Origin: Oopsacas minuta
Lineage: Eukaryota > Animalia > Porifera
Direction: 5' to 3'
Assembly (NCBI GenBank): GCA_024704765.1
Contig: JAKMXF010000111.1
Location: 512,619-576,618 of the forward strand
Length of the DNA: 64,000 bases
Shown: positions 1 to 64,000 of the stretch, one piece after another
Layout: every line of letters starts with the position of its first letter
Numbering within the stretch: position 1 is the first letter of the stretch
Position numbers and translations under genes: made by a program
The notes under the pieces: model-generated
Told to the model about the DNA's origin: nothing
The model's input: only the letters and a program-made list of their open reading frames with translations
Databases searched by the model: none

Positions 1-250
1 GTCCCGATTCATATATTATTAATAGTAACACCTTGTCATATGTTATTTATTGTCCCGATCCATATATTGTTATGTGTTACTTATTGTCCCGATCCATATA
101 TTGTTATGTGTTATTTATTGTCCCGATCCATATATTATTAATAGTAACACCTTGTCATATGTTACTTATTGTCCCGATCCATATATTGTTATGTGTTACT
201 TATTGTCCCGATCCATATATTGTTATGTGTTACTTATTGTCCCGCTACAA
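1..250. repeat. 34-bp minisatellite A (TTATTGTCCCGATCCATATATTGTTATGTGTTAC) with 51-bp variant units; truncated at window start
   Basis: Unit read directly several times between 1 and 245; the ORFs 33..428 and 50..253 are translations of the repeat. Confidence 0.9.
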
Positions 251-543
251 TAATATTATTAATTCTAACACCTTGTCATATGGTATTATTCATAAATATT
301 TACTTCATTATTGTTTACTAAATATTAATTTACCATCCAATACTCATATTAATACATTCCAAATGTGTAATAGCGCTGTTATTCATTTGGTATTTATCAA
401 TATGGATTGTTTGTTAATTAATATTTAATTATAACAATTTTGTAGTAAAATTTTATTGAATTTATTTTGGTATTATTAGTCCGCTTATAATTATAATCAA
501 ATAATATTAACTGTTTATCTGTTTGTATGTCTCTTTTTGGTGT

Positions 544-765
544 TCTTTTGGTCTGATATTGATGTTTGTTATTTACTCTTTTGGTCCTGATATTGATGTT
601 TGTTATTTACTCTTTTGGTCTTGATATTGATGTTTGTTATTTACTCTTTTGGTCCTGATATTGATGTTTGTTATTTACTCTTTTGGTCTTGATATTGATG
701 TTTGTTATATACTCTTTTGGTCCTGATATTGATGTTTGTTATTTACTCTTTTGGTCTTGATATTG
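544..765. repeat. 34-bp minisatellite B (TCTTTTGGTCYTGATATTGATGTTTGTTATTTAC), about 6.5 copies
   Basis: Near-identical tandem units read directly. Confidence 0.92.
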
Positions 766-1107
766 AAGCTTGCTCTTCCTTGGTTACGATGTTACTCCTT
801 TGGTATTCTTATTGATGGGGGCATCGCGCAAAGGTCATCCACAGGTGTATTGGTGTATATATTTTGAGATTCCTTATATCTAGCTTAGCTGATTACTTAT
901 TTCTTGTCAAATAGAGAGATACATTTCTAGAATATTCCAACTTTAAATAAATAGGAGAGATTAATAACTAGGCAGTACTTCGTATCTTCTTTGTCATTCA
1001 ACTACGAGCAGCCTACTACTTCGGAGATACCATTTGCATACGTTGAAATGGAAACGGCCAATAAACCATTCATTAGCGCCTGTGAATTTGATGCCCAGGA
1101 GATGATT

Positions 1108-1245
1108 CGTGTTGTGTCGAGTTGTGTCGCGGTGTTGTGTCGAGTTGTGTCGCGGCGGTGTGTTGAGTTGTGTCGTGGTGGTGCGTCGAGTTGTATCGCG
1201 GTGTTGTGTCGAGTTGTATCGCGGTGTTGTGTCGAGTTGTGTTGC
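1108..1245. repeat. GT-rich short tandem repeat (GTTGTGTCG / GTTGTGTCGCGGT variants)
   Basis: Direct reading; abuts the next repeat block. Confidence 0.85.
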
Positions 1246-1249
1246 AGAA

Positions 1250-1898
1250 ACGAAAATCGAATACGAATCGACTACGAAATACGAATCGACTACGAATACG
1301 GAATCGAATACGAAATACGAATCGAATACGAAATACGAATCGACTACGAATACGAAATACGAATCGACTACGAATACGAATCGACTACGAATACGGAATC
1401 GAATACGAAATACGAATCGACTACGAATACGGAATCGAATACGAAATACGAATCGACTACGAATACGAAATACGAATCGAATGCGAATCGACTACGAATA
1501 CGAATCGAATACGAAATACGAATCGACTACGAAATACGAATCGACTACGAAATACGAATCGACTACGAAATACGAATCGAATGCGAATACGAATCGACTA
1601 CGAATACGAAATACGAATCGAATGCGAATCGACTACGAATACGAATCGAATACGAAATACGAATCGACTGCGAATACGAATCGAATACGAAATACGAATC
1701 GAATGCGAATACGAATCGACTACGAATACGAATCGACTACGAATACGAAATACGAATCGAATGCGAATCGACTACGAATACGAATCGAATACGAAATACG
1801 AATCGACTACGAATACGAATCGAATACGAAATACGAATCGAATACGAAATACGAATCGAATGCGAATACGAATCGAATGCGAATACGAATCGACTACG
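1250..1898. repeat. CpG-rich complex tandem repeat built from GAATAC, GAATC, GACTAC, GAAATAC and GAATGC modules
   Basis: Direct reading; it lacks stops on the + strand, which produces the three overlapping spurious ORFs (991..1917, 1109..1960, 1170..2087). Confidence 0.9.
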
Positions 1899-2876
1899 TC
1901 AAACGAAACGCACGTAACACTAGTTGGTATTCATCATCCATGGTCTGTACCCTCTCTTAGCCTGATCAACTATTTGAGGATTATGGAACTTGGGTGGCGG
2001 ATACTAACTAGTAACACCTTCAGTTATAGGTGGATAAGTTCGATGGGTCTTTCAGTTTATAAATGGGGGGTGGATCTGTTTGGGTAAGCCATGTATATAC
2101 AATTAACGAAGCGAGAGCCTAGGTAACTGTAATGGTGACAAGGGCAACGTATAGGTACAACAGCTAGGAAGGTGCATCCCAATTATGGGATGCATGCTCC
2201 CCTTGTCACTCTCCAATCGTATAGGCTCGCGGTTGGGGAAAGGTACGGAGTGTGTCCCAAGTGCACTCACAGCGAAATCGCTGCATCCCCTGAGGGACCA
2301 ACCGCCTAATCTAATTTACAATTCAATTTACCTCGTATCTTCGTTCTTAAATATAACTGAACTATATAACCTGATTTCTCCCCTGCATATAGTGTCTCTA
2401 TACCACCTAACACCTCTCCATTCGACGTCACAAGCCCTCTCCCCCTCCACTCACAAACAGAAGCAAGTACAATTCTCTCTCTCCCTCTCAAATACGCCTC
2501 TCCTCCAGTTGTTCAATAAGCAAGCACAGATATTTATAGATTCTAAATTTATAACTGAATGTATTCGATTATAACAATATTATGAATTATTAAATATTAT
2601 AAAGCAAAGTATCATAAATTATACACACTTAAGGGATAATTATAATTATATGGTGAACCATGGGGAAGAAGAACACCCTGGAGGACAGGGCAGTATTGGA
2701 TACTATACCCAGAATCCAGATAAATGCAATGTTGGCTTACAAATAGTGTATTCCCACTGTGGTGCCGACCTCAAAATTCAGTAATAAACTATAGCTATGA
2801 TATTTTGATGTTTACAATATACTATGGATCAAATGTACATAAATTGGTACTCACAAATATGTATACACATTTACAA

Positions 2877-4859
2877 TTAGTTCCAATTTAATATTGGAGT
2901 GTTACTTGTATTTATTGACAGAGTAACTGCACTAAGCATATCCCTCACCTCAGAAAATGTTGGTCTGTCATCCTGGTCATATTTCCAAGTCTTTAACATA
3001 ACTCGACTGATCTCCTCTGGGCACCCATGGGGAGGGGAGAGGGTCTTCATCAAGGAAAGATTTTCTATTATTTCATTATTGGTCGCTTCTCCCCAAGGCT
3101 TATCTCCCAGCGTCCATATCTCGAATAAAGTCATTCCGAACGACCAAACATCTGTCTTTTCGCTGAATCTTTTGTAGAAAACAGCCTCTGGTGCTGTCCA
3201 ACGTAGTGGGACGATTCCTCCTGACGAGGTGTAATAATTTTTCTCTGAGACAACCTCTCTAGACATTCCAAAGTCTGCCACACGAATAGTCAAGTCCTTA
3301 GCAACCAACACATTCCTCGCTGCCAAATCTCTATGAACAAACTTTATCTTAGCTAAGTATTCCATCCCAGCAGCGATCTCTTGGGTGAATTTAAACAATA
3401 GCTGATGTATGTCTCCGTTATCAGGGACATCCCTGAACTTAATTAGAAGCTCTCTTAGCTCGGTTTTAAGCAATTCTGTAACTATCATACAAGTATTTTG
3501 TGTTGTGATTACACCAATTAACCGTAAGACATTAGGATGGCTGAATTGTGCCATGGTAGCAGCTTCCTTCATGAAGGTAATTTTCGTATCCTTGTTTGCA
3601 GATTCTTTCAAGGTTTTCACAGCGACGGGGATATCTCCTTTTCCTATTTTGTAGATCGCTCTGTACACTAGGCCGAACTCTCCAGACGCGATCATACCTC
3701 CCATAACCAAATCATTTTCATTTATTTCATACAAACAGCATTGAGTTAATAATTCAGGTATTGAGTTAGATGGCTCTATGAATTGTAATGCTAGTTCCTT
3801 ACTGTTGTATAGCGGATTTTCTTCCATCAAATCTCTCTGCTGATTTTTCATACAGGGCAATTTTTCGTACAGTTTTGTATCAACGAATTCTCCTTCAACA
3901 AAGCCCGCATAAAGACAATTTACTACCAACCCATATGGACCACTTGTTGGTGTGTATGGCTCCTCGGATGGTGACAGGGGGCTTAGGTAGGTGTTGATTG
4001 CGCCAGAACCTTGTGAGTATTTTGAGTGAGTGCATATCCTATCTTCCAGATTATTATTCTCCAGTATATTTGTATACAATATAGAATTTTCTGTAACCAT
4101 GTTGGGATTTGTGGAATTTCGGTTTCTGAGTTCTATTCCTGCTTTGTTGATTGGTTTTCTTCCAAATGTAAGAAAACAAATCACAGAAATAGCTACTATT
4201 ATTCCCACTATTAATGCCACAAGTAAGAATAAGAAAATTGGTGTCAAGACACCGTATAGGATAATTACATTAAAAGCTTCCTTTCCAGTTCCAGTTCCGG
4301 TTCCGGTTCCAGTTACATATCCAGTTACATTTACATTTACAGTTCCATTTACATATCCAGTTACATTTACATTTACAGTTCCATTTACAGTTCCAGTTAC
4401 ATTTGTTGTAACAGAACAATTCTGTCCTCCCTCGAGCTCAAATGATCCACAATTCACAGACCTATCCGAAATATTTGTATATTTCCGACATTCTCTTATG
4501 GCAGCAATAAGCAGTATTGTCCTATTGTAGTCTGTACATGTATAAATATCTACTACACCTGTCGATGAGATATCACATATATTTTGACCGTTTTCATCCA
4601 AACCACCTAATGAGTTGTCACCAGGACATACGGGTATTCCATATATACCAGCTATAAATGTCATAGTATCTTCCTCGTGTCCACACCTAATAATAAAGTT
4701 GCTTCTAACTCTGCAATATATATACATAGTGTTAGAACATCTGTCACAATCGGGATATTCTTCAATATCATCATCATCATCATCATCATCAGCTGTATCG
4801 TCACATGAAGCATAAAGAGCTCCGAATAATAAAACATGAAATACGAATAATATCTTCAT
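2877..4859 (-). CDS. Intronless receptor tyrosine kinase with short Cys-rich/poly-Asp ectodomain, single TM helix and Eph-like kinase domain
   Basis: Signal peptide MKILFVFHVLLFGALYASC; TM VIILYGVL...VISVICFLTF; ENPLY motif; kinase motifs IASGEFG, VAVKTLK, HRDLAARN, DFG, PLRWTAPE, KTDVWSFG. Confidence 0.93.
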   Translation of the reverse strand: MKILFVFHVLLFGALYASCDDTADDDDDDDDIEEYPDCDRCSNTMYIYCRVRSNFIIRCGHEEDTMTFIAGIYGIPVCPGDNSLGGLDENGQNICDISSTGVVDIYTCTDYNRTILLIAAIRECRKYTNISDRSVNCGSFELEGGQNCSVTTNVTGTVNGTVNVNVTGYVNGTVNVNVTGYVTGTGTGTGTGKEAFNVIILYGVLTPIFLFLLVALIVGIIVAISVICFLTFGRKPINKAGIELRNRNSTNPNMVTENSILYTNILENNNLEDRICTHSKYSQGSGAINTYLSPLSPSEEPYTPTSGPYGLVVNCLYAGFVEGEFVDTKLYEKLPCMKNQQRDLMEENPLYNSKELALQFIEPSNSIPELLTQCCLYEINENDLVMGGMIASGEFGLVYRAIYKIGKGDIPVAVKTLKESANKDTKITFMKEAATMAQFSHPNVLRLIGVITTQNTCMIVTELLKTELRELLIKFRDVPDNGDIHQLLFKFTQEIAAGMEYLAKIKFVHRDLAARNVLVAKDLTIRVADFGMSREVVSEKNYYTSSGGIVPLRWTAPEAVFYKRFSEKTDVWSFGMTLFEIWTLGDKPWGEATNNEIIENLSLMKTLSPPHGCPEEISRVMLKTWKYDQDDRPTFSEVRDMLSAVTLSINTSNTPILNWN

Positions 4860-5204
4860 TTTGTCTTTCTAATTCATTCATTTTAGTTTATATACAGAGC
4901 TAATCATGTCTATATCAGTTGTAATTTATCTTATCTGTAACTCCATTCCGTTAGTGATATTGTGATCACACACGTAGACACAATGTCATTTACTTGCATC
5001 ATCGTTTGCTGTCCTCATTATATAGTGTCCAGACATGATACTTCCATACAGATCATGTCTAGCTGTAGGGTGTGATTACATTTATACGTATTATGGGTGT
5101 ACATATCTCAAAAGGTGTTCATCCATTTGATATGATCAAATACAACCTGTCATTATTCCCATTATGTATTCCTTCTTAATAAAATTCACTCAATTAGTGT
5201 GTGC

Positions 5205-8200
5205 ATGCCAGTGTGGAAGTTGAGTTGTTCAGGGAATTATATAGATCTAAACAAACCTCAGGTGTTTGTTGGTAGAGATGATGACTGTGATATCACATTC
5301 AAGGTACCCTAAGAGTAGACCCCAGCTGTACCCATTAGGGGATCATTGGGTCAATTGTGACCGTTTCCTTGAGTTCTATTTATAAATTACTGTATTTTGT
5401 AGCAGAAGGGTATAGACATAAGACATAGTGTATTGAATTATGATCAGAGATTAGGAGTATTTAGACTCACAGACTTAGGAAGTTCACATGGGGTAAATTC
5501 TATTTATTTGTTTGTTTGTGTTCCTTGCTTGCTATACCATAGCCATGGTTATACGTGTATTTACGTTTGCTATCTGGTTTGTTTGTTTGTTTGTTTGTTT
5601 GTTTTATTACCATATGTCTATTTATAGACATACGTGAACGGAGAGAGTGTATGTGAGGAATCAGTACCTCTATACTTAGGCACCAGAATAATGTTTGGAA
5701 GAAGTAAGCATTAATGTAATAATTACGGTAGAGTCTGCCTATTAGCAAATCGTATTTTGCACCCCACGGATTCCCTTGTTAATAAGTGAACACGACTGTA
5801 TAGTGTATATCTAATATGACTCCACGGTTCTTGTTTTAGATCCAATGGTATGGTGTGTAGAAGTAGGAGAACCTAGTAACCAGACAGAACAAATGGTATT
5901 TAATAACTTTAATGGTGTAATACTGTGTAAACTAACAGCTGTATATTTAGGTATCACACATTCCATCTCAACCTCACGGTTACCAACCAATAACTCATCC
6001 AATCCATAATAATATTTACTCACATACTGATCTCCCATACACGTCTCCAAGGGCTAACCTCATGTCCCATTCCTTCCAAACCCCTCTCCCTGGGGACATG
6101 AGCTCCCCTCTATATCGGTCAGACACTAGTGGGGGTAAGAGCTACTTCGGTGACACCTCTGGCACACAGGAGATCTGCCCTTACCCAAGGAATGATTCAT
6201 TTGCTCCAGGGAATAGAGGACTGAATTCTATTGGCTACTCAGATTCTAGTTTCTGTGATAGAATAGCTTCTGATAGGTTAGTTTTGTTTGTTTGTTTGTT
6301 TGCTTGTTTGTTTGTTTGCTTGTTTGTTTGTTTGTTTGTTTGCTTGTTTGTTTGTTTACTTGTTTGTTTGTTTGTTTGTTTGTTTGTTTGTTTGTTTGTT
6401 TGTTTGTTTGTTTGTTTGTTTGTTTGTTTGTTTGTTTGTTTGTTTGTTTGTTTGTTTGTTTACTTGTTTACTGTTCTAGAGAAGCTCCAACCCCTGACCC
6501 TAAACAAAGTATCACAGGTATATATTATAAAATTTTAATTTGGTGAATACTTTGTAATAATTTTAATTATCACAGAGGGGAGCAATTCAGATATTTCTAC
6601 ACGCGCTAAGACCCTGTACGGACAGCCGAGCTGGTGGGGAGACGGGTCAGACGCTTTCTCCACCCCTCCATCACACAGGAAGGAGGACAAACAAGAGATA
6701 CACCCCAATAAATCAACAGATCCCCTTCCTCCCTTTAACAACTCATCTAGCACTTCTCATAACTATCTTAATACACATTATACAGATGATACAAGCCTAT
6801 TTATACAATCTAGACCTAGTACAGCTGTTCCTATAGCTAATCAGATGTAAGTTAATACACAGCAGATATTATTAACCTCCTTGGCACTATTGTATTATAG
6901 TGATGAAGAGTTTAGCAAGAGACCTCCACTAGTTAGAAGAGGGTCTTATGAAATACCAACTGATGAGCTAGATAGTTCCCTGACTAGACCTGTTATTGAA
7001 CCAGACCCTCCTTTCTGTAGCCCTTATTCTGGGGGCAGGAAGTCGGAGGTGTTTGTTGTTCATTTTGGAGAGGAGAAAAGTGACAGTAAGAAACCTCATG
7101 AACCCAGAGCCTTCAGGAACCCTAAACAAACAAGTAATATATACAATTGTTTGTTCGTTTGTTTGTTTGTCTCAATGTTATGATCGTATATTTATAGATA
7201 AACATAAGCCAAGAGTGAAACTAGCATTCAAAGAAACAGAACCTATCGAGTACGTTATTACATAACTGAACCATGGATACTTGTTTATTTGTTTGTTTAG
7301 AACTGCTACAGATTTATCCCCAGACCCTGAACTCAAATTATTTACCCCCAGTTCTGAACTCACCCCCCAGAGGCCCGAGGGGTCGATCCTCTCAGAGAGG
7401 GGGCCTGATATAGGAGAACCTGTCACTTCATCTACTCCTATATCAATGATCTCTAGTGACGATATAACTAGCTTGTCACTTAACCGACTTAAATTAGAAG
7501 AGAACAATGATTATATTATCTCCCATGAGACTCATGATCCCATTCGTAAAGGGGAGACACCTCTGGAGGTGAGGAGATTATTATTTTCGCGTGAATATAT
7601 ATATCCTAATTATTCAATATTTGACAGTCAACAGAGTCTGTTATTAGCCAATCAATGATTGAGGTTTCTAAGAATATAGAAAATAGTTTGAAACAAGCTT
7701 ACAACAAAACAAGGTACAAATATTACATATTTTATTGTTATTGTTTGTTGTTATTTACTTGTAAATTAGGTTACTATGTGAATTATTAAATAAACAATTC
7801 GGAGATCATATTGTCCCACTTTCACACCACAATTTTCCCAAAGAATTTGAATCTCCACTTCAACAAGAACGCAAGGTAATTACCCCATAGTACAATAGCA
7901 ATTTATAAATACCCTTATTATTGGCCATAAAAATAACATACTGTATTAACTGAATGTTTGTTTATACATAAAATGTCGCTAATAATAGATTGTGGCGCTC
8001 ACACGATCAAAGCAGGTCTCTCCTCCCATACATCACCATTGATTATTCCTAACTATATAGCACGTACTAAATTGGATAGGAATAAGTCTTATGTCGGATC
8101 AGAAGTATTATCCCGTACCGATATGGGAGGGCTACTCATGCTGCTAGCATTCCAGAAAGGCTATCTGGTAAACTGGGACGTTGAGAGACAGGTTTTGGAC

Positions 8201-10650
8201 CATTTATTGGGACCATCTCATCTGGGTATAAACCCCCAGGAGACCGATTTAGTCCTCTCAGAGCCCCCTTTCAATTTCTCCTCAATCAGAGACACCCTGG
8301 ATGAGATATTATTCGAGGAGTACGGATTCAGGAATGTGACACGTGCCACTTCCGCTAACCTTAGTGCATTCCATTTCCACACAGAACATCCTGAATCCCC
8401 CTCGTGTATGGTTATTGATTCAGGATTCTCATTCACCCATATTCTTCCGTTTTGTGGTTTAATTCCTGTAACAAATGGGTTTATAAGAATTGACGTAGGA
8501 GGCAAGTTCCTGACCAATCAGCTTAAAGATTTGATATCGTATAGACAGATTAATGTGTCAGATGAGACATATGTTATAAATCAAGTTAAGGAGGACACTT
8601 GTTTTGTGTCGGGGGACTTATACAAGGAGATGAAGGTGTGTAGAGATGAAATGACCGCATTTCGTGACACGAACCGTTTTCCAAATTCCGGTATATTTAT
8701 TCGGTATATTCTACCGGATTTCGCTGGCACCAATCGTGGGTATATTCATGACCCCCTTTCAAAGGAAGCCTGCCCCCCAGACAGGACCCTGAGCTTAGGG
8801 AACGAGCGGTTCTCTGTCCCGGAGCTGCTCTTCAATCCGTCCGACATCGGATTAGATCAGATGGGTCTCAGTGAGTCGGTACAACTCTCCCTCAAGAGGA
8901 CACCCCCCTTAATGTGTGAGAGTCTTACTAAGAATATTATTCTAACAGGGGGTAATACTCTATTCCCAGGGTTCAAAGACAGACTGAACGCCGAGCTACG
9001 AGCTAGTCTCCTATCCATACATGACCTAAATGTTACTCTCCCTATTGGTCCCATATCATACTCGTGGGAGGGGGGAAAGAGGCTAGCGAATACCGAATTG
9101 TCCTCTCGGCCTATTCCTCTAACCCCTCTTACATTCCAATCTTACATGGAGATGGGACATAACGCTTGGAATGCTAAATCATTTCCTCTATTTTCTTAAT
9201 TGTATTCTTCTAGGATTTATTGGAGACTTTGAAACACATAGAAAGACAAGCTTATCGTATGTTTTATGTAACAGGATCTCAAATATTGTATTGATTTATG
9301 GAAGGGGTCCACACAATGTGTATAAATTGGTATAAGGTGTCCACGGGTTGGGAACCACTGCCAGATATGATCCTTCCTCTCATCAGCTGTTTACCAGCTG
9401 TCTACACACATATTATTTAATTTGTACCCATTCAATACAAACTAGCTACTCAAGATTAATGCTGTCATATCACTGAATAGAACTATTGAATATTTAAGAA
9501 TGAAAAGCGAAAAGGAAATCAGTGAGGACCTGATTAAGAATCTTCCATTTAAACAGAGTGATATCTTAAGGAAAGAATATTCCAGTTTAATGAATAAATC
9601 AAAAGATATTTCTATTCCTCATTACGAGATAAACCTAATCTGTCCTATTTCACAGTCCCGTATGGCACAACCAGTGCGTGGAATCCATTGCAAACATCTA
9701 CAATGTATTGAAGCTTATTACTTCATAAAAACAGGCTGCGTTATTATCGGGAATGACGTCATTATTAAAGTGCAATGTCCACTCTGTAACACTTCATATG
9801 ATAACCTGACGGACATATTCATAGACGGATTACAGCAGGAAATTATATTCATACACCCAACGGTTAATTCTGTCATATTCCGTGCCGATGGTTCGTACTT
9901 TCTCCCAGGGAATTCTATTGATAATTCCGACACAGAGGACTATATAGATCTAACTCGCACACCGGAGGAACCTATTTTAATAGACTTGACGTGATTATTA
10001 ATAATAAAATAATAATGCTTACTACTTGTATATTATTAATTATTATTATGGAATGTGTGAATTTATGATCAAATTGTTTTCAGGAATGCTTTTTAATAAT
10101 TAATCATATTCGCTGCCTTTCAATGATATTAATTGTGTATTGCTGACCCTCTATTGCATTTGTTCTCAACCTTTTTTCTTCCGCGGACCTCTTTGGTCCA
10201 TTTTATGGGGTCCGCGGCCCCCTGCCAATAAACATAACGAAAAAATTTTAGGGCTGCGCACCCCCTATGGGGCGCGGAACCCAGGTTGAGAACCACTGCT
10301 CTATTGTACTATTCCCATTTTTACATGTTCATATATTTAGAAATCTCCAATTGTGTGGACTCAGTAGACTTAAGAGAACTCCAGGAGGTGGTAATTTGAT
10401 AATTTATTTGTTTGTTTATTCGATTAATTTTCTATTATTGTTTACAGTTACTTTATAAACAACATGCTATAAGTTTTAACACAATAGAAGAACCAACACA
10501 TGAGGAAGGTATTCAGATGTTAAATTCTATTTAATAGCCACATTCCATTGATCCAAACTGTATCTAGGGGTAATAAGGAGAGGTTCATTTGACTCAGGAA
10601 TACTCTCTCAAACAGATACACAAGCAATGACAACTCGATCAACTTCTTAA
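5205..10650 (+). CDS. CEP170: CEP170-like centrosomal FHA-domain protein, multi-exon
   Basis: Phase-consistent GT-AG exons: 5205-5303 (MPVWKL...VFVGRDDDCDITFK), 5403-5492 (RHSVLNYD...LTDLGSSHG), 5628-5703 (TYVNG...IMFGR) form an FHA domain; then 5840-5895, 5951-6277, 6480-6517, 6576-6846 (TLYGQPSWWGD, CEP170 signature), 6901-7133, 7198-7249, 7301-7568, 7628-7713, 7770-7875, 9214-9256 (DLLETLKHIERQAY), 10341-10387, 10448-10508, 10568-10650 (stop). Confidence 0.8.
6283..6461. repeat. (GTTT)n microsatellite in a CEP170-like intron
   Basis: Direct reading; explains the FVCL-repeat spurious ORFs. Confidence 0.95.
7973..9199 (+). CDS. ACTR6: Actin-related protein 6 (SWR1/SRCAP subunit), intronless, nested in CEP170-like intron 7876-9213
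   Basis: LIIDCGAHTIKAG, FQKGYLVNWDVERQV, SEPPFNF, IDVGGKFLTNQLK, LGNERFSVPELLFNPSDIG, SWEGG; first ATG at 7973. Confidence 0.93.
   Translation: MSLIIDCGAHTIKAGLSSHTSPLIIPNYIARTKLDRNKSYVGSEVLSRTDMGGLLMLLAFQKGYLVNWDVERQVLDHLLGPSHLGINPQETDLVLSEPPFNFSSIRDTLDEILFEEYGFRNVTRATSANLSAFHFHTEHPESPSCMVIDSGFSFTHILPFCGLIPVTNGFIRIDVGGKFLTNQLKDLISYRQINVSDETYVINQVKEDTCFVSGDLYKEMKVCRDEMTAFRDTNRFPNSGIFIRYILPDFAGTNRGYIHDPLSKEACPPDRTLSLGNERFSVPELLFNPSDIGLDQMGLSESVQLSLKRTPPLMCESLTKNIILTGGNTLFPGFKDRLNAELRASLLSIHDLNVTLPIGPISYSWEGGKRLANTELSSRPIPLTPLTFQSYMEMGHNAWNAKSFPLFS
9500..9994 (+). CDS. Small stand-alone SP-RING (MIZ) zinc-finger protein with C-terminal SUMO-interacting motifs, nested in CEP170-like intron 9257-10340
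   Basis: INLICPISQSRMAQPVRGIHCKHLQCIE...QCPLCN matches the SP-RING pattern; acidic SIM-like EDYIDLT and EPILIDLT at the end; AATAAA at 10003. Confidence 0.8.
   Translation: MKSEKEISEDLIKNLPFKQSDILRKEYSSLMNKSKDISIPHYEINLICPISQSRMAQPVRGIHCKHLQCIEAYYFIKTGCVIIGNDVIIKVQCPLCNTSYDNLTDIFIDGLQQEIIFIHPTVNSVIFRADGSYFLPGNSIDNSDTEDYIDLTRTPEEPILIDLT
10157..10298. mobile_element. hAT-type MITE (TIR about CAGTGGTTCTCAACC) with perfect 8-bp TSD CTCTATTG
   Basis: Left end CATTTGTTCTCAACC, right end GGTTGAGAACCACTG; CTCTATTG at 10149-10156 and 10299-10306. Related ends at about 9340-9360, 12420-12442, 38245-38335, 47265-47365 and 62545-62592. Confidence 0.85.
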
Positions 10651-10885
10651 CACAAAATTCCTACCACGAACACATACACATTTATATGTATTTCCATTTT
10701 TAGTATATGTAAGATCTCAATACATGCTTACAGGGAGCCTCCAAACTTTACGAAGCGAAAATTCGTGTCAATTAGCTCCCTTTCCTTACTAGTGTACATA
10801 CAATTATAACTGAGAGATAAGTAGTAATCTCCCTATTCCTCCCAATTAATATTTTCCAATTATAATTATACTAATAGAGTAGCTA

Positions 10886-13800
10886 ATGCCTTGGTTTAAG
10901 CTACCAGAGTTCGTAAAGAAGAGAGCATGTAGATATCTGCTGCAACATTACTTAGGTCATTTCTTTAAAGAGAAGCTAGGAATTGATCAGCTGACTCTAG
11001 ATATATCAAATGGGACAGGAAGGATAACTAATGTACAGCTAGATACACAGGTAAACAATATTGAATTACAGTGGATACCGGTTATAAGAACACCCTTGGG
11101 AGTAGCATTACATGTTCTTATAACTGGCATCCACACTGAATTCGTTATTTCTGTTGTTTAGGCCTTGAATGAATCTCTTGAGAATGTGAATGCTCCCCTT
11201 GAGATCTTAGACGGCTTCGTAGCCTCACTAACCGTATTTATCCCATGGACTAACTTATTCAGAGAGAACTGTAAATTAGAGATATCAGGATTAAATGTTA
11301 CAGTAGCTCCTAGGAACGGATTCCAGTCCGCAAATTCTTGTAAGACGAATAATCTGTATTTGCTAATCTACGTAAATACATTATTGGAATGTATTTTTTA
11401 GTGTCAATGACAGAATCATTGATCTCAAGCAGCCTCACTTTAAGGTTGGTCATTATTTGTTTGTTTCTTATTTGTTTATTTCTTATTTGTTTGTAGTTTG
11501 AAAGTAGCTAAGCAGTGTATGCAGCAAGAGAGTGATTCTAATTCTAGCTTTGAGGGAATGGAGGCTTGTGCTCAAACTATTGAATCAAGTATGTTTGTGT
11601 GTTTGGTGTTTATTTACGGACATAACAAGCAACAAATATTATTAATTCTTGGTTTAGTTCTAAATAGAATAGAGATATCAGTCTCAGATGTCAGGTTTCA
11701 AATGAAATACTTCCTTCCTGATAAGACAACAGCCTCTATAATACAGCTAAATATTAATCGGTCTGTTAACAACTAATATACATACAATTAACGCCTGCTA
11801 TATCGGAGTAATTATCGTGGTCCCTTGGGCTTCGGTATAGCAGGAGTAGACTGTAATTCTATACACATTCTGTATATTATATTATTGCATCAGGATTGAG
11901 TATTTTGATGAAGCATACTACGTCGATTCAGAGGGATCTCTGTCTCCAGAACAATCACAGACAGAGGTCTGTAGCGGAGAAAGTCCTCCCTCTTCTCACA
12001 TATACACCCCACCCATCTTCTCTATCAAGAACCTCAAATTAACTGGCGTTACCCTCGATGTAGGACAGGGTCCGAATACCCGACCAAACACTACACCAGA
12101 CCCCCGGGGGTTCGGCGATAGCAGTGCTCAAATAGTCCGTAGTGATATGTATAGATCTTCATTAGAACAAGGTATTACATTCAATTCATTCGTGATACAA
12201 TAGTTTATGGTAACTGATACAGGAACTCCAACTGGACACCGTATAGACCCTCCCCCCTGTGAGGTTATATACCCCATAGCCTCTGTTAACGGTCCTGTAG
12301 AGATTAGACTCAAACTGAACTTAACTGACGACCTACCAGAACCAAAGGTATGTAATTATTATTATACTTGTGTATTCGTCTTTCTTAGAATTATCCTCCT
12401 ACCAGAACCTGTGTCCATGAGTTAAGAAGTTGGGAACCACTGTTGTTTGTATATAATTTTGTGGCATAATACATATATTATTGTCTCCCCAGTCAGAGGT
12501 GTCACTTTATGTAGCCTTAGAAATGATAAGTAATAATTACGTAATACACTGATTGAATTCAAGTACTTGTTACATTTTAAAAATTACAATACAATGATTT
12601 GAGAGAACACAACAGATAACCTACATAGCTAAAATATACACAATTCAGTAAGATAGAATTCTCATCTGATCCCATGTAACAATAAAATGCTTGAATGTGT
12701 CTTCTCTTCACACTTTATGAGTCAGACGTTTCTTCACTTTTGCTTCTTCCAGACGCGCCCAATTTAGGCGGGGCTAATTGATCCCCTGTTTCATTGTGCA
12801 CTGGGCTGTTGGCCCCAATTGGAATTGTTGATGTGTATCGGTGGTAGAGGACCTTGTTTTTGTTTACCTGGGGTGGAGGAGGCTTGGGGGGTGGAGTAGA
12901 ATGCCTATTAGGGAGACTCGCACTCATAGATTTGAGGATCTTGGACCACACGGGAGTTACAACTTCCAATTCTGCTTTTATCAAATAAGTCTCCTTTTTA
13001 TCTCTTTGAATAATTTCCAACTTCGTGTTCCCTTTCTCCTTGGTGGGGGCATACTCCTTGATCTCGAGTATACTAGCTATCGGTATTATCAGTGATTTCA
13101 CTCCTGCCCCATCGTTTTCACATATTTCAATTCTACTCTCGTATACTCTCATGTATTTCTTGATCCATATAGATAACTTATTCTGTTTCTCGATCCATCC
13201 CTGCATGACGCAGCCCTTCTCATAATCCTCAATCATATCAACAGCACCTGATTTCTTCTTTTCTTTAAAGTCTATCTTGTCTCTAGCCTCGTTAACCCCT
13301 ACGTACAGCGTCTCTATCATCTCTTCCTGCCATTTTAGAGGCATAGTCAAGTCATACCCGTCGTATTTCCTCTGATCCTCTTCGTTTAGTTTTACTTTAT
13401 GAGTCTCGGAGCTGTCAAATGATCCGATGTCATCAACCTCAGCTGCATTAACTTCACCTGTCGGCGGTAGGAAGGGGGGCTTGAGAGATCTACTAGACGC
13501 TGCTGTCCAGTTAATCGTATCGAAGAATGGGTGATTCTTGATCCCTTCCACTCCGTTCGGCGGAGATCCAAGTCTGCTGGCCGGATTTTTGGTGAGGAAC
13601 GAGCTTATGAGAGATCTGAGGTTGTTTGTCATGTTAGATGGATAAACTGGATCTTCTTTCAATGTTTTGTTTATGATTGAGTCACGATCCTTCGCGTCTT
13701 TAGTGTGAAACGGACTGTGTCCTGTCGAGATTTTATAAATAGTACAACCCAATGCAAACCAATCCACTGGGAAACTGTACTTCGTTCCTTTGTATATGAC

Positions 13801-16800
13801 CTCAGGAGCCATGTACCCATGTGTACCAACTGCACTGCTCGGGAAACTGTACTTAAGATCATGAGCTAATCCCAGATCGGATATTTTCACGTGTCCCTCT
13901 GTGTCTAACAGAACATTTGATGGTTTCATGTCCCTGTATATAATATTCTGTGAGTGCATGTGTTCCAAGCCTAGAACCATCTCAGCTGTGTAAAATCGTA
14001 CCGCATCGTTCCCCAACGCTCCCCTCTGGTCAATATGGAAGTGAAGATCCCCACCCTCTGCGAGGTCTAGGACTAGTACGAGTTGGTCTGGGGTCTGGAA
14101 TGCATAATGTAACCCCACTATAAACGGGTTATTTAGCTTACAGAGTATGTTCCTCTCATTTATGGCTAGTCCCTCACCGTTCTTGAGTTTAATCCTCTTC
14201 TTATATGACACCTTCATAGCGTACACACGACCGCTATCGATTTTCCTACACCCATAGACCTCACCGTAGCCCCCTCGTCCTAATTTCCTATGCACGTTAA
14301 AATCCTGTAGCGAAGGCTTGAAATTCATTTCCAATGCTTTCCATTGACAGAACCTTGTGAATTCTTTGCTGAGCTGAAAATTGTCGAAAACATTCTCTTT
14401 TATCTGCTGTAACAACGGTTCTGCGAAAGTACGGAATAAGTCACATGAGAAATCTCCCTGATACATTCTCTCAAGGACCTGATCGTATTGAGTCTTTGCT
14501 AATCGTAGTTCTTTAGACAGATAGTCAGGCATCATACATCTATCCGTAATTTCCTTTGCCATTTTTATCCGTGTGTTTACATCTGATTCCTTCTCATAGC
14601 TCAGAATACTGTCATAGAAGAGTAGCGGTGCTCCAATGTCCATGTTATGCTCTGCGAATTGTAACATGATTTTATACGCGATCGGTTGAATAAAAACTGC
14701 TTCGAATGTCAACTCATTCTTCTCGAAGAGTATCATTCCCATAGCGTACTGAATGCTCGTGTCTGGAAGCGCTACTTTCTTTCTTGTGAATCCGCCGCCT
14801 CTCTTCCCAGATTTGGAGTCACTGACAGCCATAATATACGAGACATCGGCTAGCACGGTCTCAATGTCAGACATTTCTTATTCGTGACTTTAGTTAGTTT
14901 GTAATGATTGAGTTAACACTAGTGTCCTTATAAATAGTAATGATATAGTGCATAATGGAATAGAATGTAACCAAATGGGGTAAAGGTATATTTCCATCGA
15001 ATTACTAGCCGAATTATCGTTCACTTTCAATTTCTAAAGGCCTAATCTTACCGTCTGCCCAATAATGGTATTGTGATTTATGCTAATCAGATATATCCAA
15101 TTCCCGTCTTAATACTGAAACAAATTAGCAGAAATAATAGTAATACCCTAGTTACGTAATGTTAGCAAGTTATGTCATATATATCTCCTTATTTGTTAGT
15201 TGAAAGTAGAATGCACAATGGGTTCACTTCACCTCTTACTATCACCAGATATTGTCCATTTATTAACTGAGATGACGACAGGACTGATCGAGGATCTAGG
15301 TAAGATTTGTAATTACTTCCTTCTCTCATAATTATTTGCATTGTTTCGCAATTGAAATATGTAAATACTATTTCCTGTATACATCAAATTATTGATTATA
15401 TAATCATTCAAACTATGTGGCTAGAAAGGCTGAAGTTGCAGAAATTTGGTACACACGATGTTCGTAGGCCTTGTACCCTTATCAATTTCCTGTATACTCC
15501 CATAAGTATGGCATACCTTTCCGGGTTTTACAAGGTATCCAGGAAATATTTGCAAATTTGAGTGCCCTTTTTCCCAAATAATCGCTTAAAATTGCTATTT
15601 ACGTGTGTAAACTTGGGAATATATGGGTTGGTAAGTATGCAATGGACTTTCGTATTTATAGCATAATATTTGTCATCGTTTAGACCAAAGGCGCCAAAGT
15701 TTGTTCCATCCTCAGAACCACGGTAGACCGATTAACCAGCAAGATTACGTGAAGATAGTTCCACAAGTCACCGATCATTTACAGAGACAAAAACTCTCTG
15801 ATAATCTCTTCTCTCTAAACTCTATACATTCTCCTGAGACAGATCTGCATTCCATCACGAGGTCTCAAGATGAGGAGGATCAGACATATTTCTCTATCCG
15901 GTCCTCTCTAGATGAAGACCTCCTCCCTCTAGATATACCCCCTGCTATGTCTATAGCTAGGAGTGATGGTATAAACATTCCATTGCGCGACCCTGGTAAC
16001 CAATTAAGTAGTATAGCAAGCTCTGGGACACCTCCAAACATCTTGTTGTCCAGAGGTTCCCCTTTAACACCTAACTCTACTCTACCCATCTCCCCTCACT
16101 ACACCCCTACTCATGTGTCTGTCCCTCGGGAACCGTTTGTATCTAAGCCCCTGACAGACTGTAATAAGTTTGTAGTCAAAATTGGTGGAATATCTCTTGC
16201 TCTTCTTCACGTCAGTATTACTAGTTTGTACCAGCTACCAGATGCTCAGGTGAATGAGTTGAATGAGTATTTACCTGAAGGAAGAACAGCTAATGAACTG
16301 AGTACTCACACACAACTAGCTCTGCTGTATTTCCATAGACTGGATAAGCTCACAGAACAATCTGGCCTGAATTATATCACAGGCACATTCCTAATGGATA
16401 AGCTTACAAAATTTGCATATGCAATCCCTAACGATCATTTGAGGTTATTTAAATATACGCACAGTAGAGTTAGACGGGCATAAGAGCTACAAATTCTTCT
16501 ATTCTTTATTAGCAAAGTAGCATGTTGTAAAAATTTCCCTTCCTAGGGATTATTTCCAACTCTAAGTCTCTGAAAAATCTTGCTAATAGTACGAATATTT
16601 CCATTATGAATTCTCTTATAGCTGTCTAGCTATAGAACTCATATATGCTAATTGTAATGCATTTAGTAGCTATAAAATCCCATAGACTACACATCAGTGG
16701 TTTGAATGCAGAAGTTCAGATCAGTGCTCTGAGGACGGAGGCTAGTCTGAGTGTTAATGGTGCTAACTTGAGTGAATGTCTGTTTGATAACCCAGCTGAT

Positions 16801-19800
16801 TTAGCACCTACCGGTCCATTTGACGCCCTCAGGGTAACAGAGGTACTAGATTCTAAATATACGATTAATCATACACAAGTGAGTTGTTGTTTACTTAATA
16901 TGTTGTTATTGTTGTTGTTGTTTGTTTGTTTGTTTGTTTATTTTGTAGGTTCTGAAGTTCCATTCTAGTCCTGAGAGATCTGATCCTTGTATCTCAGTTC
17001 GGTTTCTGTTCTCTCAGGAACAGAGAAAGGTATTTTTAATTATATCCTAGCAACGAATATTACCCTTAAGATATGTAATATGTAATATGTAATATAGTTA
17101 TAAGAGGACACTAACTGTCTCTGGCCGCCTTTGGTGTCCAACAGACTTCTCTATACCTATTTATATTTATATTCTTTAGATTGAGAACCTTTCTATTCCC
17201 AAATCTCCTCTTCTATCTTTGTCAGATTTGAATATATCTACTCTACCATTTACACTAGTACTAGACATAACAATACTAAACAGAATTCATGCTCTCTTGC
17301 AGCCAGACATGCAGGCTTCTAGCTATAACCAGTGGAGTACTTCTATTAATTACAAGTCTGTATTCCAGTCTGTACACCAGTCTATATCTACTGTAAGTAC
17401 TCTATTTATCTTTGTAACTGTATTTGTCCCCTTCGTAATATTGTAGACTCGGATTTTTGTTTATCTTACATTGCAGCTCCGTTGTATAGCTTCATTACTT
17501 CTGATATGTGTAATCTAATACTTCACATAGTTCAGGAAGTTTCTGTTGTAGATGTAATATTTCCGTTTGCATATTATCTCGCTTCACTCAATTATTACCC
17601 GATTAACAACAACAGACCGATTTGAATAGAATCTGTTACTATAAAAGAGGTCAATAGCTCTGCTATAATAGTATATTATGTCTACTATAATGGACAAAAC
17701 AGCTCCTCTCATTCAAACAAGGATACCCCATCAAGCGATAAATCTCGCATTCTTTGATATCGATCTCCCTGAACTGTCTTGTACCTCTGAACCAATTTGT
17801 CTCCTGTCCTATAACGATATCAGAAAAGCACCCTCTGTATCGGAACTAACACCTATTGGTATTCCTAAGGGATTAGCGGATACACAAGCTTAACTTCTGG
17901 AAGACTTATTACTATTTATTTTGTTATTATTTACTATTAAACTTACTTCGTTTTAGTCACCCAATTTAATTACTGGGATAATTTGTAATAATTCCATTAA
18001 TGAGAGGCTAATTAGATAAACTATTCATACGTCACATTCCAATTGACTCAACTGTAACCACGTTGTGGCTGTTTGTTATGAAATTATTTCTTATAGCAAA
18101 GACAAGTTCTGTTCCAGAACACAGTTGATGAGTCTAATGTTATAACTGAGAGACAGACGTCTCTGTATTTCAAATCTCCATCTATAGCTATTATATGCAA
18201 GTAGGTAGAGCCATATTGTCTTGTTTACTTGTTGTTGTTTGTGTTTATGACTGTTTAGGATTCCAATTTTGGAGAAGAAGGCTTGTCAGGACGCTGGACT
18301 CTGGTGGAAACCTTCTCTCAGACAAGAGTCGTTCCTAATCTCCTCAAATAATGTTCGAGCTTCCTTTCTGGATGGTTCCTTACAGAAACAGGATCAACTA
18401 GTGACTATACTAGCTGATGACTTATCTAGTATGTCTATACATCAGTCATAAATATATTATGGCAATTATTTTATGATTTCAAAGCCAATTTCTACTTTTC
18501 ATGATTTGAGTTTTGTAAATTTCTTATTTATAGTTTCACTCAGAGAGAGTGCTTCCAGTCTACCAATCAAATTGATCCTCCTGGGCACTAGATTAGGAGG
18601 ACCCTCTAGCTCTAATTGTCCAAGGTAAGACCCCCAAGGCCCAGATCGCTACAATGGTTATTCAATTGGTATTACTCCGGTTATACGAACTCCAGACCGT
18701 TGGTATTCGTATTAAAGAGATTCCACTGTATTTGAATATATATTTATTTCAGTGTTACACTTCGCCTAAAGGAAGAACCTTCGTCTCTGTTGGGGGATTC
18801 TGTTAATATTCATGTTCCACTGGATCCAGCTCCCAATGACACTACTAATATCACAGATTCTGTATACGTACAGTCAGGACAACAAACAGCATCTCCTTTC
18901 TCTTCTAAGAAATATGTACATAATCAGGAAGAGGTGATATAAATTTATGATTTGTAGCATATACTTTAATGTTTGTTATTCTAGTTGATACTCCCTGGCA
19001 ACCAGAGAGAGATGGAGGAATTTGAGACTGATACAAAGCTGAACTCATTGCATGGATTAGAGATTAATCTCCCTGTTGTTAAGATGCATATACCCAGCAA
19101 GGAAATTCTACAAATATTAGTCAATCGGTAAATAACAATAATTATAGCACAGAGTCAGTTATATCTAAGCTCAGGGGACCGTAATGATTCCTTAGATAAA
19201 ATGTTACTTTGATTTTACTGTAAATTTATATATTTGTAGTTTGACTGAGCTAATCAACTGGAACTCAGTACCTACTCAATCATTCCAGACAGAATCTGTG
19301 GATCCAAAAAAGATCTCCCCCCACCTGCTCTCCTCCTCCCCTCTAGTACCCCTCCATCACCTCTACATAGGTTAGCAATGTATGTTAATTGAATAATTAG
19401 ATTAGCATATATAAGTACAAAGTTTTAATATTGCTCTCTTAGCTCAAGAGAATGGAGAGAGACATAATTATGAATCTGATGAGGATGAATTTAGTCTGAA
19501 TTCATCTCCAGGAACTGTTAAGAACTCATCAGCCACCAGGCAGGCTAACAGTCTCAGCACTCTGTCTCTATCTGTTAATATTGATAACATAGTTATTACT
19601 GCTATCACGAGAGTACAGGTAACTTGGATACGGAATATATCTTACGATATGTACAAATATTACACACATATTTGTAGGAAGAGGTGTCAGAATCAGGACC
19701 AGACAGTCCCCTTATAGATCACGGTCCTGTTACACTAATACAGGATATAGATGAACCCATTGGGGAGTGTATGCTACAGGTATCTTATCTAAAGTTCTTT

Positions 19801-22800
19801 CATGTGACAGGGTATACAGGGAATGATACACTTAGCTATGATTCTCTATTTGTTAAAAGAGCTCAACTATCCCATAGAGGTTAGTACAGTGGATGCTGGA
19901 TATAAGCACCATCCCCTGGAAAATGGTTCTCATATATTCCGGTTATAAGAACGTGTAATGCCACTCCCAAGGGGTTCTTATAACCAGTATCTACTGTAGT
20001 AACATTCCTTTGTTACAGGTCTGCTCCATGAGGAACCTTACTCATGTGTTGACACCCCTAACCGTCCCATATCGCCTGACACTCTCCCTGTCCTTATCTA
20101 CTGCTCTGATCATCTATCTACTCTAAGCCCTGGGTTATACAACCCTAAACAGACTCAATACGATAAATCTCCTTGTATATCTCTAGCTATACGAACTAAA
20201 CAAGATCCATCGAGTCAATCTAAGGTATACTGCTAATATACACATAACAGACATCTCCTGTTATATCACAGTATTCCGATATAACAAGAGTTGACTGTAT
20301 TTGTATTTGTATTATAGGTTAATATTATTGTTTGTGTTTAGTCAATAACTATGAGTTTATTGCTGACAGGACTAGCAATGAGACACATGTTTGTACCTTC
20401 ATATCTACACTGTTTTACTCAGGTTTGTGTTGTATAATGTAATCAGTATATTAGGGTTTATATTGTTGATTGTAGTTAGGTGATTTATTCAGTTTGGGTA
20501 ATAATGAAATTGGAACTGAGACAAGTCTGAAAGAAGAGAGTATCAGGAACAGAACTAAGCCCTCTCCTGTCCTCTTCACACTATACACACATCTCAAAGA
20601 GTGTGGTATAGACTACAGGTATAGATTATTAACGAGGTCCACTGTAAGGATCATATAACTATCCTTCGATCCTGTAGACCCCTTCACATGCCTGTAAATA
20701 CCTTCATCACCATCAGTTCCTTCTGTTTCTCATCAAACATCGTATCAGGAGCTCCTACATCTATGCAGAGGTTTGTAGCTTTATTATTTACATATAAGTT
20801 TGTGTATTTATTTATTTATTTCTAACTAGAATGTTGTTGGAAGATGTTGCATTGTATTTATCTCAGAAAAAATTCAAAGGATCCCCCAATCTAAAGGAAG
20901 GTCTGTATATGTATATCTTTGTTGACATATTTGTTGTTGTCCGTGGTTGTCATGCACTCATGGACTTAGGAATGTATGTTTATAGATTATTTCTGTGCTA
21001 TGGACTTGGGATTATTGGAACTGACACTAAGATTAGCGTCTGAAGGAATTTCAGTGAGTTTAAAGTTTCCCATATAATCCAAATACTTTATTTTATTTAT
21101 TCTAGAAAATTCCACAAGTTGACTTATCAGTCAGTAGTAATACATTACACATATACACGTGTGCAGATGCTATTATAACTCTCAGAGATTTGTTACTATA
21201 CATTACAAATAATGGAGACTATGCTACTCCATCTGTTGCTCGTAACTCCTCTGTATCTACTACGAAACCTTTTGATGCTCTCCCTCCTTCACAGACTGAG
21301 GTTAGTTGATCTTAATAAATTTCAATATACTATCGTCCAAATAAGTGCTGGCAAAGAATTTCCTGAATAAAGCCCATTCGTATCTCCCTCTAGAATTGTT
21401 ATTTACTTTCATGTTGGAATCCCGAATGCCCTACTCTTAACTTGTATGTATATTTCCTAAAATTATTTGTATAGAAAGATCCTATATCTTCCTTAACACA
21501 CTCTATAACTGGACAGCTGATTGATGCAATAGAAGATTGTGTTATAGATCTGGATGATGAAGTTGTTAACAGCTGCCAGCAAGAATCTACTCCCAGCATG
21601 AAGCAGAAACCTCGTACTAAACTACATTCTGATTCAAACGGTTAGATTTTAACCTCCTGGTTTTAACGCTAATTATTTTATTTAATTAACAGAGACTTTG
21701 AAGGTATTACATACAGAAGATGGAATGGAGATATCTTTCTCAAAGAGTCAACCAAAAATACAAACACCTACTGGACTCAGGCCTAATAGCTTAACAAATC
21801 CTCTCTCTATGTCTATAAGTGGTGACTTCTCTTCTCAGTTAAGTTCCCTTGATGAGGATGATGGATTCACTCTATTATCTGACCCAAAGGTTTGTATTAA
21901 TTGTATATAGACGGTTATTCCGTTATAACCGACATACAATATACGGGAATATGTGAGAACCTGTGTTCGGAGAATGTTGCTTATAACCTGTGTTCTTATA
22001 ACCTACCTTCACTGTATTCATATTTGCATATATTAGATATCACAGATAGTTCCAGAAGTAAGAGGATTGTTAGATATTAACGAGAAGATTAGAGTAATAG
22101 AGAATCACTTCACTATACCAGTAGGTTACATAACTACTATTAATACGAATAATTAATTCAATAATCTCCCTTCTCTAGGATATTACTACGTCTGATCAGC
22201 TCCAACCTCCCTCACACTACCCCTGTCCTACACAGAGATACAGTCTGAAAGATCTTAATATAGTCTGGCATCTATACGGAGGATCTGATTTCGAATACTC
22301 TAGACAAAAGTAAACTAGAATATGAAAACTCTACTAACCGGGAACTTCTGGAAACGGAGTGAAAATAAATAGAGCGAATTCCTGGTCCCTTACAAATGAA
22401 CCTCCACAAACTGGGTAGCATTTTCTGCATCCATGGCATCCCGTTTGTGGAGGTCACACTGTAGTACTCAGTTAATTGGTTTTTATTTATTGTTTATTCT
22501 TCAGGGATAAATCAACAAATAAAAACACGTTTCCTGTCATGTCTCCGACTGTCCGTTTCTCAGATACTTCTAGTCCCCTCTACAAAGACGATGGACTCAC
22601 TCAGCTATCCATAGTCCGTAGACCAACAGACACAGACCCACAGAAAGTCAAAACAGCGGTCAATCCTACTACAAACAAAAACTGGAAAGCTCTAGGTGGC
22701 CCTGGAAGAGATCCACATGACTTGATGATTATCAAACTTTATAAAGTAAAGCTACAGCATGAAGTATATCCTCCTACAGCAGAGCAGTGTAGCAGATTTG

Positions 22801-24354
22801 TACTATTAGTTAATGATATAGAAGTTCTTGATAAACTCAAATCTTCTAGCATTAACAAATTCCTACACGTGTTTACATCTGAAGCAATGCCTAGACCTAC
22901 TCATGCTAATATTGTATGTATAAATGTATTGATTATAAGGTGTTAGATTAATCATATTTATGTAGTTAACAATAAAAGCTTTGATGTCAAGATTAGATCC
23001 AGAAATCCCGGATAATGAAGAAGCTTCTATTAAGATATCTCTGCTACCAATGAAGCTAAATATAGATCAGGTGAGTAACTATTGACTGTCTGCTCCAAAC
23101 CCGGACACATAACTACAGTCACTTCCCATTATATCTAGCACGAATATATCAAACTACCCGCCTATATCGAAGTCTAAAATTGTACAAATATGGTCCCAAA
23201 CCGTCAAAGTAACGTAATTACACCGGTTTTATCGAAGTGATTATCACGGTCCCTTGTGCTTCGATATAACGGAAGTTGACTGTATGGTGTATGAATCTCT
23301 GAGTTAATACCTGTGGAATTGAAATACAACCCTTGGGGCAAATTTCTTAGCATTTCCTTTCCTTTCCTTTCCTTTTCTTGAGGAGTGAGACACGTAATTA
23401 TGTTCATTTAATATCAAGGATGCTCTATTGATGATAAAGGAATTCTTTACAAAAATATTAGAGACAAAACCTATATCATTTCCAGGTTAGTAAACAATTA
23501 TTTGCTTTAATATTTGTTATTATTATGTTACACTCATTAGCACCTCCCTTCCTACCTACAAGCAGTATCCCTCCTGTCTCCTCTCTCACCCCTCAGTCTC
23601 AATCTAGGCCTGTATACATCAGAAGCTTCTCTTTCTATCCTGACGTTCCTATCCGTGTAGACTATCAAGCCAAACACAGACTACACATGGACCAGGTATA
23701 TAACTCAGATATATTAAATTCCAAAGCTTTACTGCCATTCCAACAGTTGGATAGATATCTTAACGATAATGACATGTATGTGTGTTACAGTTAAGTCATT
23801 GAGTATGCTCTTGCTAGATAGCTCAATAACCTGTTGTTATTTCTATCTATTATATTAGCTATTTTGATTCTTTAGGGTACGATAACAGGATTGTTGTTAA
23901 GTCTCACTGATCTCAACTGCTCTGAGATAAAACTTAAAAAGTTAAGCAGTCGGAAGGGGTACGTAACAGCCCCCTTTCCCATGGGTCCCCTTACCCCTTG
24001 TCACCCTCCTATCTCCTCTAGGTTCTTAGGATACGATAAGCTACTGGAGTATGTAATTACAGAATGGCTAACTGATATCAAGAGCTATCAGCTACCTCGA
24101 ATTATAGGAGGAGTAGGTCCCATGTATTACATCACACAATTAGGTAGGTAATGTATTCTTGTGTTAGAGCATAACAGCTGATAGGTCAAGACATTTTGAC
24201 ACCTATCTCAGAGAGTTTTTGAGATATTACTTAGATCTTAGAACTCTTTCCTAGATTTATTGCATTCCACACACATGCCAAATTTCAATTTTCTAGCTCT
24301 TACCAGTTCCTCAATTAATTCAGGACAAAATACAAATCAAGTCTTAATATATAC

Positions 24355-24442
<88 letters not shown>

Positions 24443-25300
24443 GTTGTTGTTGTTGTTTATTTTAGCTCAAGGTACTGTTGACTTAGTACGTCTTCCCTGG
24501 CAGCAATACAGACAAGATGGTCGGATTATTTGGGGACTACAACAAGGAGCTACTTCATTCTCTTCTTCAACAGCTATGGCTACTCTAGAGCTAGCTAATA
24601 GAGTAGTGGTTACTATTCAAGTATGTTTACATGTTTGTTTATTTGCATGTTTGTTATAATATGATACACTATGTAGTCTGTTGCTGAGACAATATACGAG
24701 CTAATCAGTCCTAATTACTTAATTTACGGAGACTCTCACTTACTACCTGACAGACCTCAAGACCTCCGAGAAGGACTTACTCACGCTTATGATGCTGTAT
24801 CCTTTGTAAGTTATATCCCCCTACCTTCTCTACTTGAATTGGAACTCCCATTAATTAACACCTCAAAATACAAAATGTATGTACTGTGAAACTGGCCTGT
24901 GGAAACGGGGAACTTCTAAAAACTGAGTGAAAAATACATAATGCGAATTCCTGATCCCGTATAAGTGAACAACCATAAACTGGGATCACGGGGAGACGAA
25001 GTAGCATTTTCGTCCTCCCTAGCACTCGTTTATGGACGTTACACTTTTTATTTTAATCTCTTATAGGGAGTAAGTAACACTGCAACTAACATGTACAATA
25101 CAGCAGTCGATGACAAAGACTTCAGTTATTCAAGAGCTGTCACCGGGGTCATAAAACAAATCCCAGGATCCGTGATAATGCCTGTTATAATCGCTAGCAA
25201 AGCTACCTCAAGTGTCCTCGGTGGCGCCAAAAACCAGCTGATGCCGGACGCGCGGAGAGAAACGGAACAGAAATACAAAAATGTTAAGAACAACAAATAG
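10886..25300 (+). CDS. ATG2: Autophagy-related protein 2 (lipid transfer), intron-rich
   Basis: N-terminal chorein motif MPWFKLPEFVKKRACRYLLQHYLGHFF; SLHLLLSP exon 15200-15299; C-terminal IRSFSFYPDVPIRVDYQAK, VRLPWQQYRQDGRIIWGLQQG, QDLREGLTHAY, GVIKQIPGSVIMPVIIASKATSSVLGGAKNQLMPDARRE...stop 25300. Confidence 0.92.
11069..11138. mobile_element. Short TIR MITE family B (TIR CAGTGGATACCGGTTATAAG)
   Basis: Inverted ends CAGTGGATACCGGTTATAAG / CTTATAACTGGCATCCACACTG in ATG2 intron 1; second copy at 19887-19996. Confidence 0.6.
11785..11853. mobile_element. Short derivative of MITE family A, TA-flanked
   Basis: TA-CAATTAACGCCTGCTATATCG...CGGTATAGCAGGAGTAGACTG-TA; shares internal ATTATCGTGGTCCCTTG with the 23116 copy. 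Confidence 0.6.
12715..14874 (-). CDS. GRK2: G-protein-coupled receptor kinase of the GRK2/3 (beta-ARK) clade, intronless, nested antisense in ATG2 intron 12348-15199
   Basis: N-terminal MSDIETVLADVSYIMA; RGS-homology region ending FTRFCQWKALE; kinase LGRGGYGEVYGC, IIYRDMKPSN, GTHGYMAPEV; C-terminal PH domain. Confidence 0.92.
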   Translation of the reverse strand: MSDIETVLADVSYIMAVSDSKSGKRGGGFTRKKVALPDTSIQYAMGMILFEKNELTFEAVFIQPIAYKIMLQFAEHNMDIGAPLLFYDSILSYEKESDVNTRIKMAKEITDRCMMPDYLSKELRLAKTQYDQVLERMYQGDFSCDLFRTFAEPLLQQIKENVFDNFQLSKEFTRFCQWKALEMNFKPSLQDFNVHRKLGRGGYGEVYGCRKIDSGRVYAMKVSYKKRIKLKNGEGLAINERNILCKLNNPFIVGLHYAFQTPDQLVLVLDLAEGGDLHFHIDQRGALGNDAVRFYTAEMVLGLEHMHSQNIIYRDMKPSNVLLDTEGHVKISDLGLAHDLKYSFPSSAVGTHGYMAPEVIYKGTKYSFPVDWFALGCTIYKISTGHSPFHTKDAKDRDSIINKTLKEDPVYPSNMTNNLRSLISSFLTKNPASRLGSPPNGVEGIKNHPFFDTINWTAASSRSLKPPFLPPTGEVNAAEVDDIGSFDSSETHKVKLNEEDQRKYDGYDLTMPLKWQEEMIETLYVGVNEARDKIDFKEKKKSGAVDMIEDYEKGCVMQGWIEKQNKLSIWIKKYMRVYESRIEICENDGAGVKSLIIPIASILEIKEYAPTKEKGNTKLEIIQRDKKETYLIKAELEVVTPVWSKILKSMSASLPNRHSTPPPKPPPPQVNKNKVLYHRYTSTIPIGANSPVHNETGDQLAPPKLGASGRSKSEETSDS
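19887..19996. mobile_element. TIR MITE family B, TA TSD
   Basis: TA-CAGTGGATGCTGGATATAAG ... CTTATAACCAGTATCTACTG-TA. Confidence 0.75.
22320..22461. mobile_element. TIR MITE family C (TIR CAGTGTAACCTCCACAAACGG); left boundary approximate
   Basis: Right end CCGTTTGTGGAGGTCACACTG-TA; interior homologous to 24884-25046 and 63869-64000. Confidence 0.65.
23116..23282. mobile_element. pogo/Tigger-like MITE family A (167 bp), TA TSD
   Basis: TA-CAGTCACTTCCCATTATATC ... GATATAACGGAAGTTGACTG-TA. Confidence 0.8.
24355..24457. repeat. (ATT)n followed by (GTT)n microsatellite in an ATG2 intron
   Basis: Direct reading; gives the poly-Ile spurious ORF 24260..24481. Confidence 0.95.
24884..25046. mobile_element. 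TIR MITE family C
   Basis: Shares GGAACTTCT..AAAC.GAGTGAAAA...GCGAATTCCTG.TCCC and GTAGCATTTT with the 22320 copy. Confidence 0.6.
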
Positions 25301-25510
25301 CTTTCAGCACAAAAAAGTCAGTTTAAGATTGCTTAATAAATTCAACAAACTTTTCCTTTTCCATTTGTTATGGTTCATTATTCCCAAGTTGTATAATTGT
25401 TTTGCAGAACTGTTTAAGTACCATACAATTAATGAACTATGCTGTATCACTGATTTTATCACATCGAGAGGCAGAAATAGGATGGGAGAAAAGGCCCTGA
25501 CGCTTCATTA

Positions 25511-25678
25511 CAGTCAACTCCTATTATTTCGAAGCTCAAGGGACCGTGATAATTACTTGGATGTAGCCGATGAAAATATATGTTTCTTTGACTGTTTGGG
25601 TCCATATTTGTACAATTTCGGACTTCCATGTAAGCAGGTTTTCGATATATCCATATTCGATATAATAGGAGTTGACTA
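25511..25678. mobile_element. MITE family A copy, TA-flanked
   Basis: TA-CAGTCAACTCCTATTATTTCG ... CGATATAATAGGAGTTGACTA-TA. Confidence 0.75.
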
Positions 25679-26125
25679 TATCTCTCTTAATCTATTAACA
25701 CTGCTCAATTCTTATTATAAGAACCTAATTATCCTAATTACCCATCCATTCATAGCTTATCTGAGTCCACACTTAGAATTCGAACTTCCCAATGCCTGCA
25801 ATTTTTACAAAGTAACCTATGACTTCATGTAAGTATACACACACTTATGTAACGAATAGACTAGAAATCTTTTGTCTAGCAACTGGGCTTCTGTAGTAGG
25901 GAACATTATTATCCCTCTGTATTTGCAACCTCTTGTTAGCTCTATTTAGATTCATAATCGCTAATTACACGTCTGGGTACTCGTACTATTAATAATATAT
26001 TAATTAATACCCCACACACGACGGGACAATCAAACTTCTTATTTAATAATTAAGGGAAATGGTATTCAAGATGATCATTAGGGAAGTAACTATCCGTTAA
26101 CATCTTTATTGACCATAGTGCAGTA

Positions 26126-26198
26126 CAGTGTAATCTCCACAAACGGAGTGCCAGGATACTCCTTTTTCAGAAATTCCCCGTTTGTGAAGGTTTCATTG
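26126..26198. mobile_element. Short MITE family C copy, TA TSD
   Basis: TA-CAGTGTAATCTCCACAAACGG ... CCGTTTGTGAAGGTTTCATTG-TA. Confidence 0.7.
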
Positions 26199-26238
26199 TA
26201 TAACGAATTAATAATATACTAGGGTAATACCTTATTAA

Positions 26239-27342
26239 ATGAGTGCAATATTGCAAAGAATCAAAGAAATAGAAGATGAAGTTAGTCGTACTCAGAGGAA
26301 TAAAAACACAGAGTATCATCTAGGACAATTGAAAGCTAAAGTCGCAAAGTTAAGGAGAGAATTGTTGGCAGAGCCGAAGTCCTCCGGCGGGGGAGGGGAT
26401 GGATTTGATGTCAGCAAGACAGGAGACGCCCGTGTAGGATTTATCGGTTTCCCGTCTGTCGGTAAATCTACCCTCCTGTCCAATCTAGCGGGAGTATACT
26501 CAGAGGTTGCTGCTTACGAATTCACAACTCTGACTACTGTCCCTGGTGTTATCCGTTACAAGGGCTCTAAAGTTCAATTATTAGATCTTCCGGGTATTAT
26601 TGAGGGGGCTAAAGATGGTAAAGGGAGAGGGAGACAGGTCATAGCTGTAGCGAGAACGTGCTCACTCATTTTTATAGTCCTGGATGTTCTTAAACCCCTG
26701 CATGACAAGAAAGTTATTGAAAGGGAATTAGAAGGATTTGGTATTCGTCTCAACAAACAACCTCCTGATATTTCTTACAGAAAGAAGAATAAAGGAGGAG
26801 TCAATCTGAGTCAAGTAGTGCCTCAATCCTATCTGGACTTAAACACAGTGAAAGCTATTCTAGCTGAGTATAAAATACATAACGCGGATATTGTATTGAA
26901 ATGTGATGCTACATCTGACGACCTGATAGATGTAGTAGAAGGTAATAGAACTTATATACCATGTATTTATCTTTTGAATAAAATAGATCAGATATCTATA
27001 CAGGAGCTGGACATAATATACAAAATACCACATGCTGTCCCTATATCCGCTCACCATAAATGGAATTTTGATGATTTACTTGAGAAAATGTGGGATTACT
27101 TAAATCTCGTTCGTATCTACACCAAACCGAAAGGACAACTCCCTGATTACGAAACTCCAGTAGTTCTGCATGCAGATGCTAGTACTGTAGAGAATTTATG
27201 TAACAAACTACACAAGGCTATTTTACGGGAGTTTAAGCATGCAGTGGTCTGGGGAACTTCTGTTAAATTCAGTCCCATGAGAGTAGGGAAGGAACACGTA
27301 CTACATGATGAAGATGTTGTCCAAATTGTGAAGAAATTGTGA
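26239..27342 (+). CDS. DRG1: Developmentally regulated GTP-binding protein 1, intronless
   Basis: [80 protein letters not shown]-terminal TGS domain. Confidence 0.97.
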
Positions 27343-28768
27343 ATTCAAATTTTAGTTCATTTACTGGAATATTTCCCCTAGAAATTGCTGAATATAATCC
27401 ACATCTTTATCGTAAAGTCCATATGCAATGATTGTGGGTATTTCTGTGTATTCCTTTTGATACGCTGGAATAATACATGTTAGGATGGATAGTGGAGAAA
27501 TTGAATTTATTTCTTAAAACTTCAAATGTAAGTTCTAGATTGTACCGAAAATTGAAATTGGACACAAACATGCGTAATAGTGAGTAGTACTGGTACCAAG
27601 GTACGATGTAGAGTATTAATTGGAACTGAAACTATGGTTACTTAACTTAAACTGGTATATAGCATTATTTTTGATTACATCAATTGTAAATCAAATATTC
27701 ACCACAAATAAACAATTATATTTTGCCTATCATATCTGACAATATTCGAATAATAATGATAATATTTCAAAATACACTCACGATTCGGTTTTATGTAAAT
27801 CTTGATAGTTGCAAGTTATCATTGCAGTAGTAGTGTTATATTTTAATTTTTATTGTCGAGATATCTTTAGCTAATTTATTGATTATTTTCCTTCATTTTT
27901 GTTTGTTGATTTATTGTCTGTAACGATAGCATAGTCTATGAATAGAATTCATTTACAGAGGAATTTTATTTGTTGACAACTAAACTAGCGGCCAATGTGG
28001 ATCTTTGGAATATAAGACTTTAACACAGCTGAAAACCCTTTTTAGATATTTTAATGGCCTCGGATGATTGAAAATATCAAATTTATTGAATTTATCGCAT
28101 AAAAATTGAGGTCACCTAATGAACCCAATATAACACGTACTTCTATGCGTGTAATTAATATACTTCTTGCTAACAAACTGAATAGAGTGCTAATTAGATT
28201 GTATTAATTTCCAAATCATATCTGGTATACTATAATTGGTAATTGAATTGTTATGTCCACATGACACCTCTTAATTAAGTTACCCTCCTCCCATTGTTAA
28301 TTAACACAAGCAGAACCATATTACCAATTAATTATATCTAATTTCAATGCTTTTCGGTGTTCTGTTCTTGCATTCTTGATGTTCAATGCCGTTGCTAACT
28401 TTTCAAATTATTCACTAAACCTAACTGCAGTTTGTATGATCTCGCAAAAATAAAATTCTTAACATTTCACCTCAGATATTTTTCTTGCCATTTTCATATA
28501 TTTTCATTGAAGAGATATTGTCCCTTTCACTAATACGACATTGAAAGCTTATTTTGTATGGTACAAACTTCGAATAAATACTTTCAATAAGCATGCGCAG
28601 TGGTTTGACTGATGAATAGAGTAGAAACGCTAGTATATATAAGGCAAATGAGTAACCCATTTTAGACAACATTAAAATTGCTGCTTGACCCTGTTTAATT
28701 GAATTTGGTAACATTCTATATACGTATTGAGGAAAATATCCATATTTCCTGAATAATAATTTTCTAAA

Positions 28769-31700
28769 ATGATGTCTCATACCAATCAGCCATTAATATC
28801 ACCACTGTATGATTCTCATCCTTACCAAACGGATCCCTCACTGATTGACCCCTCAGCTCTCAATATTTACGAAATGACAGACGCCCAGTACAACCCGATG
28901 ATGAATCGGCTCCCCCCTCACCCTGTTCTCTCCGGGGGTATGCCTGGGTATCCTCCCATGAATAGCACAGTACCTCCAGCTGATATGAGTTATACAAGGA
29001 AACACCGGTATGTTTAACAAATATTTATGAGCCTATTAAATATACAAATATTGGCTTCTGCGTTGCTCGCAATTTTATTGGTTTATTTTGACATTTTTCA
29101 TCGAAATATTTACGTAACTAACCAATTTCCAAAATTTCCAAAATTTCCAAAATTTCCAAAATTTTCAACATTTTTACGTAAAATAATAATTATACATTCC
29201 AATTACCCAATTTTACACCTCAACAGCTCTAATTTATTGTTACAGTAAAAATAATAATTTTTATACTCAATAACCGCCTCGATAGACATGACAGTCTGTC
29301 TAACGGACTAGATGATCCAAGCCCAGATGATGAATCGAGTTCTAAGCGTTACCGCTTGTCAGACGACAACACAGAATCACTGAGTACACCCCCTAACAAG
29401 TCCACAGGCCCCAGTGACCGTGTGGGAGCAAATGGAGACGGTAACAATACGATAAAAACTAAAAAGACAAAAGGCCGTGTTAAAATTAGTATGGAGTATA
29501 TTCCAAATAAACTGAGACGTTATACTACATTCAGTAAACGGAAATCTGGAATTATGAAAAAGGTAAAAACTATATTTCATTCGAATGCGGATACTAATCG
29601 TATCTATCCAGTGAATACGTAGGAGCTCTTGAATGTAAGGTGCTCTGCCGTAAGCATTACTCTATGTAGTTACAGAGATAATAGTTGAACGTTAATCTTA
29701 ACTACAAAAGTTTTGTTGAATATGATCCATTAGTAAGAGAGTACATTTATTAAATGCAGTCTAACTCGGATAAGACGTACTATCAGAGTGTATGTCTTAT
29801 CCGAGTTCTACTGTACCTTAATACGTCGGTTTATATGTGAATTTGAGTTTTAATTAAATCAGAATGTTTACAAGAATTTCTTAATATGAATTAAACCTCA
29901 GAGGAATTTATTAATTTATATTCTTTGTAAATAAACTGAATGACCACCGGGAAAACCTTACACAAATCATAAACTGCCTACGATGGAAGGGAATGTATTG
30001 AGTGCTTTACGTACCAGCTAATTATACAGCCAATATTAGTAATTCATTTGATTCATGTCAATTATTGATTATTCTCTCTCACGCAGGCGTTTGAACTTAG
30101 TACTCTTACTGGTACTCAGGTAATGCTATTGGTTGCATCAGAAACGGGACATGTGTATACATTCGCTACACCAAAGCTACAACCAATGATTACATCAGAG
30201 AGAGGCAAAGCACTGATACAGACCTGTTTAAATAGCCCAGACCCGAGTGCTAATCCAGTCCTGTCCGACGCCTCGCAGCGAATGAACGTACAAGGATTCG
30301 AAGAGATGGATCTGAACTACCCAGTCAACAGTTTGGAAGAGCTTAAGGTATTTGTTTCATAATGATAAGTAATGACAAACAGTTCTATCAAGTACGTATT
30401 AAATACAATACTGCTTCGTTAGAACAATACTGCATCTGTTGAGCTATCATAATTGCATACTATTATATTAATTCAGTAGACTCTACGTTTAATTCATAGG
30501 GTCACATCGGGGCCAGGCCAATTTGGCCTGGTTTAAGCAGAATAAATGTGGTGGCTCATTAACTGGAGTAATGTAGCACTATTCATATGATTCTGTTTCT
30601 GTTAAGTGACCCGATTAAACGATGGTTCTATTAAGTGGAGTCTACAGTATTATAAAGCAAATTCAGTCAGTGAATTGGTTGCTGTATTGCTAACACGTAA
30701 TGGTGAGAAACCACAAAGATTCCAAGTTATATATATTCTAACCAGCTGTGGGGCCTTGTGCAAAATACTGAAAGTATACAGAGATATCTTGTCTAAGCTA
30801 TTCGAACAGATATATTTTAGCGGTGAATTGTGAAAGTGAAACTTATTTGTGCATTAGACATTAATAATTTGACTCAAACATTTGGTTATTAGTTCTTATT
30901 ATTCGAAATATTTTAAATATTCTTTGAATACAAATTTATTTGTTTATTGAAGCGGTTGCATTCTTCTATTGTTTGTAGCAACAACGCACATTTATTTACA
31001 AAGACTGAGTTCTTATGAGTGTTTGTTGTTATTTAAAGAATCTAGTTTGTAATATTTAAGCGAGTTTGGTGGAATTTAATTAGTTCCAATTTTTTAAATT
31101 CTTGAATAATTCTGCTTATTTTAATTAAATCACTTCTTGGATTAGTTTCAATTCCATATAAGGTAATCTAAGCGAATTCCGAGCAGTCTTTTGTAAATTC
31201 TGTCACATGTCCTTATATGGTAATATCTACTGCCATATATGATATCTATAGTTACAGTTTCATATATACATGTACTATATATTGGAAGTTTATTAATGAT
31301 ATCTTTTAGCACTTCTTTATATACGATTCTACTCAGTTAATGTAATGTTTAGCTGAATCCTTGTAAAATAGCCCCCTGCTATATACTGGCAGTAGGGCAG
31401 TCTATGATCATAGTCATCGTGGCTTCTCATATCCCCCTATTATTTGAATATTCTTGCATCTGTTACGGTCAGGTTTCTCTCATGATCTCTCACATTGATT
31501 TGATTAAGTAGCAGTTATATCTATTTTTGTTATCCATCTCTTTCAATTGAATGATTTTAGTGTCGAGGTATCACAATGTTTTGAATTAAAGAACTTAATG
31601 ACCTTTCTGGGCACTCTCTTTACTGAAGCCAGAGTACTTAAGCAGCCATTCTATTAACATGCTTGTTTCCCGTACAAACCTACACCAAATTTTATCTAAG

Positions 31701-33785
31701 TACTGCAATGGCACAGAGCTTTTGTTCACTTATCAGACAGTTAGAAGTAGATTTGCATTAGAATATTCTAGGACATGCGATTTAAATTTTTAAAGTTTCT
31801 CTACAAAGCAATAATTATTCCTTTCAAGTTAATACATATCTTATTTTCACACTATTCGTGTATATTCACATTATTCGCATTCCATTGATACCTTCGGCTG
31901 TTAGAACCCGATAAGACAATTTGTCTAAGAGTTAGAAATCATGTTGAATGAGATGTACACAGAAATATTTTTACTTTCAGATTTCAGCTATCTTAGCTGT
32001 CTGTCCCTTTTATTGTCACGGCCTATTAAACCGTAAATAGTGGCAGGCCAAAGGGGACTGGGTCTGCCAGATCCTGGGACCGCCCCTGACCGTAAATTTG
32101 CTAGTAACAAATTTTTTCCTCAGATCACTTAATTAATTCGTACTAGTCCCTCCTTTCTTCCACATTATTGTAAAACACAACCTCCACCTGTAGCTTATGA
32201 TTACTATCCTGCACTAGTATCAAATATCTATCATCTTGTTTAAATAAGCAATCTCAAATTACTAAAGTATCCTGTTAGGACACTAATTATTAGACAAAAT
32301 TCAAATCTACACATTTTTAACGAATATTCGGTAACATATACACTACAAGGACCCTGTCATACCATGTGGTGCAAGGTCAATTGATATATTCTTGCTATTT
32401 TATTGTTACGGTTTAAGATCGATAGCGCGATTATTCTTTCTAATAACCAGCTGATCGTGGTACCCACATATTTTAAATTCAATATTACTAATACAAACAG
32501 CACTAAATTATTTTTATTTTTTCAGTTTGTCTCTGCTTGGTTAGATAGTATTTTGATAAAAATAGTAAAAATGTTAGTACTCGTAAAATATAGGTTTTAA
32601 ATCTATGATATAGTGAGGTGTCGATTTATTCAATTAATTCTTCATCCACAATTCTAATTTGTAATATTTTCTACGCGTTTATTAAATATCAGTTTTTATA
32701 TTAATGGATATGTATCTAGGATATCAAATTATTCAGTGACTCAGGAATGTCTTTTCCAGCTCTGTCACAGCTTAGCGGATTAATCCCGAATTCTTCACAT
32801 CAAAACCTCAATGTATTGCCATCGCATATCCAGGTATTGTTTATTGTCGTTGTGATTATCAAATTTATTGCGGTTCATAAGCCAACGTTATTCACCAGCA
32901 CAATTACCACTTCTTGAATAATGTAATATTTTTATATTATTCATAGATGCCATTATTGGGAACACATCCAGCCCTCCAAACGTCTACGATGGCATATATC
33001 CCTCAACATCCTGAAATAATTCCTCCCTCTTCTCTTAATGTGTCTCCCTCCTCGCCTAGTCACTCTCCAAGGTTTGTTATACATTAATAGTAATTGAGTT
33101 AGTTACACAAAATACCTCACACAACTTTGGGAATTGCTTTATGAATAATTGTCGCAGTTAACCAAATCAGCTTGCGATCATTCATAATAATCTGGTGTGA
33201 GATATATATAACCAGCTGTGTTCTATAGATCTAGTCCAATACACCCACGCAGTCAGAACGTAAACAACCTACTAGTTGGAAGCAGACACAAATCATCTTC
33301 ACGTACTCCTTCCCCCCATACCATGTCCCCCTCTCAGTCAATGCTAGCATCCCCCGTAAGTTCAATTATATATACACAAATACGTAATTAGTTCTGTTTC
33401 AATTTGAAACACATTTAGTCAATTCTAACAGTCACGAATGACTCATATGATTTCTAAAATGACTTTATTCCAATTTTAGCTTACTGACTTCCCTCGATTA
33501 CCTCTCCCGTCTGCACAAACTTACCATCCTACCATGATGCTAGATGCCAATAGCCCTGTCCTCACGTCACCCTTGCTCGCTCCGGAGAGACATTTTATTA
33601 ACCGCAGTCCTAATACCACATCTCCTCAGCAGAGAGTATCCCCGTCAGTTCCCCAGATGAGACCTAATTACAATCCATCAATTGACCTCAGACAAATGCC
33701 TCCTAATCCTAACATCAATATTAGTCCTTATCAAACTCCTACGGGTAGTCCCCCAGATGATAATCTGCTAACACAACCTATTTAA
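28769..33785 (+). CDS. SRF: Serum response factor (type I MADS-box), six coding exons
   Basis: Phase-consistent exons 28769-29007, 29286-29562 (TKGRVKISMEYIPNKLRRYTTFSKRKSGIMKK), 30087-30347 (AFELSTLTGTQVMLLVASETGHVYTFATPKLQPMITSERGKALIQTCLNSPD), 32947-33071, 33229-33355, 33480-33785. Confidence 0.92.
29122..29165. repeat. 9-bp tandem repeat (TTTCCAAAA) x about 4.5 in SRF intron 1
   Basis: Direct reading. Confidence 0.8.
29757..29813. mobile_element. Short hairpin MITE with CAGT...ACTG termini in SRF intron 2
   Basis: CAGTCTAACTCGGATAAGAC ... GTCTTATCCGAGTTCTACTG-TA. Confidence 0.6.
31154..31242. promoter_or_regulatory. CArG-box cluster (candidate SRF-binding enhancer) in SRF intron 3
   Basis: CCATATAAGG (31154-31163), its exact reverse complement CCTTATATGG (31211-31220), and one-mismatch CCATATATGA (31233-31242); SRF consensus is CC(A/T)6GG. 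Confidence 0.6.
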
Positions 33786-34465
33786 ATATGTAAGTTACTA
33801 TTTGTATATATTTATTCGTAGTGCAGTTCCTGTAAGGAGATGTACTTCCGTACGCCGTGTCCTGAAAAGACTCCTTTATTGACATGAAATTGGAACCTAC
33901 TTGGTGAATTGTTAGGTGTATAATTCTTCTAATGTTGGAGAATTTGATTCTGACATTTGCCATCTTTAAACATGAATATTTATGATATATTATTGACACT
34001 TTTTCAGCTGGGATTTTATTACTTCCTCTACCTCGTTATAGGTGCGAATTAACATGACAACATCTAACGAATTCTCTCTACATACAATGTGCTGCTGACA
34101 ACAATTCAAAGAGTTACCCTCTCGACCCCTAAAGGCCCTCTACTTAGCATGTTTTTTATTTAATTCTATATATTATCTGTAGTTTTGTTTTGTTTAATGC
34201 TTGTGTTCGTGTTGATTCGTTTCACGTTTTGACATTACAATTCTGTAAATATAGTTTGATTATTATTTTGATGTTAATTACTGATTCATTTTCTAGAATA
34301 CATTGGATATATGATTCCGTTTATTCTATGTTATCAACTGAGTTATAGAACATGGATAGATGCTATGGGGATATATTGAGAAATGGATTAGACTGGAATA
34401 TACAGTAGAACTCGGCAGGTGTTATTGATACTCTACTATGTATAACCGGAGACGAGTACTTTGTA

Positions 34466-34632
34466 CAGTCAACTCCCATTATATAGAACACGGAAATAAC
34501 GGAATACCCGCTTATATCGCAGTCTGAGATTGTATAAATATTGTCCCAAAATGTTAAATTTACATATGTTCCATTGGTTATATCTATGAATCGTTACTGT
34601 CTCTTGAACTTCGTTATAACCTGAGTTGATTG
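34466..34632. mobile_element. MITE family A copy (167 bp), TA TSD, ending 20 bp upstream of the MRTO4 ATG
   Basis: TA-CAGTCAACTCCCATTATATAG ... CGTTATAACCTGAGTTGATTG-TA; colinear with 23116-23282. Confidence 0.8.
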
Positions 34633-34651
34633 TATTTTATATCATAGCTAA

Positions 34652-35410
34652 ATGCCAAAATCAAAGCGTAACAAACCATACTCCCTAACTATACCAAAGA
34701 AGAAAGGTTTAGAATTAAAGACGAAGTTGTTACAAGATGTACGTAACTGTATTGACAAGCACGAGTATGTGTATGTATTTTCTGTTCGTGACATGCGTAA
34801 CAGTAAACTGAAAGACGTTCGTACACTTTGGGAAAGTAGTAGATTCTTTTTTGGTAAAAATAAAGTTATGGCTATTGCTCTTGGCTTAACACCAGAAACT
34901 GAGTACAGAGAAGGGCTCCATAAAGTGTCCGCACAGCTCAAGGGTGATGTTGGACTATTCTTTACATCAGAACCACCTGATAAGATCCATAAATGGTTCA
35001 ATGGTTACCAAGAATGTGACTATGCCCGTGCTGGTAATAAAGCTACTCACAATGTCACACTGCCACAAGGACCCCTGTCTCAATTCCAACACACGATGGA
35101 GCCCCAATTAAGACTTCTGGGTATGCCTACTGCCATGGATAAAGGGGTAGTTACCTTAATCACTGAGTTTGAAGTCTGTAAGCAAGATGCAGTACTAAAT
35201 CCTGAACAATGTCAGATCCTAAAACTACTAGCTATACCTATGGCGATATTCCGTATTTCTCTATTGTGTTATTGGCAGAAAGAGGATAGTAGTTTTACTC
35301 AACTGTGCGCATTAGAACAAGAAGCTACAGTATTGACAGCTTCTGATGAGGAAAGCGAGCCAAATTCACAGGATGTAGAGCCGGGGAGTCCTGATAGATC
35401 TGTTGATTAG
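34652..35410 (+). CDS. MRTO4: mRNA turnover protein 4 homolog (60S biogenesis, uL10-like), intronless
   Basis: MPKSKRNK, MRNSKLKDVR, RFFFGKNKVMAIALG, YARAGNKAT, FQHTMEPQLRLLGMPT. Confidence 0.95.
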   Translation: MPKSKRNKPYSLTIPKKKGLELKTKLLQDVRNCIDKHEYVYVFSVRDMRNSKLKDVRTLWESSRFFFGKNKVMAIALGLTPETEYREGLHKVSAQLKGDVGLFFTSEPPDKIHKWFNGYQECDYARAGNKATHNVTLPQGPLSQFQHTMEPQLRLLGMPTAMDKGVVTLITEFEVCKQDAVLNPEQCQILKLLAIPMAIFRISLLCYWQKEDSSFTQLCALEQEATVLTASDEESEPNSQDVEPGSPDRSVD

Positions 35411-35610
35411 TTATAGAGGAATAGCTTATGTGTAAATTGTATTGTTATTTTCATACAGTTTATGAATGCTAATTCGTTTCTTAATATTCTTATTTGACAT
35501 AACAATATAAGCCCGAATAGATATTTGAAATAATTACCCAAATGTACATATGATTGATCGAACATTCACAAATCTCTTAACTATCTCTACTTATACGTTA
35601 TGTGACACAA

Positions 35611-37617
35611 TCACATAACTTGTAGTACTCTATGATTCTGATTATTGAACACCTGCTTAAATCCAGGAGGAGTAGAGAAGGTAACCAGCTCACAGAAGGC
35701 CACTTCTTCTTGAAAATTTTCATTCTCTAAGGCCAATGCGTCCGCTAGTTTGCACCCCTCTCTCGTTTCTTTATTACAGAACCCATCTTCCACGACTATG
35801 TAGTCTATCCCTATACCTTTCATTGTGTTGTACACGTGTGTAGGGCTTACTCTAGCAAATATGTGATACACTAACCTTGTCCGTTCTCTGATATCTTTAT
35901 TCTCATAGTGTGGATGGTTAGCAATAGGACGACCTGTTGATAGCTTGATATTGGCCATAGTAGACATGCTACCAGCAAACACAGCACGTTCTAATGTATT
36001 GTCTCTTATCCATAGGATCAGTTCTTCCATATTTGGATTATTATACTCCCCGTATACTCGAAGTTGTCTATATATGTTATATCCTCCTGTTAGTGATGAT
36101 ATTAGCAAGAATACCATTAGCAGTCTGTCCCGATTTTTACGAGTTAAAGTATTAGCAAACGGGCATGCGGGCAGGAGAGATACAAGCAAGCACATGGTTG
36201 GTGTGAAAAATAGTTTGAGTCTCATTATCAATATAGCTAGTACTGAGAATGCTATAGTCTGTAAGGCTATGTAGTATCTAGGAGCTTGATCAGCTGATCT
36301 GTTATCCACACAGCTGTTTAGTTTGAATGTATTGAGATATTCTCGTGTCAAATCAAACAACACGAACACACAAGCTGGTAATAGCAAAGTGAGACATACC
36401 TTACCTACATACACCCACCCTATGAAGTCAAACTCAGCTGCACATGTATATAACTGCGTGTCAAAATCCTTATAGTCTGTGAACTTTGATCTGAGTATAT
36501 TGAATATGTGATTATCGTCCTGTATACCTGACAAGCGTGATACTACAAACTTAAGCAGGAGAGTACCTGTTCCGACTATTGACACCTGTATGGTCCACCT
36601 TAGAAGATTGTTTGTGATTATACGGAGATATGAATGTATCGCTGTTACAGCTAAACAAACTAATAAACAAGGAAATAACAATGAAGAGAACAGCATTGAG
36701 TTAAAGAACTGTAACACGTAGTTTATAGCTAGTGCTGTGATTTGACATATAATTATAGCTTGATATCTATAATGTGATAAATACCCCAGTAAATAAATAG
36801 CCAGGAGAGATAGTAATTGTGTGAAGAGTGCGAATTGAGCAAACTGCCATGGAATCATGAAGCAAGTAGTTGATAGAGTAACAGCTGTAAAATGTTTCCA
36901 AGTAAAAGAGGTTGATTTTAGAGAATTCACTAGCACTAGAATTTGTACAAATAGGAAGGGGAAAGAGAAACTCTCCCTTAGAGGGGGTGTCCACATAATT
37001 CTCGTGGACTCTCCGTGATTATACATAAACTGAATTATTGAAAGACTTCCTCCCCACATGCTCCCACTCAAACTCCAACCCACATAGAACAAGAGTCCAC
37101 CTAGAAGCCCGTTAAGTGCGAATATACAGGTCACATAGAAATTGTGTATGTCTCCTACACCCACACATGACTCAACTACTGGCTGGTTGTACCCACGGTT
37201 TATTTTGTAACAAGTTCTAGGAAGACTATGACGTATAACTCGGAAGATAACTCCTAATATTACTTCAGGATACAAGTTGAATCTCTGTAGAGTATTTATA
37301 GTGGATGGATACTCGGTACTGTTATCATTAAGTAATTCATTTATCCCTTCTGACAAGCTAGGAGCTTCTGCTACTGTTTTGTAGTACGAGTAGTAAAGAC
37401 CCATTTCTGTCCGGAAAGCAAGCTCCCTCTCTAGAGTGGACAGGTGTGAAAAGAATAAATCATTCTCGAATAAACCAGATATATAGCAATAGTATAAAAC
37501 TCCTATACCAACTGCTATCGATAATGGTTTCCAATTTGCATAATGTTCCTCTACTTCTGTCACTCTCCTCGACCTGTTGGGATTATTCCTTTGCTTCTTA
37601 TTTGCTCGATCTTTCAT
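35611..37617 (-). CDS. DPY19L1: DPY19-like C-mannosyltransferase (multi-pass ER membrane protein); a short upstream exon (37887-37780) may extend the N-terminus
   Basis: FSHLSTLERELAFRTEMGLYYSYYKT, INTLQRFNLYPEV, WTPPLRESFSFPF, DFDTQLYTCAAEFDF, RLKLFFTP, FAGSMSTMANIKLSTGRPIANHPHYE; paralog assignment approximate. Confidence 0.9.
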   Translation of the reverse strand: MKDRANKKQRNNPNRSRRVTEVEEHYANWKPLSIAVGIGVLYYCYISGLFENDLFFSHLSTLERELAFRTEMGLYYSYYKTVAEAPSLSEGINELLNDNSTEYPSTINTLQRFNLYPEVILGVIFRVIRHSLPRTCYKINRGYNQPVVESCVGVGDIHNFYVTCIFALNGLLGGLLFYVGWSLSGSMWGGSLSIIQFMYNHGESTRIMWTPPLRESFSFPFLFVQILVLVNSLKSTSFTWKHFTAVTLSTTCFMIPWQFAQFALFTQLLSLLAIYLLGYLSHYRYQAIIICQITALAINYVLQFFNSMLFSSLLFPCLLVCLAVTAIHSYLRIITNNLLRWTIQVSIVGTGTLLLKFVVSRLSGIQDDNHIFNILRSKFTDYKDFDTQLYTCAAEFDFIGWVYVGKVCLTLLLPACVFVLFDLTREYLNTFKLNSCVDNRSADQAPRYYIALQTIAFSVLAILIMRLKLFFTPTMCLLVSLLPACPFANTLTRKNRDRLLMVFLLISSLTGGYNIYRQLRVYGEYNNPNMEELILWIRDNTLERAVFAGSMSTMANIKLSTGRPIANHPHYENKDIRERTRLVYHIFARVSPTHVYNTMKGIGIDYIVVEDGFCNKETREGCKLADALALENENFQEEVAFCELVTFSTPPGFKQVFNNQNHRVLQVM

Positions 37618-39001
37618 TTTCTTTAACTTGTTGAGCTACTTGAATCAGCAGTACAGATACATAGCTGGCTTATGGTTGATCTTGATTCAGTAATTATTAG
37701 TGCAGCAGCCACTATACAGCAGCCATCAGTAGCTTCCTACATTAGCTTTGTAGTCATCCATCCTAATTGAGTTATTTACTTGTTTATCATAGGAACTGGA
37801 CCCTTCAGAGACTTGTTTTCGGATAGACGAGGATGCTGCATATTCCAGGGTTGACGTGGGAATGGAATGGGAATTTGGTTTGTACATACGTCACAAAAAT
37901 ACTCCAATAACTTTCACTTTTAACATATAAACCTATGACTAATAATAATCTAATTAAAGAACATCTCCTCTCTCCATTTGATGTATAACCCCTCCCTGAA
38001 TAAAGTCACTCTTCTCTAAATAGCAAACTACAATACCAAATGTTTTAATTATTAATTCACATTACCTTGCAGTTCCTTCGGTGAATGTACTAAGTCACAA
38101 GCTATCCAGAACTATTGTATTAATTGTATCTTTGGCTATTGGAGGTTCTGAATCTCTACCTGGTATAACTTGTGATCCTCTACTGCTTGCTATAAAAGTA
38201 TTACATTTACCCCTGGGAATTATAGGTTAGTTTACCATTTGGTTAAATCTGGAGCTCACAACTTGGGGTCCATGTATCCTTGGCGGGCCACAGACGACAG
38301 CAGGGGGTCCACAGGTGAAAAAGGTTGTGACCACTGGGTTAATCAATGCTAAATTTCGGATCATTTGTTCAGAAACAGAACCATATATTAGTGTAAATTA
38401 AATACGATTATTCGGTTAAGCCAACACCGTGACACTATTAATTAAGCAGAGTCTACTGTAGCTGTATATATAACATGCTATGCTATGCTATGCTATAACA
38501 TCAGGAAACACTCCCCCGATTCCACGAACTATTCAGAATTTGAATAACTATTTGCAATTGTTATACCGTCAGAACATTGCTCAGTTTCCAATTCTCAATT
38601 ATTTACTCATGCATTTTAGAAATGTGGTTTTTGTATACAAATTTGCATTTTCAAAATCACCACGCATAGCAAATATTTACGGATTCCATTGCAAACAATT
38701 GGTCTATTTATACCTGCATCTTCTCAACTAATGTATATATTCACTTTAGGTGTCAATTACTGATATTAAATGTGATTAAATTCCCTTTCACTTGTTATAT
38801 TCCACTCGATCTTTGATCTGTTCAGGGAAATCCATTCATCTGTCACTGTTTATCAGGGACTTCATTGCCCCAGCTGTCCTATTTGATATTTCAACTGTTA
38901 GGGTTCCTTGCATTTCAACACAAGCATTATGTACATAAGAGTAACAATAACTTGTTACTTACACAAATATATTTAGACAAATATAGCTGTATTCAGCTAA
39001 A

Positions 39002-41377
39002 ATGGCACTAACTTTCGAAGAAGCGTGCAGGATATTAGAGGTTACCCCGGATGCCTCCGAAGCTGACGTCAAGACGGCCTATCGTAAATTGGCTATGAAA
39101 TGGCATCCAGATAAACACGAAGGCCCTGAGAAAGAGAACGCGACACAGAGGTTCCAGGAAGTCTCCGCGGCCTACCAGAAGCTGACAACAGCTGAGGAGG
39201 ATTCGATAGAGATTGGAGATTTCCAAGACGCTTTCCAGTTCTTTATGAGAATATTCATGGCGCATTGTCAGGACGAATGTTTCTTTGATGATGACTTAGA
39301 GTATGATGATGAGTTGCCTTACACTTCAGAGGAGTATTACAATACTTCTGAGTACTCGGATGAAGATGGCCCGCTAGACTATCAGTACGCTAGGGACGAG
39401 AAGCCTCCAGGGTTCGCGCGGACAGCTGAAGAGGCATTGAAAAATGCTGAAGAACTTATTCGGCAGGAAGCCGAACAGAAACGGCGATTAGAAAAGAAAA
39501 AGACAGACGGACAACGGAAACGAAAAAATAATCGAAAAAGGAAACGATTGAATAAAATAAAAACAACTATAGAAGACAAATTTATTATCGAGAAAAATAA
39601 AAAAGAGGAAAAACCACCTCTTACGCCACCTCAACCACCTAAACAGCCCCTGGGAAATGGAGAGCAGAAACAAAATTCCAACTCTAACCCTTCTCCAAAT
39701 CAGAAAACTAAGACTCCTAACGGTAAATTACATTCTCTCCCTCCTAAACAAGCTAAGCAATCAACAAAGAAATCTAATTCCGTATCTAAGCCTGATCCTC
39801 CTACCAATAAACAAACAGCTAATACAAACAAACAAACAAGGAACAATAAAGAAGTAAACAAACGTAACACAATCCATGAGGATAATTCTAATAAAGATTC
39901 TAATAATCATTCAGCATTCGTAGTAGTATCTCGTAAAAAGAAGAAAGCAGCTAGTACCAGTGTTATCAATTCTAATGGGTCTATTCCTCAGGGTAACACC
40001 TCTCATAAGGTTCATATGAATGGGACCTCTCAGTCCAAGCCTGTACCTTCTACTAATGTACATCCTGTCTGTAAGCCGACGGAGCCTTCTCACCTTGTCG
40101 CTTCCTCTAGTCCCCCTCATCAACCACCTCCTGTACATTCTAAGTCACAGACTAAGGAGACAATCCCTCCGACCAGCACCTCACCTGATCTCCCTGCCCC
40201 CTCCCGTCAGGAACCTCCACCCCTTAACAAACCCTCTCTCACCTTCAATCAAGACCTCCCTCAGAGAAACGATCTCCCCCAGCAGCAGTTCAATCCTATC
40301 TTTAATCCGATGCCTTCCCCTTACGTAGAGCCATACGCTGAAGAGCGTCCGCATATGACTAACACAGCTCACGTGGATGAAGCTATCCATCTAGCCGAGC
40401 AGGGAAATGAGTTAGCTAGTCACGAACAATTCCCTATAGCTATTGAAAAGTTCACCAGTGCTATATTCTATAACCCCAAAGAGTACCGTTACTATGGCAA
40501 CAGGTCTCTATGTTATGAGAGATTGGGAGATTTTGAGATAGCACTAGCTGATGCGGATAAAGCTATAGAACTGAGACCTGACTGGCCGAAGGGATATTTC
40601 CGGCGTGCTCGAGCTCTCAGGAGTCTCAAACGATTCTCCGAGGCAGAAGAATCCTTGTCTATTGTCCAATCTCTGCAGGGGGTAAGTGAGGACCTAGAGT
40701 GTGAGGTTAAACTTGTCAGAGCCTTACAGCTCCAGGAGTTCGGCTTCACAGCTAGTCAATCTCATAAAGCTATGAAGCTATGCACTACATACCAACAAGC
40801 TATTGACCTGTTAATACACGGTCAGATTTCAGATTCAGAGGATGATAATGTGTATCAATCGGATGATGAAGGCAATGGTTATAAGAGAATGTTTGAGAAT
40901 CCCTCCTGGTCAATGGCTAATCATTATCAACCTTTCCATTCCCAGGGAGCACATGCCCTCTCTAAGCATCATAGTACCTCCTCCGCACAACCGGGACGCC
41001 AGGTCGGGATTAACGAGGAGCCAGGGACAGTAGCCTCCCTTTGGGTGGGCAACATAGACGTACACATGACAGAGAAGGAACTGTCAGACTTATTCTCAGG
41101 AATAGGCAGAATTCAGTCAGTTTATTTCCTCCCTAAAATACAAGGTAAGAACAGGGCAGCGTTTGTTAACTTCACACAAGCAGATGACGCTGCTAATGCG
41201 ATTAATTCTCTACAAGGAGTTGAGAAGTACGGGAAATGTCTCCTCCTCAGATACCCGGACAATCCTAAACCTCCTGAGAGTCTCCCCGGGGGTAAGGTCA
41301 CCTGCAAGTTCTGGCTTCAAGGGAGATGTGTCCGAGGCAATAAATGCGCATTCGTTCACCCCCGGAAATCAAAATGA
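39002..41377 (+). CDS. Multidomain protein: DnaJ J-domain, acidic/basic/Pro-rich linker, 3 TPRs, UBA-like segment, RRM and CCCH zinc finger (TTC31-like C-terminal half)
   Basis: AYRKLAMKWHPDK (HPD); AEQGNEL...YYGNRSLCY...DADKAIELRPDWPKGYFRRARAL (TPR); SLWVGNI and AAFVNF (RNP2/RNP1); CKFWLQGRCVRGNKCAFVH (C-x7-C-x5-C-x3-H). Confidence 0.85.
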   Translation: MALTFEEACRILEVTPDASEADVKTAYRKLAMKWHPDKHEGPEKENATQRFQEVSAAYQKLTTAEEDSIEIGDFQDAFQFFMRIFMAHCQDECFFDDDLEYDDELPYTSEEYYNTSEYSDEDGPLDYQYARDEKPPGFARTAEEALKNAEELIRQEAEQKRRLEKKKTDGQRKRKNNRKRKRLNKIKTTIEDKFIIEKNKKEEKPPLTPPQPPKQPLGNGEQKQNSNSNPSPNQKTKTPNGKLHSLPPKQAKQSTKKSNSVSKPDPPTNKQTANTNKQTRNNKEVNKRNTIHEDNSNKDSNNHSAFVVVSRKKKKAASTSVINSNGSIPQGNTSHKVHMNGTSQSKPVPSTNVHPVCKPTEPSHLVASSSPPHQPPPVHSKSQTKETIPPTSTSPDLPAPSRQEPPPLNKPSLTFNQDLPQRNDLPQQQFNPIFNPMPSPYVEPYAEERPHMTNTAHVDEAIHLAEQGNELASHEQFPIAIEKFTSAIFYNPKEYRYYGNRSLCYERLGDFEIALADADKAIELRPDWPKGYFRRARALRSLKRFSEAEESLSIVQSLQGVSEDLECEVKLVRALQLQEFGFTASQSHKAMKLCTTYQQAIDLLIHGQISDSEDDNVYQSDDEGNGYKRMFENPSWSMANHYQPFHSQGAHALSKHHSTSSAQPGRQVGINEEPGTVASLWVGNIDVHMTEKELSDLFSGIGRIQSVYFLPKIQGKNRAAFVNFTQADDAANAINSLQGVEKYGKCLLLRYPDNPKPPESLPGGKVTCKFWLQGRCVRGNKCAFVHPRKSK

Positions 41378-42240
41378 TTCCTCAGTAGAGCTCTGCTGTT
41401 TTAATTTTAAACAATTTTAATAATATTAAGTAATTCTCAATATTGTCCTTTGAGACTTCTACTTTAATTAAAATTGCCATAGAATATCACTTTCGTAGTT
41501 TATTGATATTTGTTCGTATATTAAGTATGATTATTTTGATGTATTTACCCTATTTTAATATTATGACTAATTATGTAAGTTTTGAAACCATTTATTGAAT
41601 TTACAACTTTGGAGATTATTTCTGATTTTTTAGTTTTCACATTTGTGATAAAGCCTTGGATTTGATTTATCGGGTTTTAAAATATGTAATTATTTGAAAA
41701 ACATTCTATTGTCCTCAGATCTCGTGAGTTTCTTGTTTGTTTATGGGTCTCTATTTTGAATTAATTTCTTCATTATTGTTTAATTATACCCTCAATACCA
41801 TATATGGTCATTAAACTGTTATAACATCTGAAAGGAAGAATGCTAATGGCCCAGGGCTGAGAGGGTCTAAGCAATATATATATATATTGCTATTATCCCA
41901 GACACCTCTAAAGTGTGTACAACGCTCAAGTCCAGCTCCCATCTGAATAATCCTAGATCTGCCCCCTGCTAGTATTCCCATAGCCAAGTTTTCCCGGTTA
42001 AAATTCCAGTGGTGTTCGCCTATTAGCATGTTTCTTCAACGACTTAGAGTCTACTGTATTTAGAATTGTATATTCAGTAAAAGCTTCGATGGAGATCAAA
42101 TTCTCCCTGAAAGGGTGTCCACAGTTCCCCTAATATAATAATCTGATATATCTAAAATAACTGCAACTTGATCCATTCACTATATTAATATATACCTATC
42201 CTGGTAGTTACCTAATCAAACAAATACCCAAGCTGTAGTC

Positions 42241-44328
42241 ATGGCAGGTATTGATGTAGAGAAGCTACTCAAACATCTAAAAAAGGCATTGGATTTCCTT
42301 CAAAAAATTCCAACTTTGGCAAGTCCTCTCCATGAATGGAGCAGGAAGGAACTCATTGAGCTGTTAACCAAGGATATGGTAGACTTTGAGATGGTTGTAA
42401 AGGCTCCTATGTCTCACCTTAATGAAGGGGGGCCAGATGCTGAGCTGGTGGATAACCCCGGGTCAGCGAAAAGAGGGTTGAGACGTAGTCCTTCCAAGGC
42501 TTTCAATTTCAACAAGAGACTGTTCAAAGGTGAGCTTACGATTGAGATAGGACAGAACGGTGAGGTTATCATTAAACAAGGAGGCGGTAACACAGAAGGA
42601 ACGGGTAAGGACAAATCCCAGAAACCTCCGGAACCTGAACCTGAGGTTGATTTTGGAGAGGATGATGATCTCTATGATGATACGGCGACAGTACCGGAGG
42701 AACAGGAAAAACAGCCCGTGGTGGAGAAACCCAAGAACATTGGAGCTAAATTCGGATCATTTTTGAAGTCTAAAGCTAAAGTTCTATCTCCACTTCCTGA
42801 TCGTAAGAGAGCTGTTCACTCAGGGAAACTGTTAGTGAAGATTGGAATTCTGAATAAACTGACTACAAAGCACTGTGCTATTAAACAGGCACATCTATAC
42901 TACGGGAGTGCTGAGAACACACCATCTGAGGGTAAGATCCGTCTACAGGGCTCTAGTATAACAGAATTGGAAGGAAAGGATACGTATTCATTTGAGCTGA
43001 CTAGCTTGGACGGTGATAACTATATGTTATCTGCAGAGACCGCTGAAGACCGTGAGACTTGGATTAAACAGCTGAAAGATGCCAGGGATAATTCAGGTAA
43101 GGACAGATCAGATTCAGATTCTAAATTTATGTCCAGTCTAGAGAAATCTTCATCTGCTCCTGCTAAAGGGAAGGGGGTGTCTGCTCGTAGGATATCTGTA
43201 CCTGAACCTGAGCCTATTATAGAGGAACCAATACTGGAACCTGAACCGGAACCGGAACCTGAACCTGAACCTGAACCTGAATCATTCGACCAATCAGTAT
43301 CTGCGTTAGGTAACGCCCTGGAAGATGCTCTAGCTGACGAGGGAGAGGGCATCTGTGAGAAGAGAGGATGGTTGAAGCGAGTAGGGAACCTGTCTTCTCA
43401 TAAGGTATGGGTTGTTGTGTCAGGCCCCCAACTGACTATCTACCGAGACGAGAAGGAGCAGGACGTAAAGGAGGAATACTCAATCTATGGAGCTAGAATA
43501 TCAACAAAAGGCCCCAATATCAAGATAACCATGACTGATATCAAGAAGGGAGTAGCTCTATCTCCCATTTACAAATCAACTCTTCCGGATGCTAAATGGT
43601 TACAAGTATTCGCTAAAGCTATACAAGCAGAGGAGGACATATATGAAGAGTACATATCCCCAGAAACCTTGGTGACTGATCCATCTAGCAAGAAGGGAAT
43701 TGGTACTTCTTTCAGACAGACTATGAAAGTAGGATTCAGTATGTTCTCCCGGTCAGAGGAGGTACAAGGTAATCCCACTTATGCCGGGACCCTATGGTAC
43801 CAGGAACCAAAGGCCGCCCGGTATACACAGAACTATTTCACAGTTGTGGGGGACTTCTTGGTGCACTATCAGTCTAAAGGAGACACACAGGTCCTAGGAC
43901 GTATAAACCTCTCTAAATGTTATGGTATGTGGTTAGGCCCGTACGGAGCAATGAAGAATGTTATATGTTTATCACATGACGGAAAGAAAATCCATTATTT
44001 CTCTATATTATACCTGGATGATGTAGAAGATTGGTTGGAGGCTTTAGGTAAGAAGTTAGTCGATTCAACTTGGTGTACGCATTATGATGACGTCACTAAC
44101 CAAGAGGTAGCCCCTGGAGTAAGTGTTAAGCAGGTATATCAAGCTATATACTCACACAAAGCAGATACACCCCATGAGCTAGCTCTCGATCAGGGTGACT
44201 TAGTACATGTTAAAGAGTTCAGTGGTAATGCTTGGTTATGTGAGAAACTTGATAAAGCCATGAGACAGAGTGGTAAGGCTGGTTACGTCACAGGGTCTTA
44301 TCTAGCTGCTGCATATGCTGCTTATTGA
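42241..44328 (+). CDS. SKAP-like adaptor: N-terminal helical dimerisation-like segment, three PH domains and a C-terminal SH3 domain; intronless
   Basis: PH ends AEDRETWIKQL, AKWLQVFAKAI, DVEDWLEAL; SH3 YQAIYSHKADTPHELALDQGD...GYVTGSYL; acidic tyrosine motifs EDDDLYDD and EEDIYEEY. Confidence 0.75.
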   Translation: MAGIDVEKLLKHLKKALDFLQKIPTLASPLHEWSRKELIELLTKDMVDFEMVVKAPMSHLNEGGPDAELVDNPGSAKRGLRRSPSKAFNFNKRLFKGELTIEIGQNGEVIIKQGGGNTEGTGKDKSQKPPEPEPEVDFGEDDDLYDDTATVPEEQEKQPVVEKPKNIGAKFGSFLKSKAKVLSPLPDRKRAVHSGKLLVKIGILNKLTTKHCAIKQAHLYYGSAENTPSEGKIRLQGSSITELEGKDTYSFELTSLDGDNYMLSAETAEDRETWIKQLKDARDNSGKDRSDSDSKFMSSLEKSSSAPAKGKGVSARRISVPEPEPIIEEPILEPEPEPEPEPEPEPESFDQSVSALGNALEDALADEGEGICEKRGWLKRVGNLSSHKVWVVVSGPQLTIYRDEKEQDVKEEYSIYGARISTKGPNIKITMTDIKKGVALSPIYKSTLPDAKWLQVFAKAIQAEEDIYEEYISPETLVTDPSSKKGIGTSFRQTMKVGFSMFSRSEEVQGNPTYAGTLWYQEPKAARYTQNYFTVVGDFLVHYQSKGDTQVLGRINLSKCYGMWLGPYGAMKNVICLSHDGKKIHYFSILYLDDVEDWLEALGKKLVDSTWCTHYDDVTNQEVAPGVSVKQVYQAIYSHKADTPHELALDQGDLVHVKEFSGNAWLCEKLDKAMRQSGKAGYVTGSYLAAAYAAY

Positions 44329-44666
44329 GGTGTTTTATATATATCTGTATATGATAGTTATTTGTTTTATGGATTTTGAAGGAGTATACGATATTTTAGT
44401 TGTATTATTTTGTTGTATTTTATTGTTCATTGTATTATTACTGATATAATATTGTGTAACCTCAACTAACGTGATGTGATGGACTCCGAAAAATGCTATC
44501 CCGTTCGTAGAGATTCATTTCTATTGGACTTGGAATTCTGTTTCCACAAGTTCCTCATTTCCACAGGCCCGTTTGTGGAGGTTGAAATTTGACTATATGT
44601 TTGTATATTTCATTAATAGAATTATCTGAATAGAGAAATAATATAGCAAAAATATTTAACAGAGTG

Positions 44667-47600
44667 ATGAATCCAGAACTTCCCAGATACACAGAAGCTC
44701 TGAGAATATTCTCTAACCTATCAGGACACCTACCTACCGTAGATCTATCTGCTACAGATCCTGTTTCAATTGTATTGAAGAAGTTTAGAGCACGTGAGCC
44801 AAAAGTAATATTTTCTATTAATCCTATAATAATTACATTTATAGAAGTTGTGTCTAGACTGCATCAGAGAATGCAACATCTCTCCCTCCAGAGTCTGATA
44901 TCACTATACCCTGGGCTGATCTCTGCCAGATAGCTACAGAGATAGTCTCTAGTCAAAACGGGCGGAAAAAGGCTGGGGAGATCAATGATAAACTGAATGA
45001 GATATATGCTATGACTGCTAAGGTAATTTCCTTAGTGATAAAATGGTTATAATGGAATGTTACTTTCCTGAATATTTGTAGGTCATAGGAGAAGACGCTA
45101 CCCCTGAGGGTATCGAGCAGGGGTCCATATTCTTTTTTAGATTATTCTTAGACTCTAGCAGTGTAGACAAAGATAAGGGTCAGAAAATTAAAGCTATGTT
45201 CGGTCCCTTTCTCCCTACAACTGTAGGTCAGATAGCTCATTCAGTACAGAGCATTTTAAATACTACCCCCGCTCTGAAGGATATGTTATCTCCTTCTGAT
45301 TGTAATCGTACTTTATCTGAGGATATAGAAGCCCCGAGGGATAAGATAGAGGCTGTACTGAACGCTAAACCATTTGGAATAGATATTCGCTTTAATCATG
45401 TGAAACCGTGTAGTAATGACGTCACTATACTCCAAAGTGATTATACAGACGAGTTCTCTAATGTTATCTCTCATGAGGAAGGATTAGTGAATGGAGATTT
45501 TACTGTTGATACACAAGATAATAGTTCCAGATTACATGCTGATACACAAGACAAAAGTTCCAGTTACCCTCCCTTTTGGTTGCTAGACCAACTTAAGATG
45601 GTGTACCGTACATCAGAGGCTAGGGAGAAGTGTGGGACTGTTATTAACCTCCTGTCTGGCCCAGAGGGTGACGAGCTTATAGCTGATCAGCTGTTTGACT
45701 GTCTGGGGGATACTGGTATCGAACTGGTACACATTCTCTTAGAAAACAGGTTAGTAACTATCACTTATGTATCACCTGTTAATTTATGTGACGTATTAAA
45801 GATATGAGATATGTCGTGGTGCATCACCCCAACTGTTCTCTCTTGACTCAATACCAGGCCCTGCAAAGAGCAGAGGGCCTGTTATAGCTGGTTCAGTTCT
45901 CGTACAGTCACAACATGAGAAAGATTTGGCTAAAAAGCTAAGAAAAAGTAGGAGGAATGAAATGAAACAAACTGACAGAGGACTAGATGATGAAAAATTC
46001 GATCCTAAAATCCTCCGTGCTCAACGGGAGCTAGAACTTCAAGAAGCAAAGAGAAGACCTCTATTCTCAGGAGCCCCGTCTCAACATAATCTCCATCCAG
46101 CTGATCTATATCCTCATGTATTCGATGAGTTAGGCAAACTCAAAATGGTAGCTGCTAGCATAGGACAACTCAATCTGTCTCTTCCTAGCAATATCATACG
46201 TAGAGATACAATTGTGAGTAATTTGAGAGGTGTTAAATAATGGAACTAATTAGTTAATATCATTAATTTCTATAGCAACTTGAAGAGGTCCGTATTCCAG
46301 TACTAGAGGATGGAGACAAGTTTGTAGACTCATTCCCTCAAATCCGTGTTGATACTCTAGATGATCTAGCCAAGGGAGCTTTCAAGGAAGATAAGCTTAA
46401 CGTTATACAGAGTGCAGTATATGATACAGCATATAACTCTAACGAGAATCTGTTAGTTTGTGCTCCTACAGGTGCTGGTAAGACCAACATAGCTCTCCTC
46501 ACTATGCTACATACGATCAAGCATTATTGGTTCCAGGGTGAAGTTAAAGTAGAGGAATTTAAGATAGTTTATGTTGCTCCTATGAAGGCCTTGGCTGCTG
46601 AGATTGTTCGTAAAATGAGTGATAGACTCTCTCATCTGGGATTGGAGGTACGGGAGTTAACTGGAGATATACAGCTGTCTAAGACAGAGGTTAAGTCTAC
46701 TCATGTTATTGTTACTACTCCAGAGAAATGGGACGTTGTTACAAGGAAGTCTACAGGTTAGTAATTCTAGAGATTAATATTCCTGACCACATTCCCTAGC
46801 AACGAACTTTTAGAGCAAAATAATATTTATGCATCTATTATTCCAATACAGGAGATGTCTCACTTGCTCTGAGCGTAAAGCTGCTTATAATAGATGAAGT
46901 ACATTTATTACATGATGACAGAGGCCCTGTACTAGAATCACTAGTAGCTCGTACAATTAGACAAGTAGAGACATCTCAAAAGATGATTAGGATAGTTGGT
47001 CTATCCGCTACACTACCTAACTATATCGATGTAGCAATGTTCCTACAGGTTAATCCGTATACTGGGTTATTCTTCTTCGACAGTAGATTCAGGCCTGTTC
47101 CTCTATGCCAGACATTTATTGGAGTTAAAGGACACAACAAAATGCAACAACTCAAAGATATGGATTATATTTGCTACGACAAGGCACTAGCAATACTCAA
47201 GGATGGACATCAGGTATATATTTCAGCCGAATATCAATTTGTATGTGGGCTTATAGTCCAGAGGCCTAGAGGTTCCAAACTGATCCCTGTCCCAAACTTC
47301 CATATTCTGTGGACCCCTGCTGTCGTCCGTGGATCACCAAAGGGTCCATGGAGGCTGGAAACCAGTTGTTTATGCTATAATTATAGGTGATGGTATTTGT
47401 ACATGCTCGCAATGCTACGGTCAGAACAGCAGAATTCATAAAGGAACAATCTAAGAACAAAGGAGATACTCAGTACTTCAGAGCTCCTTCCAGTCCCGCC
47501 CTGGGTATAGCTGAGAAGTCAATAATGAAGTGTCACTATACTCCTCTTAAACAGCTGTTTCATGAAGGAATACTCGTGCATCACGCAGGTAGTATATTTG

Positions 47601-50600
47601 TATATATGATTACTCGCTAATATAATTATTTACATTCATCTGTAATTTTTCTCATATCTTATCGTCTAAGAATTTCCTTAACAAATAGAGTATTAATCTC
47701 ACTTAGGATTCTGTAAATTTGTGGCCTCATTTCCATTGAATAAATTTGCATATAAATAAATGTTCCTTCAAACACTACATACCAAATGTATAAGTTAATC
47801 GTTGTACTGGTTGTGTTCTTGATTGATGTGAGAGGAGATCTATGCCATAGCAGGGCTGACTGCTACTATAACGGAGAGTGTCTTAACTCCACTTGTGTGT
47901 GTGGAGATAGTTACAGAGGGCCTAATTGTGGATTTGAGATAGCTAACTGTACTCTCAGTCAAATACGTATTGATAGAAATGAATACCAAATTTGTTTAAC
48001 TATTGAGAATGCTGAGAAAGCGTGGGGACCTATCTGCAGTGACATTAATCTCTGCCAAGCAGTTAATGTACTTTGTCCGAACTGTAATTTTGTTTGTTCT
48101 TCTACTCCCGTCTGTCAGTCTGAGAGTTTCGGCTGTATAGTTGGTACTAACTCAACAGATTGTGTTATCGTTAACGGAGCTAATACAATATCTTATTTGT
48201 TATTGATAACTGCTATTATTGCTATGTTACCTATTCTTATATGAATAATTATTTATTTGTTATTGGCTGAATTTGTATTTATCATTGATTATCCTCCTGT
48301 TCCTCTAAACTATATTATTTATATATTATATGAATTCTAACACCTGTTATGACATCATGCATCATTAATAATGTTTTAACTGTCCATTTTCTCGGCTGCC
48401 TACGCTATCCCTTTCTATCCTTTTAGAGAATTCAAAATAGAAATTACTAATTGAGTTAATGCATTGCTGATTAATGAACTTTTGGTATAGATATTGAATA
48501 TTTTCTTATGATATTGTAGATATAATCTATTCCTTACTCTCTCTGTTTATAGGAATGCCTCGTAGAGATAGAACCCTCGTAGAAGATCTCTTTACACGTA
48601 AACTAGCACAAGTATTAGTATGTACAGCTACCCTAGCCTGGGGAGTTAACCTCCCTGCTCGAGCTGTTATTATCAAAGGCACACAGATATATGATGCTGA
48701 GAAGAGTGCATTTGTTGATATCGGTATATTAGATGTGCTACAAATCTTTGGAAGAGCAGGCAGACCACAATACGATAATATAGGAGAAGGCATGATTATA
48801 ACTACACACGACAAACTAAGTCATTACCTATCATTGCTTACAAGACAGAAACCTATTGAATCTCAGTTTATTGATAAGCTAGCAGATAATTTGAATGCTG
48901 AGCTAGTACTCGGCACTGTTACAACTGTAGAAGAAGCTGTACAATGGCTTAAATATACATACTTGTATGTTCGTATGCAGAAGAGTCCTCTTACGTATGG
49001 TATGAAGCTACCACTACAATCAGGGCCTGGTGAGAAATCAGCTAAACTTGATGCATTCTGTCACGAGCTAATCACTGCCGCTGCTAGTAGCCTAGATAAA
49101 ATAAAAATGATAAGATTCACAGAGAAAACTGGATTTATATATCCAACAGATTTGGGCCGTACTGCTTCGCATTATTATATTAAATTCGATACCATTGAGA
49201 TTATCGGGGAAACCATGCTACCACATTTGGATGATATGTCTCTGTTTGGACTCGTTTCAAAGGCAAAAGAGTTTGAACAAGTGAAAGTCAGAGATGAGGA
49301 AATGCCAGAACTGAAAATGCTTGAGTCCGAGTGTTGGTTACCGGTTCTCGGCGGACCAGGAAATCCCCACGGAAAAGTTAACATCTTGTTACAAGCTCAT
49401 ATTTCTAGGAAGCGAGTAGAAACATTTTCACTTATTTCAGATCTCCATTACATATCACAAAACGGAGGACGTATACTTAGGGGACTATTTGATATAGCTC
49501 TTAAGAAGGGATGGCCACGGGTCACAATGACACTCCTGGTCCTTGCTAAGTGTGTAGATTGGCAATTATGGCCATCTGACCATCCTCTCTGCCAAATGCA
49601 ATCCATGTTATCTCAGGACCTCTTCGAAAAATTGAGGACTCGTGAGGACCTCAGTTTGGAGCGCCTCGAGGAGATGGGCGAACAAGAAATAGGTCGTATG
49701 ATACATTATCAGAGGGGTGGAGCTGTTGTGAAGAAGTGTGCGAGACAATTCCCTTGTCTAAAATTGAAATCAGTCGTACAGCCAATCACTAGAACAGTTC
49801 TACGAGTGAGAGTAACGATCTTACCTAATTTTGAATGGAATGAGCGTATCCATGGCAACAGCTTGTCATGGTGGTTCTGGGTAACTGACTCAGAGAATGA
49901 TCACATGTATTACAGTGAATTTGTGTCTATTAACAAGAAACAGATCAGAACAGAAGAAGACATAGAGCTGGTATTCACTATACCTATCTTTGAACCAATT
50001 CCAGCACAGTATTTGCTATATGCAGTATCAGATATCTGGCTACATTGTGAGACCATAGAGACTCTATCTTTCAAACATTTAGTTCTCCCCGAGATTTATC
50101 CTCCACATTCAGAGCTATTGGACCTCCAGCCTTTGAAGAAGACCGCTCTTAAGAATGAGGATTACGAGTCTATTTTCACTTTCTCATATTTCAATCCTAT
50201 CCAGACTCAAGTGTTCCATTCCGTGTACCATTCCGACCAGAATATCCTCTTGGGTGCTCCCACGGGCTCCGGTAAGACTGTAATAGCAGAATTGGCAATG
50301 TTTAGAGTATTCAATCACTATCCCGGGGCTAAATGTGTGTACGTAGCGCCTCTCAAGGCATTGGTTAGAGAGAGGATGAAGGACTGGACAATACGACTTG
50401 GAAATAATCTTAGAAAGAGAGTCATTGAGTTGACAGGAGATGTAACCCCAGATATACACGCTATACAATCTGCTGACGTCATTGTAACCACCCCAGAGAA
50501 GTGGGATGGAATATCTCGGTCCTGGCAGACTCGATCTTACGTACGGTCAGTGATGCTACTTATAATCGATGAGATTCATCTCTTGGGAGAGGACAGAGGC

Positions 50601-52718
50601 CCTGTTTTAGAAGTTATAGTTTCTAGAACTAATTTTATTTCTTCTCAAACTGAATCAAAGCTGAGAATAATTGGTTTATCAACTGCTTTAGCGAATGCTA
50701 GAGATCTTGCTGAATGGCTTGGCATCAAAGCAGGCGGTCTCTTTAACTTCAAGCCTTCAGTTAGACCGGTACCATTAGAAGTACATATAGAAGGATTCCC
50801 CGGTAAGCATTACTGTCCGCGGATGGCTACTATGAATAAGCCAGCCTTCAAATCTATTCTTACACATTCTCCTCACAAGCCTGTCCTCATATTCGTGTCT
50901 TCTCGCAGACAGACACGACTAACTGCCCTGGACTTGATTGGCTTCCTGGCTCTAGAGGGCCCCAAGCAGTGGCTTAAGATGGTGGAGGATGAGAATTTAG
51001 ACTCACTGTTAAGAGAGGTACAAGATCCTAATCTGAGTCATTTCCTGTCTTTTGGTATCGGTGTACATCATGCTGGATTACATGAAAATGATAGGAAGAT
51101 AGCTGAGCAGTTATTCGTAGATCAACGTATACAAATACTAATTGCTACTTCCACGCTTGCATGGGGGGTGAACTTCCCTGCCCATCTAGTTATTGTTAAA
51201 GGGACAGAGTATTACGATGGTAAGTTGAAGAGATATATAGATTTTCCTATAACTGACGTACTGCAGATGATGGGGAGAGCTGGTCGCCCTCAGTTTGACA
51301 ACGAAGGAGTTGCAGTAATTCTCGTGCATAACATTAAGAAGGATTTCTATAAGAAATTCTTGTATGAACCTTTCCCTGTTGAGTCTAGTTTATTAGAAGT
51401 AATACCGGACCATTTGAATGCTGAGATAGTATCCGGTAGTATAAAGACGAGACAGGACTGTATAGACTATTTGACATGGACATATTTGTTCAGGAGAATA
51501 TTCCTGAATCCTTCGTATTACCATATGGAGGGTGTTGATGAGAAAAATGTGAATACATTCCTATCTAGTATTATTGGTGATGCGTTACGTAAGTTAGAAG
51601 CAGCTAGTTGTATATTTGTAGAAGATACGGGTGAGATTAGATCGCTACAATATGGGAGAGTAGCGTCCTTCTATTACTTAAAGCATGGCACTATGCGGTT
51701 ATTCAAAAACCGATTATCTGTAGAGTGTAGTTTAATAGAACTAATTAAGGTAATGTGTAATGCAGAGGAGTATGCAGAACTACCAGTTAGACACAATGAA
51801 GATATTCTAAACAAAGAGCTAGCTAGCTGTCTACCAGTACTTGTAGCAGATAATTTTGATAGTCCTCATACCAAAACTTTCTTGCTTTATCAGTCACATT
51901 TCTCACGTAGCCATCTCCCTATAGCTGACTACGTCACGGATAGGAAATCTGTCCTAGACCAGAGCTTTCGTATATTAAATGCTATGCTGGATATAGTGGC
52001 GGCTGAAAGCTTGCTAGAACAGACACTATCTACTATACACATTATACAAATGGTATCACAAGCATGTTGGGTATCTGAACCATCCTTACTAATGCTCCCT
52101 CACGTTACTATGCAGAGTTTAGAGTATTTTAAGTTTGCTAACCCTCCTACCCAGCAGCTAGTTGTTATAGAGTCTATTTCTGAGTTAATATGTGCAATGA
52201 GCAGATCTCCTGAAGTATTAGAGGAAATGTTAAGAGAACATTTCACGATCCAACAAATATTAGCTATGACCCAATTCGTTAAGAGATTGCCTAGCTTGCG
52301 AGTAGAGTTCTCTTTGAAAGTACAGCTAATTGATGATACTGTCAAACCAGTGCAGTCTAGCATTACACCGGATAGAATAACATTATTCCATTTGATACCA
52401 GGTAAGGAACATATCGTAGAGGTTAGATTACAACAGACTGAGAAGAGAGCTGGCATAAAAGGGAGTAGAGCTGATACTCCTAGATTCCCTAAACCAAAGG
52501 ATGAGGGTTGGTGGATTATTCTCGGTGAGAGCAGTGCTGGGTCTCTGATTAGTATGAAGCGTGTTACAGGTGTTAAACGAGTTAGTAATATTTCACTTGC
52601 TTTCACTTCACCCACCAAGCCAGCTCTCCATGAACTTAGACTATTCCTCATGTCAGATTCTTACATCGGTCTAGACCAGCGATTTAATATTCACGTAGAA
52701 GTTATGAAGGAATGTTAA
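44667..52718 (+). CDS. ASCC3: Activating signal cointegrator 1 complex subunit 3 (Ski2-like tandem helicase/Sec63)
   Basis: N-terminal [13 protein letters not shown]; cassette 1 [29 protein letters not shown]|MPRRDR; cassette 2 [50 protein letters not shown]; about 7 introns in the 5' part, last exon 48553-52718. Confidence 0.93.
47786..48244 (+). CDS. Small secreted/GPI-anchored Cys-rich protein with EGF-like domain, nested same-strand in ASCC3 intron 47589-48552
   Basis: Signal peptide [17 protein letters not shown]; [29 protein letters not shown] (EGF spacing); second Cys-rich region; terminal hydrophobic tail without a cytoplasmic segment. Confidence 0.8.
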   Translation: MYKLIVVLVVFLIDVRGDLCHSRADCYYNGECLNSTCVCGDSYRGPNCGFEIANCTLSQIRIDRNEYQICLTIENAEKAWGPICSDINLCQAVNVLCPNCNFVCSSTPVCQSESFGCIVGTNSTDCVIVNGANTISYLLLITAIIAMLPILI

Positions 52719-52925
52719 AGTTTTAAACTATCACACAACTTCAAGGTATAATATAATTACATAGCTGAGTAGGAAACAATTTGTATGTAGGGTTTGATAT
52801 ATAAAATGTGAAGTTATCTAAAACAAAGTTTTGCCTGTTTGTATGTAGAAGGTTGAATTTTTTGTGGGAAAAATGATCTTTCAATCGACACTTTTAACCT
52901 CTATTTATAGTTCTCAATAATAGCA

Positions 52926-54623
52926 ATGGGTCTGAATTATAGTCAGTCAGTTGTTGATCAAAGAAGCATAATACTACTGGGAGAAACTGGAGCAGGGAAG
53001 AGTTCTTTCGGAAACTTCCTCCTAAACAGCAATAGCTTCGTAACTGGGGATGGTATGTTGTCCACGACACAAACAGTTGAACAGAAGTCTTGTCAATACA
53101 CGCAGGATAATCTTAATATTAAACTCCATGTGTTTGATCTACCAGGACTTAATGATCCCAGGAAGATAGACATTACTCATCTCAATAATATGTACTCAGC
53201 ACTTAGGAACTGCTCCAAATGTTTGTCTACTCTATTCGCTATTGTAATTAATATAGCTAGTCCTGAACAACAGCAACTCTCTATGTCAGTTAGTGAGATA
53301 CACTCTTTCTTAGAAAAAGTAGAATTACCAGATTTTAACATAACAGACAATGCTCTGCTGGTGTTCTCTAACGCACAAGGACTAGGCCACACTCCAGAGA
53401 TCCAGGAGAGTGAACTATTCCAGAAGATAGAGAGCTGTCCTCTTCTCTACAAGCTATGGACTCTAGTAAGATTCAGACACATCCTGGTAGACAGTATCCG
53501 CTACACAACAGATCAGAACTACTGGGTAGACAAAATGAGAGAAGTACTCAAATTCACTCGTCCTAAGGTCCGTGTGCTATTACTAGGCCCGTATGTTAAT
53601 GCGCAAAATGATTTACTGTTACTGTTAAGAACAAAGAAATCTAAGTTAGGAGAACCTGACGAATTACCTGGATACAATGAGAACGAGCTTAATGAGGTTA
53701 GTTTAGAGTTTGAAGGTTGTTCTCTTTCTTTTGAGAAAAGTCTAGACTTTACTTCAATTGCTAATATTGATACTAAAGACATAGAGAAGAGCAATTTATT
53801 GAATCAGTTAACAGGTCTCATTAATGCTATTACAGAGGCCCACACATTCACTGCATTCTGTGTGTTGATTCGAATGGATATTAAAATAACAAACAGTTTT
53901 GTAAACGGCCTTAAAACACTAGCTAGCGCTATCTCCGAGGATAAGATCGATCTATTCTATAATCGCTGTTTCTTTCTATTCACTCATTCTGATCAGCCGG
54001 AAGTAGATAAGAAATGTAATGCTGTATTCTCAAATCCCAAACTCAAAGACATGAAGCAAATAAGAACTAGTATGGGTGATAGAGTATCTATAATAAACAT
54101 AAAATCCTCACCAGAATATGTATATGACTTCCTTAAACAGATATTATCCTATTCTATAGCTATGAAGGATAAATGTTATGGTAAGCAGTATGTGAGTAAC
54201 ATGCTGTCCACAGGATTTGACCTCTCACCCCCTCCTCCTGACCCCACACCTGGGTACAGATACACACCCTCTAAGTTAACCATGGGTCTTATTGCTCTAG
54301 GAGGAGGCGGGATTATAGCGCTAGCAGGAGCAGCAACTGTCCTCCTAACAGCTGGAGCAGCTACTCCAGCTGTAGCTCCAGTGATGCTGTTTGCTGCTCA
54401 TAGCTCTGCTGTTGTAGCAGCCCCATTAATAGCTGCCCCTGTAGTAGCTGGGGGTGCTAGTGTGCTAGGAGGTGCACTAGGTGTAATCGGGGTAGGAGCT
54501 AACGCAGCAGTAGCTAGCACTCTCTTCTACAAGCTGGTAGCTAGTAAGAATAAGGATAAGAAGGACGAGAGGGACTATGAGTATGATATTGCTGAAGAAA
54601 ATTTTAAGTATGTCCATTCTTAA
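52926..54623 (+). CDS. AIG1/GIMAP-family GTPase with a second degenerate G-domain and C-terminal hydrophobic tail, intronless
   Basis: IILLGETGAGKSSFGNFLL (G1), STTQ, VFDLPGL (G3); second unit VRVLLLGPYVNAQNDLL ... AFCVLI ... FFLFTHSD; Gly/Ala-rich hydrophobic C-terminus; MGLNYS N-terminus. Confidence 0.78.
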   Translation: MGLNYSQSVVDQRSIILLGETGAGKSSFGNFLLNSNSFVTGDGMLSTTQTVEQKSCQYTQDNLNIKLHVFDLPGLNDPRKIDITHLNNMYSALRNCSKCLSTLFAIVINIASPEQQQLSMSVSEIHSFLEKVELPDFNITDNALLVFSNAQGLGHTPEIQESELFQKIESCPLLYKLWTLVRFRHILVDSIRYTTDQNYWVDKMREVLKFTRPKVRVLLLGPYVNAQNDLLLLLRTKKSKLGEPDELPGYNENELNEVSLEFEGCSLSFEKSLDFTSIANIDTKDIEKSNLLNQLTGLINAITEAHTFTAFCVLIRMDIKITNSFVNGLKTLASAISEDKIDLFYNRCFFLFTHSDQPEVDKKCNAVFSNPKLKDMKQIRTSMGDRVSIINIKSSPEYVYDFLKQILSYSIAMKDKCYGKQYVSNMLSTGFDLSPPPPDPTPGYRYTPSKLTMGLIALGGGGIIALAGAATVLLTAGAATPAVAPVMLFAAHSSAVVAAPLIAAPVVAGGASVLGGALGVIGVGANAAVASTLFYKLVASKNKDKKDERDYEYDIAEENFKYVHS

Positions 54624-54701
54624 TCTTAATGAACTGTTTTACAGACGAGCTTTTATATCTACCTATATTTTTGGTATGGATTATTTATTTTTAAACCTTT
54701 G

Positions 54702-54772
54702 TAATACTTTCGTTATATCGAAGCTCAAGAGACCTTGAGAATTACCGATCTTGATATAACTGGAGTTCATTA
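54702..54772. mobile_element. Degenerate short MITE family A copy
   Basis: TTCGTTATATCGAAGCTCAAGAGACC...GATATAACTGGAGTTCATTA resembles family A ends. Confidence 0.5.
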
Positions 54773-54814
54773 TATTATTACTGGTGGTTATTTTCGTTAT
54801 TACATTAGTGTGTT

Positions 54815-57800
54815 ATGTTGCAACACATACGACCTCCTCCAGAGCTAGATTGTGGGTATAAGAGGAAGGGCGGTCCGACAGTAGACCAGATATTCTCAGA
54901 TCCTCTTACACAACTCTCCATGAAGGTATGGGCACCACAGGTACCCCCAGATCACCGTGTATTAATTCCTGACCTTATCAACAACATATATCAACGGGAA
55001 TGTCTAAATAGCGGCTTCTCTACTCGTAGACTAATGATTCTAGAACTCAGTCAATATCTGGAGAATTATTTATGGCCTCATTTCCATCCCGGAGCTAGTA
55101 AGCAGCATGTTATGTCAATAGTAGCAATGGTTAATGAGAAGTACCGTGAGGGTCTGCAACCTTGGGATGTGTTCGTAGAGTATCCTGATAGATTCCCGTG
55201 TTTCTTTCATTCTGTACTAGACAAGTGTCTGTCTGTAGAGAAGGAGGTTAGAATGAAAGAGCAGTTACATCTATTGATATTCCTGGTGCACTGTTTCAAT
55301 AGTTTAGCTGTAGACCTCGTAAGAGAACAGGTCTGGAAGCTTGTCTCTCAGACTACTTGGAATAATTTAATTCCGTCTAGACTTGAGAAGGAGCTACACT
55401 CTAACCAGACTATGAAGAAATTCTTTAAGAAACTAGCTCGTAAAGACGCTGCGATGGATGAACAGACACAGATATTAGCTGTAAAGGAAAGGAAGTTCAT
55501 GACTCGCCTCTTTCATAAATTCCTCCGTGTGTTATATAGAATCCCAGAGGAAGGAGAGAGAGCTTCAAGACTGGACATAGCGTATTGTGAGAGGTTCTTA
55601 GAGCTGTTAATCGACCTAGAAGCTCAACTACCTACTCGTAGATATTTTAATACTCTTCTAGATGACAGTCATCTTATCGTCCTGTGTAGTCTAGCCCCTC
55701 TGGTGTCTAGACAGGACGGTAATCTCTTCTCCCAGCTGTTGGAGATCTTGAAGTTCTACGCGGGCTTTGAGATAAACGATCAGACCGGTATGCCTCTAAC
55801 CATAAACGGAGTAACGAATATTCACTATGACAAGATAGCTTCTCTACAGAGAGCTACTTTCAAGAACTACTCAAATCTGAGAATGTTTGCTCTCAGTAAT
55901 ATATCTAGAATAGACACAAGAAATAGTTTAAAGAAGCATTTCACACCTCTCCCATACGAGACTCTACATAACATCGCCGCTTACCTCTGTCTAGTCCTCC
56001 CTTACGATGATAACACAGAGAAATTCTCTAAGGTATTCATCATAGAATTATTAGTGTCACATCATGAACGCAGGAAGTCTCAGATAGAGGTGTTAAATCA
56101 GACACCCTTGTACCCATCTGAGGAGATCCTCTGGAATGAGAACATTGTCCCATCTGCCTATTACTCAGGAGAGAGTTGTCTAGCTCTACCCAAACTTAAT
56201 CTACAGTTCCTTACTCTGCATGACTACCTGCTACGTAACCTCCAGTTGTTTAAACTAGAGTCTACCTACGAAATAAGACTAGACATAGAGGACTCTCTGA
56301 CCAGAATGAAGCCTCGTATTACCCCACAGGGTGACGTCATATTCTTAGGATGGGCCCGTATGGCTCAGAAGGTCCAAGGCTTCTCAGTTGTTGAGGTAGG
56401 AAAGACAAATGTCGGGGAGTCTTCCCCGTCTCGTGTCCGTACCGATGTAACAGTGAATCTACACATGCATCCTGATGTGAGAATGGAATGGGAATCTCTG
56501 AGGAAACATGACGTATGTTTCCTCATAACAGTACATCCTACATTGTCTGTTGTAACAGTAGATGACGTCACTGAGAAGAAAAATTTCTCTGAGCAGATGG
56601 GGGTCAGATATATCCGGGGGTGTGAGATAGAAGGGATGCTGGATGAGGAGGGTAAGTTGATAGAAGAGGGCCCAGGATCAGCTGATAATAAACCCAAGTT
56701 CACAAGTAATGAAAGGACCTTCCGTGTCCTAATGGACCCTAACCAGTACCAACTGGACATGAACAGAACTCTCAAACAATCTCAAGATGAAGTACATACT
56801 ACTTTTAACATTTTCCTCCGTCGTAAGCCAAAAGAGAACAATTTTAAAGCTGTCCTAGAGACTACACGAGAGCTAATGAACACAGAATGTGTAGTCCCTG
56901 ACTGGATACACAATATATTCTTAGGGTATGGTGACCCGAGTGATGCTAATTATACCAAACTAGTACAGACAAACCATACTTTTGATTTTAATGACACATT
57001 CCTGAGTATGGAGCATCTTATACAGAGCTTCCCACAGTATCAAGTAAGGTGTGAAAGAGAGGATCCTGATGTCCAGGTGCCCCCCTTCAGGGTAACATTC
57101 CCTAGCAACCGCAAACGACTACCCCCCGATGGTCCTGTCCCTACTGACCTAGAGGCTGACGTCATAACAGTGGAACCCTATGAAAAGGCTAACAGAGGTC
57201 CTTATCCTTATAACCAGCCCAAATGTAACTCTATTCCTTTTACACCTACTCAGATAGAAGCTGTAACCTCAGGTATGCATCCTGGCTTAACAATGGTAGT
57301 AGGTCCTCCTGGTACTGGTAAGACAGATGTAGCTGTACAGATAATATCCAACTTATATCATAATTTCCCTGATCAACGTACACTCATTGTAACTCATTCC
57401 AATCAAGCACTGAATCAGCTGTTCGAGAAGATCATGTGTCTAGATATAGAAGAGCGTCATCTGTTGAGGTTAGGACATGGAGAGGAAGCTCTAGAGACTG
57501 AGAAGGATTTCAGTAGATTCGGTCGTGTTAACTATATTCTACAACTTAGATTGGATCTCCTTGAGGAAGTTAAGCGGCTACAGGAGAGTTTAAATGTGCC
57601 AGGAGATGTGTCATACACCTGTGAAACAGCTGGGCACTTCTTCTTGTATCAGGTGAGGTCTAGATGGGAGAAATATCGCACTGAGATAAAACCAGCTGAT
57701 GGAGAGCAGAGGGATGTTACTAAGGTACATGATTGCTTTCCATTCCATGAGTACTTCTCTAATGCTCCTCAGCCTCTATTCAAGGGTGTGTCTTATGAAG

Positions 57801-59986
57801 ATGACGTCATCATAGCTGAAGGTTGTTTTACTCACATCAAACGAGTATTTGAACAATTGAATGAATTCAGAGCATTTGAACTTCTCAGAAGCGGTATGGA
57901 TAGGATTAACTATTTGCTTATAAAAACCGCTAAGATTATAGCTATGACGTGTACACATGCTGCTATGAAGAGACACAGCTTCGTAGAGCTAGGATTTAAA
58001 TACGATAATGTTATAATGGAAGAGGCTGCACAGATCTTGGAGATAGAGACCTTCATCCCTCTCATGTTACAGACAACTGAGGATAACTTCAATAGATTAA
58101 AACGTGTAATTCTAATAGGAGATCATAACCAGCTTCCTCCTGTTATCAAGAATATGGCATTTCAGAAGTTTTCTAACATGGAACAATCTATGTTCACCCG
58201 GTTCATACGTCTCGGGGTCCCAGCTGTTCATCTGGACGCTCAGGGGAGGGCACGTCCCTTTCTGAGACAGCTATACAGCTGGAGATATGAGAAGCTAGGA
58301 GATCTACCGCACATACTGGACAGTCAAGAGTATAAGTGCGCTAATCCAGGATTCTGTTTTGATTTCCAAGTTGTTAATGTTGAGGATTTTAATGGTAGAG
58401 GAGAGCATGAGCCTAACCCTTACTTCTACCAGAACTTAGGGGAAGCTGAGTTCTCAGTAGCTCTGTTCATGTACATGAGACTACAGGGATATCCTCCTGA
58501 TAAGATTACTATTCTGAGTACTTATAACGGACAGAAACACCTTATTAGAGATATTCTAAGACAGCGATGTGCTGACAATCCAGCATTCGGTCTCCCTGAT
58601 AAGGTTACTACTGTTGACAGATATCAGGGACAGCAGAATGATTACATTATATTATCGCTAGTCAGGACTAAAGCAGTAGGACATCTACGAGATGTCCGTA
58701 GACTGGTGGTAGCTATGTCCCGAGCACGACTAGGTTTATACGTGTTTGCTAGGGTAGGATTATTCCAGAACTGTTTCGAACTCTCTCCTGCCTTCCGTCT
58801 CCTGACCCGACACCCTTTAGCCCTGCACCTGTGTCCCATGGAATGTTACCCACCCCTCCGACCAATCACCTACACCCCACAGAACTCTGTCCTAGTTATC
58901 AGAGATATGCCTCATCTAGCTTCATTCGTATACGATGAGTATAATCGCCGGATAAATGCACTCACAGCTAAACTGGGTAGGGACAATGTCCTGTTGGAAC
59001 CTGGTACCTCTCTTCCCCCGGAAGACCTGACAGAGGAGACAATAGAGATGTACCAAATGCAGTTAGAGGAGGGAGAACTACCCCCAGAGGAACCTGAGAT
59101 TAATCCTATCATAGCTGCTAGAGTAGATGATAGTTTAACTGAGACTGCTAGGACTATTCTAGAATCTTTGAGACAATATCAAGATAAATTTCCTGAGGAA
59201 TTGGATGATCCTCCAAGTCCCGCTCCTCCCTCCCCTAACCTGCCCCCTGGTCCCTTCTCATTCCCAATGCTACCTATGCTACAAGAACAGAGGCCACTAA
59301 TTGGACCACTTAAGTTCCCTCTCCCTAACAAGGATCCTGAGCCGATGGAAGCAAGTATTAGTGAGGACAGCAGGTCCCCTATAAACCCGATAGAGGGTAG
59401 CGAGTTAAATCAGAAAGCACGCGAAATGTTAGAAGCCATAGACAACCCGAAACCTGTCCTACCTTCGGAGCCTGAGCCTGTCGTGTCTAAAGTGCGGGAC
59501 CGCTCAGAGCTAGGGGAGGATATGGACAGTGGAGCTCAGGTTAGGAAGATAGCAAGGATGTCATCTCCTGATGAGGCTACTAGGTATTTGGAGGGAGACG
59601 TACCAGGGATTGGGGACGGTTTGAGTCGAGTAAGCTCGGATGAAAGGACCGGGAGGGGTGTCCTAGGGGTGGAGGACAGTGTGAAGAGCTCTCTACCTAT
59701 AGTAGCTGACAGAGCTAGCGAGAGAGCAGCTATGCTACTGGAGAGAATGGAAGCTCAGCAGCAGGAGACCTTAGCCCGCAGTGCTGAGCAGAGAATCCAC
59801 GTTATACAGCCAGTAGTTGTGGTAGAACCTAGTCCATTGTTAGCTGATACACAAACGTTAAATATACAGGAAATTAAAGTTGAAGAGGAAGTACCCAACA
59901 CCCCAATGGATACCAATTATAATAGCGGTAAGAGAACTCCTACTATGGATGAGAGTTCAGAGAGCGAGAATGAAGATACAAAGTAA
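54815..59986 (+). CDS. AQR: Aquarius intron-binding RNA helicase (SF1), intronless, with a low-complexity C-terminal extension
   Basis: [97 protein letters not shown]. Confidence 0.96.
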
Positions 59987-60268
59987 TTTGATTTTAAATT
60001 TTGCTTACAGCAAATTACTTAGCAAGTTTTGAGGAAATTATTTGATTACGCTTGAGAGGCTCAAAATAGTTTCTAGAATTTGTTATAATAAATCTCAATA
60101 TTCTCTCAAGTTCTTTTCTCTTAGAGATTTGCAATGTTTGCTAAAAATAGACACACACAGATTTATAAATAGAACTATAGATCTTATAACTATTTAAGGA
60201 TTGTCCTTGTATAACCTATCATATAATCTCTAGATTTTAAGCTGTAATTTTGAATTGATTGATAGAAT

Positions 60269-60982
60269 ATGGCAGAAGGAGGATCTGAACCAAAAGTAAA
60301 ATGGGTACCCTTAGAATCCAATCCTGAAGTAATGAACAAGTTCATTGACGTGCTGGGTGTAGAGAACATGCAATTCACAGACGTGTACGGATTAGACCCC
60401 GAATTATTAGGCATGGTCCCATCCCCCTGTTGCTCTCTGATCCTTCTCTTCCCTGTTACTGAGAAGTACGAAGAGTTCAGAATTCTAGAGGAGGAGAAAT
60501 ACAAGAAAGATCCTCAGAGCATTCCAGCTAGTACCTACTACATGAAACAGACAATAAGCAATGCTTGTGGGACTGTAGCTATTATTCATTGTATAGCTAA
60601 TTCTATGGATGATCAACTGGTCCTTAAGGAAGGACCTCTAAGGAAACTTATCCTAGAGTCGAAGGGCATGACTCCCTTGGAGAAGGGAAAGAAATTGGAG
60701 ACATGTCAGGAACTGTCAGAGGCTCATCAAGCCGCTGGAGAAGAGGGACAGTCGAGCGTACCTTCTCCAGGGGATCGTGTCGATCTACACTTCGTAGCGT
60801 TTGTGCATCGAGGGGGACAACTGATCGAACTCGACGGACGAAAATCTACACCTATCACCCACGGGCTTTGTACCAAAGAAACTTTTCTTTCTGACTGCGC
60901 TAAAGTGTGTCAGGAATTTATGCTTAGAGATCCTTCCGAGCAGAGATTCACCATGATAGCACTAGCCTCTTCTACTAACTAG
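60269..60982 (+). CDS. UCHL3: Ubiquitin C-terminal hydrolase, UCH-L1/L3 type, intronless
   Basis: WVPLESNPEV, MKQTISNACGT (catalytic Cys), DLHFVAFV (His), ELDGRK (Asp). Confidence 0.92.
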   Translation: MAEGGSEPKVKWVPLESNPEVMNKFIDVLGVENMQFTDVYGLDPELLGMVPSPCCSLILLFPVTEKYEEFRILEEEKYKKDPQSIPASTYYMKQTISNACGTVAIIHCIANSMDDQLVLKEGPLRKLILESKGMTPLEKGKKLETCQELSEAHQAAGEEGQSSVPSPGDRVDLHFVAFVHRGGQLIELDGRKSTPITHGLCTKETFLSDCAKVCQEFMLRDPSEQRFTMIALASSTN

Positions 60983-61299
60983 AGTACTCTGATATGTTGA
61001 GTGCTTATTTGTACTTAGATTAGAGATTTGTATTCGAATGATTGATATTAGATTCTGCGAATTATCCTTTATCTATTTGTTTGTATCATCGAGTAATTAA
61101 TTTATAACACAATTTGTAGAATATTTTCTGAAAATTATGGACAGAAATAATCTGGGGGGCTTTGCCCGGCGTCTCAGCAGCCCAATCCGCTCCTGGAAAT
61201 AAATGCCATTAGGCATAGATCTTATTTCCATAGCAACGGGATAACAATGTATATATTTTATAGCAATAAATAACTCTGTTGTAAAGATTTGTAGATAGA

Positions 61300-63616
61300 A
61301 TGGCTACGAATGCAGGTATTATTATATTATTAAATATATGAATTATTTGTTCAGGTAACTTATAACAGTTTATTCTTATAGATGACAGGGTAGAGATTGC
61401 ACGAACAGAGGAGGGTGGGAGGAAAGGAGGAGGATATGCTGTACAGATTGTAGAGGGGGAAGAAACAGGTGGAGGATTCAAGTTGAACTTAGAGGCTCTG
61501 AAACAGGTCCTACTCCATCCAGACGTTGTTAATAGACCTGTTGTTATTGTGTCAGTTGCTGGTGCCTTCAGAAAAGGGAAATCATTCTTACTAGACTTTA
61601 TGCTGCGCTATCTTCAACACGTGAGTAGCTATCGGATACTAAATGATAATATTTATAATTATCCTTTATTCACAGAGTGATGAGTCAGAATGGTTGTCAA
61701 ATAAAGAAGAGTCTCTTGTCGGATTCTCCTGGAAATCTGGATCAAGGCCAGACACGAATGGTATCCTAATGTGGAGCGAGCCCTTCGTCCGTACCATTCC
61801 TCACACGGGGGAGGAGATAGCCCTCTTACTCATGGACACACAGGGTGCATTTGATACAAGAAGTACTGTAAAACAGAACGCTACCATATTCGCACTGAGC
61901 ACAATGCTTAGCTCAATACAGATATATAATCTCATGTCACAGATACAAGAAAATGATCTACAACATCTCCAGCTGTTTACGGAGTACGCCCGTCTAGCTA
62001 GCGACTACTTGAGTGAGAAACCATTCCAATCTCTAATGTTCCTTGTTAGGGACTGGTACCATCTGGGTGATAATAAATACGGGGACAGTGGAGGAGGAGA
62101 ATATTTACAGTCTGTGCTAGAGGTATTTTGATGCCCTCTCCCATCACAACTATTATAATATATATGTATTATAGGTGCATTACGGACAACAGGAAGAACT
62201 ATCAGTCACAAGGAAACATATTTATTTCTGTTTTGACGATATTCGTTGTTACCTAATGCCTCACCCCGGTATGAAGGTAGCTGTAGGAGGAAAGGAATTC
62301 TCTGGACAGCTGAAACGTAATTTTCTAATAAGATACAAATTCTTGTGTTTATATTTGATATACATATGTAGATATCGATGAGGATTTTGTGGATCATTTG
62401 AAACAGCTGATGCCTACTATATTGGATCCGGTTAATCTGGTTGTTAAGAAGATCAGTGGGAATGTTATAACTGGCAAGAAACTAGTGCATTATGTAGAAG
62501 TGAGTGTCTTAACTTTGCTGTATTCAATTTCTAACATATCCGTTCACACTTCCCAACCTTTTCCACCCATAGAGCCCAGGTTGCGAACCGTTGCTTAATA
62601 TATATTTATTCTATAGAGCTATGTAAAGATATTCCAAGCAGGAGAACTGCCTGAACCTAAGAGCATGCTTGAAGTGAGTAACAGCTGATTATTGTATTTA
62701 CTTGTAATTTATCAGTAATTGTATTATTCTAGGCAACAGCAGAAGCTAACCATCTAGCAGCTAAAGACGATTCTTTGGATTCATACAAACGTACAATGGA
62801 TGAGGTAATGATACGTGATAGCTTAATTTTATGAATTTCTCACAAGGAATTATTCCTATATAACAGTTTTATCGATATGAAATATTATTAATGACAATGA
62901 TTTCGGTCCCGTGAGTTCCACAATCACTGAGTGTGACTATACATCTATCGCAAAATATTTGTGCTATGTATTACTATGATAGAATATTCTTACAGATTTG
63001 TGGTCCAACCACTCCCTTCTTAAATCCTGATGAACTAGCGGTATCACATTCTCAAGCTAAAGAAGATTCCTTAAATGTATTCAAATTGATTAAGAAGATG
63101 GGTGGTAACATTATGAGTGAAAAATACGAACTCTTGTTAGATGAAGAGATAGAGAAATTGTTCTTAGATTATAGCAAGACAAATGATAATAAGAATATAT
63201 TCATGGCAGCAAGGACGCCAGCTGTCTTGACAACAATTGTTGTAATTTGTTATCTCTCATCTGGTGTCGTAGGGCTGATTAGCGGATTCCTAGCTAACCT
63301 TATTCTCATTCTATTGGGAGTAACTCTCTTGCTATTGACTGTATGGGCTGTGTCTAGATACACTGGTCAGTACAGAGACCTAGCATCTATGATAGACAGC
63401 CTTGCTAGTTTTATTTTTGAAGAGGTTTGTTACCATATTTGTTGTAATTCATTTACAGTAAACTTTCAAGCAAAAAATAATCACTTCGTTATATCCTACT
63501 TTAAGAAAACAGGAGTTTACTGTAATATATCATAGGCAATCTACCCTTACTACAAATCTGCTATAACCAGAGGATCTAGAACAATAATGAAGCAGGTTGT
63601 GAAGCAGAGAATATAG
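61300..63616 (+). CDS. ATL: Atlastin (ER-fusion dynamin-like GTPase), multi-exon
   Basis: Micro first exon 61300-61315 (MATNA) in phase with 61382-61620 ([21 protein letters not shown]); 61676-62122 ([17 protein letters not shown]); CYLMPHPG; KKMGG; two TM segments after ARTPAVL; last exon 63536-63616. Confidence 0.92.
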
Positions 63617-63868
63617 TACACATCCTCTCTCATCCATCCTCACGTCGTTACGCCAGTAGTGACTGTAAATAATCTATGAATAGATTGATTCTTTGAGTAA
63701 TGTTCTCCTCTCTTACGTGGTTTGTTTAACGTTATAATTTGAGTGAAAATTACTTTGTGGTTTATAGTTATTGTGAATGTTATTACATTAGGATTGGATA
63801 TTGAATTTATTTGCAACGAATTGCCCTTATATGGTGTTCTCCTCAATTTCTCAATTTCCAATTAATTA

Positions 63869-64000
63869 CAGTGTAACCTTCACAAACGGGTTGCAGGGAC
63901 GCCGATAAATGCTACCCCATTTCACCGTTTGTGAGAGGTTCATTTGTATGGAAATAGGAATTCCCTCTAAATTATTGACTCCGTTTCCGAAAGTTCTGTC
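63869..64000. mobile_element. MITE family C copy, truncated by window end
   Basis: TA-CAGTGTAACCTTCACAAACGGG; interior is the reverse-complement homolog of 22320-22461. Confidence 0.7.

Follow-up and report, generated by a model that had tools for sequence, protein, structure and literature searches.

The stretch of DNA analysed here (the window; 64,000 nucleotides, C111:512619-576618) is from the glass sponge Oopsacas minuta (Hexactinellida), whose published genome comprises 365 scaffolds of ~61 Mb, with 36% G+C and a mean intron length of 341 bp (PMC10280926). The assembly searched in this work has 61,460,524 bases in 365 contigs. Listing of open reading frames and frame analysis of the window reveal a seven-exon SRF gene on the + strand (Table 1). 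An earlier examination of the window from its letters alone (the sequence-only reading) had noticed a set of CArG boxes and placed them inside this gene. The assignment is borne out: the exon at ~29.5 kb (exon B) matches the Pfam SRF-TF domain, and both MADS exons are ~90% identical to the human SRF core in exon-by-exon protein searches (PDB 1SRS, 1HBX, 1K6O). In the same structures, human SRF crystallised on CArG DNA has a MADS DNA-binding helix nearly identical to that of the sponge protein. These searches were run with one exon at a time, the exons being left unjoined rather than assembled into a spliced protein.

Table 1. Features of the SRF locus (positions within the window) and consensus-grade CArG pairs at other loci of the O. 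minuta genome (positions relative to the gene named).
Feature	Position	Strand	Basis and remarks
SRF coding exon A	28769..29010	+	ORF; 3' boundary approximate; 57-70% amino-acid identity in all relatives
SRF coding exon B, N-terminal half of MADS box	29272..29562	+	Pfam SRF-TF; aligns to 1HBX/1SRS; 5' boundary approximate
SRF coding exon C, C-terminal half of MADS box and adjoining conserved region	30087..30347	+	1K6O and 1HBX matches, E ~1e-26
SRF host intron between coding exons C and D	30348..32719	+	2,372 bp, GT..AG, phase 0; splice sites read
Partner CArG box CCATATAAGG	31154..31163		Exact reverse complement of main box, 57 bp upstream
Main CArG box CCTTATATGG	31211..31220		Conserved core of element; perfect CCW6GG at homologous site in 7/7 species
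One-mismatch box CCATATATGA	31233..31242		No CArG-like sequence aligned to it in other species
Second footprint TTGGAAGTTTA	31282..31292		~70 bp downstream of main box; 8/25 invariant columns, alignment A3
Conserved non-coding region, many short islands (candidate enhancer body)	31150..31952		~800 bp; alignments
SRF coding exon D	32720..32833	+	Splice sites read; 64-95% identical in relatives
SRF C-terminal exons E, F, G	~32947-33080, 33212-33370, 33480-33785 (span 32947..33785)	+	ORF segments, kept in all relatives; internal boundaries approximate
Consensus-grade pair, actin	132-186 bp upstream of best-scoring actin gene		
Consensus-grade pair, cofilin/ADF	~300 bp upstream of each of two divergently duplicated cofilin/ADF genes		
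Consensus-grade pair, CAP/Srv2	~170-230 bp upstream of CAP/Srv2		
Consensus-grade pairs, uninformative loci	Dynein heavy-chain intron; 3' flank of TMEM131-like gene; coding tandem repeat		

The boxes lie in the intron between coding exons C and D, 806-873 bp downstream of the end of the MADS exons. This is the longest intron of the gene, with a G+C content of 34%, and it is about seven times the mean length for the genome (PMC10280926). The sequence-only reading had called it intron 3 and given its length as 2.6 kb; the number is reasonable for the intron that follows the third coding exon, but the length is that in Table 1. The first two boxes, with a 47-bp gap between them, fit CC(A/T)6GG exactly, and the third, at 31233, departs from it at one position. 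All three sequences, as well as the inverted arrangement of the first two and their distance of 57 bp start to start, are as that reading had given them.

Perfect CArG boxes are common in this genome: there are 5,359 instances of CCW6GG in 61.46 Mb, i.e. 5.6 per 64 kb or one per 11.5 kb, and 4,715 instances of the reversed control motif. The window has 12 such boxes against 5.48 +/- 2.19 in dinucleotide-preserving shuffles; both the shuffle mean and the genomic rate agree with the 4-5 chance occurrences per 64 kb estimated in the sequence-only reading. Close pairs of CArG boxes (gap <=90 bp) number 56 across the genome versus 68 for the reversed-pattern control. Given this lack of overall enrichment, the presence of a pair is by itself weak evidence of function. 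Such pairs are nevertheless rare enough genome-wide that the chance of finding one is ~0.002 for the host intron and ~0.005 for the 5-kb SRF gene. Membership of a repeat family, which had been raised as something that would count against the boxes, is not seen: the 301-bp region around them (31050-31350) is single-copy, its sole match in the 61.46-Mb assembly being itself.

A word search with the MADS exon recovered 880 SRF homologues, including some from close relatives, on long contigs. A vertebrate-like hit (P0040) and a primate hit (P0099) were left out of the comparison, and none of the contigs was treated as human. SRF loci in synteny were taken from six other assemblies; with that of O. 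minuta they represent seven species in four deep lineages, as defined by pooled 4-fold degenerate sites of DRG1 and Dpy19: O. minuta; L008 (the same as L027), L012 and L029; L013 and L031; and L015. Between these lineages the identity at the 4-fold degenerate sites of the two genes is 0.30-0.39, compared to a random expectation of 0.26, i.e. neutral sequence is close to saturation. All the lineages have in common the gene order DRG1-like, SRF, MRTO4-like, Dpy19 and DnaJ/TPR/RRM, and in all the relatives SRF has the same seven exons, with an intron between C and D that is likewise long (2.07-3.86 kb).

In every species a perfect CArG box is found 527-864 bp into the C-D intron. It has the sequence CCATATATGG in L008, L027, L012, L029, L030, L013 and L014, CCTTTTATGG in L015, and the sequence of the O. 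minuta main box, CCTTATATGG, in L031. In alignments A1 and A3 the boxes of the relatives occupy the same column block as the O. minuta box at 31211, with CC.T.TATGG invariant and only A/T exchanges at the other positions; within 190 bp of the seven-species alignment A3, 25 columns are invariant, and eight of them belong to the box. Four of the loci (L027, L029, L030 and L031) were fetched after the prediction had been made and constitute an out-of-sample test: all four possess the predicted perfect box. As a control for composition, 16 motifs of the form SS-W6-SS were compared: CCW6GG alone is present in the +500..+900 zone of 7/7 species and 4/4 lineages, and the next-best motif reaches two species of a single lineage. 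Altogether, 18.6 kb of these introns contain 13 CArG boxes, ~8 times the genome rate. Two other approaches were set aside: a global MAFFT alignment of the whole intron from five species was too noisy, with 7% identical columns and no window above threshold, and in an alignment-free 12-mer footprint A/T-rich words prevailed, with the CArG word unexceptional when positional information is disregarded.

A site equivalent to the partner box is discernible 57-61 bp upstream of the main box in all species and is perfect in O. minuta only: it has one mismatch in L013/L014 (at -59; CCTTATAAAG) and in L015 (at -61; CTTTTTATGG), and two mismatches in L008, L012, L029 and L031 (at -58 to -60). As no counterpart of the third box was found in the aligned intron of any other species, this box is probably outside the functional element. 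Most of the relatives have a further site, CArG or CArG-like, ~182-187 bp upstream of exon D (-218 in L015). Those of L008, L012 and L029 are perfect, and those of L013, L031 and L015 depart from the consensus at one position; O. minuta lacks a CArG-like site at this position. It is a reasonable inference, no more, that sites have turned over within the intron, with O. minuta strengthening the proximal partner. In the 5' flank of O. minuta SRF (27343-28768) there is no perfect CArG box, and its three one-mismatch boxes are unconserved. Across the SRF loci compared there is likewise no promoter CArG upstream of exon A common to the lineages, which, as the autoregulatory sites of vertebrates lie there, counts against the autoregulatory reading.

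This phylogenetic footprint indicates that the box at 31211 is under purifying selection and that the one at 31154 is partly conserved. The sequence-only reading had offered conservation in the SRF introns of related species as a check on an identical inverted pair; what is conserved is the main box, perfect in 7/7 species, but not the identical perfect pair, which is confined to O. minuta, nor the box at 31233. The element is hence best described as one deeply conserved CArG box with a weaker partner that is consensus-grade only in O. minuta.

It might be argued that the boxes are merely two A/T-rich 10-mers without function in an A/T-rich intron of a genome that has ~5,400 such sequences, and that close pairs are not enriched in this genome, the upstream member is perfect in one species and the third box is unconserved. 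Against this stand the low probability of a pair in the host intron and the presence of the main box, in perfect form and at a homologous place, in all seven species, as opposed to the 15 control motifs. As an account of the element chance is very improbable: it is strongly disfavoured for the box at 31211, and has a fair claim only on the extra perfection of the box at 31154 and on the box at 31233.

The boxes mark the 5' margin of a non-coding region that is conserved. Local alignment of the complete intron gives its best matches at 31499-31952 of the O. minuta sequence, with scores of 56-92 against L008, L012 and L013 compared to ~17 for shuffles, and alignment A1 displays colinear islands that begin at the CArG box. 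The box is one among several islands, conservation in this region is strongest 300-700 bp away from it, and indels between species are frequent across the block. The GGAAGT core of the second footprint resembles an ETS site, and we infer a possible site of this kind there; the GGAA core is lost in L015. Further conserved islands include TGAAGCCA near 31624 and GCATTCCATT near 31876, the latter with a CATTCC that may be a TEAD/MCAT-like site. The overall architecture of the region looks like that of an enhancer.

An intronic block conserved over ~800 bp could alternatively exert its effect as RNA, either through a structured non-coding RNA or by regulating the splicing of the long intron. A search of the region against Rfam returned no family at E up to 1, and its RNAalifold consensus fold has an energy of only -2.5 kcal/mol with 6 pairs and neither compensatory change nor covariation. 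Further, the block is more than 800 bp from either splice site, and it tolerates the frequent interspecies indels noted above. We consider an RNA-level role most unlikely.

We defined a consensus-grade pair as two CCWTATAWGG boxes with a gap <=90 bp. Only seven loci in the genome have such pairs, the SRF intron being one of them. Of the six others, three are 5' flanks of genes for actin, cofilin/ADF and CAP, and the remaining three are uninformative (Table 1). Boxes recur at the actin genes: counted from the coding start, three of the four best actin genes have a box at -186 to -191, and in two of these there is also one at -141 or -129, giving five boxes in 12 x 600 bp against 0.63 expected (P ~5e-4). 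The pairs at the actin, cofilin/ADF and CAP flanks make a consensus CArG pair a good predictor of a canonical SRF-type target in this genome. Pairs at C38:1493 and C133:723098 have a similar spacer; the genes near them are one without annotation and an Arp5-like member of the actin family.

The actin, cofilin/ADF and CAP loci also bear on a different interpretation of the conserved box: namely, that it is a core-promoter element of the TATA type, or a site for a factor other than SRF, in an intronic promoter (internal or alternative) or antisense transcript. The A/T core does resemble TATA variants on one strand or the other (TATATGG, TATAAGG, ATAAAAGG), and the long conserved block that the box borders could hold a transcription start and a first exon. 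However, the flanking CC and GG are invariant in 7/7 species, a symmetry that is needed by a MADS dimer and not by TBP, and the same CCW6GG pairs mark the 5' flanks of the actin, cofilin and CAP genes. An internal promoter is disfavoured by the lack of any conserved ORF in the region (from the ORF listing) and of a clear conserved splice donor after the box; moreover, a promoter-proximal CArG box would still be compatible with control by SRF. We regard this interpretation as unlikely.

A related question is which gene such an element would serve. A genuine SRF-bound enhancer in this intron might act on one of the neighbours, i.e. the DRG1-like, MRTO4-like, Dpy19 or DnaJ/TPR/RRM gene, with SRF as a bystander host. 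The retention of the order DRG1-SRF-MRTO4-Dpy19-DnaJ despite saturated neutral sites could be caused by regulatory constraints that these genes share. On the other hand, the neighbours are intronless genes of the housekeeping type, and CArG enrichment is also seen at distant invertebrate SRF loci without the glass-sponge synteny. Self-regulation, moreover, is documented for mammalian SRF, where it operates through the MKL and TCF cofactors (PMC4023608), and in the demosponge Ephydatia the activation of MRTF raises SRF mRNA (logFC 1.18; PMC9287330). The latter study never mentions CArG and includes no cis-element analysis (PMC9287330); the SRF-intron finding complements it. A neighbouring gene is an improbable target, and SRF itself would be the recipient of the regulation.

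Taking these observations together, we consider it likely that the box at 31211 with its weaker partner is an intronic element bound by SRF, through which SRF would feed back on its own transcription. At the level of sequence this supports the candidate autoregulatory enhancer of the sequence-only reading. In the mechanism we propose the main box would be the binding site of an SRF dimer, aided in O. minuta by the consensus-grade partner, and this site would be part of an ~800-bp enhancer residing in the gene for SRF. Once activated, probably by a cofactor of the MRTF type, SRF would occupy this site in its own intron and thereby modulate the transcription of its gene. The feedback would most likely be positive, as in vertebrates, and would run alongside a CArG-marked set of actin-cytoskeleton genes (actin, cofilin/ADF and CAP). 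SRF and a MEF2-like gene are the only MADS genes of the genome. Two loci, on C302 and C319, have an RPEL repeat and, 1-2 kb further along the same strand, a SAP domain; these are candidates for the MRTF-like cofactor. A further RPEL cluster, on C33, was rejected as an MRTF: its C-terminal tail is Phactr-like, presumably corresponding to the Phactr PP1-binding motif.

Several known systems provide points of comparison. The vertebrate SRF promoter has paired CArG boxes through which the gene is autoregulated (Belaguli et al., 1997 and Spencer & Misra, as cited in PMC4023608). Like these, the candidate sponge element has SRF's own motif in the SRF locus at more than one site, and a feedback dependent on MRTF/TCF is to be expected; unlike them, the sponge sites are intronic, and a single one is perfect across species. 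Relative to the known vertebrate autoregulatory CArG boxes the novelty of the candidate element is this intronic, rather than promoter-proximal, placement. Intronic CArG enhancers are found in vertebrate SRF targets, such as the first-intron CArG of smooth-muscle alpha-actin. In those, as in the sponge, a conserved CArG box is embedded in a larger intronic block a few hundred bp to kilobases from the exons, but in the sponge the host gene is that of SRF, and the animal, a syncytial glass sponge, has no muscle. In SRF ChIP-seq, ~32% of the peaks are in introns (PMC4023608).

The comparison with promoters runs along similar lines. Paired CArG boxes in actin promoters are classic SRF targets. The same class of motif is shared by the O. 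minuta actin genes and the SRF intron; the actin sites are, however, promoter-proximal with a spacing of 45-59 bp, in contrast to the intronic SRF element. A serum response element of the c-fos type couples a CArG box to an adjacent Ets/TCF site. The sponge element is comparable in having a consensus CArG core and a conserved GGAAGT-containing footprint ~70 bp away; it differs in that no Ets core abuts the box and in the loss of the GGAA in one lineage.

The MRTF-SRF actin-sensing circuit is central to bilaterian muscle and cell motility. It is possible that binding of SRF to its own gene and a CArG-marked actin, cofilin and CAP set date from the ancestor that sponges share with other animals, and that MRTF-SRF feedback thus predates muscle; we advance this tentatively, with somewhat less than even confidence. 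To our knowledge, it is rare for a cis-regulatory element to be traced between deeply diverged animals, and in sponges this almost never succeeds. A pair of named factor and site, SRF on its own intron, offers a handle on whether MRTF-SRF actin sensing had feedback before there were muscles. If the proposal is right, the feedback circuit has persisted over a very long period, even in the syncytial, non-contractile glass sponges, and few animal cis-regulatory sites for a named factor could be traced back further than the intronic element. At four more distant invertebrate SRF loci there are 5, 5, 3 and 10 boxes per 20 kb, compared to ~1.4 expected; in one of these loci (L024) a CArG pair follows the second MADS exon at a distance of 295-336 bp, and another (L026) has three CArG pairs with a spacing of 18-19 bp.

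The long SRF intron lies within a gene series (window 26239-41377) comprised of genes for a DRG1-like GTPase, SRF, an MRTO4-like protein, Dpy19 (minus strand) and a DnaJ/TPR/RRM/zf-CCCH protein. This order is common to all seven species (the window and the relatives' loci L008-L015, L027-L031) and is retained despite near-saturated 4-fold sites; in several of the seven an ATG2-like gene is found upstream. The strongest conservation within the SRF intron falls at 31499-31952: this block is non-coding, and neither an Rfam match nor a conserved fold was recovered from it. Among its conserved islands (see table), GCATTCCATT appears from its sequence to be TEAD/MCAT-like. In the relatives, another CArG or CArG-like site is observed ~182-187 bp 5' of SRF exon D (at -218 in L015), with one mismatch in L013, L031 and L015. 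The window's species lacks this exon-D-proximal site, an absence that suggests a turnover of CArG binding sites inside the SRF intron.

Beyond the SRF locus, CArG boxes are found near several genes of the O. minuta assembly (G000): the actin genes: all but one of the four best possess a box 186-191 bp 5' of the coding start, with a second at -141 or -129 in two of these three. The cofilin/ADF genes: locus L005 (G000:C166:266300-276299) features two divergent genes on a perfect inverted duplication, each preceded at ~300 bp by two or three clustered consensus boxes. The CAP/Srv2 gene, which codes for the cyclase-associated actin-binding protein: a consensus pair, CCATATATGG and CCTTATATGG, is situated ~170-230 bp upstream. 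In the same assembly, two loci combine an RPEL repeat with a SAP domain 1-2 kb downstream of it, and are candidate MRTF/myocardin-family genes. A further RPEL cluster at C33:218523-221414 was rejected as an MRTF, being Phactr-like in appearance instead.

Coordinates of CArG sites, conserved intronic islands and candidate genes
Feature	Position	Strand	Source
Actin-linked CArG boxes	C297:355198-355252		G000
Box-bearing actin gene	C22:582350-583468	minus	G000
Actin-linked CArG boxes	C88:540676-540744		G000
Cofilin/ADF CArG clusters	4942-5084 and 6290-6366		L005
CAP/Srv2 CArG pair	4977-5044		L044 (G000:C356:24400-34399)
RPEL + SAP locus	C302:415342-416401		G000
RPEL + SAP locus	C319:107523-109588	minus	G000
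CArG site 5' of exon D	12170		L008
CArG site 5' of exon D	12126		L012
CArG site 5' of exon D	12337		L029
Conserved island TGAAGCCA	~31624		SRF intron block
Conserved island TTGACA.GCTTGTTTCC	~31655		SRF intron block
Conserved island GCATTCCATT	~31876		SRF intron block
Conserved island TTGCTAGAAC			SRF intron block

A more distant invertebrate SRF locus, L026 (ERZ21781341 ctg56649l), contains 10 CArG boxes over 20 kb. Among them are three pairs with 18-19 bp spacing: one 5' of the first MADS exon, one within the MADS-splitting intron and one downstream. In L028 (ERZ26869290 ctg218350, 5.2 kb), the SRF MADS exon occurs twice in inverted orientation (570-878, plus strand; 2636-2944, minus strand); a foldback read or an artefact of the assembly is the probable cause.

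In G000, two actin paralogues that are tandem duplicates are each followed, ~70 bp downstream, by the same tight CArG pair (C321:1040901-1040924 and 1058811-1058834), in which CCAAATTTGG precedes CCAAAAATGG with 4 bases between them. A similar GC-rich spacer is common to the G000 pairs at C38:1493-1532 and C133:723098-723139, which may therefore belong to one small repeat family; the C133 pair is situated ~240 bp 5' of an Arp5-like actin-family gene.

Within the window, the palindromic consensus box CCATATATGG occurs at 41798-41807, 443 bp 5' of a 695-aa gene (42241-44328) with PH and SH3-like domains. The SRF exon A-B intron has a 9-bp tandem repeat, AATTTCCAA, in ~5 copies (29124-29173). Upstream of the DRG1-like gene is a long trinucleotide microsatellite (~24350-24440), one frame of which is poly-isoleucine; the cofilin-locus ORFs of L005 display a similar poly-Ile run.
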